A DNA stretch of 64,000 bases from Catajapyx aquilonaris. Lineage: Eukaryota. The notes under the pieces are model-generated. The model saw only the letters and a program-made list of their open reading frames with translations, made no database searches and was not told where the DNA came from. The position numbers and the translations under genes were made by a program. This document shows positions 1 to 64,000 of the stretch, in pieces; the stretch's first letter is position 1, and every line of letters begins with the position of its first letter. Where the stretch lies: contig JYFJ02000539.1 in NCBI GenBank assembly GCA_000934665.2, positions 1-64,000 of the forward strand. The letters are read 5' to 3'.

Positions 1-264
1 AGAAAAGAGAGAAAGAGGAGGAGCTAATAATCTGGATGGAAAAACTCTGTCCATCATTCAGGGAAGACCACAGGAGGTGCCAAAAGGAACATAACCCTCA
101 ACCGCAATGTTCGAAGTGTCTATAGTCGTAGGTAATTCAATTTGTGGCCGTTTTGTCTCACCTCAGGAGCTACTTTCTTGGATGGACAGTACGCGTTGAG
201 CTTCCAGCTTCTCAAAAATTTAATTAAAGCTGATAGGGGGCATTATTTCCTTCAAAGAGCTCGG

Positions 265-601
265 ATTGGAAAGGCCTAATCTCTGGTATTGACCAAGACA
301 ATGTCCTTTCCAGCGGCTAAGGTCCCAAAAAGCAAAGTCATTAGTTGAGAGAAGAAGAAGAAAAAAAAATAGAGAGGGGGAGGGGGGGGGGAAAGAATTC
401 GGATCTGTTTGGGTGGGGAGAGTCGGAACCGANATTGGAAAGGCCTAATCTCTTGTATTGACCAAGACAATGTCCTTTCCAGCGGCTAAGGTCCCAAAAA
501 GCAAAGTCATTAGTTGAGAGAAGAAGAAGAAAAAAAAATAGAGAGGGGGAGGGGGGGGGGAAAGAATTCGGATCTGTTTGGGTGGGGAGAGTCGGAACCG
601 A
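265..601. repeat. 168-bp direct duplication joined by a single N (probable unmerged contig overlap or haplotype artefact)
   Basis: 265-432 and 434-601 match apart from one substitution seen (ctctGgtatt vs ctctTgtatt). They are separated only by the N at 433, and each copy contains a poly-G tract. Confidence 0.9.
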
Positions 602-3600
602 TGATAGGAAAAGACGCGTAGGAGATTTCCGGGGGATTCCTTCCAATGTTAGTTGCTCTCTATATCGTAGCTTCACAGGAAAGCCTGTCCCAATGAAATT
701 GGGTCGCAGCTATCTCTGGTATGAAGCACCCACCGTTCGAGAAATCCTTAGAGCTGTGAAGCAACGATAAAAAAAAAATACCGCGAGAGGTCCGAAACTT
801 GTCTATTTTTCTCCAAGCTTCAGATCGGAAACAATGGATCCGACGCGCAGATCCTATGTAACAATAAGCCAAACCCGATTTCTTTGGCTTTCATCCCAAG
901 TGCGAACCTGGAGGATAGAATCCCTATTCGCCCTCCAAAAATTTTGTCCCGCTGTTGCCAAACAATTTCGTGACTTAATCCACCAGCTAGCTGCACATTT
1001 TTCAGTCGCGTCTGCAGTCCCCCTCATTTGCATCTCCTTTCGGAATGCACGTTTGAGACCAAGTGACGCAGCCGCACCAAGGCAAATGGGGTTTAGTCTG
1101 TCGGGGGCGGGCGCAATCGAAGATCGGCAGCACTGTACGTATTCTGGCCCTATGTTTCTCTCCACTCTTGGCACGCATGCCTCACACGTTTTGGCGGTGT
1201 ATGCCATGGTTACCATGAGCCTGAAACGTGAGTTACAACAAAAGCATGCATTAAACAGCTTAAAGATCCTCCCAGGCAGAAAAAGAATTCCTTCCTCGTC
1301 TTATTTTAAGAATAAAAAAAACACTGGGAGGAAAAGAAACGAGTAGTGGGAGAAATATTCGGTGTCAGTTCCCTAACCTTCGTTAAAACTGGAAGGCTTT
1401 TAGCTTGTTAGTCAGTTAATCCGTCAATTGTCATAACAAAGCCTGCGGGTGGAGGGTGCAAATTCTGGCGGTTTTTGGATTGTTTTTGTGCACAATGCAT
1501 CGCAGTAACGGCGAGTAATAACAGCGTGGCAAGCAGCTATCTGTGATTGTGCCATCAGCAACTGCTACGTTTTTTTGCATTTTAAAAACAATTTGTTGAG
1601 GAGGCGCTTTAATTCATCATACATAATGCTGCACTAATCAGTCACTAAAACGTCCATCTCGGTCTGTCCGTTGAAATGTAAAGTGGGAGGAGTTAAATGG
1701 AACCACAGCCAATCACGACCAACGACGTCACATCGCACACCAAACATTGAAAAACTGCGCATTCGTTCAAATTATTAAATTACATGAAATGTGAATATTA
1801 TATTCACTGTCAGCCCACAATTTTTTTTGGAAATACTCAACATATTTGCTTAACTGTTATATCCGCCGGGGCCCTGTACAAGGTGAGACGACGAGTTATT
1901 GCCCGCTAGGCAGTATGGAGTGAAGCTGAGATGAAGAGCAAATTAAAAGTCTTGGATGTGCGCCAGTGCACCGCTGGCGCTACCAAAATAAATGCCATTG
2001 TGGTCGGCCAGACACTTAGAAATGGCGGTCTGCTCTGAGTCGCAACTTTGGTATGAGCGATTTTTACCACCCGCTTTTTTCTGTCGCTCCAAAGGTTCTA
2101 CCCCACCCTCTGGGGTCTTGATTAATCGCACCGCGGATATACCTCCCTTATGCATGGTGCCCGGTGTACTGGCATGTAACAAACAGGACATTGTAACATC
2201 CGAAGTCTGATGGTTCGTAACAACCGAGGTAATAAAACCCTGCTGAAAAGTTCCTGGCGCAAATTTAAGTCTTGCCCAAAATGTTTTGTGAGCCTTTTGC
2301 TTATATTGAGTTCAGGGGTTGTTAGGAGTGTCAAACAGGCTATTTGACATTGTTTGCTTTGGATGGGCTCCACCTTTGTTGCCGAGCCGCGGAGGCAGAC
2401 TCCAGAAAAATTTTCACTGCAATTTATAAATAGCAACATCGGTTGTTGTGTGGTTTTGTTCTTTAGTGACGCCGGAATGCGAGGCTCACTTACGAGCCCC
2501 CAATAAGTTTCAAGCCCTGCTAATTACTCACATTTTAGGCCAAAACCGCAGACAGTCTGAGAGGCAGGATTTTTAGCTCACCCTGTAAAAACGTATCGTT
2601 CACGTTCACGGTCAGTTCTCAGGTGGCTGACCGTAAACTCAGAAGTTATGGACACGTCCCTGCAAACAAGAACAACTGATCTGATTTGATTAAGTCGTGG
2701 GCGATAACTCTCATCTACAAACTAGTTAGATGCATCCAACTTGCTTTGCTCCTTTTTGTCAACCCCCATAAAAATGAGTCCGGGAAGTCACATTTCTAAT
2801 CGGATTAGCTTGATCCATTTAAGTTATTTACCGCTGCGGACTTGGTGAAGACCGCAGTCTGGCGGAAAAGAGCCGGATCGGCAACAAATATGGGGATCAT
2901 CACAGATGAAATGCGAGGTACTCGCGGGGACCTGGCCATGGGTCTGATTGCAACTTATGGACTTCTCTAATGTCGCCGTAAATCTTTATGGCAGTCAGTG
3001 TCAACTCCAAACTACCGAATGCGTCAGTCTCAGCGCCAACCAGGGCTCTTCTTTTCTTTTTTTTTACTTGCTTTTAGGGAAACAATACGTGCCGCGAATC
3101 CGGCCTCAGGTGTACAATATGTAAATGTACATATCTCTGCACTTTACTGTAAGCCGGAGCCAGTTTTCCGACCATTTATGGTTATATAACACCTGCATTC
3201 TTTCCAGGTTAATTTATTAGTTTATGGCGAGCGAGTGATAATAATATAAGTGTCTCCTACAAACTGCGCCTTTATTTTATTTTTTTTTGTAATGGCCCCC
3301 AAAAGAATTTTCTAGGGTTAACTTCAGAGTGCGCATCTCCCATCTTTATTAATCAATAACAATCGGTAATGAAATATCGGAGGGTCGTTAAAAAGGGGCT
3401 CCCAGCTGGTCCAGATTGAAAGAAGGTGATCTGGGCCAGCACGTAGCTAATGAAGCAAATAGTTTTATTGGGATCCCTATTGCCTCCTGCTTGCCTATAC
3501 AAATCCCCCTAGAGATGTTGAGCCTCACGATTTCTCTTTTTGGATATTTCTTTGGCCCTAGCCCCGGCACGATTTAGGGCTCGCCCGCCGAAATCAGATC

Positions 3601-3874
3601 CGTCGAACACTGCTCATTTGTCACCATTGTCGCATTGAGACCCAGAGCCATGCATTGATATGTCACTCGGAGCATCACACTTGCACTACTGATTCACTCT
3701 CCAAGATTGAAGCATTTCATTAATTTTATTCTTGTTGTTCGTAATATTTATTTTTATATAATATTTATTATACATTATTTATTGTTACGCATTATTCTGT
3801 TATTATTATATTGCCATATTATTACATTAATTTTTACCTAGCTAATATATTTATTGCATATTTTGTTACTAGTT

Positions 3875-4202
3875 TTTTTATTGTGCCACATTATCGGGCC
3901 TGGGCCCTTGTTAGGGGAGTGGGATACCACCATGTTTGGAACCGTACATAATGTGTATGCTTTTAATTGTTCCAAGGGTAAGTAGGAGGGGATGTGCAAA
4001 GTGCAAGTGCAATGTCGTATATTGGTCATTTTGTGAACTCCCCCGGGTGGATTAGTCTAGCTAGAGGAAATTTCCACCCGAGACGAAGCCAGAGATGGCC
4101 CAACTCGGTACGAGATGAAGGGGAAGAACCCCGGGCTGGGATCGAACCCGGGACCTTAACATCCGTGGGCGCGTGCGTTACCGCAGCACCACTCCGCCTC
4201 CC
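3875..4202 (-). mobile_element. Full-length tRNA-derived SINE (~330 bp), tRNA-Arg(ACG)-like head, A-rich tail, 15-bp TSD
   Basis: The minus strand starts GGGAGGCGGAGTGGTGCTGCGGTAACGCACGCGCCCACGGATGTTAAGGTCCCGGGTTCGATCCCAGCC, with Pol III A-box (4181-4191) and B-box GGTTCGATCCC (4138-4148). It ends CACAATAAAAA. The direct repeat ATTTTGTTACTAGTT flanks it at 3860-3874 and 4203-4217. It is inserted in very AT-rich DNA. Confidence 0.88.
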
Positions 4203-4882
4203 ATTTTGTTACTAGTTATTATATAGTTAGTTACTACATTTTATTTGCTCGTTATTTATTAATTTGGATCCCCTGTGGGCCAGTTATTATTTATTTCTTC
4301 ACATTAGTTTATTTATATATATATTTTAAATATTATATTTTTTTGTAGATGACTTTGTAATGTAACTAGAAGTGCGGTCAATACTCTTAGCCTCTTAGCG
4401 AGTTCGTAAATAAGTGCATTTTGCTTACTACTCGTTGAATGTATGTTTCAAGGGCGCAAGCAATAAACCGAATCTATCTAACTTTTTCTTTCTCCTTCAT
4501 ATCAGCGATTTGTTTAGGGTTCTCTTGGGTATTCCTCCATCCCCACCCCATCTCGCCCTCCAGTCCCCTCAAGTCCTGTCACTGGGTCACTTCCTCTAGG
4601 TATAAAGCTCCTCGACCCCTGCCAGCCCAATATGGGTTGATTGAGATTGCAGTCCATAAGTCGGCAATTAATGTGAGATTGGGGAAGAGCTACCCCTGCC
4701 TTCGCCCAAATCCCCAGTGAAAAATAAATTGTGATGGGGAGATGTCGTATAATGGCAGGATACAGCTGCTTCGGACCATTCTTTTCTCAACTACACACCG
4801 CACAAACTGCACTAGTTACCAACAATAATAATAACACAATTGCAAAATTGTGTGTGTAGTTTGGTCGATTAACCCGCCATTC

Positions 4883-4883
<1 letters not shown>

Positions 4884-4954
<71 letters not shown>

Positions 4955-4960
4955 TATTAT
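4884..4960. repeat. (ATT)n microsatellite
   Basis: Long TAT/ATT run grading into (CAT)n; explains the poly-Leu ORF 4850-5134. Confidence 0.97.
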
Positions 4961-7900
4961 CATCATCATGATGTTGCAGCCCTAGACTGTACGAGTATAC
5001 ATGGCAACCACAGAATGATAGCACTATACCTGCTGGTATATATAGAGGGCATTACTATTCGAGCCAGCGCCATATTTGTTGGCCTGGGCCCCCGGATCTT
5101 TTACTGCCGTCCTCTCTCAGGTCTGCGGAGATGACCTAATATCGGGAACATGTTTTCGCTCTCAGGCCGTCTGCTCATAACCGCCCCGCACAGGTATAAT
5201 AAGAGCCGTGCAATGGGTGTAGTACATTTGGTGATTCATGACAGGGCGCCATCAAAGCAGGAGCAAATGTGAGGTCGGGGACTCACCTTTTGCAATAATC
5301 CGGGCCGGAATGCCTCATATGGGAATCTGCCGGTGGAATGAAAGCCCGAATCATATTTCTCGGCTGTCCGGCCATGGTCATCCGGAGGGGGGAGGTTGGG
5401 ATTTGATAAGGGCTGGAACGGTGAAGATTGCGTTGGGTAATGAAGATGGGTGAGGATCTGCCTCTTTTTGCTCTCTCGCAGGGTCCGGGGAGTCTGCACT
5501 ACTCGCATAAACGATTGATGAGATTGAGGCTATCGAATATTTTTTTTCTTCTTCTTTTTCGCCCCCCCCCCTTTTTTTTTGGAGGAGGAAGGGGGGATTG
5601 GGTGGGGGGTTGTGTATTGATCCTGCCCATATATCAGTACTGTTTGACATTTTGTCTCCGATTGTTTGCCGTTTTTGGGGGGGATGGCTCATGCCCGCGG
5701 TGTAGTCTGATGTGGCCGAATTGTGCTTGGCCGAATTTGGGCTCGACGTAGGGGTCGAATCTGCATATATCGATGGTCGAGTCTATACTATTGCAATTGA
5801 TAATTTTAGTGAAATTGAGCTCTTATTACAAGTAAGCCCTAAATTCATGTTCCATCTTGTGCCAAATTAATATTATGTAAAAATAATTTAATTTTGATAT
5901 GATTTCATAAAACTCGTTACCGACTACTAATATCTTGTAAATAGAGAAAAATATTATTTTCACTTCATAAATATGCATATTGATATTTATTATGGTAGGG
6001 GCCTGTAAAATATTCGGGTGACATTCAATACTTGCGCAAATGACTAGCATGTAATAAATTCTGCTCATAATGTTACCAATTTTATGAATAACGTGTCACA
6101 TGTAAATTGTATATGCAATTCGGGAAAACGACATTCGGCGAAGCTGTGTCCGCGCCCATTGAATTCCGGGACAACCTGCCTTTCGTCCGCTTCCAGAAAA
6201 CAAGAATTGCTCATAAATTCTCCTTCGAATGTGAGGCTGCTGGATAGGGAATGTTTTCGGACGGAGGTAGCGAAAATGGAAATAAGGATTCCCCCGGTCG
6301 GAAGGGTGTCGGGTTCGACCCAGCAGATGGGCCATCTGCCGCTGACCTTGGTTACACTATTTGCTGCTGTCACCACATTTTTCCACAGCCATGGACCGTT
6401 GGAACCAACTTATTTCCAGTTTTCCCCCAATTTAATTTTTTTTTAAATTTCTCCCTCACATTTTTACAGCCGTTTTCTATTTCAAAACCTAAATTGAAAA
6501 CGCCGCTCTATAGTCCTATCTGCCATCTTTCTGAATAATTAATTGGAGCCATCCACTCAATGCAGATAAGGCGGTACAATCAGTCATAAAAGTACATAAA
6601 TGCGGCATGCGATTACAAAAACCAATCGTGATCATCGTGAAAGAAAGGGTGCGGGGTACAGGGTGGCAGGAAGGGGGGTAGATATCATCCCATCTGATCG
6701 AACCCGGGTCAATGCCAGGACTTGCACACGACCTTTACGGTAACCACATTAGAGTTAACGCTATCTGCCCAGCCTTGTCAAAAGGAACATAAAACGATAT
6801 ACGACCGTGCCTAGAGAAGAGAGTGAAAAAAAGGGGACATAACAAGATGGGATTTTTTTGCTCATTCCTAACAAGTCTACTGGTCACTCACACTGGGCTC
6901 ATTATTACAGTGCATCAAGCCGACGATCATCAATCACATATCTGGACCAGAGTTCATTAATCGTGCGACTCGTTAGGGGTATTTAAGGAGCTGAAGAGGG
7001 GAGTTGGCTTTTTATCAATAAAATTATAATCTAAACAGGAGTTAAAGGTTCAGCTTTTTATTCCGAAACAGGATGCAATTTTTTTTAATACTTTTTACGT
7101 TTTACTGCACTTGAATTACGTAATAAAAATGCATCCATTATTTATTTGGTACAGGTGCAATAGCTGTAAACTTCCATGTAAAACAAAAAAAGAAGACACG
7201 ATGAGCAAATAATTCAGGTCTGCCTATTGATACTGTAGTGTGCCACAATTTATTACACAGAAAATACTTGTAGAAAAATAAACAGCCGCGGGCAAATTCT
7301 CATTATGCACGATTTATCATGCTGTGGTTGATACTTTATTCCCTCCATCACAAGAAACTAGTCCTTGAGTCCAGCGGGTCAAGCCCTACCCCCATGACTA
7401 ATAAGAACGACCCGGATTTGTCAACTGCTAGGGTTTTCACCGAAAGATTAGTCCGTGGTATAATCCGAAGGACAGTAATCCTCCGAGCAAATAATTTTCT
7501 TCTTTTTTTCCAGAAAGAAAATAATACCCCGAGAGAAATACCTAGAGGGTGGTGGGTCTATTGCATTCTGGGTTCCTTCCAATCCCATACTGAAAAAATC
7601 TTTGGGGGGGACTTACAGTCCAGCAAGCAAGCGGGACAAAAGCCTAGCAAATCAGCAGCAGAGATCGAGATATACTATCTGGCTGGGCTGCTTGACCATC
7701 TGAGAATGGAATAGCCGTGATGACAAAGGCAAGGGGACCCACAAACATTTTCTGGAGAGACATAGCAAGAGGGAGGGGGGTGGGGGGGGGGCTTCGGATT
7801 TCCTTCTTTTTCCACCCCACTCTTGTCGCGGCATAATCGGCATGGCAATATCATTTCATTTCAGGCCCGTGTCTCCAGGGGTCACTTTTGTGGGCTCGGC

Positions 7901-9683
7901 TTTCGTCTGGATGCCGCTTCGTGGGAAGTGTACACAGGATATGGGGACAATATTGGGTTTTGGGGGAGGACCAATATGTATGCTCGACTGTCAGATTGCG
8001 TTTTTTCCCCATATTACCACATGACACGATCGGCTGACCGCGTGTGTCTAAAGGGCACCTAACAGCAATTAAACATATTACACTTCAAGGCCTGAAATGT
8101 AGTCACATTGTAATCAAAATTAATTTACTAAAATTTATGTATATATTTTATGGTGGAAATTTTTGAAAAAAAAAATATTAACCCCATAAGTCAAACTTCA
8201 AATCCTCATATCGCTTTGCTTTGGACCAGTCTTGCAGTTCTGACTCACCCTGTACTGCATCGCCTCTGGCTATGCATCGTCTCCAAAATTACCTTACAAA
8301 AGGGCAATTTGAATCAGTTGCGACAGGACTCCCCCGAGCTTGCTTTGATATTATGATCTCTGCTAATTAACAGGTGGATCTGATAGGAAGCGATCAACAT
8401 GGCGGTATCCAATAACAGTCGTGGAACAACAAGTGCGAGCTTCTGCTATGGACCGCAAGAAGTCTCGTCTGTCTTCTGTAGACATTTTTCCCCGTCCGAA
8501 GAAACGTAACTCCATCAGCTCGTGTAACTATCTGCTTAAAAGCATCAATGATATCTAGAGAGGGGATTAGAAAAGGATAATTAATTACAGTAATCAGCTC
8601 TCCCTCTTTTTTAAAAAAAGACGTATAAACATTGGGGTCTGGGAGTAGATGAGAGTGACGTGCAATCGGATGTGCTTTAATTGGGGGGAATTCGACATCA
8701 ACACCGAAACTTTTGCTCGGTTTCGGGGAAAACAAAAAGCTTTTTCGGTAATTTCCTCCCTGATAACTCCTTATTTGCCTATCGCCGGAAATGAGCGTGG
8801 GTGACGTCAGGTTGACTTTGTAGCTAGGTAACCCCTCTGTGAGGCATCACCTGTCGCCATTGGTCCGTTTAATCCCACATCCGCATCCTGGCTGCATATT
8901 GGAGTAAGGATAAAAAAAAAGGGTAGGCATTAATCATATAGGCGTAGTCAGATATTGGTGTGGCAAAGCAGAAATCCATGCATCGGTGGGCGATTTCCTC
9001 GTTTTTGTTTCCCACATAGCTATACCCAAAATGAACAATGACAGCTAAATGCAGATATCCAGGGCCCATCCCCGGGGGGGTCCCTGGGTTAAAAGCAAAC
9101 ATTCAAAATTTCGCGTCGGCTACCTCATTTTGGCAAATTATGCAAATCGCCACTTCCTCCTTATAATTCCGGGTAATTTATTGAGACTACCCGAGTGTAC
9201 TCTTATGATGAAGCCCGCATTTGCATAATCCTCAACCGGTGCCTGCTCATGCGGACCCTGAGTTATCATCTCATGGAGCATAAAAAAATTGTAGAGCTGC
9301 TATAGCTNNNNGGGGGGGGGGGGATGAAAAAAATAGCTCCACCTCTTCCGCCGGGTCCAACCCTTATTACATGAAAACCATAACCATGCACCTTCCCGTT
9401 CCCGTCTATTGTTCCCTCCTTGTATAATCAGGGGACCCCCAAATCCCAGGTTCCTATCTGTCATGCTCCACTAATCCTCACCACATCCTGATGTGTACAT
9501 ATGCATGGTGATTACATGAATCCCCGTCGCCTAGCTACAAGTTAATATCTGCGATGCTTTATTGCTCCATGAGGACCAGACAAACCAAGGAACAACTTCA
9601 TAAAATAATTCAATAGTATTTAAAACACTAGAGACTAGACAATGGAAGGAAGTATGATCTTTACAGATATAAAATAGTAACAT

Positions 9684-9808
9684 AAATTGAATATAAAAAA
9701 ATAAATTGAGAATCAAGAAATTGAGCATCAAAAAATAAATTGAGAATCAAGAAATTGAGTATAAAAAAATAAGTTGAGAATCAAGAAATTGAGTATCAAA
9801 AAATAAGT
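9684..9808. repeat. 34-bp AT-rich minisatellite, about 3.5 copies
   Basis: The core GAGAATCAAGAAATTGAG recurs at 9708, 9742 and 9776 (period 34), separated by (C/T)AT(C/A)AAAAAATAA(A/G)TT. Confidence 0.92.
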
Positions 9809-12800
9809 ATTGAGCAAAAATAAAAATAATTCCATATTTGCTGGGGCATATACTGTAGTGTAGAGTCATACCTTCAATTTTAGCTGGTTATGCACCAATA
9901 CAAATTTCAATCTGTTCTTTCCTGTACGCAACTGAATAGTTAGGGGTCCAACTTTCGGGTAGCCGACAATCCAGGAGTAGTGACGTAAGAAATCGTTTGG
10001 GCTTGCCACGTCCCCCCCGCCTGGCTTGCTAGAAATTTAAAGGTCTCGCGTGTAAGCCGCGAAAAGCGACACAAACAGCGTAGTGTACTTGGGGATCCTA
10101 GAGTTTGGTGGTCCTCTCTCCAGCCCCCAACATCCATTTATATTTCACACCCAACCCCATACTTCCGACCCCCCCCCCCCCTCTTCAGCAAGCCTTTTCC
10201 CAAGCACTATACACCCAGAGGCTGGGCTTAACTTTATTACTGCCCGCTATTTGGAATATGTATACAATCCTGTCAATATCCGGATTTACAAGACTCCCTG
10301 GTGAAAGGGCCTGGAAGGCGGAGAAAATTTTTGGAGGGGGTTAAAACTAGTGTGGCCTGAGGCAAGGGCAAGGCCTTTATGGTCATAAAAGTGTAGGGCT
10401 TTTCGAAATATCCTAGCTCCAAAAATGTGTCCTTCGACACCCAAATCCTTAGCTTGGTTGGGAAATTCCAACTTTTGGAAAACGGTATGGAAAATCCGAG
10501 AGAGAGAGAGCAGGTTTTGAAAAATTTCTCCACAAGACGACGCCAGGCTAAACGGCTACATAAAAATTATTTCTCCATCCAACATGCATGCATGGGCGTT
10601 AATGGTTCACACTTTTTCCCAGGTCGTGACTCCCACCTAAAAGCTCCTGATTCACCAAAAGGTTGTTGGAACTTCTTTTTTTTACCCAGTCTGTTGATGA
10701 CACAGCCAGGCATTTTTAATTCCTTCATTCCTTTTATATTCCAGGAGACGAATAGATCTTAGCAGGGGATCTACCAGAATGAAATGGGGCAGCAAACTCA
10801 ATTTTAAAAAATAATTGGAGGCCTTGACTGTTCCGCACAATCGAATTTGAATCAGCATGACTCCGCTAGTGTTTTTTTTTAAGTGTATGAGGACCAATAT
10901 ACTGCTCAGTTAGGTGTGGTGGGACTGAAGAGGTGTCAAGAACCTTGGCTTCTTTCTCGGCAGCCATGCACGTCCAAAGTTGTTCCAAGTGATTACTTCT
11001 CGGCCTCAATCAAGTCCTTCATGCAACAATTTTCCATGCATGGAAGGTGGCTTATAGCCTTCCTTCCCCCCATACGGTGATTCACCCCCATTTTTGATCG
11101 GTTATGAACCAGGATATTCAAAATATGCCAGACAAAAGTGTCCACATCTTTTTCTATGTTGATAGTACAGACTATATGTCAGTAAGCAGATGAATCGTGG
11201 GCTATAAATCGAGCTTTTGAGCGAACCCCACCCAATTCACTGCAGCCCATTTCCCCTGCGTTAGTTTTATGCCCAGCAGAGCACTCGGTTAACAGGCAAA
11301 TAATGAGGATTAATATATATTTCCCGGAAAACCAAAGCAGTTGCATTTTCATCAGTTTTGCTTCGATGCGCGATTACCGAAAGCCAACAGCATCGCAAAT
11401 GCCACAGCCCAATGGAAACTCAATAATTCACAATCCATTTACAATCCAATGCGTTAGGCCGCATTCTTCTCTATGCAGCAGTTTATAGTGTGCGGGGGGT
11501 GAACGCTGAGCATTTATTATTTTGGGGGGAATTGTTTGGTTTAAACTTTGCAGGGCTACCGTAAAATCGGGGTCGCGGGCACATGACCCTGTACAACCCA
11601 ACCCGCTCGTCATACGGGACTATGATGGAATCATTGGATCCACTATAATGGCTTAATAAAATTCCTCTTCCTTTAATTATTGTAATAATTTAAGCTCGCC
11701 CATAATTTAACTCGGCTTTAGTGTAGCCAGTTATCCCAAAGTAATTTGCAGTTACATTTTATTATGGTTTGATGCCCACGATATAAAATTATCGTACGAG
11801 AGGATTATGGCTGTGCGGATGTTCCTATGAAACCGGAGCCGTTGGGAAAAGCCCAGAGTGAATTTACCATGTTCAAACCTCGGGTCCCAGCAACAAGCCA
11901 GTCCATGGGAGGAAGACTTTAGCCTAATGCCTAGCAGCCTAAACAACCGGCCTCTTACTTTATTGGCTTATTAACTGAAAATGTTCCCTCTGTCCCGGAG
12001 GGTAGGCAACTTTCCCAAATTTAACTTGTTAGCCTCCAAGCTGCCGGAAAGTCGGGACATCTTCCTCGAAGGACTCATCTGTGTCTGTTGGGTGCCTCAC
12101 CGTTACAAGGAAAATGTCAGCAATTGCACAAAATATGCTGAAAAAAAAATTGCAGCCCATAGAAAGTGATACGGTACTTTTAATGGGAGTGCCTCGACGA
12201 ATTTGAAGGGTTCGCTCGAATATATTAAGCAGCCGGAGAAAATAAAACGACAAGAAGCACCATTTTTATTAACTTCAGTGTCACCTGCATTCCTAGGCGG
12301 CTGTAAATTATCTCTACCCGTTTTGTTCTGTCCACTTCACACTGTCAAATATTTTGCGCTCTTGACAAGCATGCATTCTTATCACTCGGCAACCGTGGAG
12401 TTAAACTGGATTACTACCGCCCGTCGCGTTGTTGTGTAGAGGCCAGCATGAGAAATCATAATCAAAACAAGTGTTCCACGCCCATTTTTATTATTCTGCT
12501 TTTTCGGGATGGAAATTGGATGCGAAACCTACGCTGAAGCACAGCTTGCTCACTCTTCATGAGTGTCACCTTCGCAATGGACCACACAAGTCAGGTGCAA
12601 ATGTGCGTGGGTGACGTGACGGACCGTGACACTGGGTCATTACATTGCCAAATAAATCTTCACGAATTTTGGCATATGCTCAATTCCCTTCATTTCTAGA
12701 TGTATAACAGATGCACTGCAATTCAAAAAACAAATAATTCGTTCCTAATACATGGGCATTGCATCCAATTTTCCCAACAGACCATAAGGAGCAGCTAAAC

Positions 12801-13679
12801 AAACTGAGAGCAAGACCCCCCCGAAGGCATAATTTTCTCTGGATGCCCACCCAAAAAAATGCGGGAGGGACCAATTTTCAGTCGTCGTGACTCAACCTCT
12901 ACAATGACATACTTCACAATGATTATGATGGCGATTACACCTCCTTGGAACTTATATTTAGTTGGGTGATGTCTTGTGAAAAAGAAATGTTATCTCAGCG
13001 GAAACCCCGGGGAGGGAAACACCCCAAACACGTTTAGGAGCGTGTCTGTTTCCTCCTTTTTTTTCTTCAGATTTTTTTTCTCTCTCTTTTTGGCCACCCC
13101 TCGCTAATACTCGACTTTGTAACAAAGAGACATTACCGCCACTGCTAATGCTCCAAATCTTTACATTCTCCGCCACTTCCACTCCTTTGTGCGTTAAAAA
13201 GATAATGGGCCTTCGAACTCTTTAACAGCCATCCCCCAACGATGCTAATTTCGTCAGTTTGCTCGTAAAAAAAATGATGCCCAGAGAAAACACAATGGGA
13301 AGCAGCAAGTTTTCCTACAGGCCACCCTTTACCATCAACACCCAAGACTTTTAACAGTTACTACTCGCTCCATTACCTCTCGGTATGTGTTATGGAGGTA
13401 AGGGGGGGTTGTAGTGGGTCGAAACTCTTCTCACTCCGGGAGACAAACCTCGCCCATTGCTTCTCACTATACCCCCACACCTACTTCAGCAAATTGAACG
13501 ATTCGGAGGAGAAAGGACGCAAGTGCCTTATGGGATGGCTGAACGAAATGTCGCTGGTTCGATTCCCTGACAGTGCCAGCCGAACATACCCACCTGCCAA
13601 ATATGGCCACTACCCACAATAAGACCATCAGTCTAATAAGCCCACCAGTTATTAACAGTACAGACGCAATAGCTACTAT

Positions 13680-13727
13680 CACTCTTAACCATTTACCCTC
13701 TCTAGAGAAGGTAAATGGTTAAGAGTG
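13680..13727. repeat. Near-perfect 48-bp palindrome/hairpin
   Basis: CACTCTTAACCATTTACC (13680-13697) and GGTAAATGGTTAAGAGTG (13710-13727) are exact reverse complements. After one mismatch, the centre TCTCTAGAGA is itself palindromic. Confidence 0.93.
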
Positions 13728-16700
13728 TACTTCCAACAGCTACTGATGGCACTTGAGCTCTTTTTGGTCTCAGGCTGACTCTTGACACCTTATGCTGAAA
13801 AATTGGATAGCTTTTGACACCTCGCGCCCTTGACACTGACCGCTTCCTATTCATAACCCGTAATGTTCCGTTTCACAAAAACATTCTGGAGTGTCCCGCT
13901 CATTTATAGCCCCTAGACCCTATTTTGTATCTGCTTGCAATTCATCCTGGAGACGTCCCCCTTTGATTTATAGGCGCCTCCTGCTTCGGTCACAATGCGA
14001 CCTCGGACTATTTATTAGAGAACGGAGGGGAAGTAACTGTACCGCTACTGCAGACCCTTTTCAAAGCTGTAAACAACCCAATAAAATTTGCCACTTATTG
14101 TTCTTCAAAAATTCTGGGGTCTCTAAGGGGGTGCCCTTCGAGGTCCGGAAGCTCACCCCCTTTTATTTTTATTTTTCTCTCCCCGCGTGACTCTACAAGA
14201 GATGTCAAGTCAGGAGTGACCTCCTAGGGGCTTCTGGTCGGGCACATTTCCCGTTGTGATTTACTAGAGATATTCCAGATGGAGGTTGACGCTTTTAGTG
14301 CGACATCAAGCGACGGTGGTCAGGTCGTAAAGTTTCAGACAAGTTGGAAGGTTATTCACGTTTTCGAATGCGGTTTCTAATTGAAGCCGTAAACGTAGTT
14401 ATCAATTAAATTGTGGATTGTGCAGCACCCAGCTCTTTGTTCTTCGGCGCAGTTACTGTACAGTACAGTGCACGTGGCTAAGTGGGTTGAACGTGCTGAA
14501 GGAGCTGTTGGAATAGCCAGTATGTTATGTCGGTTTAACACATAATAAAAATGAGCACAGCGTCCTATATATAGGACACCTGCACAAATGTCATATTGTA
14601 ATGTATTGTTCATTAGAAAAGCTTATAAAAATAACAATTCAGGCACATCAGAGTTGAAACACATTGAACGTTCAGCCGATCCTGCCAATCTTGCAGACTA
14701 GAAAGAGATTTGTGCAATTTCTAAGATTATCCACATCCTGTACACATACTGTATTAGTGCCAGGATTCCCTTCCCTCTACTTTCTGCCATACGCTTTCAC
14801 CATCCTGGAGATAAAAGCCTGCAAATGTTTATGTTGCGTTTGGCCAGTGTTGATAAAGGCAGATAAATGTTTGTATTGTATATGGACAATGTTTTTAAAC
14901 GGGTAGATATTATGGGAGGAGGGCGTGCTCGGGACGCATTTGATTCGCACATCATTGGGACGATTAGATCCCCCCCAGTATGGTCCTGGCTGGATTGCTG
15001 GATTTAAAAAAATAAACAAAAAAATGGCATAAGCGCGAGGGTAAGGACGAGGAATTAGCATGTAAATGTTCGGCATCAGCCAGTGGAATAAGGGCAATTA
15101 TAATTATTGTTGCGTCATAGGATTAGTTGGCAGTGCCCGTTGACGAATGTAACAGTGGGTCAAGATAATAAAACTCCATATTGCATCTGGCTGCAATCTC
15201 TTTTAACTGTCCATTATTCCCATGGCGTGTGCAACGCTATTTTTCCCCATGCCCGAGACCATACATAAGTGTCGCTTCCAACTGCGATTATCACAACAAA
15301 CAGAGTCCGGGTAATTCTGCACCGCCGATCCATCGGATGAAGGCTCCCCCCAATCTCGCATTATAAATGTTGGGCAATTTGACCCTTATCTAATTTATGG
15401 AATTCCCCATAGAATAACTAAATCCAGAGCTTCGTCAGCCAACAGCTCCAGCTATTTGCGTAGATTCACGAAATGAAGGGGCCATGTTCGGACCCACCAG
15501 CCGCATAAACAGCAATAACAAAGAATGGGGCGCGTGTATGCAAAATTACCGCAATTTGCATTCAAATTCATAACAAAACGTTGTACAATAATGCATTGTG
15601 GAAAGTGTCACTAATGGCCTCGACATATCCTGAAAATGGCAGTCCTTGTGTCCCACCACATCAGGTTGGTTTTTGTGCACAAGTTTCATATGATATCAAT
15701 ATCATCAACCCTTAAATATTTAAAAAAAAACACACAGGATATCCTATGCATATTATACTGTGTATTATAGCCTGCTATATACCCACTGGCACTGCAATAA
15801 AAGGCTAATTTAAGCGGTTAAATTTTAAAAAATTAGCAGGGTAAATGGGCTTTCAGCTTGCACACATTCGCCCCAGGCCCACATTTAAAATTCGACTCTG
15901 AATTATCATTGGGCGGTATGGTTGAAATACGACTTTTCAATTCGCGGTTTAGCCACTAGAGAGGCTCTCCATATTAATGCTTCTTCCAATAATCCCGGCT
16001 ATAAATTAGTAGAAAATGTGTTCCATGCAATTTAACGCGCTCATTCAAGTATTGCTACTTAAACACTTTCAGCTTTCAAGCCGTCCTAAAAAAATCGCTT
16101 ATTAATAACTGTGTACTAAAGCTAGGTGCAAATTCGCCCAAAATGGCGTCATAATTTTTTGAATTTTTTTCAAAAACGTGCAGTTCACGCCCTTTTCAGT
16201 GACACGCTCCAATGGGAAATCCACACGCTTAATCAATACGCGGATTTATCATTTGTTAATTGAAGCCATGAAAACGAGCCAACCTCCGCCAAATGATGAT
16301 GTGCTCCAAACCAAGTCATTTCATTATCGTTTGGATCTGGATAGGCCTAACTCCAAATGCCGGCATAAATACAACTAAATTGAGCCATAATGTATATCCC
16401 GGACAACAAACGGGGCAATCATCTTATTGAGTTTGAACGCCGCATGGTATTCCACCCAAAACCCTACGTTATTGCCAATTATTCGGCCAATCGGGTTCTC
16501 TCGGAATAAAAATATGAATCGAAATTTCATAGCGTTTGCATTCATTTACTGTTTGGGGGGGGACTGTCCACAAAACGAATCCCACAATTCCGCTGTAATT
16601 TTCGTCCGAAACGGGACTCCATTCGGACATTTGTTGTGCCATTGGGATTAGGTAAAATTCTCCATGCTCCATTAAAACAAACTAATTATCTTTGATGGAG

Positions 16701-19437
16701 CACAATCCATTAGTACCGTCCTGTAACTAACGGCCGGTACTGCGAGGTTTCATGGGGAAAAATCTTGCAATTGATGAGTTTTATTGTCAAAACCGATTAA
16801 AAATCCGAGCCGAATTTTCGTCATTATGAGCTAATAGTGCGTACAATGGACGTTTATCACAGCTGGTTATTCAATGCCTCTCTATCCGAGGCTGCGTGAC
16901 TGAACTATACCATAGTGGATGACTCCAAAATGAGACTAGAAATTGATAGTCCACACATCATTTTGGAAATGATTTGGCGGTGAGCAGCATTTGCATTGCA
17001 ACAATTTTTTTTGTACAGTACTTAGTAGATAGCAGCGGTTGAATAACCTAATTGTTACAATATCACTCTGGAGATATCAAGATGTTTTGTGTGTCCTCCA
17101 CTTTTTTTTGTCCTTGTCCAAGATAGTACACATACATATTTCAAATGGCTGGCGCGACATTTCTGCCACCTGCAGTAAATAACCAGCTTTGTGAGATAAT
17201 AAAACTCTTAAAAAAGAATCCACCAGATGTGACAACCATGCCCGCTTGGGGCTGCTCGTTCATTGACATCCAGCATCCTCTGCTAATAAGCCTGAGACAA
17301 GAAAATTCAAACGACTCTGATCGAGCACTTATTTCGTTCAAAACTGCCTTTGTTTTCTCCCAAGTCCTCCGAACCCGATGATATCTTCTCTTTTACCTTT
17401 TTCTTCTTCTTTTTTATACATATACTTTTAACCACCCTTCCAAAACCCCGACGAGTTTTTATGACATTGGTGTCGAGCAAGTCAAAACCGGAATGAGTGT
17501 TCCAATGAAAACATTAAACAATCATTCTTATTCATTACCTCATTACCTTAACTCCAATTGGGGGTCTGATATACAATTGCCCCCATCCCCAGGGCCGTTG
17601 AGAAACAAGCGATATTCCCGTCGGATAATCATTTTTCTTGCATTCCCAGCGACCCGAATTCCCTTCCAACGTTGGGCTACGTATATTAACAAGTTCGAGT
17701 TGGGTTAGAGGGGGGGTCGTTTCAAAAAAGAGAGAAAAAAAAACTACGGACAGCCTCGTAAAAATGGGACGATATGACTGGGAGACAAGTATGGAGAAAC
17801 TTCATTCCTGAAGTACTCCTGACCAATGGGGGGTTCATATATCTTTGGGAACGAAGTTTAGAGGGTTATGGTTTCTAGGGTTCCTCAACAGCCCCAGCGG
17901 AATTTTTCTTGAGGCCATGCCGCCTAATTATTGACAGAAAAATATGTTTCAATTTTTTTTATTTTTTTTATTTAAAAAAAGTAAGACAATATGCTGTACA
18001 AATTCATTGTCTCAAATCCCACCCAAAGCTGGTTCTAACCTCGTAAATACTTTGCCCCCACCTAACTATCAGTTGTCCATCACCCATGAATTTCAATTGT
18101 GCACCTCTCATGATGAAGGCGGGAAAACTTCTCTGCCCCCATCTCGCCCCATGTCGAGGAATCATATAAAAAAAAGAGTCTGGAATAGCAAGAAAGGAGT
18201 CGTGCTTATAAATATGCCAGTCTCTGTCATAACCCGTTCTATCGCACTTTATCTGCTCTCCCGGCCGCACATCGGCATTCCGCCCTTTTTTATTTCGCCC
18301 TTGCGAGCCGACCGTGAATGCAAATGGTTGCCGAGTTGTTTTATGATCTTGGCCGGCGACGCAAGACCCCCGGACTTGGCACAACCAATAGCAGGACGCA
18401 GGGGCTCCCACGCACCCACCATACGTGCTGGGATATACACGTATGCAGCGGGAGGTGACAAGTGTCACACTACAGGACCAGTGGGTACATTGTAGCAAGG
18501 CCAGTGGTCAAGGAGTTGGCACTACAGCTTGAGTCTGAGTAGCTGCTTAAATAAGCAGCTTACTGTCTGAAAAAAGCATGTTACTCTGTTGTCAATGTTT
18601 GATTGCCCCTAGACACACGCGGCAACACAATCCGCCTTTGTCTACTGGCAGCCATGTTTATCTCTGCTTATGCAATTCCTAGTTGATGTCTCGACATTTC
18701 TCGCCGTCACAATTTACACTTCCAAGGAATCTACTGGCGTCCGGATGACGTACTAGTTGGAAACATCCTGCATCAGATAATCCTTGCTATGATCACGAAA
18801 CCCTGGGAGATCCGGCCAAGTTTCCTCAACATGACACTCGGAGTTTGCTTCACCAACCGACTTATTAGACCCCAATTCGATCCCGATGCATTTATTATGA
18901 GGGACAAATTCAGGGGAAACTCCATCCGATTCCATAATTCAGTCGGTTGGTCAGTGAGAGGTTAAGAAGTGTCATGGCAGCAACACTACCACCACCCAAT
19001 GGCGACATAAAGTGGAGGGGGGGCTGACTTCAACAAGCCCTTAAAACCTACATGGCAGATGAGGTGATTTAACTAACTATGGTAATGATTTGGTAGCACC
19101 CCAAAGGATCCCAGCCGCGCCTGCAGGTTAATCTTTGATGCCAATCTAAGTTTAATTCAATTCAACCATGATCGGAGGCGCCGCGCACTCTATACTCTCC
19201 CCACACCCTCTCCCTCCACCCCCCACAAGTTAGCGTGAGTATACTATCAGCACGTTAACCTTTTATGCAACTAGGGAGCGAGAATGGAAGTAGATGCACT
19301 CACACGAATTTCTTAAGGCTGCAAAACTCCAGGCGACAAATGGTGACATCTTGGTCAGTTCACTTATCTGCATTTTTTGAATGTAGGAGTTATTTCCTTT
19401 TCTGCCACCTGCACCTGAGAATTGTACAACAACAACA

Positions 19438-19438
<1 letters not shown>

Positions 19439-19502
<64 letters not shown>
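19439..19502. repeat. (AAT)n microsatellite
   Basis: Pure TAA/AAT run preceded by (CAA)n; explains the poly-Leu ORF 19364-19591. Confidence 0.97.
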
Positions 19503-21142
19503 TCATACTGCATGATATTGCCTTTAATTTGAGGTCTCATATGACGTTCATAAGGTTTGCCATCACTCACTTGCATGAATGATAACTTCACCTTGACTGT
19601 TAAGCATGGTTATACAACATTATAGTATGGAGGATGCAATTAATTACCATCTATAGTTCGAGCAAACCGTGGGAGTTAGGTCGTGTTTACCTGTAGTAGT
19701 CGTCACATTCGTAAAACCGAGGTCAGACATGTTATAACCATTTGATGACATATACACTGGTTGGGAATAAAAATTCATATCTTCAGCACTGGGGAATTTC
19801 TTCGAATATAAACTATTATTATTGCATATATACTTGGTAAGTAACCTTGTAATGGTGATGACGTGCATTGTGTACATATTAACACCAGCAATAACTGCAG
19901 GCCTGTGCGTGTCTGTTTATTAATATATGGCACTGTAATAATCGGTCTTTTTCATGTTATAAGTATGCCATGATGTATGAAGGTTACTCAGACAAACTTG
20001 TAAAGGAAGTACCTAGAACGAAGTGTTGGTTTCAGAAATAAATACTATATTAAAAATTGAACTCGAATGCTGAACACAGCATCAATACTATGTCGATACA
20101 TTCAGAAAATGTTGTCAGCGTTACTTGAGATTACTTAACTTGAAAGCAAACATATATTGCAATAAATCAGGATACAGTAAAAACTTCTAATTAGTTGTCA
20201 ATAATAATCATGAAGTTATGAAGTTACCCTTGTTAGTTTCTTCTCAATAAGTGAAATTGTTTTCAATTCGTGACTATTAGCATTGAAATGTTTAAAAATG
20301 CATGCATCATCAACCATTCCTTTCCCACGAGTATATTTACACAACACCCTTTGAAATCCTGCATGTTAAATCGCATGCAACTCCGCCGCATAAAGCAGTT
20401 AATAATTCAGCACCTTCATATCGCATTATAAAACAAGTCCTTGAAAACCAGAATTAATAAAAAGAAGATATCTATCAAAACCGAGACGCAAGTAAAAAAA
20501 ACAAACAAATCATTTAGAAAACTCGTTTCCCTTACACCTGATTTCAAGGCTGCCCATTAAAAAATTGCTTTCAATAATATATTAATTAGTCTTAATAATT
20601 TCTGATTACTTTCGAAGTCACGCTCACCTTCATCCCTCCCTACCTCCTGAATAAAATACCCCCCAGCCTTTTCTCCAAAATCCGTCTAAAAACCAGCATC
20701 CCACACGAATCTGTAAGCCAAGAAACCGGTTACAGTGTGTCACCCTCTATCAGTTCGCTGCTATTCTTTATTAGTACCAGGTGGTAGGAGGACAGACCCT
20801 CACTGTCGGACGGCCCGATCCCGACTGGCGTGGCCGAGCGAGTGTGCAGCGACGCCAACCCCCTCTAGCAGCTTCCCTCTGTGGAGGGCTATACAATATT
20901 TGACGCGCGCACTCATAAGCGAGTAATAGGTGTGCGGCGCGGCGGACTCTACGAATCGGAGCCCCTCACAAGGCAGGCGCAACTACACGGTGGGGGTGCC
21001 CCTCCCGAACCTTTCTCCCCCTCCCCCCTTCCCCTCTGCCCTCTCTCTCTCCCCCTCTCTCTCTCTCTCTCACTCACTTTGGGGGCTCTGCCGCACGAGC
21101 ACCATCATATCCATATTTATGCCGGCAGTGGCGGCGAGCAGA

Positions 21143-21228
21143 CCAATCAGAAGGCAGGCGTGCCCGCCCGAATGGGATTATCATAATCGGCATCCAATAT
21201 TGATAATCATAAACTGTGGACCTGCGCA
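21143..21228 (+). promoter_or_regulatory. Candidate deeply conserved Sall promoter/5'-leader element
   Basis: CCAATCAG...ATAATCGGCATCCAATATTGATAATCATAAACTGTGGACCTGCGCA is an AT-rich block inside the GC island, about 175-260 nt before the ATG. It resembles the vertebrate SALL promoter/leader as recalled from memory; not aligned computationally. Confidence 0.6.
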
Positions 21229-21401
21229 CTAGGCGTTGGGGGGCCGGGCCGACATGTGGATAATTTAGGAAAATTTTTTGCTCGCTTCTGCTCCACCCTG
21301 CAGCAAGCACCAGTCCTCCCCATTTGCCGAGGAGGGTTGTCATTGCCGGACGGTCCTGCGGAGGAACAGTGCCGAAGATCGCGGGGGGCAGCTGCGGCAG
21401 G

Positions 21402-21477
21402 ATGTCGAGGCGGAAGCAGGCGCATCCCAGCCGACACCTGGACGCCGAGGATGGGTTGGTCAGCTCCTTGCAAAATG
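21402..21477 (+). CDS. sal: First coding exon of a spalt/Sal-like (SALL) C2H2 zinc-finger repressor; N-terminal NuRD-binding motif (partial CDS)
   Basis: AGG-ATG TCG AGG CGG AAG CAG GCG CAT CCC AGC CGA CAC CTG... translates as MSRRKQAHPSRHLDAEDGLVSSLQN+G. It is followed directly by the consensus donor ATG|GTGAGT (phase 1). MSRRKQxxP at residue 1 is shared by the SALL, BCL11, FOG/ZFPM and ZNF423/521 families. The short phase-1 first exon and the upstream element favour Sall. The zinc-finger exons are not in the window. Confidence 0.8.
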
Positions 21478-24400
21478 GTGAGTACCCCCCCGATGGTGGT
21501 GTGACAGTGCGCGAAGTGCGGGTAGGGACAGCACGTGTTTCGGCGGAGGGAACGGGCGGGCCTTGCTTGGCCGATAACCAGGCTGACGGGGGCCGGCCTG
21601 GCTGACGGGGGTTCCGTGGTTGGCGCCCAAACGTGTGCGGTGATGCCGGTATGGCTGGGGGTTGGTCAGGGCACGTGTGTGGTGCGGTGATAGGACCAGT
21701 GTGCCTCGGTTCAAATAAGGGATTTTGTCTTGCAAATATGTTAGTTGTGCAGTATACAAAGTGATACAGAGTACCGGCAACCAATGCTAACCACAACAAT
21801 GCCAATATGATGCAACCATATTGTATAACGGAACCTGTTTATATCAAAATATAAAGGACAATTTATGGCTGTACGGTATGACAGGTATACCAGTTTTAAA
21901 CTGCGTTTTTTGTCAAAGTACTACTGCAACTTATGTAAGAATATTATGAGACTTCAGTCATATATATTCACAACCTTGACAATGTCTATTTCTTGCGAGG
22001 TATCATAATATATTATAATATTAAGTAACGCATTAACCGGTTCAAGCCGCTGCCGGCTACGCTTATTAGAAGTAATAATATCATTCAACGCGCACAATGT
22101 AAGACTTCCTTGCCGCGTTTTTTTTTTAAGTCGAGTGCGAACTAGAAAGGGCGATGTCGACATAGATCTCAATTTGTCCTCAAATTGAGACGGACAACAA
22201 TAGCCAGGCCGTCGATACATTATCATTTCCTTGCTTTCCCCAATAGGCGGGTAGTTTTGGAGGAGGGCAAGAAGCCTATTATTTGGCGAATTTGAGTGCC
22301 GCATTGTTGCGGGTACAAATGTCTGCCCTCCTCTCAAAATATTGTCCAAATTTTCACAGCCCGTTTATTCTTCCGAATTATAATAGTCGATGTGTATCAT
22401 TCACCCTCCACATCTTTTTTTGGCTACATAAAAGGTCCTTTCCACACCTCTTGAGTCCCCGGCACCCGAGTGCAGTATAAAGACGTTCTAGTTTCACACA
22501 GTGGGATTTGCAGCCTTGACTCAAACGCCACTTCCTTGGCTTTGAATCGACCTCCTCCTTTTGCTTCTTTGAGCTCTAAGTGACTATACGGCAATAGCGC
22601 ATCTCATTTTATTCGCAGATATTGTGCGCTTATTCTCAGTTCATTTACTCTGCAAAATTTGAAGCCGCGGTCCAGTGGGTTGAAATGTACTGTTCTATAT
22701 ATTCGCTGTTGAATATTATAGTGTGCGCTAATTTTTAAATATTCTGATAGTCAAAATGCGAAAAGGCAGTGTGCTGAATATCGCAAATTGAAATTACTGC
22801 AGCTTCCTTCGCTGCATAATAGCAGTCATAAATGACAGCAAAAAATTTAATAAGGCTCATATAAATGTAGCCATACCCCGGACGACATGTTGCACCGGTA
22901 CGTCACCTGCGACTCAACCCGCAAATTTCCTTATCTATCGGCAGTTTTTCTTGACGCAACCCCCAGATCGTTGTCGTAAGATTCCCGAGGCAGATGAGCA
23001 CAGTATTAATTTGCAACGACGTAGGCGTGGCTCTTGATTATACAAGTTGGTTTATTCCGATGCGGATAAAAGTCACGGCATGGCCTACTCCAGGAGATGG
23101 AACCGGATTGGAAAATGAGCCCGCCTTCTGTCAGCGGCATGGGAACGCGGCCAGTTGGATTGACGGCAAAAATTTCGGCACCGGGGCCCCCCTCATCCCC
23201 CCCACCCATCTCTTCTTTACCCCCACCTCAACCCCCCCTCTCTATAGAGTCGCGGTTCCCTTGCCGTTTAGTTGCCATGTTCGATTTTATCGATGAATGA
23301 TCAATACAACTACCCCTATTCAGATACTATCTATAATTCCCCAATTGCTAATTGCGGGACACAAAAAAAAAGTAATGAGCGGCCTTTATTTTCATAATGT
23401 GCACTATTAGTATGAGGATCGTGATTGACGGTTGTGAGGGGCTTTCGAAATGATATCGAACGTTATTACGTGCGAAATAGCGGCCGTGCTCAAATAGATC
23501 TGTCATTATGGGATGTGAGCAGCAATGCACGTTATCCGCTTGCCTTTGCCGACTTAGTAGAACGTAATAATTATTCCAGCAGGCCTGAGTAGCTGCGAGC
23601 TGTAGTTATTGGCGCTTACTCGAAACCCAGGGGAAAATTACAGGCAACGCAACCACAGTTGCCTGTGTTTGTATTCACCCTGCAACATCTTACCTAACTT
23701 TAGTTATAAATATCCAGTTTTTATTGCCAGCTTGTTTAATAACTGCACGTCACTTGCCCTGTACAGGTCAGAGTTACGTAACAAACCTGTCTTTTTTTTG
23801 TATGATACAGGTCGGGTGTAATTTGGGATCCGAAATGGACCGAATGTATGCAGCACTTACAGGGCCAGTACCCGAATCGTTTTGCTTGAATAGGTGGTCG
23901 ACCTGATGGCATCATCTTTTTGCATGCGAAGGAAATTGACCTCAAGTGTCTGCTTTTTCTGGTTTTCCTTATACGTGCTTGCAGGCACCGGAATCAGGTT
24001 AAGGGTAGGTGCGCGTTACGCAATGTACCGGTATTATGCCGGGTAGAAAAATATGATGCGCAGAATAAGCGTCATAAATGTGAATATATATTGCGAGATG
24101 TTTTTTATATCCTTCGTCATAAATACTAGCTTAGTTCGTGCGTCATTCAGACATTGAAGTCTCCATAACCATTCGTCAAACATTTTACATGTCGGACCAA
24201 ACACATTATATCCCTACAAATGTCATGGGTGCTATTTTGTTTATTACTAGGCATCTTTTTCTATAACGGTAAAAGTAATCGGGGGTTTCTTCGGTGTGGG
24301 AACCAAACTAACCTGTTTCACCATGCAATGAATTGATTAACGCCAACTCATCTAAATTAATTGCCTGATGGCAGTGTCGCATATGAGTATCGCGACCCAC

Positions 24401-27400
24401 ATGACATCACCTAACCTCAAGTCTACATAAGTCTTGTAAATGTAAGTTTACGGCTCTACAATCGGACAGGCATAGCCTATTACGTCAGGTTACATAATAT
24501 TACTATAGCAAAATATTATTCCCACTGTGCAATGTTTTATCATCAAAAAATTTGCACTAATCTGTGGTTCCATGTACTGTAACCACTTTTTTTTTCTACT
24601 TCTAGAACCACAGTAATCTTACCAAACCCTGCCGGCTGAATATTATCAAAGATGTAAATGTGATTTTTTTTATCTACCCCCAAAAGTGGGAGGGATGAGA
24701 CATGCTCATCTGATTCGCCCGTTTATTATGATTGATATGAGGGGATAATTTTGGTGCAGAAGGTAGTGATTTCATGGGCTGATTTGGGTGCCATTAGGCC
24801 AAGTTCGAGACGCTGGGGCATGTTCTGGACCCCCATCTCATTGCTGTCATTCCCTTGCTCAAATTACATCTGTGATATGCCTGGGAAATCGGTCCACTGT
24901 GCACGTGTACATACCTCCCCAAAAAATTAAGAAGAAAAAAAAATCACATGACCCGTCGCATCTTTCCTGTACCTGCAACATCCCTTCGAGAATATTTTGA
25001 GGGTACACACACGCACATTTCGAAGCAGACATCCAATTTATGAGCGGTACAACTTCCCAAAAGTCAGGTTAGCTTAGCCATCACCACTTCACTTTTTTTT
25101 ATATACACCGTACCGAGCCTGACAGGTCGAACCCGCGGGGTTCCACACGCCCATGCGCGTGTGAAAACCCGCGCGTGTGCACTCAAAAAACACCCACCAA
25201 CAATAACCCATCCAGTTCCACAACTAATCTGGCACATTTCAACCACTCTTCACCAACCTGTCATTTTGTAACGTGCGACAATGTTTTTACGTCTGGGGAA
25301 AAACTATGAGGAAGCGAAGGAATTGTTGTGAGAAATATGTTACATCGTTTCACACGCATGTTAAGGTCAAGACGACGTGCACGGCAGTGCACATGTAAGT
25401 TATAATTATGTGACAAAAGTTGTGTCATTGCGTCTGAATATTTGTATATGTCCACTGCGTGATGTTCCGGAAATGTTCTGCAAGTGTCAGGTACATTATT
25501 TACAGATAATTTGAGGCTAATTTAGGTATACCGGATGGGCAGTAATTATTAGGTTCGTCGCATAATTTGCGATTTTATTTACTTGTTATTATTATTACAA
25601 TGTAATAAGATATACAATCCAGGTCTGACACAGGGGACTCACAGTGCTGAATTCATCTTTAGTAATGACCATTGCGAAAGTTCTCAGAGGTCTTTCGCCT
25701 CGCGGTTCACTTATAACACACACGTGGCGCAAAACAAATCCGGATCACCTTGATGAGATGCAGAGTCGAACTACGTAAGTCCTCGATATACCTACGTATA
25801 CTTTTTTCCGCCTTTGTGAGTTCGAACTGTACATTTTCAAAAACAGATCCTTTGTTCGCAAGGAAATGCGAATGTCAAATTGTAGCATGAACATAAAATC
25901 ATAAAATAATAAATCATGCCACAACTTTTTATTCCCTTCGCTGACTACCATTTTTTTCTCCAAGCTGCAACAATAACACAAACAGGAATATTTCGCATGT
26001 GGTAATGTCAAGGATGGAATATAACCGGAAGTCATAAAAGGAAGGGGGGGGGGGGGATTTGACTATCTTTCTTCACCCCGTGCGCATGTTAATAGCACAC
26101 CTGCCTGGAAAATCCTGGCGTAGATTAATATGCGTGACGCATGATTTGTGACCCCCCATAATTTCTCATATTCTCACTATGGAAAGTAAATTTATGCTCA
26201 CCTGAAACAAACATTGCTTAAAATATTCTGACTCGCCTATATTTTATGTGGCTCTTAAAATTTTGCAATATCCATATTGACCATATATGAATAGAGCAAA
26301 ATTTGACAAGCCTGGCCATATTGATCCGGGGGATATGAATGCTTGCCCGCATTGGATTTCATCCGGAAACATCGCGACCTGACTGACAATTGTTTGACAA
26401 AATTCCATTACCCCTTCCGACCAACATGGCGGCGTGCCAACAAGAGCATGTAGGCCCCAAAAGCTCGTGGTCCCCAAAATTTGACTGCTGCTGGGAGGGA
26501 AAAATCTGGTGACGGAAGACAACCGGTTGACAGAGATTGGAAAAGCGGTGTGCATATATTGTTAGGCCAACGACTGCTTCTGGAGCATCAATTTCCACAT
26601 ATCTCTATACCAGAGCTCACACACACATGATCCACGTGCTGAAATTCGAGCCGGGTCATGTTGCAACATAATGAAGTTTGCAAACTCCAGGCATTAACGG
26701 CTGTGTTATTCTCTAGTCGCGGAACAGTAGGAGAAACAAACAAGGCGATACATTATCATACCTGTGCGACCCCAACTAACCAGCAAAGGTCGCTGCCACA
26801 GATGCTGCAAAAAAAGAGGTGGCCTAGTGTTTACAAAAATTGAGTATGAGAGTGGTCCAAGTAATTTTCGCATAAATTTCGTACATACACAGGGTGGTCC
26901 AATGCGCACCTTGCTGTTTTTCAGTAGGCACTAGTTGTTGCAAGTAACTGCTATTTTCTCACGAGTTGCCTGAAGAGACAATATGGCGTCTAATTTTACA
27001 ATTAGAATTGTGTGCGTCAAAGCCTGCAATTTTCACAAGAGACAACGCCATTTGTCCACACAGAAGGCGCATATTAGAAAACAGCTAAATAAGCAACCCG
27101 TATAGTCGTTGCTATAGTCACAAATTATCACCACGAAACCCAAGTTTGCCTGAAAATATTGGTGCCCTGTCGATGTCGCAGCAAGGCTACAAAACTGCCA
27201 CTTCGTATCATCCTCTAGTTGAAACCCCCTCCCCGGTATATATACGTATAGCATTTGAGCGGTGGTACAGTATATATGCTCAAAGTTACTCCCCTTTCAT
27301 CCTATGTCTTTGGGGCTGCTCCCAATTTGCATCGCACTCGGCTGGCGTTGCCCTGGAAGGCGAGACGCCACTTGAAAGCTATGATTCCGCCCAGCAAGTA

Positions 27401-29874
27401 ATCCCATATTTGCAATAAAAGGCTAACACGCTCCGGCGTTTCTGGAGTTATAGCCCCATGTTATAATATCATCAAGTTTCAGGCTGAGCGAACCAACCAT
27501 GTGGGAAGAGTAGAACATCAAAGCGCGGGGTGGCTCTGGCTGGGAATATGAATGCCTCGGGTGATTCCCCTATTTGTTCGCCGTCACAGGAGGGGTTGTG
27601 ATATTGAAGTAATAACTACTTCAAGTGCGAAGGGTTAAGCAGCAGAAACATGCAGTTTGAGGGTTGGAGTGGGGCTGGAGGAACTAATCTCGGCTGTTTG
27701 TGGATAGGAAACTGGGGGAAAAGGGATAGGGGCTTGAGGCCGATCTGGTGATGCAGCCGCTGCCACGATGCTGGGGGGCGCCTGGATGGGGCGGCCATCT
27801 TGGATCCGGTGTCTATAGCCACTCACTGGGTGTCCGGATGGGTTGCAAAATTAAATCAATTTGGAAAATTGGTCTAGTTGCGTCTGCGAGGGAGTCAGAA
27901 GTGATTTGGGGACAATTGGGCTGATATTGTAGCTGCTGTGCTGGTTGGTGGAAGAAGCGCACAATTTGTGGAGGAGGAAACAGACAGTGTTGTAGCCGTC
28001 AGAGAAAATACTTGCGTGATGCTCAGAATAAGTTTTCACACTATAGGCTATGCTTCATTAGTATTGATACAATCTCTATTTAAAACTGCATCTCAGCATA
28101 ATTCAGATTACGGTCCCAAATTACAACAGGCGAAGACATGAGTATTTCATACTGCCATTGTCTAGGAAAGATGAATGAGGCTTGTAAAACAAACATCAGT
28201 ATAATTATGTCCGGGGACTCTTACATTTCTAAGGTCCGTCACAAACTAGATGTATTTTGCAGCTTTGTGTCCTGAAATAGGTGACAGAAAATACGAGTAC
28301 GTCTCCGTTGCTGTCGTAGCGAGTTTTCCCGGTGCACTGAATAATTTTGGCGCATTGCATTTCGAGTCGGTTGTTTTCCTGAAATAAATATAGACCACGA
28401 TGCAGCGATATGAAGATTGATCGATGTCACAGTACCATACTTTACATGGGGACAGCCCACTGGGCAAACTCTTTTGTTTCCTTTACATAGGGTTAATAAT
28501 CGGTTTCCTCCCAGTTGGCAGAGCACTTTCTGAAGCAGACGCGGTAATTGCGAAGGAAATATCCGGAACGCATACTATACGTAACCAACAACAAAATAGT
28601 GAATAACCTGTTCTCAGACACGATATCGCCACGCAAACGTATCATCATTTTCCATCGTCAATAGTCAAATTATTATTATAGTTATTAGGGGGATGACACA
28701 TGTCTTCTAGTTCAATGCAGCGAGTATTACTCGTTGCGTGGAATAATTACACCTCATGTCATTCTTGTCTGCCATCAATTCCACCCCTCTAATCCATTTT
28801 TTAGTGCGACGGAAGCCATGATTTCTGCAGGGAGCCGTTTCACATTTATTCTTATTACATCAGGTGATACTGATATCACCCAGTCGTTAATCAAACCCGC
28901 GTATCACCCCCCCACAAAAAAAAAGGTTTCTCCTGCGACGTTGGTGCTAGGACTTCTATTCTCGGGGCCGGTTTCGCACGCCAAGTGTTAGATTCCACGA
29001 TAAGAAAACCCAAAGGATGTGATATTATTGAAAATCAAGAGTTTGCGGAAGGCTTAATGACTGCGCCGGAAAATTTTACATGCCACCCTAATTAATGCCT
29101 GCAATCGCGTGCTCGCACCAGCGACAAAATTATACCATCGGGCAATTAATCCCGTTATGTTTAGAAGGGGTTAATCGTCCCCCCCATTCTCTACCAAACC
29201 ATTTCTAACCAAGTTTCGTGGCCTCGACAAGTCGGTACGGCTCGAATAAAATTCCATCTTGCACCGGTCGAATTATCATAATTTCTAGAAACCCTCTTTT
29301 TTTACAAAGAAAAAAATACTAAACAGTGTGTTTACATTTAATTTATAATGTGAGGTGAAGCTGTGGCTGAACAAAATTTAAAATTAACACCCCCTGGACA
29401 AATTGCAAGACGGTTTGCCAAATAACACAAGGGGTCCGATAATTGTCACAGCGGCAGGTCTGGTGCCTGGACACCAAGTGAATAAATGCTGGTCCCCATC
29501 AGCATATTTTTGGGAGGCGTAAATAAAAGAGAGAGGGGGGAGGAGGGGGGGGGGAGGAGAAAAGGGCATGAAAGAAGATGGAAAGAGTGGTGTTTCGGGT
29601 GAGGAGACGTCTTGGCTGGTGGCCACCCAACGTGTCCAACATGGCAGGGCAAACGGGGTCTCTTCGTCGCTCGCACCGTCAACCATACAATTGACGCACT
29701 GCCTACCACCTATCCATCCCACGTCCTCCGACGCATCTGACCCCCACAGGCTTCCGAGCTAATAAAGTCATAAGTGACGAGGTCACATATCTTGGTAAAC
29801 ATGTGCGTCATGTATTTGAAATGTCTGCTCTTCATTGGAAATATCTTATAATTTATTCCCGCTAATTAGTAATA

Positions 29875-30182
29875 TATTTTAAAAAATTCCAGTGAAAATT
29901 TCACACCAAAAATGAGCAATTTTAACTAAAACTCAAATTACTCGAAAGAAGAGTAAGAATGAGTGGGGACACTACTCTACAAATTGAGTAGTTTTTAGCT
30001 CGAATTTGAGTGGTCATTTCGCTCAAATTGAGCGGAAAATCCACTCAATTTGAGTGAAATGATTGAAAATATTTCATCGAAATCGAGTGATTTCCACTGA
30101 AAAATATTGGAAGTCAAATCAACTAATCAAGTAGGAAACTCACTCAAATCGAGTGGAAAAACAGTCGAAATTTTTTAGAGTG
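29875..30182. mobile_element. Decayed MITE-like non-autonomous DNA element with internal palindromic subrepeats
   Basis: The right end AATTTTTTAGAGTG is the reverse complement of CACTCTAAAAAATT. The left end TATTTTAAAAAATT matches it with three C>T changes. The interior repeats (A/G)CTCAAAT / ATTTGAGT-type motifs, e.g. GCTCAAATTGAGC, CACTCAATTTGAGTG and CACTCAAATCGAGTG. Confidence 0.55.
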
Positions 30183-33100
30183 ATAAATCCATCCACTCTT
30201 TGGATGACCTCTAGACTTCCATCTCTCCTTGCCCTCTCACCCCTGCTCGAAAAGGACAACCTGCTAGGGGGTTATGCAGATTTAGCCCCCCCCCCCCCCN
30301 GTCAGCTGTCGCCTAAGATGGGAGGAGTTGCGTCAAGGGTTTGTCAACGTTGAGTTGTCATGGGAAGTGCGGTCGGAGGGCTGCTTGCTACCTGTAACAC
30401 AGCCAAGACGGGCTCCGATGAATTTTGTAAGAACCTGGGGGTCTTCAGATGTTCACTCACACTATATACGATACACCAAACAGTATTCTAGCGATACAAA
30501 TTGTAACCCTCAGCACAAAAAAAAAAACTCTCGAAAACCAAGACTTGGATTTCAACTCTGACTTTCCCTAAGGCTAACGAAGAAGACAAGCGACCGAAAC
30601 ACTTGCCGAAAATCGACCCCGAGGCTCTGAGAGAAACTGGTGTAAAAAAATGCAAAAGAAAAGAAAAAAAATGCTGGCGAATTGCCGTATCTTGTTAGGA
30701 GCGCTTAGCTACTCACCTTTTCAGTTTCACCGCCGTGTTCTGATTACCGAAAACTAGGCCTAAGTCATTTATCTAGAATTGAAGTATTTCCGCTGGGTGG
30801 GCCTCCCTCTTTAGATTTTTCGTTAACAAACGTACTCTTTTGCTTATTTTAATGTGACTTGCTGCACAACTTGGTGGACTTGAGGATGAAATTTATCTCA
30901 ACATGCAGAAAAACCGCTGGAATTTATAATACCCGTAAATCTCCTCATGATGGTCCATGCAAAGTGGGAGTGGTAAGCACGAAAAAGCGGCTCAGAGGAA
31001 ACATCTGGTTGGGTAAGAAAGGGCCCATATTTTTCCACTTCCTTAGTGAGATTCGTACACTTGGAGAGTTATGTGTGCGATGCTTTTAAGCAGGTTTTGT
31101 AGCTTTTATAGACTACACTGGTTTTTGAAAAATGCGCGGACATTGTTGTACTATGCGTATTAGGCCAGAGATGATGGAAATGTGCAAACACTGTACATTC
31201 ACAAACAAAAGCATTGCGGGTTGTCAGGAATGCAATCAGTATTACAGTTATACAAACTTGCTAGTTGGTGTCATTATTGCATCATCGGCCTAGTTTATAT
31301 GTCATAACATTGCTCCATTGTTTTGCTGAGGTATGACCATAAACTCTTCATTAGCATTATATCAGCCTGTTATAAAACATAAGTCAGCTTACGAGGAAGT
31401 AATTTCTGAAACAAGTTATATACAAATGTCACACTAGCCTATGTTATGGTGATGGGCATACACGATGTATCTGTGATATTATTATGCTCTGAAGGTTAAA
31501 TGACGCAAAAATTATGCGATATCTCCCATACCAATTACACTTACAAACTTATAAAACAATTAATTTGTTTTCTGAAACGACCAAACTCATTATCCAAGTC
31601 ATAAAGGAAAACATAGGAACATAATAGTCTGGATAACATGTTGCTGTTTGTCAAACTGTTTTGTTACAAAGAATCCTTGTCCTCTGTAACAACAGAGCAG
31701 AAATTCAATCGCAGGATATGGCATTTTGGCACCTGTCATGTGCCGTAGTTATGAAAAAGTGGCATACCAGTTGCACGTATTAGCCCGGAACATTTCTAAA
31801 CCGTATCCTCATAAAAGCGAACCCCACTCTAGAGACCTCGGAGTTATAAGAACCGTGTTGATGTAGCGTACCGGGCTCGGGAGTGTTCCAAAAAAATGCA
31901 ATGTAGTCATTGGCCCTCTGATTTTATATTGCGCCCCAGGGGTTTGGAATTTTTTCTGTAATTTTTTGAGCTTTGCACTCTAACTCTGGTACCGTATGAT
32001 ACTCCCCTGTTTTTGCACCAGTTGATCCCCACAGTAGCATAAAACGGTAGGTAGAGTGCGAGTGTGGATATGGCCGCTAAAAATAACAGAAAGGGGCCGG
32101 GAGTCTAGCGCATTGTGTTGCGTAGCAGGAATGGCATTCAAAAAAAAAAAGAACGAAAAAAAATTCAAGTTACTCCAACCTCTCAACCTGCAATCAAACT
32201 CTCAGGTGGTAATCAAAGTATCCCGTTCAAACTATGGACAGAAATTAAAACAAATCACGGGATCGACCTGGCCACACGCGCATAAAAAACTCTTCAATTT
32301 TATTGGAAAAAACATTTTCCCTTTCCAGACCAAACCATAACTTCATGAATATTAGACCAATGTTATGTGTGGCGCAATTAGTGCGATCAGGATTGCATTC
32401 ATGCGCATTAATATTGCATACTCTAAATGGCTGTCATGCAAAATTGCAGTTCCCTCCGATATTTTCTGGAAAGCATATGCATGCAGTTTAAACAACGCGC
32501 AATTTGCCTCCCTCCATACGCGTATAGGCTATTATTATGACCGTATATTTATGCAATTTATAGCTCAAAATGACGGGCAGGACTGTGTTCAATAGGACGA
32601 CTGATGAGACCTAAAAAAAAAGCCCCATGTAATGAATTTTTTTTCCATGGATGCTACCCCTTATCTGACGAGACATTTCGGCCATTTTCTGGTTCCCGTA
32701 GATTTTTTTGTCCTGACTCAAGGCGGTATTTTTATGTAGCGACAACAGACATAACAGGTGTAGGTTACTCCCTCAAATAAATTACAGTCCCTGTCTAATT
32801 GTAATGGCCCTACAGTGCATTGTTTCTCAAACTATGTACTTGTCAGGTAATGTTAAATGAGTCCCCTTTTAAAATTGGACAGTAATGCGGGTTACGTTGA
32901 CTTAACAGTCACTGGTTGAAACCAATGCACGCACATTTTTTGGGGGGGATGTATGACGCACAGTTTTCGCAATAATTACATAGTGGCAAAGTGTTGAGAA
33001 GACACTTTTTTATATATACAAAGACCCGAACATAGCCACACCCTATGGCTGGAAAAAAACCGTTTTTTAAAAACTTTTTTACCCTTCTTTTTAGACACCC

Positions 33101-34441
33101 CTTGGCTGCCACTGCCATGACTTTGCCGCTGGGAAACTTGTGATGTAACACCGACAAGTGTCAGATGGGTGACTCGATAAACGTGCAAGATAGCGCAACC
33201 CAGCGACTCACATTTTTTATGCCGTGTATTTTGGAAGCGAGGCATCGTTTCTATCTGTTGGCAAGTGATAGAAACTCAACTATTGCCAAAAAGATGTCGC
33301 TGACTTTTTTGCGGTAAATAATAGGCAGGGGATGACATTCTTCAAGCCAGGTCGGGATCTACGCGTCGGATTTGACCCGCCCATTTGTGTGTGTGTGTGT
33401 GCACCGCCCCCACCACTACAGGGTGACTAATGGAAAGAACACACGCTTTTTAATTTGCTGTCGTGGACTGGTTGGTGCAGCACGCTTAACCCATCTTTTT
33501 AGCCAGATTTTTCAAGCTGTTTACGCGCACAGATAATGTTTATTTATGCGCTCGCCAGTTTTAAAAGTTCATTCCCTCTAGTCCCCATCCTTGGGGCCAA
33601 TAGACCAGCGTCTAATATTAGTCGTCCGCGTGCCAGATACGTTTTTAATATCCCTAATGTGCCTCTCCTGTCGCATTCAAAAAAAACGGTGGCCCGTTTG
33701 TCGTAACATAAAAGATGCCGAATTTTGATACGTTGCTGAAAAGCAGCTACCGCAGCGGAAAATGAGGCATGGACAACACGAAGGGGAAGTGGCAGAGGGT
33801 GCCAAAAGGGCCTTACAATGAATATCATGGGGGGGAAAAAAATAGAAGGGAGTGAGCCTGTGTTTCCGCCCCTCTTGTCTATACTCTTCACAACAAAAGG
33901 CACCTTCTATACTCAAAAAGTGCATGTGTGTTAGAAAATGCATTCCCCCCCTACTTTTCACAACCTCTCCCTTAAAAAGTTACAAGGTGAGTGGACACGC
34001 AGTATATTTCACGGTTCGGTGATTTCAAGGGGGTTGAAAATTACCTGATGTTCTCGAGCCCACAGCTTTTTGGGGAAGCCAATTTGTATTTTCATGGGTA
34101 GATGTAAAGTTCAGATTGGTTTGATTAGACGCCTTTTTAGACACGGTGTAACATCCCGTGTTAATTAATTTCAATCGTTTTATCAGCAGGTATATATACA
34201 CCTGCTTGTCCTTTGGCACGACCCCCATCTAATGACCTGTAGGTCGGACCCAAGTCCTAGCCGCATTGGGAGAGGTTCATTCAAAGTAGCCCCTCTCTCT
34301 GGTAGAAAAGTAAAGTGTGTGTCACCCAAACCTGTGATCCGCTCGAGTAGCCGGCTCTGGCGGTCTTTTCAGAGTTTCACGCCTTGGCAGTCCGAAAGGA
34401 GCCGCCTCACTTTAGATCTGAACCTCCCCCCCCCCCTCCTT

Positions 34442-35261
34442 ACCCTGCCTCACAACCTCTACGGTATACCTTCTCTTTTTGGACCCCCTCAGGGATATAC
34501 CAAGTTCACTTTGAGGAAGGAGTGATGGAAGGTGGCACCTTCTCTTCAAACCCTCACAATTCTGGCCAATTCGTCACCTTCACTGTAAATTATGCGACTC
34601 GTTTTCAAAATATCTGGAGCCACCACACAAAAATTTTCTAGGCTCTTTTATGCTACCAGCTGCAACATAAAATGAGCTGCATGTATGTGTGCAAAAGGCT
34701 TCGTGAGTCGTAAATCTCAAGACCCATACGAATCCCATAAAATAGGGTGAAAATGTTTGCATGATGAATCCTACACCCCTCCCCCTCCCACACCCATTCG
34801 CGCAAAATATACAACTTGATTTAAACACATATTATGAGAAGGTATTGCANNNNNACCCTGCCTCACAACCTCTACGGTATACCTTCTCTTTTTGGACCCC
34901 CTCAGGGATATACCAAGTTCACTTTGAGGAAGGAGTGATGGAAGGTGGCACCTTCTCTTCAAACCCTCACAATTCTGGCCAATTCGTCACCTTCACTGTA
35001 AATTATGCGACTCGTTTTCAAAATATCTGGAGCCACCACACAAAAATTTTTAGGCTCTTTTATGCTACCAGCTGCAACATAAAATGAGCTGCATGTATGT
35101 GTGCAAAAGGTTTCGTGAGTCGTAAATCTCAAGACCCATACGAATCCCATAAAATAGGGTGAAAATGTTTGCATGATGAATCCTACACCCCTCCCCCTCC
35201 CACACCCATTCGCGCAAAATATACAACTTGATTTAAACACATATTATGAGAAGGTATTGCA
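34442..35261. repeat. ~408-bp direct duplication joined by 5 N (probable assembly or haplotype artefact)
   Basis: 34442-34849 and 34855-35261 are almost identical, with a 1-nt indel (aattttCtagg) and one substitution (aaggCttcg/aaggTttcg) seen. Only the gap 34850-34854 separates them, and the first copy starts just after a poly-C tract. Confidence 0.9.
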
Positions 35262-35599
35262 CACCATATGGGCCTAGATAAGGAGTGTGAAAAGGCCCTT
35301 CAAGTTAATTTCTTTTAGTAAAAGCGGACCCTAGATTATTATGAAGCGACTCGTCCTTTTGTGTCAACCACAGTCCCCAAATGTCAGTACAGATGGGCCA
35401 ACCGACCCTTCCTTTTTTTTTTACATACGACCCAACGGAAAAAGAGTGTCATTTTTGTTCCCGTGTCAAGAACGGTATGAAGTATGGCCGTTGGATTAAT
35501 ATAAACGATTTGATGGGCGGCGCAGATTAATACCCAGCTGAAGCACCGAGAGGGGACATTTGGAAAAGTTGTCTCCATTTCTAGGGGTCCACCTGGTGT

Positions 35600-35632
<33 letters not shown>

Positions 35633-38600
35633 TCCAAAGCTCTGAACCCCCAAAAAGCCAGCGTGCATTTCAATGCGCAACCCCCCCTGGGTCTCAAAAG
35701 CCCCTTTTCTACTTGCATTATGCGGTGATCCTGTAACTTCACGCAAGACATGTCGCAAACGGACAAAACAAAACCGCGCTGTACAAACAAGCCGGGGACA
35801 TTGTCGCTTTTTGGGAGTTTGTCCGCGTCTCTTGTCTTCCTCCATGTTACCCTCCCGACCTTCTTTTTCCTCGGGTTCCTCCAATGCTGCCAACCGTGCG
35901 TGTCCTCATAAAGGACCTCAAATTGTGGCATTTTGAGGTGGGGTGGAGGGGGGGGGATGGGACAGATGATGAGCTTTGTTGTCCTTGGCCCGGGAGATGC
36001 GATTCTGACAAGCCCCCACGGATATAGCGCCATGGTAAAATTGATGGCCGGGCACGTTGATTCTGATGGCGCTTGCCCGGGATGCTTATTTGCCCAATAC
36101 ATATGAACAGGAATTGATGCATGAAATCAATGCGATGCAGCAGCAGGAGTGAAGTTTGATGACCTCACATATTGAACTTGTCGTATGTTGTGGTCGCGAG
36201 CGGCATAAAGAGCGGTCGGGACTCGCAAATAACCTTTTGTGAGCTTACCTCCTCCCACCCGACTCCATCACTGCATAATGTTTTGGTCAATATTGCTTTC
36301 CTCTCTCCCCCTCGTATGTTGGCATCGCTGACACTGTGTACGTGACTGCTGTGTTTTCCAGTTCAAATCGCACGTGCAATAAACCCCGATCGCACCTGCC
36401 GGATTTGTTCCAGTACTAAGAGGATACAGTGGCGACGCCCTACTGCAGATCCGGTAACCACCCCAAATAAGCGAATGAAGACGTGAGGATGTTTGGAGTT
36501 GGGCCGATTAACTTCATAATCTTCTGCGTCTTTGCATCAGCACGGCTTACAGTTTGATTGTTAATGGGCTGGTACTAACAAAAAAAAATAGTCATTGTCC
36601 GGATCTTTGACCCTCTGTTTGGCAAACACGCGTGCTGTACCCCGGCCCCCGGAAGGTCAGCCCTTAACGGCCAATGACCGCCTACTTAATCATTTACACT
36701 GCAGGGATATTTACATGGGCTGATAATCGCCATGGCCAAAAAGTCACTTGGCCTCAATTTTCCAGTCGGCTAGTTTGTCCATTAAAATTGGTCCAAGTAC
36801 ACCAAAATGATCGCTAATTGGTTCAATTGCAGCTCGTTGCTCAGTCGTGCGGCGCAGTCACCTGCGATATGCCACAAGTAAACCAGTTAGGTTCTTCAAA
36901 TAATCCTACTAATTCGTGCCCAATTATCAGGATGTCATTAGAAAAAAAAGCCCAAACTACCATTGCTCGACATATGCCTCGCATACTTTTTTTTTGGTCG
37001 TGTGTATACCCCTGCATCCCCCTCACGTTTGCTCAATTTGGGCCCCCCTGTGTGCCACTGTGTGTGACCTCGGAGGTCAGCACCTCGCCCCAGGAATCCC
37101 ACCAACCACCTCATTTGCCTGGGTCTACCCTGCAATAGACCGATAGAGCTCCACGATTAACACTTGCTTCACCTGGCCACGATGGCGTGTAACTGGGGGT
37201 CGTGACGCGGGATGACAACACTAATGGACGTCATCGGGGATGATTTGTTGGGATGCTTATTATCATAATGGGCAGGGTAGGCCAGATGCGGTAGGGCAGT
37301 AATGTGGAAGGGACAGGAAAACAATACTGTGAAGGTGGTTACATTATGTACACAAAACTCTTTTTTTGTAGGGGGGGAGTTTCCTCCTGTCATTGTCGAG
37401 TCAGGAAGTGTAATTAGTCATCCAGCATTGTCATGCTTTTTGGAGGGTGGTCATCAGGTGGAGTAATGGCATGTAACCCATGCAAGATGACAGGGGTGGA
37501 GGTTCACACTCGTTTGCTCTAGTTGACTGATGATCAAAATGGAAGCACTTTATGCGCAGGAAATTGACTTGCATGTAGTCATTTCCGCTGTATCAATGGG
37601 GGAAAGAAAATTTCATTCAGCCACGTAGTAACACCGGTAACGTCAGGTGTGGTTCAGAATCCTAGATAAGACCTTCGGGTCGAGTCTCTTCCAATTAGGC
37701 GCCATCCATCCGAGGTTTTACCTCCATTATTTACTACGCCGGTAGATTGGTCCAGCCCATACCTGGCCAAAGTCACCCAGGTACGGAAGTCCTTTTTCAG
37801 CCCCCCCGTACGATGCACAGGAACATCATCGATACTTTGAAACCACTCTCCTAGATAATAACTCCACCCGATCCCAAATGGGCCTGAGTGGACATGAAGC
37901 GTGAAGGATATGAACATTTTGACTCGGTTCTTGCATCGTGATGGGCAGCGCTAAATGGAAGTGCGGGGCCCCCGTCACTTGCCCCTGATGGCTAATTTGA
38001 CCTCGCCGTTGGCTCCTGAGGGCTCTCGCCTTTTTTTTGGTGTGTGTACCAACCAATGGTGCCCACGACCATCAGACTCGTGTTGTCTGTCCTCCCGCTT
38101 TCATGATGCTGCCCTCAGCTCTTCAAGGATTTTTTAATGCCGTCTTTTGTTCCCACTTGTTAGATGTTGCTAAATACTGCCCATTTTGTGCAAGAAAGAA
38201 ATAATTTTACACGCCTTTTGGCGAATTGTTTAAAACTGTACCGTTTGGCAGATATTTGCTTGCTTGCCGATGTAGCCAATCAGATTCGCTGGCCTGGCGT
38301 GTATGACATGACAAGTGAAATATGCGCCAGACAGCGCAGTAATCAGTGTCGGATGCGCCATCTGTGAACCGGGGGAAATTACACGTGACGGCCTAAAAAA
38401 CTATTATTGGGAGAAAATTAAATTGTGCCAGTATGCAGTACCGTATTGATGTCCTTCTACCATCTTCTTCAGCTTTTCTCCCCCAGTCTCCAGACCCGAA
38501 ACAATAAAATCACCATTAGTATCCCCATTGGATAAATATCTGGTCACCCCCCAAAAGAACTGCCTGTCCGTCTGGGAATGTTATTGGGAGGGATCTGGCA

Positions 38601-41600
38601 GGCCTGCCAATCTTAGAAGCAGGCAAGAATGCGTCCAAGGATAACAATGGTGCAGCCCCCTATATAAACCCCACTCAAATAAACCTCAAAATGATGCACC
38701 GCCTGAATTACTAAACAATGTCGCGGATTACGTCACAACCCAGCCATAATGTATCGGGCTGCAACAAACCGTGTCTTTCCCCAGCAGTTGTCATTCTTGA
38801 GGAGCACCCTAATCTTCCGAAGCCCAAGAAGAGTGACACCCTTTAGATAAACAGTGGACGTGCTTGTGCTGCTTTATGGAAGGCCTGGGGCCATGTCGGT
38901 TGGGGCTGGCCAAGTTTGGGGACAAGGATCGTATAACCCCCCNNNNNNCCACCAAATATATATCTCCCCCCCTTTTCCTTTGTTAGGGCCTGTGGCCATG
39001 TTGCAGTATCGGTTGTATGTCCAAATGCTCCGGTTTTTCGTGCTTCAATTAATTATCCATCTTTTCCCATATCTGGTCCATTGGCTTTGTCGGCTGGTAA
39101 ATCTTAAGGGGGCATCGAATGATGGAAGAGGAGTTACCACCTGTTAGTTTAGGGACGGACGATTAAAAACGCTCAGAGAAAACAGGTTGAGCGGCTGAAT
39201 TGAAAAGTAAATTACAGGGTTGCGAACACCTCGAAATGCTTCAACCTTTCTTGAAAGGAGGGACAGGAAGTAAATGAGTAATATCGTGGAATGGAATTTA
39301 TGCAACATTAGAACCGAAGCGGGTCGCCCCGGAAAATGAGTTTACTGACAGAATAGGGTGGGAAAAAAGAAACGAAACTAATGTTGCCCTGACCGTTACT
39401 CCGAATTTTGTGGATCCTTAAACAACATCCATTTCTTTTCTTTTTTGAGGGTCCCCCCCGGCTTTCAAAAAAAGAATTATTTGAAAGCTAGTAATTATGT
39501 TAACTAGGCCGCATTTTTCTTTTGTTGCTGCGAAATAGATGACTTCATCTTGTGTTATATTGTTCTAAAAAAATAATAGCCACTTTTCGTATTGTCATCT
39601 GGCGGATGGATTGTACACTAAGCGATATTAATGGCGTCCCCACGTGGATATTTTCTAGCCGAACAGCAAATTAGCATCGTCGTTACAATCGCAAGTCCGA
39701 CAAGCCCTGTCCATTGTAGTCAAGTGTAGTGCGAATTGGCAGCGACGGCCCCTGGTGTGTCCCTACCACCTTCTGGCAAGCGAATTGAATTAAGGCGACC
39801 TAGGGAAGAGCGCCCTTTTGTGCCCCTAACCTATCCGGGCGCCCGCTAATAAGTCGACCATATGGTCCAATTTGCAAAAAGATCCGGTGCCTGCAAGCCA
39901 CCCCTCTTTCCAAAACACACACACTCACTTCTCACACACACACACACAGCAGCATCGGCGATCGTTATCCTCATGGCCATGGGTTGGCTTTCCCCAAACC
40001 TCATCTTGGCCGCCAATGATCGCATGCGTGCCAGCCCTTTTGCCTACCCCTACCAGCCCCCCCTTATCTGTGCAAATATCAATCAACGCCATATTTCCAA
40101 TGAATATGCGGACAATCTCGTCTGCAAACCCGGGGCTTCTTGTTACTGAACAAATACGGGCGCTGGTTGGCAGTTATGAGATCTTTCGAGGTGAGAAGAT
40201 TGGATCCGACAATAAAAGCCGACTGTTGACATTGCAAATATGAAATTCCACCGGGGACTCCCGGGCGCCCTACCAAATAAGATAAATAATACTTCCCCCC
40301 CCCCCTCCCCCCCGGTATATACGGGTAGTTCAAGTTAAAAGATATTGGTTTTCCGGGCACGCATGACAGAAAACCTTCCCGCTAGAAGCCGGGAGTTTTC
40401 ATTTTGTCTATGATGGTCAGTCGCTTTTATTACTTCAACGTGTGTGTATCCAGAACCTCTCCTCCCCCATACCCCACTCTTCCCCCTTTATGAAAGTGCA
40501 TTTTATTGCGGCCGAATCAGGAACAAAATTCTCAGGGGTGACTTTTCCATCAGGCCATATTGTGCTGCGGTCATGCCTTGCTCTTGACTGCGGAATGGAT
40601 TTTTTTGCCCTACTATACAGGGGTACCACTGGTCCTCATTTTTTACAACCCCCATTCAGCAGATGTAAATTTTAGTACGCAAAAAGGTAAATTCGCCTGA
40701 ACATGACTTAATTTTAGCTGCAAATATTTTGACACGACTGGTAGCAATATATCAAAATTTCTTGAGCACACACTTGGAAAGGTTGGCAGCATATCTTTTC
40801 AGAGTGATCTGAGTTTGTGACAGTTCGAACAATAGTAGTCGACAGCTTGAGAAGTATATAGGCGTACGTGGGTGCCCTTCTTCTTTTACCTTTTTTTTTT
40901 ATCCGGGTCGCCCCCTAAAAATGCGAATAAAATCGAGACCAAAATAGGATAAAAGCAGTTCCGGGCCTTGGGGTTTGTGAGTGAGATGGAAGGTATATAG
41001 GGGTGGGGTAGGGGAGGTAGGGGTGGTGCTGCTGCATCTCAAAGGAGATGATGGTCCACGGGGGGATAGATGGATGGATAGATCTGCTTCTGCTGTGGAT
41101 GCAGTGTCTCAAGGGAGTCGAAGCCCATGTCTTGTCCTCATTTTTTTTTTCCTCACAAGATTAGCTCCTCCTTTTTGCTTGAAAGCTATAAAGGCTATAC
41201 GTCGCGTCACTTATCGTCGAAGATGGGGTGGGGGTTAGTCACTTGTGAAAATAACATACGCTGCTCAGGGAATTGGAAAGGAAATGGCGATGTCAATAAG
41301 CCCTACAGAAATATTGGCCGTATCAGGATACCTTACCGGATCCGGATCAACACCTTTATTTTTAAAAAATCTATATTGAATCTTTTCCGGCCTACTAATT
41401 GAACAGCAAACGCCCCCTCCTCAATTATCCTCACTTGCGCCCATTTGTCCCGCTTAATTCATAATTGCTAGCCTGTCCCTGGCAGATTTTCATCAATAAT
41501 AGGTGTGAATCGCGGGGGTGGAAAATCATAGCCGAGGGCCTTGTAATATGGCATGGCGTGACTGCCACCCGCCAGTTGTTTCACACTTCGTAATTCAAAA

Positions 41601-42821
41601 AAGCGGTAGGAGTTGGAGGGGGTATAGTGGGGGGGGCAAAACGTCAAGAACTTTGCGTGATCCCGAATGATCACTGCATAAATCTGATGGCCAGGATTTA
41701 ACTCTGACCCCCGGTTGCAAAAGGCACATACACACACACGTACTGCACATGCATATGAAAAAAGGAGGAGGAGCCATAAAGCTCCCTAGGCCGCGCTAGC
41801 AGCCATGAATTTCAATTCATTAGCACGGACTCGCAACCAATCCCATTCGCTGTTGATGCCCGCTCAGATTACATGCAACAACGGCCTTCCACCGGTGCTG
41901 ACCCCACCTTCGCAAACATATGCTCCCCATCAGCCAGTTTGCAAGATTATACCCGCCTTTTGTTCGCACTCGGGTGATACAATTTTGTCCCATAGAATGC
42001 AAATGCTTACAATATATTATGCACCCGTAATATAAAATTATGCATCTAACTGTAAGTAATTTTATTCACACTGCACCAGCTTTACATATGTTGAAGTATT
42101 ATGTGGCAATGAAAAATCATACATTGCAGCATACATAAGCAGCAAAAATGATTTAAATGGTGCATAATTTTACATTATGGGTGCATCATTTTAGGGATTT
42201 GTATATATTTTCGCGCACTTTGAACAGTTCATCTCGGTGCTAGAGGGATATCCCGGAAGGGGGTTGGGGGGACCTGATATACTGCGTGTCAAGCAAGGAT
42301 TTATCGGTCCGTCCGGACACGTCAAAGGAATGGAATGACAAGCAGGAATGAATGAGTCGGCCTTGATACATGGCAAGGAGATGGGTAGTCTCCGAGACTT
42401 GTGGTTTGGAAAATTGCGTGTGTCTCAGCTGCAGTGGGACATGTTCGGATCGGGTTTCCATTAATATGCCGTACAAGTGTTCCCTTATGACGCGACGGTG
42501 GCGGTGAGCATGCGAATTTTCATATGGCAAATGGCCGAGTCCTATCCCATTACGAACTCAAATGCATGTGTATATATCGTGATCTCCCCATTCAAAGGCG
42601 GCCGATTTCGTGACGTACATGACGTGCCTTCAACTGACAACCTCTACTTCAACCTGTGCGGTTTTATTTCCTGCAATACCCCCCTTGCTCCCCCGCCATA
42701 CAAATGTCATTTTGTAAAACTTTTTATGCAAAAAAAGGGGTGCTTGAAATGTTTATTTGGCAATGAAGTTATGGCTCGTCACGTCATACAAATTCGTATC
42801 GTGACTCAAATCATACACTTT

Positions 42822-42855
42822 GCTTAACTATTATCCCTCTTCTTTTCAGGTAAGT
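42822..42855 (+). other. Recursive splice site (ratchet point): juxtaposed 3' and 5' splice sites
   Basis: GCTTAAC (branch-point-like)-TATTA-TCCCTCTTCTTTTC (14 consecutive pyrimidines)-AG|GTAAGT. AG is at 42848-42849 and GT at 42850-42851. There is no other AG between 42769 and 42847. It lies on the same strand as exon 1. Confidence 0.8.
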
Positions 42856-42917
42856 CAACCAGACAACGTTGACAGATACGCATTTACCTGGCAGAAAAAA
42901 CACACTGATTTTGGCTC
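42850..42917 (+). other. Cryptic 68-nt RS-exon downstream of the ratchet point (poison exon if included)
   Basis: A second donor, CTC|GTAAGT, starts at 42918. Spliced to exon 1 the exon reads G/GT AAG TCA ACC AGA CAA CGT TGA, with the stop at 42870-42872. Confidence 0.62.
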
Positions 42918-45900
42918 GTAAGTACAACATGCGGCAGTTTGTTAAATCGGGAACATGAATGATATAAATCATTGTTATGTAATTGTATATTCGAACACGA
43001 TAAGCCTGAACTGCATGTTACTGATTTGTTATTCACTTTCTGTGAGTTCAATTTGCAACATATGTCGATGGATAATGTTCAATTCATATTGTGACACATT
43101 TTGACATTACTTGTATGGACACTCACATGCTCTTTAATCAGCTGGTTTTTGGGACTGTTGTGAAATTTTAATTTGTAACACATAATAAATTTGTTTACCC
43201 GAAGTCCAATAAAATACCATAATACTTATACTGGACGCCATGTTGTATACACAATGGAATGTTACAACTAAGAGATATTTCTGGAATGACCTCGTTCGGA
43301 TAGCGGGAAAATCTGGGATTTTCCCTACAGCAGAGGACACCTTCTCAAAGAAAAATCTCGGTTGAGAAACCCTTCTCTGATAAGATGTGGCCACCACCAA
43401 TATTCTTCTCATGAGAACGGATGAAGAGGTCAGTCAGTGACTCGGAGCTAGAAATCGGTGCGTTATGTTGCAAACGGGGCCGGTCTGGTGACCTCGGATT
43501 AATCACACGCAAGCGCATATATTAGCCCAACGGGATAGAGAGCTTTGCAATTATACGTTGGCAAAACTTTGAGAATCTTCTCATTTACGTCGGAAGACAC
43601 TGAAGGGCTCTCGTCAGAAAACGCACAAATCCATTCCTGTCAGAAAAATGAGAGCTCAGGTTACGCCACCGGTTCTTTGCTGAACTCTATAATATTGAGT
43701 GGTTCTTGGCTCAATTTGATTGATGTTACTAGATGTCCAATTATGTGCATAATTCAATCAATTATGGGCAAGTAATGCTTCTACCGGCACAGCTTTTTCC
43801 TTGAACAAAAATTGGGCAGATCACATTTGGAGTTTAAATTGTCAATATTTGCTGTGTCGCTGCTTCAAAGTGTGCCAAAAATTTTCAGACATTGTTGCTG
43901 TTATTTTTGCCACATTTCACATCTAAAATTACCCGCTTACTTTGGCGCAGTCAGATAGTATTTTTATGCAGCCGGACATTCCTGCCAGCATTGCGATATT
44001 TAACCACAATATGCATATGAACTAGCTGCACATTCAGGTGACCAGAAGTCGATTAGTTTCCTGCCAAGTCGTACATGGCACCAACAGACATGCCTTTCGG
44101 AAATGTCAAGAAATTGGACTTATGCGCTTTCTAAGTCGAACCATTCTCGTTGCACATGCGTGATTGCCTCGGCTCCAAACGTGAAAGTGCCTTATCTCCA
44201 AGGCGAAGTCGACAAGATAATTCCGGAAAAATCGAATTTCATAACACCTCCAACATGTCAAGTCGGCCAAGACTTCACGCTGTTCCAGTCATTTTTGGTA
44301 AGGCGGAATGGACTGAAACACGGGGGCGTGCATCGTTTGCTGTCGGCCCGTGCACTTATCAAAGGGCTAACAGGGTGCAAATTAAATAGCGCTAATTATG
44401 TAAGCATCGTGTGCGATCGCTTCGTGGCCGGGAAAATTATTTTAAGATGATGGATCGCACATTGTTCTCGCTGACACATTAAAGCCATGTTCCTGAGTCC
44501 CCTGATAGATCTTGACAATTTAATTTTGGTCCGGTTTGGGAAGCGATGACTGCGCCGGCACGCGATGCATTCTTGTAATACTACATGTAACGTCGTCTGA
44601 TCTCCAGAAGAAAAAGAATTATCTGGCGAGGTCGAGAGATGTCTTGAAATTCGCCCCAGTTTGAATAGTTCTTCAATTGAAATCAAACATTTCTTCCAAT
44701 ACACGCAATCTATAACTTATTGAAGCAATTTTTCCGTCAATTTCAGTAAAATATTTAAGAAAGTCGACAAAAAATACTTGCAAAAATAATTCAGCGAGGC
44801 TTACATAACATGATGTCCTGTGCATTTACCATAAGCTGTAATGTTACTGATTTACCATTAAAAATATTCTGATACAAGTTCAGGTAACATGCGCTTGCTC
44901 CTTAAAATTAAGCCATCATTTTTATGACGCAAAATAAAGTCATATAACGTGTAGGAGCGGGGAAGGGTGTCTTAACGATCCAATTTCACGGAAAATGTAA
45001 TGATTGTGGGTGGAGACCACGTTTGGATCATTCACTCCGGCGGATATACAAGCGCTATGAAATGTCTCCACATGATGGATTTAGACCATGCAATCTGGTC
45101 ACGAACTCCAGAAAAATCTGTGTATATCAACTTATAACATCAGACAGCACACGGAAGCAGGGAAAAAAATATTATCGTTTTGTAACTACAAAACTCGGAC
45201 ACATTTGGCATCATAGCGAGTCATTCTGACAAACTTCACGTTACAGCAATTACTTGGAACAAAAAAAAAGAGTTGGAAATTGTAGCAAGGTAGATTTGCT
45301 CTCAACATGGGCGGGCACTAGAGTCTAAATAGCCTGTATTACTGCCTTTCCCACTCGGTAATACCGTTTTCTCTCTCTGAAAGTAAAAAAAAAAGGTCTA
45401 ACGTTCTTAGTGCCGGTATTAACGTTAGCTATTTTCCTTTGGCATCGTGAAACTATTACACACGGCGGGAAAAGGTTTATAATTTGAATTACTGCCAGAT
45501 CAAATATCCGGTGGGGAAGTCGGGCGCTTTAGCGACAAAAATCCGCACCCGATATTAGAATTTTCCAAATCGATCATCAAAACATGGCCCGACCATAGTC
45601 AAATGGCTATAATGGAAGCTGCTAGCGACAACTATGGATATTCTCTTGCATATATCCAGCCCTTTTTTTTCATCTTTGTCATACCAAATGGAGTGGCATT
45701 GCTGGACTATTATAAGAGCTATTTTTCACGCATTCACAAATCCAATTAGCTGCATTACACATTCCTGACTGTAGATGCCACCTCATGCCATCCTCAATTA
45801 AAACTGCATGAAACCTATATACAAAAATACCAGCGACAGAAGTAGCCGCCAGCAATTTTTTTTTGTATCCAACAAACAAATACTGCAGCATACAATATCA

Positions 45901-48900
45901 TCAACGGCTTTCCAAAAAAGAACTAGCTAGCTTTTTTTTCAGTCGGAACGATCTGTACCCTCCAAAAAACCTGTTTGCAGTTCCAGAAAATTGGACTCGT
46001 TCTGTTGAATAATGCGAACTCCCCAAGACTAGTCCCCTCGGCCTCAAAAGTCGGTTATTTGATGCTAAGGCTAGTTTCCTGCCGATGTAATTACACACCG
46101 CTCTATCTCGCCTGCACGTATCATTTTGTCACCCCCCCTCCTCATTTCCAAACATTTCATAGTGCATGTTGCAACGCAGCTATATGATTGATATGCCGAG
46201 AAGTTGAGCAGAACCGCCATCAGCGTTATTTTTCAACGCTCATTTCCCTTGCTTTATGGCGTGTATCTTATGCATGCACACTCTGGCACCCTATTCGTCA
46301 TCTAGACAAAAAATAGGTGGGTACACCTGGTTTGCGCGCCAAAATATTAGCTCTCTCATAAGGCGGCCATTATGCTAGATTTGATTTTGTCACCGGTCCA
46401 AAAAAATTGTGCTTTTTTTTGTAGAGGTTAGACGTCTCGACGCATGGTATGGATCTTGTCGTGAGAGATAAACGAGGCATTTCCTAGATCGTTTTTAGGG
46501 AATATGTATAGCCATTTTTGTCATGGGTTTTTTTTCCTGATGTGTGTGACAACTCGAGGATGATCCTGAGGTATGCATCTTAAAGACACGAGGCTTTTGT
46601 TTCTTCACCGCGACTGTGAAGGGAAAAAAATGAACAGGATTCCATTGATGAAGTGGTGCTGCTGGCTGAAAAATAGGCCTAAAATTGTGCACACTGAACT
46701 TGTCCACATAAATAATTTTAGTCGCAGGCGCGACACCAATTAATTTCAAAATAACACTAATTTGTAAAAGCGGTCTATAGGATTTGCACCTGCACTCAGA
46801 TTAATAGTTTTGGTGCTCAGTCGCTATTAGTAGATTTTGCTATACACTTGAAATAGTAACAAGCCCACCAAAAATGAGACATCAGCCAGCTGCGCCTATG
46901 CAATTTTTTCTGCCCTCACCAAATCCGCACACCTTCCCTCAATTAGTCCCCATTGTCGCCTACCCGAACAGTCATTTTTTGTGCATATTCCTACGCCCAA
47001 AGAAAAATCCGATTGTGTCCATCACTCTTCCCCACACACACATACACACACACAAAAAAAGGAATCCGGACAAGAATTCTCGAAGCAGCTGCAGAGTAAC
47101 CGCACCCCTGTTATGAATGTATGAGCGAGGCAAGTACCGCCTATTGAATGACAAGCCTGGCGTCATATACCCGACCATTATCCGGCCGGTTGTGGTCACG
47201 AATCCCCAACTTGGTGACCACACCCGTGCCATCCGTGTGGTACTGTATGCAGAGGATCGCATTATAAAAGTAGAAAACGGCAGAGATGCCCAACCGGGAT
47301 TCACTGAGCATCTCCACCACCTTTATGACCTATTCGTATATATCTGTCTCCCAAGACTATAATCCCCAAAGAGCTAACTGAGAGGTGGCGATGTGATTTA
47401 CGTGTCAACTTACCCCACCTGGGACGACTTATGCGTCACATAACTCCTGCCCGGTTATTAAGCAGACACATGTCCCCTAGGTTTGTGGGAAGAAAATGTA
47501 GTTCGATTTATCCACCGACGGTCAGGAAATGAGACATGACCTTGCTGGGGTTGACCCTGCTGGGGAGAGGCTGAGGAATGCTTCTAGGGGCCAATGCGGA
47601 CCGGATTATATTGTTAATGTCAAAGCTGGACAATAAGAGGTGAATCATTGCCGGTTGCGCACGAGGTTCAAGTGAGTTCTTCCCAAATTTTGTGACTGGT
47701 ACGGTACAAGTACAGGGTGAGAGGTTTACCTCACCAACCAGTTCTGCTGGAGTAAACAATATCCCAATCGTATAATCGGCCAACCCCATTTGCGGCCCGA
47801 CTTTATTTCCAACTCCATTCCATTAAATTATCTTATCTACTCAAATATGCACTTAAACCGCCTTTACTGCCGCCAAGAAGATGCTTTCTAACGGTCTGAA
47901 TCATTCCTCCCCAGTTTGTTGTCCTTCGAAATTAGAAGTACTGACTTTTGGGGCCTTTTGCTCAAAAGGATCGATCTTCTTGGGGTCCTGCACATCCCAA
48001 GCAGCCCTCGAGTCATCAGCGACATTCCCATATTTATAATTTACGTGGAGCAGATGAAGGGCGTCATTGTAGGAAACGTAGGGGAGGAAAGGATCCCTTC
48101 CAAGAACCTCTCCTGCCTTTAGCCAGCTTGTGGAAGGCAGGGGCCTACAGCTTATGCCGATATCCATTTCATCTTCCCTCCTAGCTGCTGAGGGCATGGG
48201 GAGAGAAGAGGATGGATGTGAAGGGTGCGGGGACCCCCTCGTCTTAGGGCTTGTAAAATGACAAGGGGCCAAGTTCTGTAATGACCTTCCAAACTTCCTC
48301 CGGATTTTCTAGTGGGGGCATGGCACGCCTGGAACTATTCACGTTTGTTTTTCCATACAACTTTTAGGGGGAGTTCCATCCGGATATTTTTTTCTCTCTC
48401 TTCTACATGTCTTTTTTGGACTACTGGGATTCATTAACCTGTTTGTCACTGCATTCCTGGAAGCACTGACCCTGAGTATTGATTTGGCTCGCCGTTTTTG
48501 TTCAGGACAAACCAAAGGATGGTATTGGACACACTTGGAGGGGGTTCCGGGCGGACCCTAGAAAAAGACCCCGGAGGGCCAAAAACCCTGACATGTCCGG
48601 GGTGATTTACAGCTGGCCTTTTCCTGGTTTTCGGGAAGAAGGAATGGGAGTGGACGGGGCGGGGCAGAGCACCCCCCTTCAAAAACGGACCCGGGGCTCA
48701 ATTGAGCATCTGTTGCGCCACGACGCCGGCCACCCGCCAACCTTCCCCCCCCCCCCCCCCCCCCCCCCCNCCCCCCCGCCCCCATCACTGCCCTCTTCCC
48801 ACCCTGACAAAGCCAGCACAAAAGCAGGGCTTGACCTCTAAAAATCGTCGACCCTGACCATGCAAAAGTTACAAAATTAAAGTACAGATGGCGTTGTTTC

Positions 48901-51900
48901 TCTTCTTTTCCAAGCTTGGAATTAGGGGTGCCAACCAATATTCAGAGGCTCCGGGTGTATAGCAGGAGGCGCAATAACAAAAGCTGAATTATGGCCAACA
49001 TTCTTCTGTCACGACGAGCCCAATATGAAGTCCATATAGCGGCAGAGGCCTGGGATCTATACTGCCCCATCCTTCACACTGTATATGCAAATCTCACGCG
49101 CTGGAGCGACTAGCCACCGCCATAAAATTCATCCCGCCTGGTTGAAGATGTAAATTCCTTTCCGAGGGACCCCAGCTCTGTATAGCCTAGTACTGGACAG
49201 TCCGTATATAAGCTGAAGCATAGGGTAAGCTCTCGCGGGTTCACAACTTTTATTGTGTCATAAAAGTTTACAACCCCAGGCCGGCCCTTTTCCAGCTCGG
49301 CGGCCACCGCTGGCGTTTTTGGCCATACCCAAGCCATACTCCCCATCCCTTTCTGCCCTATCTGTCCTGATGGGCCCAGAAAAGCAATGCGGCTTGACGG
49401 ATTTGTGTAAGCCAGTGCACCAACACATATATGCACCCCTCTAGAGTGTGGACCCCAAAAATGCGCTTCATTATGATCAGAACCCAACCCCTTTTTTTTT
49501 ACATACAAAAAAATATTTTCAAACAAAAAAAAAATGAGGGAGGCGCCTTGTTTGTAACGCAGATGACATTAAATTGCTGGCGTCTCCCAGCATTTAATTA
49601 TGAAGCTCAATGCAGAGTTGGCCCCAAGTTTTAGGAGGGATTCCCATAAAGTTGTTCGCGCTTCAGAAACGTATAATTACCTTCGCAATTGGGTTTTGTG
49701 GGGTTGGGTTCGAAGTATCGTAAAGCCTTCCCCCAAATTAATAATGCCCAAACGAATTTTATGAAGATAAACAAGAGGGCAAAATTAATCCCTATGTGTA
49801 TACATGACGTTTCTAGAACCGATACACCTTCGAGCGTGACCTGAGTTTTAATGATAGCGTGCCGAGGTCATCACCGTCACTCAGGGATGAATATTACTCC
49901 CAGGCCATGCTTACATAAATTTCTATTTTTAGTCTCCCTCCCTGAATTAATAGTAAAAGGAGCGTTAAAGATTGGTAAGGATCTGCTGGATGAAAGGAAG
50001 CGGTCAGCAAAGTGCACGCGAATTTGCGAAATGGATGGACCATTTTATGGGCGGCCGCAGTAAGTCAGTTATCGCCAAGTTTTATCAGCTCGGTGTGAAC
50101 CATCAGATGATAAAAATCATGCACGCCTTGAACCCCTCTTCGCATTTTTAAAAAAAGAAATCAATCTGGTCATAAATGCTCAAGGTTGCTCGCCTGCTAG
50201 CGAACATATGCAGCCATCATATAATATTAATCATCGATTCATATATAGCAGGCGAATCCACGCCCATTCCCATCTATGAATCATCTTCGCTCACGAAACT
50301 CGTTTGACCTTTGCCGTAATATTCCAGGGCGAAGCAGCACGGGGATTCAAACCACAACCGGATCGAAAGCATTTCTCCCCAAATGAAAACTAGTGCTGTC
50401 CCTCTATCTGAAAGAGCCGCCATAACTTGGGGAGAGGAGCGGATTTGGGCCATTTTTCCGATAACCCACAGGAAAAAAAAAAGAGGGAGAGGAAAGCAAT
50501 CCCACTGATTAAGCTATTATGAATTTATGAAATTATTGGGCGGCTTATAGACTTTTATGAGCAGATGATCTCTAACTTATCACCTCCACATTACTTTTCC
50601 CCCCCTCCTCTTCTTTTTCCTCCTGGTGGATGGAAGTAGGGGGGCTATTCAGAGCTAGTATATATAGGTTATAAGGGCTGAGATGGGAAACTTTTGTGCA
50701 GGCCCATTATTCCTGCTAAACCCTACGGGGGCAGTAAAGCAATTTGGCAAAAGTTCTTATGGGGAGAGTATGGTACCTCGTGTATTAGTGGAATAACCCT
50801 AAGTTAGCCAGAGAAACAAAGATCCTCGGGACAAAAAAAAAAAACATGTCGCAAGGGGTCATCCTTCTTCTTTTGAGATCTCAGAACGACCCCATTGCAA
50901 TGTCCCATCCGTCTAACTGTTCAACCCGCTTTTCAGGGAGAAATGTAATAAAAATGAAAGCCGCCACATTTTCGACACCCCCAAAAAGTCGCACGTGCTT
51001 TCTACGTTACAGGTGTAGGAATTCGGTTCCGCAAACAATGTGCGAGTTTTTCGGAGGGCAAGCTATTCTGTGCAGCCAACCAATGCATGGAGAATTTGGC
51101 TTCATTATTTCCGTGATGAATTTTCCTGCCCAGGCCTTTTCCCCTGCTATCGGTAGGGTATATTTATGGGTGCGGTGCGCACGAAATATGCTGGATTCGC
51201 CGTACACTGGTCACTTTGGGGGCGGACACTGGGGAGCTCTAAATGGCAAAATTGTGTTTCCTTTCAAAGGGACGAGGACAAGTTATGTCCCCAGCCTTGT
51301 TGTGAATATTTTGAAACTTTATGCCAAGAAAAGAGCTTGTCCGCAGGTGTCCCCCAACATTGTCGGAGTGTCGTGACCAAGAAGAGAGGGGGGGAAGGTC
51401 CCCGTCACTTGCCATTCCCCCGTCCGAATTCTTAATGGGACACCTTCCCTACCGCCATCACTTCTAGCCTTCGCTCTCCTTGAATCCTGTCCTAAGAAAG
51501 CCGCCGACGTACGGTGGGGAGAAGATCGCAATTTATTTATAATCTTTTTGCGGCCTGTTCTACGCTTTTGCCTCCAAAAGTCTAAATCATGCAATGCGAT
51601 CGCTGTCGTTCTTGAGGAGAACTACCTTTTCCCTCTAGATTGAATATTCAAGTTGGGTAAAGCCATGACATCAGTTCCTTCCAAGGGGATTCGCGCCATC
51701 TCCGGACGTGTCATGCTGGCCACACTAGGCCTATATCTGCCAAACAAGTTTGGTCCCGATGAGCAGCAGCAAGTTTGCTTCATAAATTACGTCCGTTTAA
51801 TGCACCCTTAAATTTGGAGCCAAGTATGCAAATCGTGACGTTTTTAAATCCCCAACTGGAACGATTTCACTTTGGAACATAAATCAAATGTAAAAGGGAG

Positions 51901-54900
51901 AGAGTGATGGTTCCCATCGCTGTTTGGTGCTGGAGTGGGTTCGTTTCATAACCAATCAGAAGTGCCACTTCAGGGGCCCCTTGGAGCAGAAAGGTATGCT
52001 CTCCAAGGGATTTGACAGTGAGGGGTGTTGATCCCCGTCCATTCCGATCAGAGGGTCTTCCTATATATCAGGGGGGAACAGATATCCATCGATTTATTAG
52101 AATCCAAGCTGCAACAGCATCCAACTCAAGTATGGGGGGGACTGCTCCCGGATTAGTCATCCGGACAGATTTTCCCTGCTTTCCTTGCTGGACTCGTCCC
52201 TCGGCACACCATCATTGTCTCCGAACCACATTCTGAAAATCACTATCCTCAACTTTTGAGCTGGCGGTCACGCGAGACTTCATGTGTGTTATTTGGGACG
52301 CGAGTAGGGGGGGCATCCAAAAAGCAAAAACTTGACTATGTGAGGAAAATAAAAATCCTTCCTTTTCGTGTCCAAGTCCCTAAGGAAATTCCTCCAGACT
52401 CTTGCAAACCATTTTTAAAGTTCATCTTCGTCATTATAAATTCTGAGGGAAAACCCTCGGATTGTCAATAACCACCATATAGATGTGTGTAATCATCTGC
52501 ATGTGCTGGCCACATTTCCATTCCAAACCCGTACGCGCAAGTGTAACGATTTTCAAATGCTAGTCGCAGTCACAGTTAGTGGGCGGTGATTGCGTGCTCG
52601 ATTTTTCTGTATAATTTTACTCTCTCGAAGAAGTCAAATTCCTAGAAATATTTCCATGATTACCCCTCGCGACCAGACCGTTTCATTATTTTCATAGCAG
52701 ACCCCTCCAGACTGTCCAATCATTTGGAGAAACAACGGTGAACGGTGACAAAATTATTTCCCCGAGGCGCAACCCTGCTTGGCTTAAGTCCCCGCAGTAA
52801 TGACCAGCCTTATATTTATATCTGCACTAGAGTCAGTTCCCAAGGGGACATTAAAGTCCTTAGGACAACAAATTGTCGTTCCCCTTTTAGAACTCAACTA
52901 GTGAAATTCATTCCGCTGCTATATTCTCACACCTCAGTCCCTGGCGCTCTCACCTGTGCTTGTATTTTGACTCATGAGGCGTAAAGGTATGTTTCTGTCT
53001 GAAAACCACACGTGATGGGAGGTCTTGCCATTGTCGTTTGAAAGATTGGAGTCATTAAATCTAGTCGTTGAGTTGAAATGTCCGTGTGGAGATATTTTTG
53101 GGACAATCGGCAAGCGCCAAAAACCGGATCCTACTTGCCAAGTCAATTTTCATATTGGGGCCGCACATCCCCAGCATGCAAAACCGAGCTAGCAGTTTTT
53201 TAATTTAAATAAACGCGTGTACCGCATAATAAGCCCGTTGGTACCGACCGGGAACGGTACAATTTGAAATAATCTGTCCAAAATGCATATTTAATCAAAT
53301 TAACATGCAAATGAATGTTGAACCCGCTCCGGGACCGCAATTGTAACCATCAGTCCCAAAATTATGGTTTGGCCATGGCCTATCAATCACCAACGTCATG
53401 TCGGCAGCAATATATTGCAACCGTACTGATTTATGAGGCTCATACATTGATCCAGATGATTGTAAATCACAGCCCATTATGCCGATGGGTGGCATATAGG
53501 TTATGGGTCGCATCCCCATCCCCCCCATAGGAGCCCATTTCCCTCTGGATATTCCAGTGGTGCCAGCAGCATACACACTGTATGTTATCCATATTACTGT
53601 CATCACCCCGGCGGGAGTTTCCAGCTGGGTGGTGCTGAGGGCCCTTCCTTTTGCTGCCGGGGCACGCCGGGGCTTGTTTGACAAATCGCCCGGGCCCCTT
53701 GCCTTTTCCTCCCGGGCAATTAATAGGATCCGACTCGAAAATGGATCCTTGGTGTGGACTGAGGCCCGCCAGCATCGGTGGGGGTGTGCTCGCTGAAAGA
53801 ATCTGCGGCACATGCACGCAAACCTAGAATATAACAATGTCCCAAAAGTCCCCGATATCTCTGCCAAGGAGCGTTAATGATCCTGATAATAGATTTACAT
53901 ACGCATCGGCATGTTTAGATTCCCAAAGTGAGAACTGGCAATGGACACCTGCTGCTTGAGCGGCTAATTCGGCCCAATGAAGCTGTCACTGTCACTCCTA
54001 TAAGTGGGCTCAGCACAGCCAAAATCCGCACTTCGCCCCCCCTCATTTGGTTTTTTTTTTCTCTTCAATATTGATCCTGCGTCTTTCCGGCCGACAAAAA
54101 GGTGGTATTGTCACACACTGAGCTAAGATGGACAGGGCCGGTACATGAATTAAATAATTCCTCTTCAAGTCGCCACACATCGCTCAACAATACATAATTA
54201 ATGGTGTTACGTCAATATTACGTTACCTGCCTGTTCATTTAAATATTTGAGGATGCCCATTTTGATCTTGGTGATTGACACGGTAGGGGCCAACAAAGGC
54301 CGATACACCGTCTGCCGAGTGCATTGTCCCTCTTTATGTAGCTGTCAGCTTCCGCAAGGAGCGGCGTAACTCAACTGGGGACGGGGCGGAGCTGAGGGCG
54401 GGCAGACGGCTGCCAGTGGCGGCCAATGGGGCCCGGCTGGCCCCCACAGCTTACATCTTCATAATCCATCGCGCCATGGAGGGGAAGGACCCAAAATATT
54501 GATATATCGGGAGGGGGTGTCATATACAAGTTGGGGATGCGTGCGCAGGCAACATGGCTTCTGAACTTTTCTTGGACGGTGTGTGTTTCTGGTTTGGGAG
54601 GTTTTTATATACGGAGAGGCCAGGGGTCAGTCTGGCACAGCACACGCCTGCCCGTCACTTGCACGCGTTGGGGGTACGCAAAACCAGTAGTCTCTTGAGG
54701 GTAATTAGCGCCGGGAACAAGCAGCGCTGAGGAACCTGTCCGAGTTGGCCACTAATTAAAACGGAACTCGGCCCTCTTGCCAGCAACTGGTATTTGCCAG
54801 GATCCTTCAGGTCTGAACTTTGCGTGGCTTTTTTTTCTCTTAGAAGCTTACAATTTGGGGGGTTAAGCTGTATTACACTGATGATGATGCGGTAATTTTG

Positions 54901-55635
54901 GAGTGACGCGTGCATGAACATGGCTACGTCAAGCAGCCCGGGAAATTATTTTGCAATGCGCATTATATTGTATTTAAATAACAATGCGAGCTAGTTTTAT
55001 TTTTATTGAATTTCTAGTGATCGTCCTTAGTACTAAACACGCGTAACTGATGCGTTATTCATGGGGGCATTGGATGCGATCCAGCTTCTGGTACATGCTA
55101 CAAGCTGATCTTGGTGATATCAGTGAGGTCAATTTATACGATTGAATCCAATTTCGGGGGCCCAACTTACACGTTTAGAATGACGTCGTCAGGTATACGT
55201 TCGACCAACTGAAATGTTCCAAAAAATCTTAATACCAAAGATATGCAGCGTCATTTTTCCTCCCACCCTGTGTGCTATGGTTGAAAGCTCAAGCTGAAAT
55301 GTCGGCAGAGGTGTCAATCGAGCCCTGAAAAGACCGGGACTTTAAAACCGACCTTATTGCTGATAAAGCGTGCATTTCCAATGTTCTGTTCCAGTTGTCT
55401 GCCTTTATGTGTAGAGTGCCTAACCTTGTTCCTGATGGGTGAGCATTTTCCGGTGAAAAAAAGAGAATCGGTTTTCCCTTTGATCGAGCGAGTAGATGTG
55501 TGAAGAATTGTTACTCGTGGATGAATAAGGAAAAGGGCCAGAAACTTCACAGAGAAATGCAATAGGTTTTGCTCCAGGCCTTTTATGTACAATTTTTTTT
55601 CTTCCGTCAAGCAATGAAACGACATTCGACTATAA

Positions 55636-56139
55636 AGGTGATAGCAAACCGTAGCTTACAACTGGTGATAATTGGGTATATACCATGAGTGCATAGACCT
55701 CCAAATGCAGGTGCACCCATTGTAAATAAATATCCGACTATATACGCAATCGGTTTATAACTCTTCTATCACCACAGTCAATATTCATCGCCAAATGTGA
55801 TGGAATTTTTTACCAATTTGAGTGAATAAGTACAAATCACTCGCGAATCCATAATCAGATTTCTTCGAAAAGCAAACTTCAAGTAAAAATATTTTGGAGT
55901 GCATATATTCGTTGTGGTCAAATTTAACGAACCTAATTTATATTGATAAGATAATTAGAATTGCTGAATATTATTATGTGCTGCCTCGGGGTCAAATTTG
56001 TGATTTGTGATTTTTATTTTTATTTTATTTCTTTGCTTACCAAAGCATCAGATTGTGGAGGTGATCGCACCCAACTGGTGAGAATTGGGCAACTATGGGT
56101 GCATAGACCTCTTGAGATGCAGGTGTACACATTGTAAAT
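55636..56139. repeat. Degenerate direct repeat pair (~80-90 bp, ~420 bp apart)
   Basis: 55636-55727 and 56059-56139 share the ordered blocks AGGTGAT.GCA, CAACTGGTGA.AATTGGG, GTGCATAGACCTC and ATGCAGGTG.AC.CATTGTAAAT. Confidence 0.8.
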
Positions 56140-59100
56140 CGCCAAAGGGAAAAGGCATTAGTACCTGTTCTCTGTATAACTAGACAATCTCAACCCGCTT
56201 TTTACAAGTGGTTAGAATGGAGACATCTGCGCAGGGACATTTTTTCCCCCACCTCCCCACCACACCCCCCTCAAAAATAGCGCCAGTAATTCTTTCAAAC
56301 CTTGCTGCAGGTAATACCTACAAAATCCCATGCTCATGTAAGCTTATGCTGTATAAAAGGGGAATTTATTAGCACACCCATAAAAAGGGTTACTTGTTTT
56401 TCCACATTGCAACGTGGATTACAACGTAATTTCGGGCCAGTTTTTTTTCCGAAGGGGGGGGTCCCTCCTCCCACCGAGGGCGGATTATTCGTGCATTGCC
56501 AATTAAATTAACCAGGGTATGAGAGGAGTTGTAGACAAAGAGGTGCTAGGAGGGCTCCAAATTAATAGAAAGGCAACATACCCACGTCAGCCTGAGGGTA
56601 CAGCCCAGTAAAAAATTCAAGCAGGGGATAATAAAGAGAAGCGTCACTTTGCAGGCCTGTTGAAAAATTCAAATTAATAAAGTGTTATCATTCGAGCCTG
56701 AAGCAGCCCACCCTGAAAGATTCAGACAATAGTCCTAAACAGGTGTGTTCCTGCCACTCCATGCCACAGCAATTTTAAGTGATTCCAACACTCCCTCCCC
56801 ACGGTAAATATACGAAATTTCAGGGAAAGTCCGTGGCTTAATGGCGAATATTAGCACCAGTGCGGGCTGCTGAAACATTCAAATTAATTAGCAATCCGCC
56901 CGCGCTGTTTTCCCCGCCTCCCGTTGCCAAGCGACAGCCGCCGGATATGTATCGGTATACCCCTCCCACACATTTGATATGACCTCTCAAAGTGATTCGG
57001 TAAATACACACTGATGCTCTCTACCCAGGCTGAATATTAGCCAGAGGAAAACCAGCCCAGGCCCCTGATGTTTCCCCGCCCATGAAATAATTCCCGCATT
57101 TTAAGTGCGAGCACGTCTTCTCCTTCCGAAGCGCAATGACAAGCTGCAGACTGCCAGGCGGACTAAGACGGTTCATCATCATAATAGTCAGCCCTCTTGG
57201 TAACGTGATTTGGACTTGAAAAAACCGAGGAACTGGAGTATGATCAGAATTAACACTGCTGTTCCATTTCCAACATATGGCAGCAGATTTTTGCTGAATT
57301 GACACCTGAATCATAAACGTGTGATTAATAATGATGAGGTGATCAGCCCGCTTTTAAAAAAATGGGTAAATTAAGTTGCATGGCCATTTGGCTGCCATAT
57401 TTTCCTAATATATTGCGCACGTATCCGGCCTACACACATTGTATTAACAAGATTTGTCACCTTGCTTGCCTTGGAAGCAAGATGACCTTCCCTTTTGGAC
57501 AGTTCTTCAACCCGTCGCGGGCTTGAACCTGTCTGCCCTTTACGGAATGCGTACATATGCCGAAAATCATCCATATGCATATGGCGTGATCAGACTTTCC
57601 AGGAAATATACCGGCCTTATAATTCCATAGGATAGATGCAGGTTTTTTGAGGTCTGTGGGAGGTATGATCGTAGCAGCACCGCCTACTTGGGAACCGGCC
57701 TGAAGCAATTCAGAAAAAAAAAAAGAGGACGTTCGTTCGAATAAGAAAAAGGGGCCTTTTGAGAGTCGTGTTCCACCGCGAAAACCTCGCCGGAAACTAT
57801 TCAGATCTGAGCAAAAAGGAGAAAAAGAAGGTGGGGGGGATTCGAAGGAGCAAGAGACCAACTAAAAAGCTCCGACCAAAAGCAACACCCATCGGAAGAC
57901 GCTAAAGGAACTTCTGACAACCGGCCTGCCCCCCTGTCTTTTCGGGACAGGACAACCTTCGGCTGGATTAGACCTCTTCTTCGGTCCCATCCAATGAGAC
58001 AGCGGGACGTCATGTTGTTCAGGGGGGACCAGCCTTTTTAATTGGGATTGTCAAAACCCATGTGCTCAGGGGGCAAACTCTGGTATTACGGAACATTCGA
58101 GAAATATTTTAAGCAGAAATGGTACTATATCATCTACGATAAACTGAACAGTCAAGACAGCAATGAGTTTTTAATCCCCCTTTCAATTAAAACCTGGATA
58201 TTTTTAGCAGGAGGACGTCTATAAACGATGAAAGGAGGTTTGTGTTACCTAGTTGCTCTTATCTCACGCAACTAAAGCAACTTCCGTTTTTATATGTTGA
58301 GATCAGATTGTCCTCTCCTACATGGTACATGACTCGGGCCTTTGTGAAGAGGACTTCCTTGATAATCCTTTACATTAGCGCCACACTTGTTAGGACCTAT
58401 TTTGGCCTCACTATAAAGGACCTGTTTTGTCCAAAACACTATTATGATTTTTTACTCCTCCACATCCACATTTCCTGAGCATTCTAATTATGTTTCGCAA
58501 GATAGGAGAAGCGCCATCCCGTCGGCTCGTTTGGATGCCAGATGCAAAGAACGCGATCCACGGAAGATTCAAGCCAACTTCCTCTCAAGTATAAACAAAA
58601 AAAAAATCGCATGTGTAAAAAAGGGGGTAAAAATTGAGCAAATGACAATATTTGTGCGAAATTATTGTCTATCACGTACTACGTATGTGTGATAATATTT
58701 ACCAACTGTTTCCTGCAACTGCAAAAAAAAGTTATTCGGTAAGGTCCCGATGGGTCCATGCTCAAGCCCCGCTCAAAGGGACCGTGAGATGTTTATCACC
58801 CGAGCAGTAGGCTACATAAGCCTCTCTTGGGACCAGGTCCTCTCTCCCGACTTGCTGAATCCGGGATTACGTCCGGTCGAGGTTGGAGACCCAGCATTAG
58901 CGTATCATTGAACAAACTATGCTTCCCAAGAAAGCTGGCCCCTTCTTGGAATCCCAAATTAATTCCTACGACCTCTATAGTCACCCAATGCGTTTGAACT
59001 GGTATGGATATCAGCCAAAGGGTCATCTGGCAGTTGGGGCCCCTATTCTGCCATCTGCCCCCGAGTGACCCCTTATGTCAACGTCTTTGTCCGGGAGTGT

Positions 59101-62100
59101 CGATGCAGAAGTGATCCCACCTGCACTTTGCGGGGGAAGAGGTGTAAAAGAAGAAGAATTGCGGCCTCATAGTGCATCAAATTGGGCAAAAGGTCGGGGG
59201 TTGTGCCGACAATCCACCGCGGGCAATAAAGCCAGAGTCGGGGGCGGGCATGGGGGAAAAGTTGAAGAAAGGGCCATCCAGTCGGATTGTTGGCGGGGTC
59301 CAGCTGTGGCCTCCCACGCAGGGGGTCTCCAAAAGGCCGCTGACCACCTTTTGTGACCACCCCCTCATCTTGGACAGTGTCGCCTTGCCTTTGGACACAA
59401 TTTATTGCCATATTTTGGACAGCCCACGACCCCTGCTTCAAAACCTCCTCAGCAATTACACTACCCGCTTGTGTTGTAAGTGCCTCGCAACAAAGAATCG
59501 CAAAAGTGGCGGTTACCGGTTCTTATCCTTTTCATCCACAAGGGGGACAACAGCTTGGAAAACCGGCCGCCATTTTCTGCTGAATTGTCAATATTCACCA
59601 AACTGCATAATTTTATTCATTTGGGGCTGCTTCTTCGAGTGTAACTTACAGAATTGATAGATTGTTCAGAAATGAACACATATTACAGAGTGACAGCCGG
59701 AAGGAGGTCGACACGAAGAACCAATAGTCACGTAACAGCACACCTGAATGGTGTTGGGCCCCCGTATTGGTCACGGCATCCCACGCATTGACGTATGAAG
59801 TGGACCCCCGGCTTTGATATACGGCCAGTCAGCTCCTGGACCCGGATTTCAATCCTGAGGGCTCGTCCTTTGACCCTGGCATCCAATCTGGTTCCGGATT
59901 GTTATGGCCCCAGCCCTCCGAGGCAATGCCGAGCAGAAGGGGCGGTTAGGGAGCCTTCTCTTCCAGCCCCCTGTCTTTCCCAGATGACAAGCCCTGGACT
60001 CTCCTGGAACCCCTTTTCTGCTGGGCAGATGGGAAGTGAAACAAAAACGAACCGCCCGCAGTAATTCATAATGGCAACTGATGAAACTGAATAGGCTTGC
60101 TCTTCCAAAAAGTCCATTAGTGCTGGCAGAAGCTAGCGTCACATTACCACAGAGATATTTGTCGGGTCTTATCAACAACAATGCTTTTGGGGATAGGGTT
60201 GTTTTTTCTTATGATGATTCAGTACAATGGTGCGGTATCGCCCAAACTTTCTTGTTGCATGTCATTCACTTTGATTGACTTCCAGACATGATCAGGAGGA
60301 AATTGAATATTTACACGAGCACAGTCATTTCACCTCACGTGCGTGTTTCTTTTCACATACTGCAGTGCCTATTGTGGCATTACCAGACGAATTAATTATT
60401 CCCTTTGAGCACTCCATCTCGATGGATTTCTTCTTCACGATATCGTGCCAGGTACCTATGTTAAGTAGGCGTGGGGAGTCCTTCGGTAATGTGAAAGTGG
60501 GAAAGAGGTCGGGTCATGCCGAACAATTATAACAGCCCGCATTAAAGACGGGTCATCAAAGAGAGTGAAAGGGAATCACCGATCGAAAGTAACGTATCTG
60601 GCGGTGATCGACCCGCACTGTATGATAATGAATCAATCGCATCCCCATTTTGGGACATTGGGAAATATATGTGTACCGGTACCCCTCCCATACTCTGTAT
60701 ATAGAACCAGACGGAAACCAGGTTTGAATATAGCACTCATGCGGTCTATTGGCCGATCACCTTTCTCAAGTCATTCCTCGTACGTGTCTTTCCACATGTA
60801 TACCAACAGCACCTGACTTCAGCTTATTTTGTGTGGACCCACCCTGTGGATGCAGCCACAACCAGCCAAACCTAATCTCCACAGTCTCTGATGAATTTCC
60901 TAAATTCCGCCAAGTTCATCTCGGGGCCTAACTAATTTCATGTGGATATCCCCGATGCAGTCATAGCGGGAGCAGGGGAGGTACCGCCACAGTTCGCAAT
61001 AGTAATTAGAGTAATTGCACCGGTGTGGTTAGCTAGCGTGGGGAATTGAGCTAACAGGCCGAATGCTTAATTATATCAATTATTGGGTTGTCGGTTGTAG
61101 CGTAACAAATGGCAATGCCTCTCCCTATTTTTTTGCATCTTTTTTTTCGGGGGGGAGTGTAGGGTGGGCCTTCTGCACCAAGCTCTTTGGCCGCCATGGG
61201 GAGTCATCCGTGGGGAAGCGATTAGAGGTCCCACCCCCCTGGTGTCATTGTTTCATTCGTTTTGAGCCTTTGGCACACGTTTTTCACCGATGCTCTTTCC
61301 GCGACATTACTCGCCATGGGCAAGCTTGGAAATAGGCGACAGCAATTGGGACAAAGCCACGCGACGAAATCAATTCATCGACGCCCGGAGGACTCGGATT
61401 CAAACCCGACGCTGCTGGATTTATAAAAAAATAGAGAGAGAGATTGCACAATGCTGGTTCTCTCTACTGGGGGTTTGATCATATTGCGTAGCGCCCCAGC
61501 AATTTTGCGTATTTCCGACTCGTTAATTGCAAACGCGACAGCCAGCATCTATTTGTACGCCTCTATAGAATGAGATCGTGGGGAGGGAACCGGATCGGAT
61601 TTTTTCACCTCATGTGTACTCTGTTCAGCCGAAATTCGGTCGAATACAACTCGGCCCAAATATCCCCATCAGATCAACTGAGTAATGCGCAGATGCGTGT
61701 TCTGGTTCCATCAAGCCAGACATTTCCATAGTGAAGGGCTTGTAAACTTCTTTTTTTTTCTAACCTGTATGGGAGAATCCGTCCCCATCATATACCGGTA
61801 CTAGCAAATCAACAGTGAAACGTGGTATTGTGAAAGTGGTCCTGGCTTGCATCTGTACTAATTTGGAGTCTCGGTAGGACTGTTGAACTACACGAATTTT
61901 GCACCCACCCACGCGATCGATGTCTAAAAAGGTAATTTGTACACAGGTCCACCAATTAATTCTCGTACAAAAGCAGGGGCTGGTCCTTGACTAAAATTGC
62001 CATCTCGTATGTGGCGACATATTATCCACACACACACATGCAGCAGCATCCAACCCCCTCCTCTCGAGAGTGACAGATGATGAAGTGAATCGACCCAACC

Positions 62101-63358
62101 AGTAGGGGACTCTTTATTATGTGAGCCATCCTAATGTTTGCATTAGATGTGCAGAGCGGCCAATGGGTGCCATTCAGGCCCGGCTTCCATGTGCTTCAGA
62201 ACTGGAGTGGGGCGTTGAAAAACCGGGGATCTCTCCTGACCACTTCTTTGCACAACCAGCGCACCGATTTGATGCCACGTGTGCACAAGGTTTGCCAAAA
62301 TGTACTCCCCGATTTATAGGTGCCAAGAGAAACATGCGCGCTACATAGGTGTGTTGTTGACTCAATGTGTGCCTGTTACAAATGATATCTAATAAAGACA
62401 CGGTCCAGCCGGCACGTGACGTCCTTTTGGTCATCCAGTAGGGGGGGTCAACAGCAGTCGAGATTTCCCCATAGAATCGGAGGGGGTCCAGTCCAAATGA
62501 GCCATCCCTGCACGCGGCAGACCATTGTCCACCCCTTTTTGGCTGGCCAGATGCCCAAGCGACGGTCTCCCCCCCACATCATTTGGAAGGCCCTTTTGTG
62601 GGCTAGAAATAGGCCTAATGGTAGGGCGGGGACTTGATGTGGAGTTTTGGGAGGTGGAAAACGGGGAGAGGGTAAGTCCAGCTACCGACTCTTTTGCCCC
62701 CTTCAGACACCTTCTCTAGGACCTAAAATGTCGAACCTGCCAGCAATATCCTTTATGCGCTCGGTAATAGTCTGGAGGAATTTTCTTCCAGACGAAAGAT
62801 GCTTTCCAGACACCGGCTGCTAAATTGCTCCAGATGCTTTCCTCACTTCCCTCCGTCATTCATTTCCCCGCACTTTTTCCCCTCAAACGCCTCTAAACGA
62901 AAAGCTCAAAAACTGGAGGCCCCCTGAAGCAGTCTCGCATTTGTATCCGCACTAAGAATTTCATAACCCTGGCCCTCCCTTTCCTTCCTTCCTTCCTACC
63001 CAGCAGAAACGTGACACCTCCCCTTGCCTCCTTCCCCCCCCCCCTTTCCTTTTCCCTCCGTCTCCTTCATTTAAATTGATTCAACGCCGCTTTATCTCTC
63101 GGTTTATCTCTGACTTCTCCTCTCCCGCCAGGATCTATGGAACCTCATCCCTAACGAAGATGGGGAGTGTCCAAAACGCGTTTTGTTAGTGTCAACTTGC
63201 GGCAAAGGCGACGGCAGTGAAAATACTCAAATATATATCTTACTTTATGTGCTGGGGGCTGTTTTTCTTATACGTCAGCTGAAATGGGGGTACGTTTACT
63301 TTCGTGACAATATTATGCAACATTACTGCAGTCCCAAGGAGAAACACCCTAACTGCAA

Positions 63359-63450
63359 AACTAGTAAGGGTGAAAGTCGCATCCACTAATCCCTAGTGAG
63401 CCAATAGGGATTAGTGCAGGACATGCATGCGACTTTCACCCTTACTAGTT
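63359..63450. repeat. Nested inverted repeat (92-bp hairpin)
   Basis: The outer arms AACTAGTAAGGGTGAAAGTCGCAT (63359-63382) and ATGCGACTTTCACCCTTACTAGTT (63427-63450) pair perfectly over 24 bp. The inner arms CACTAATCCCTA (63384-63395) and TAGGGATTAGTG (63405-63416) pair perfectly over 12 bp. Confidence 0.93.
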
Positions 63451-64000
63451 CTATTCTTCCTCCCTGCCGGCTGCCCCGCGAAGCGGGACAACCGGCTCGC
63501 GAAAAAGGAATAGTGGGGAATCGCTACGCGAGTACGCTCCCAATGTTAATTTTGTTTGTAGTAAGTGTGTATCTCCTTGGGACGGCAGATTAGTCGCCAT
63601 GACAGTTCAGGGCAAACAATTTGTAGTTCTGACAGTGAGATTCATACATCCAATCAGGTTCCCCTTGCCAATACAGGCCTGCTAATCAAACAAGCCAGGC
63701 TCCAATTATTGCCATATGAAGCATCTGGAGGAGGCCTTAATAACCATCCAGGAAGGGCCTAAAGTTTCCCGAAAATCAATAAGAGCAACAAACGGTCTCT
63801 GGAGATCAGGGTTAAGCCCGAATAGGTCTTCCCTTGAGAGCATGCAAGCCTTAGGGTCTGGGGAGCAGCCTCAAGAAAGGCACAGGCAGCAATGATTTAA
63901 AGTGGAGGAGTGCGTCCGACACGATTTTTCTTCCCCCAAAATTCGTGGAAAACCACCCGGAAACTGGAGAACTCAGGGGGAGAATAGAGGAATCCTTGCG

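What the first reader, a model, noticed from the sequence alone, without database searches (positions are those of the whole stretch)
42769..42923. Recursive-splicing ratchet point with cryptic RS-exon in the giant first intron of a spalt-like gene
Seen: a strong acceptor (79-nt AG-free zone, CTTAAC, 14 pyrimidines, CAG) abuts a perfect donor GTAAGT with no exon between them. It is on the sense strand, 21,372 nt downstream of the exon-1 donor, and a second GTAAGT lies 68 nt further on. Established: this AG|GT plus downstream cryptic donor layout is the architecture of recursive splice sites in long introns of Drosophila developmental genes (e.g. Ubx) and of vertebrate RS-exons. Inference: the intron is removed stepwise. 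This genome does not look like a model organism, so recursive splicing here may be undescribed. A CAGGTAAGT alone could arise by chance in 42 kb, but together with the long pyrimidine tract and AG exclusion that is very unlikely.
Basis: partly seen in the sequence, partly recalled or inferred. Interest (0 to 1): 0.85.

Follow-up and report, generated by a model that had tools for sequence, protein, structure and literature searches.

The report
Likely recursive splice site, unproven
In the middle of a very long first intron of a developmental zinc-finger gene lies a textbook "ratchet point", where the intron is probably cut out in two steps, but no RNA data or related genomes could be reached to show that it is used.

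Summary
A candidate branch site CTTAAC, a 14-nt pyrimidine run (18 of 20 Y) and CAG abut GTAAGT at 42849|42850. This lies on the sense strand, 21,372 nt after the exon-1 donor, and a second GTAAGT follows 68 nt later.

It is more than chance. It is the only CAGGTAAGT on either strand of the window and the best of 404 AGGT sites. None of 400 Markov-simulated introns reached it.

It meets every sequence-level criterion published for Drosophila-type ratchet points:
- TT at -5/-6, and a candidate branch A at -23.
- A long first intron and a segment of typical size.
- A short, out-of-frame cryptic exon with an early stop.
- A regenerated donor that pairs better with U1 than the cryptic exon's donor does.

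Use of the site could not be tested. No genome is held, no sequencing run was listed, and no related sequence was found.
- "Spalt-like" is unproven, because the MSRRKQ start is shared with ZNF423, BCL11 and FOG.
- Sense-strand enrichment of such sites in sea urchin, bee, beetle and mosquito was published in 2009.

A predicted hairpin buries the junction.

Verdict: a probable new member of a known kind, of modest interest.

The parts
21402..21477 (+). Coding part of exon 1: ATG plus 25 codons plus 1 nt (MSRRKQAHPSRHLDAEDGLVSSLQN + G). This is the NuRD-motif-type start of a zinc-finger transcription factor, and the intron that follows is phase 1.
   Evidence: Sequence; translation. An MSRRKQ start is described for SALL, ZNF423 and BCL11 proteins in passages read.
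21478..21485 (+). Exon-1 5' splice site, G|GTGAGTAC
   Evidence: The predicted duplex with the U1 5' end is -10.6 kcal/mol.
21478..42849 (+). First recursive segment of intron 1 (21,372 nt), predicted to be removed as the first lariat
   Evidence: Coordinates. No zinc-finger or Pfam-recognisable ORF lies in it. The size falls within the 2,596-63,580 nt range of Drosophila recursive segments (mean 17,953 nt).
42770..42847 (+). AG-free zone upstream of the acceptor (79 nt by the script's count)
   Evidence: Only 1.7% of 6,834 AGs have a zone this long.
42823..42828 (+). Candidate branch-point motif CTTAAC, with the branch A at 42827 (position -23)
   Evidence: by motif only. Mapped Drosophila ratchet-point branch points lie mostly at -36 to -21. 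It is largely unpaired in the predicted ensemble.
42834..42847 (+). Pyrimidine tract, a 14-nt uninterrupted run with TT at -5/-6
   Evidence: TT at -5/-6 is present in 196 of 197 Drosophila ratchet points.
42847..42855 (+). Ratchet point CAG|GTAAGT: the acceptor AG ends at 42849 and the regenerated donor starts at 42850
   Evidence: It is the only CAGGTAAGT in the window on either strand. The U1 duplex is -12.1 kcal/mol in the genomic context and -9.1 after ligation to exon 1.
42850..42917 (+). Predicted cryptic RS-exon, 68 nt. It is not a multiple of 3 and puts a TGA seven codons after exon 1 if included.
   Evidence: [quoted passage not shown]
42918..42925 (+). RS-exon 5' splice site, CTC|GTAAGTAC, which would define the RS-exon and then lose the competition with the ratchet-point donor
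   Evidence: The U1 duplex is -7.1 kcal/mol, weaker than the regenerated donor.
42840..42896 (+). Imperfect inverted repeat, predicted as an 18-bp RNA hairpin that buries the junction. CAGGUAAG pairs with UUUACCUG, and GUCAAC pairs with GUUGAC.
   Evidence: Energy is -15.6 kcal/mol, z = -3.18, and 0 of 200 shuffles fold as well; I chose the window after seeing the fold.

Best explanation
The site at 42849|42850 is a recursive splice site (ratchet point) in the first intron of a gene for an MSRRKQ-type zinc-finger transcription factor. The intron is at least 42.5 kb long.

Proposed mechanism; every step is inferred from sequence and none was observed:
1. As the intron is transcribed, U2AF and U2 recognise the CTTAAC branch site, the 14-nt pyrimidine tract and the CAG. 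U1 at the GTAAGT 68 nt downstream (42918) helps define a short cryptic RS-exon.
2. Exon 1 is spliced to 42850, which removes the first 21,372 nt as a lariat.
3. The new junction ...AATG|GTAAGT is itself a 5' splice site. It pairs better with U1 than the RS-exon's own donor does.
4. The new donor is therefore used for the second step, to the real exon 2 beyond the window. The 68-nt RS-exon is removed with the rest of the intron and leaves no trace in the mRNA.
5. If the downstream donor wins instead, the 68-nt exon shifts the frame and stops translation after 32 codons. Inclusion would give a decay-prone or null transcript.
For: Shown by sequence:
- The acceptor and donor are juxtaposed on the sense strand.
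- This is the only CAGGTAAGT in 128 kb of both strands.
- Pyrimidine content is 18 of 20 and the AG-free zone is 79 nt. Only 2 of 6,834 AGs match both.
- It is the best of 404 AGGT sites.
- None of 400 simulated introns reached 18/20 pyrimidines before AGGTRAGT, and 5 of 400 reached 16/20.
- The region is single-copy in the window.

Agreement with published criteria:
- TT at -5/-6, as in 196 of 197 fly ratchet points.
- A candidate branch A at -23, inside the -36 to -21 range.
- A host intron of at least 42.5 kb. Fly recursive introns span 11.3-132.7 kb with a mean of 45 kb, and 63% of fly introns over 40 kb have a high-confidence site.
- It is a first intron, and the site is at or before the midpoint.
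- A segment of 21.4 kb, against a fly mean of 18.0 +/- 9.0 kb.
- A short, out-of-frame cryptic exon with a premature stop.
- The regenerated donor is stronger than the RS-exon donor: -9.1 against -7.1 kcal/mol with the U1 5' end. That is the condition for skipping in the competition model.

Prior from the literature: RP-sites are 4 to over 20 times commoner on the sense strand than on the antisense strand of long introns in five invertebrates, including sea urchin. The window's CpG observed/expected ratio of 0.78 argues for a non-vertebrate genome (the vertebrate range is recalled).
Against: - There is no direct evidence of use.
- Conservation is the second pillar of every published catalogue, and it could not be examined.
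- Exon 2 is not in the window. The intron's end, the true position of the site within it, and the absence of a small unrecognised exon between 21478 and 42849 all rest on negative ORF and domain scans.
- The organism is unknown, so the invertebrate priors may not apply.
- The junction is predicted to sit inside an 18-bp hairpin. Unpaired probability at -3..+8 is at most 0.07 before exon-1 ligation and still low after it. That would be expected to hinder U1 and U2AF binding rather than help it.
- The two competing donors both read GTAAGT and differ by only 2 kcal/mol in a crude model, so partial inclusion of the RS-exon is possible.
- The site was picked out by a reader scanning many windows, so a 1-in-hundreds chance event is not excluded by the window statistics alone.
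Confidence: 0.6

Rival explanations
1. The site marks a regulated cassette or 'poison' exon. Positions 42850-42917 form a genuine 68-nt alternative exon that is included in a stable share of transcripts to shut the gene down, through a frameshift and a stop after 32 codons. The GTAAGT at its start is not used for re-splicing.
For: The acceptor is strong, and a good donor lies 68 nt downstream. Inclusion gives a TGA seven codons after exon 1. The two donors are close in predicted U1 pairing, -9.1 against -7.1 kcal/mol. Expressed RS-exons and poison exons are documented.
Against: If only the acceptor were selected, a perfect GTAAGT as the first six bases of the exon would be a roughly 1-in-4,096 coincidence. 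Where tested, an exon that begins with a strong donor is re-spliced unless that donor is weakened or repressed. The exon has no ATG and no coding continuity.
Confidence: 0.15
2. The site is a chance or non-functional pseudo-site. The motif is not used by the spliceosome, for example because the hairpin hides it, and it has no role in processing this intron.
For: No evidence of use or conservation could be obtained. The junction is almost fully paired in the predicted ensemble. Background RP-site matches do occur, at about 0.07-0.12 per 100 kb on antisense strands. The site was selected by eye from a large scan.
Against: The joint rarity argues against it: 2 of 6,834 AGs for the acceptor features alone and 0 of 400 simulated introns for the combined site. 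The site is on the sense strand and carries TT at -5/-6, a branch motif at the right distance and a downstream donor at a typical RS-exon distance.
Confidence: 0.15
3. CAG|GTAAGT is the donor of an alternative, non-coding first exon. That exon would be driven by an internal promoter just upstream and would give an N-terminally truncated protein lacking the MSRRKQ motif.
For: The densest cluster of CRE/AP-1-like motifs in the window lies directly upstream: 4 of the window's 38 matches fall within 250 nt, at 42611, 42620, 42781 and 42802. SALL2 is reported to have alternative first exons, only one of which carries the MSRRKQ motif. The donor in its genomic context is perfect, at -12.1 kcal/mol with U1.
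Against: This reading leaves the acceptor features unexplained (18/20 pyrimidines, the 79-nt AG-free zone and the branch motif), although together they are a 3-in-10,000 property of AGs here. Both ATGs in the would-be exon are followed by in-frame stops before the donor (read from the sequence; the open frame ends at 42827). The host gene is not shown to be a Sall gene.
Confidence: 0.07

Closest known systems
Drosophila zero-nucleotide ratchet points with cryptic RS-exons (Ubx, kuz, Bx, luna; Burnette 2005, Duff 2015, Joseph 2018/2021, Pai 2018)
   Same: The consensus is (Y)nNCAG|GTAAGT with an unusually strong pyrimidine tract and TT at -5/-6. The site is on the sense strand of a first intron longer than 40 kb in a gene for a developmental regulator. 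The segment is about 20 kb. A short, out-of-frame cryptic exon is closed by a second donor, and the regenerated donor pairs better with U1 than the downstream one.
   Different: The genome is unknown and non-model. There is no junction read, lariat, saw-tooth or conservation evidence, all of which define the published catalogues. The junction is predicted to be buried in a hairpin; I did not look for this feature in the fly literature.
Vertebrate RS-exons in long neuronal genes (Sibley 2015; Blazquez 2018)
   Same: Recursive splicing is initiated by definition of an RS-exon. The outcome is set by competition between the regenerated 5' splice site and the RS-exon's own donor, and inclusion gives a premature stop.
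   Different: Vertebrate long introns show little sense-strand enrichment of the motif, with ratios of 0.9-1.5. This genome's CpG observed/expected ratio of 0.78 is not vertebrate-like (the vertebrate value is recalled). Repression by the exon junction complex cannot be assessed here.
Computationally predicted RP-sites in long introns of other invertebrates (Shepard 2009: sea urchin, mosquito, bee, beetle; locust NPF1 site, Wang 2022)
   Same: These are motif-level predictions on the sense strand of a long intron in a non-Drosophila invertebrate. The evidential status is the same as here.
   Different: Those were genome-wide enrichment statistics, or in locust a U2AF65 pull-down. Here a single site is analysed in detail, with its RS-exon, reading frame, donor competition and local structure.

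Membership tests
Recursive splice site / ratchet point (Drosophila type) | Juxtaposed 3' and 5' splice-site consensus, (Y)nNCAG|GTAAGT, on the sense strand of the host intron | tested here: met
   a perfect 9-mer, 18/20 pyrimidines, and the same strand as exon 1.
Recursive splice site / ratchet point (Drosophila type) | TT at positions -5 and -6 of the acceptor (196 of 197 fly ratchet points) | tested here: met
   Sequence ...cttttcag|; criterion.
Recursive splice site / ratchet point (Drosophila type) | Host intron is long (fly range 11.3-132.7 kb) and segment size is typical (2.6-63.6 kb) | tested here: met
   The intron is at least 42,523 nt and the segment is 21,372 nt. The intron's end is outside the window. 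Criteria.
Recursive splice site / ratchet point (Drosophila type) | Short cryptic RS-exon closed by a downstream donor, generally out of frame | tested here: met
   68 nt up to the GTAAGT at 42918, with a frameshift and a TGA after 7 codons. Criterion.
Recursive splice site / ratchet point (Drosophila type) | Regenerated ratchet-point donor is stronger than the RS-exon donor (donor competition) | tested here: met
   -9.1 against -7.1 kcal/mol for the duplex with the U1 5' end. This is a crude nearest-neighbour model; no NNSPLICE or MaxEnt score was available.
Recursive splice site / ratchet point (Drosophila type) | Branch point about 21-36 nt upstream | tested here: inconclusive
   A CTTAAC motif places an A at -23. 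No lariat data exist to show that it is used.
Recursive splice site / ratchet point (Drosophila type) | Sequence conservation peaking at the AG|GT in related species | not testable with these tools
   No genome is held. There were no look-alikes in earlier windows and no metagenome match.
Recursive splice site / ratchet point (Drosophila type) | Exon-to-ratchet-point junction reads, recursive lariats and saw-tooth coverage in total or nascent RNA | not testable with these tools
   No sequencing run could be obtained for read mapping.
Sall / spalt zinc-finger family (host gene) | N-terminal MSRRKQ-type (NuRD-recruiting) motif | tested here: met
   MSRRKQAHPSRH.... The same start is described for ZNF423 and BCL11 proteins, so it does not discriminate.
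Sall / spalt zinc-finger family (host gene) | Characteristic C2H2 double zinc fingers in a large exon 2 | not testable with these tools
   The window has no zinc-finger ORF and no Pfam hit in 105 ORFs of at least 90 aa. Exon-1 searches found nothing.

The most novel reading that the evidence does not exclude
This is a working ratchet point in an animal lineage where recursive splicing has never been shown experimentally, and an intramolecular 'U1-mimic' hairpin gates its use. UUUACCUGGCAG, inside the RS-exon, pairs with the CAG|GUAAG junction. Stepwise versus one-step removal of the intron, or skipping versus poison-exon inclusion, would then be a regulated decision that tunes the output of a developmental transcription factor. 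The adjacent CRE/AP-1-like motif cluster would be part of the same intronic control module.
Probability: 0.08. Interest if true: 0.6.

Novelty: new member of a known kind. Interest (0 to 1): 0.3.

Why it matters
If the site is used, it adds a clean example of recursive splicing outside flies and vertebrates, in the first intron of a gene for a developmental transcription factor. Its knock-out phenotype is predictable: loss of the 42850 donor should force in a 68-nt frameshifting exon. That result would support the view that ratchet points are a general invertebrate answer to long introns. The view is suggested by motif statistics from 2009, but in the papers listed here it has been tested by RNA evidence almost only in Drosophila. 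It would not change how recursive splicing is understood.

Tried and rejected
- Whole-genome look-up: no genome is held for this window.
- Sequencing runs for window 40000-46000, kind RNA: no RNA holder was listed and none could be listed. This is no evidence either way.
- Earlier findings by place, sequence, relatives and words: nothing relevant. The eight notes returned concern phage and archaeal introns and do not bear on this site.
- Rfam at gathering thresholds over the whole window: 0 matches. The reverse complement of the site resembles the U1 5' end, but it is not a U1 gene.
- Tandem repeats in 40000-46000: none.
- Exact-pattern scans of metagenome contigs with a 22-mer across the junction and a 26-mer of exon 1: 0 matches each.
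- Exon-1 peptide searches to name the gene or organism:
The reference I gave was also one base out of frame.
  - The 71-aa stop-to-donor frame, region 32-71, against longer proteins: 4 word-sharing candidates and none scored.
  - A 30-aa query against 1.84 billion representatives: 0 hits at E <= 0.001.
- Pfam on all 105 stop-to-stop ORFs of at least 90 aa: 0 families.
- A zinc-finger regular expression in six frames: only isolated spurious matches.
- The idea that exon-1 ligation unmasks the ratchet-point donor from the hairpin is rejected. The donor stays mostly paired in the predicted post-ligation ensemble.
- A paper search combining 'recursive splicing' with names of invertebrate groups was badly posed and returned unrelated papers.
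- Other AG|GT sites in the intron with at least 14/20 pyrimidines (23810, 28863, 31330, 56310, 60451) all have poor donors. I did not pursue them.
Full report
**What is in the sequence**

On the + strand, exon 1 of a gene opens at ATG 21402. It reads MSRRKQAHPSRHLDAEDGLVSSLQN plus one base and ends at a standard donor, AATG|GTGAGT, after 21477. At 42849|42850, 21,372 nt further on the same strand, the sequence reads ttgCTTAACtattatccctcttcttttCAG|GTAAGTcaacc.

- The last upstream AG is at 42768-42769, so the AG-free zone is 79 nt.
- The uninterrupted pyrimidine run is 14 nt (42834-42847), and 18 of the 20 nt before the AG are pyrimidines.
- CTTAAC puts a candidate branch A at 42827, position -23.
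- A second GTAAGT starts at 42918, 68 nt after the first.

**Is it more than chance?**

- CAGGTAAGT occurs once on the + strand and never on the - strand of the 64-kb window.
- Among 6,834 AG dinucleotides on both strands, 0.3% have at least 18/20 upstream pyrimidines and 1.7% have an AG-free zone of at least 79 nt. Only 2 have both.
- Among 404 AGGT sites (181 on +, 223 on -), this one has the highest pyrimidine count and the only full GTAAGT.
- I simulated 400 introns of 42,510 nt with a second-order Markov model. An AGGTRAGT preceded by at least 14/20 pyrimidines turned up in 31, at least 16/20 in 5, and at least 18/20 in none.
- The surrounding 900 nt are single-copy in the window and hold no tandem repeat. 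A local repeat therefore does not explain the motif. Whether it is repeated elsewhere in the genome could not be checked, because no genome is held.

A caveat applies. The site was selected by a reader who scanned many windows, so the window statistics need a prior. Shepard et al. 2009 (passages and Table 2 read) give one. RP-sites per 100 kb on the sense against the antisense strand of long introns were:
- 0.540 against 0.066 in sea urchin
- 2.196 against 0.101 in fruit fly
- 1.029 against 0 in mosquito
- 0.484 against 0.122 in bee
- 0.807 against 0.101 in beetle

In vertebrates the ratio was 0.9-1.5. In invertebrates, then, most sense-strand matches are not chance.

**Context**

- No zinc-finger pattern beyond isolated spurious matches occurs in any frame.
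- None of 105 stop-to-stop ORFs of at least 90 aa has a Pfam match, and Rfam finds nothing.
- Exon 2 is therefore not in the window. The intron is at least 42,523 nt long, and its end is unknown.
- The CpG observed/expected ratio is 0.78 throughout. By my recollection of vertebrate values this is not vertebrate-like. The organism could not be named.

**The host gene**

The only coding evidence is the 25-codon exon. The MSRRKQ start is the repression motif of SALL proteins (passage in PMC7937961). It is also described as the conserved start of vertebrate and invertebrate ZNF423 (passages in 10.1101/2020.03.09.984518). In addition it appears in BCL11 and RBBP4-binding-peptide papers, which I saw only in the search listing. 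Searches with the exon-1 peptide gave nothing. 'Spalt-like' is plausible but unproven. If the gene were ZNF423-like, short early coding exons would be expected, and such exons could escape my ORF scans.

**Comparison with published criteria**

From the Duff et al. preprint, whole text read:
- 196 of 197 have TT at -5/-6.
- Branch points lie mostly at -36 to -21.
- Recursive introns span 11,341-132,736 bp, with a mean of 45,164 bp.
- Segments span 2,596-63,580 bp, with a mean of 17,953 bp.

From Pai et al. 2018, passages read:
- 63% of fly introns over 40 kb have a high-confidence site.
- Sites tend to lie near intron midpoints.
- Sites are enriched in first introns and in genes for morphogenesis and development.

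From Joseph and Lai 2021, passages read, and Blazquez et al. 2018, passages read:
- Recursive splicing needs a short cryptic RS-exon of about 50 nt, closed by its own donor.
- It is skipped when the regenerated donor out-competes the downstream one.

The present site meets each sequence-level criterion:
- TT at -5/-6.
- A candidate branch A at -23.
- A first intron of at least 42.5 kb.
- A 21.4-kb segment.
- A 68-nt RS-exon that shifts the frame and gives MSRRKQ...LQNGKSTRQR-stop.
- A regenerated donor, AUG|GUAAGU, that pairs with the U1 5' end at -9.1 kcal/mol, against -7.1 for the RS-exon donor CUC|GUAAGU. This is a crude nearest-neighbour model, and the U1 motif was recalled.

A 2026 preprint (abstract read) links human recursive splicing to first introns with CG-rich flanks at the upstream donor. 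Here the exon-1 kilobase has 54% GC against 43-45% elsewhere, which is consistent but weak.

**What could not be tested**

Use and conservation could not be tested. No sequencing run could be obtained, so no reads were mapped. No related sequence was found in earlier windows or in metagenome contigs. These are the two lines of evidence on which all published catalogues rest.

**A complication: the hairpin**

The junction lies in an imperfect inverted repeat. In RNA, UUCU / UCAGGUAA / GUCAAC (42840-42859) pairs with GUUGAC / UUACCUGG / AGAA (42868-42896). That makes 18 bp in all, with CAGGUAAG opposite UUUACCUG, a sequence that necessarily resembles the U1 5' end.

- The 65-nt stretch folds at -15.6 kcal/mol, z = -3.18, and 0 of 200 shuffles fold as well. 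I chose that window after seeing the fold, and the 141-nt context is unremarkable, z = 0.22.
- In the predicted ensemble, positions -3 to +8 of the junction are unpaired with probability of at most 0.07 before splicing. After ligation to exon 1 they remain mostly paired.
- My idea that the first step unmasks the donor is therefore not supported.
- If the hairpin forms in vivo, it should hinder recognition rather than help it. I count it as mild evidence against efficient use, or as a hint of regulation.
- The same repeat creates ctgccag|GTAAAT on the minus strand at 42888.

**Rival explanations**

- A plain cassette or poison exon would leave the perfect GTAAGT at its first six bases unexplained.
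- An alternative first exon ending at 42849 is suggested by the densest CRE/AP-1-like motif cluster of the window just upstream: 4 of 38 matches within 250 nt. This would leave the acceptor features unexplained.
- Chance is disfavoured.
- The recursive reading is the only one that uses all the features.

I put it at 0.6, mainly because nothing shows the site is used and the lineage is unknown.

**Novelty**

Recursive splicing is well described in Drosophila, human and mouse, and it has been examined in lungfish (listing of 40 of 474 papers; abstract). Motif enrichment in other invertebrates is in print, and a predicted site was studied in locust. I saw no paper on recursive splicing of a Sall/ZNF423-type gene among the 25 papers listed or the 40 listed. 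I ran no search aimed at that question, and I did not open supplementary tables of ratchet-point host genes.

This is a probable new member of a known kind. The interest is modest, and it would rise somewhat if the hairpin proved to gate use of the site.

Noticed in passing
window 42840-42896 (+), and minus strand at 42888: An imperfect inverted repeat forms a predicted 18-bp hairpin that buries the CAG|GUAAGU junction. The downstream arm, UUUACCUGGCAG, mimics the U1 5' end. The same repeat makes a second AG|GT (ctgccag|GTAAAT) on the minus strand, 39 nt away.
   Followed up: partly
window 42611-42808: This is the densest cluster of CRE/AP-1-like motifs in the window: TGACGT at 42611 and 42620, ACGTCA at 42781 and TGACTCA at 42802. 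That is 4 of the window's 38 such motifs within 250 nt, directly upstream of the site and partly inside its AG-free zone. It may be an intronic enhancer or an internal promoter.
   Followed up: partly
window 42778-42805: A small inverted repeat, GTCACG...CGTGAC, carries two of those motifs. The 65-nt stretch 42772-42836 folds at -10.1 kcal/mol, z = -2.0 (9 of 200 shuffles fold as well).
   Followed up: no
window 1-64000: None of 105 ORFs of at least 90 aa has a Pfam match, including transposon domains, and there is no Rfam match. The gene sits in a gene-desert-like region with 21 kb of upstream sequence free of recognisable genes.
   Followed up: partly
window 21000-21230: A C-rich and (CT)n low-complexity tract lies at 21000-21075. 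It is followed by a CCAAT-type box (gaCCAATcag at about 21143-21152) roughly 250 nt upstream of the ATG. GC content rises to 54% in 21000-22000. A 254-codon open frame on the minus strand (21074-21838) overlaps exon 1; it has no Pfam match and may be only an effect of the local base composition.
   Followed up: no
window 433; 9308-9311; 30300; 34850-34854; 38943-38948; 48770: Six short runs of N (18 bases in all) mark small unresolved spots in the assembly. None is near the finding.
   Followed up: no
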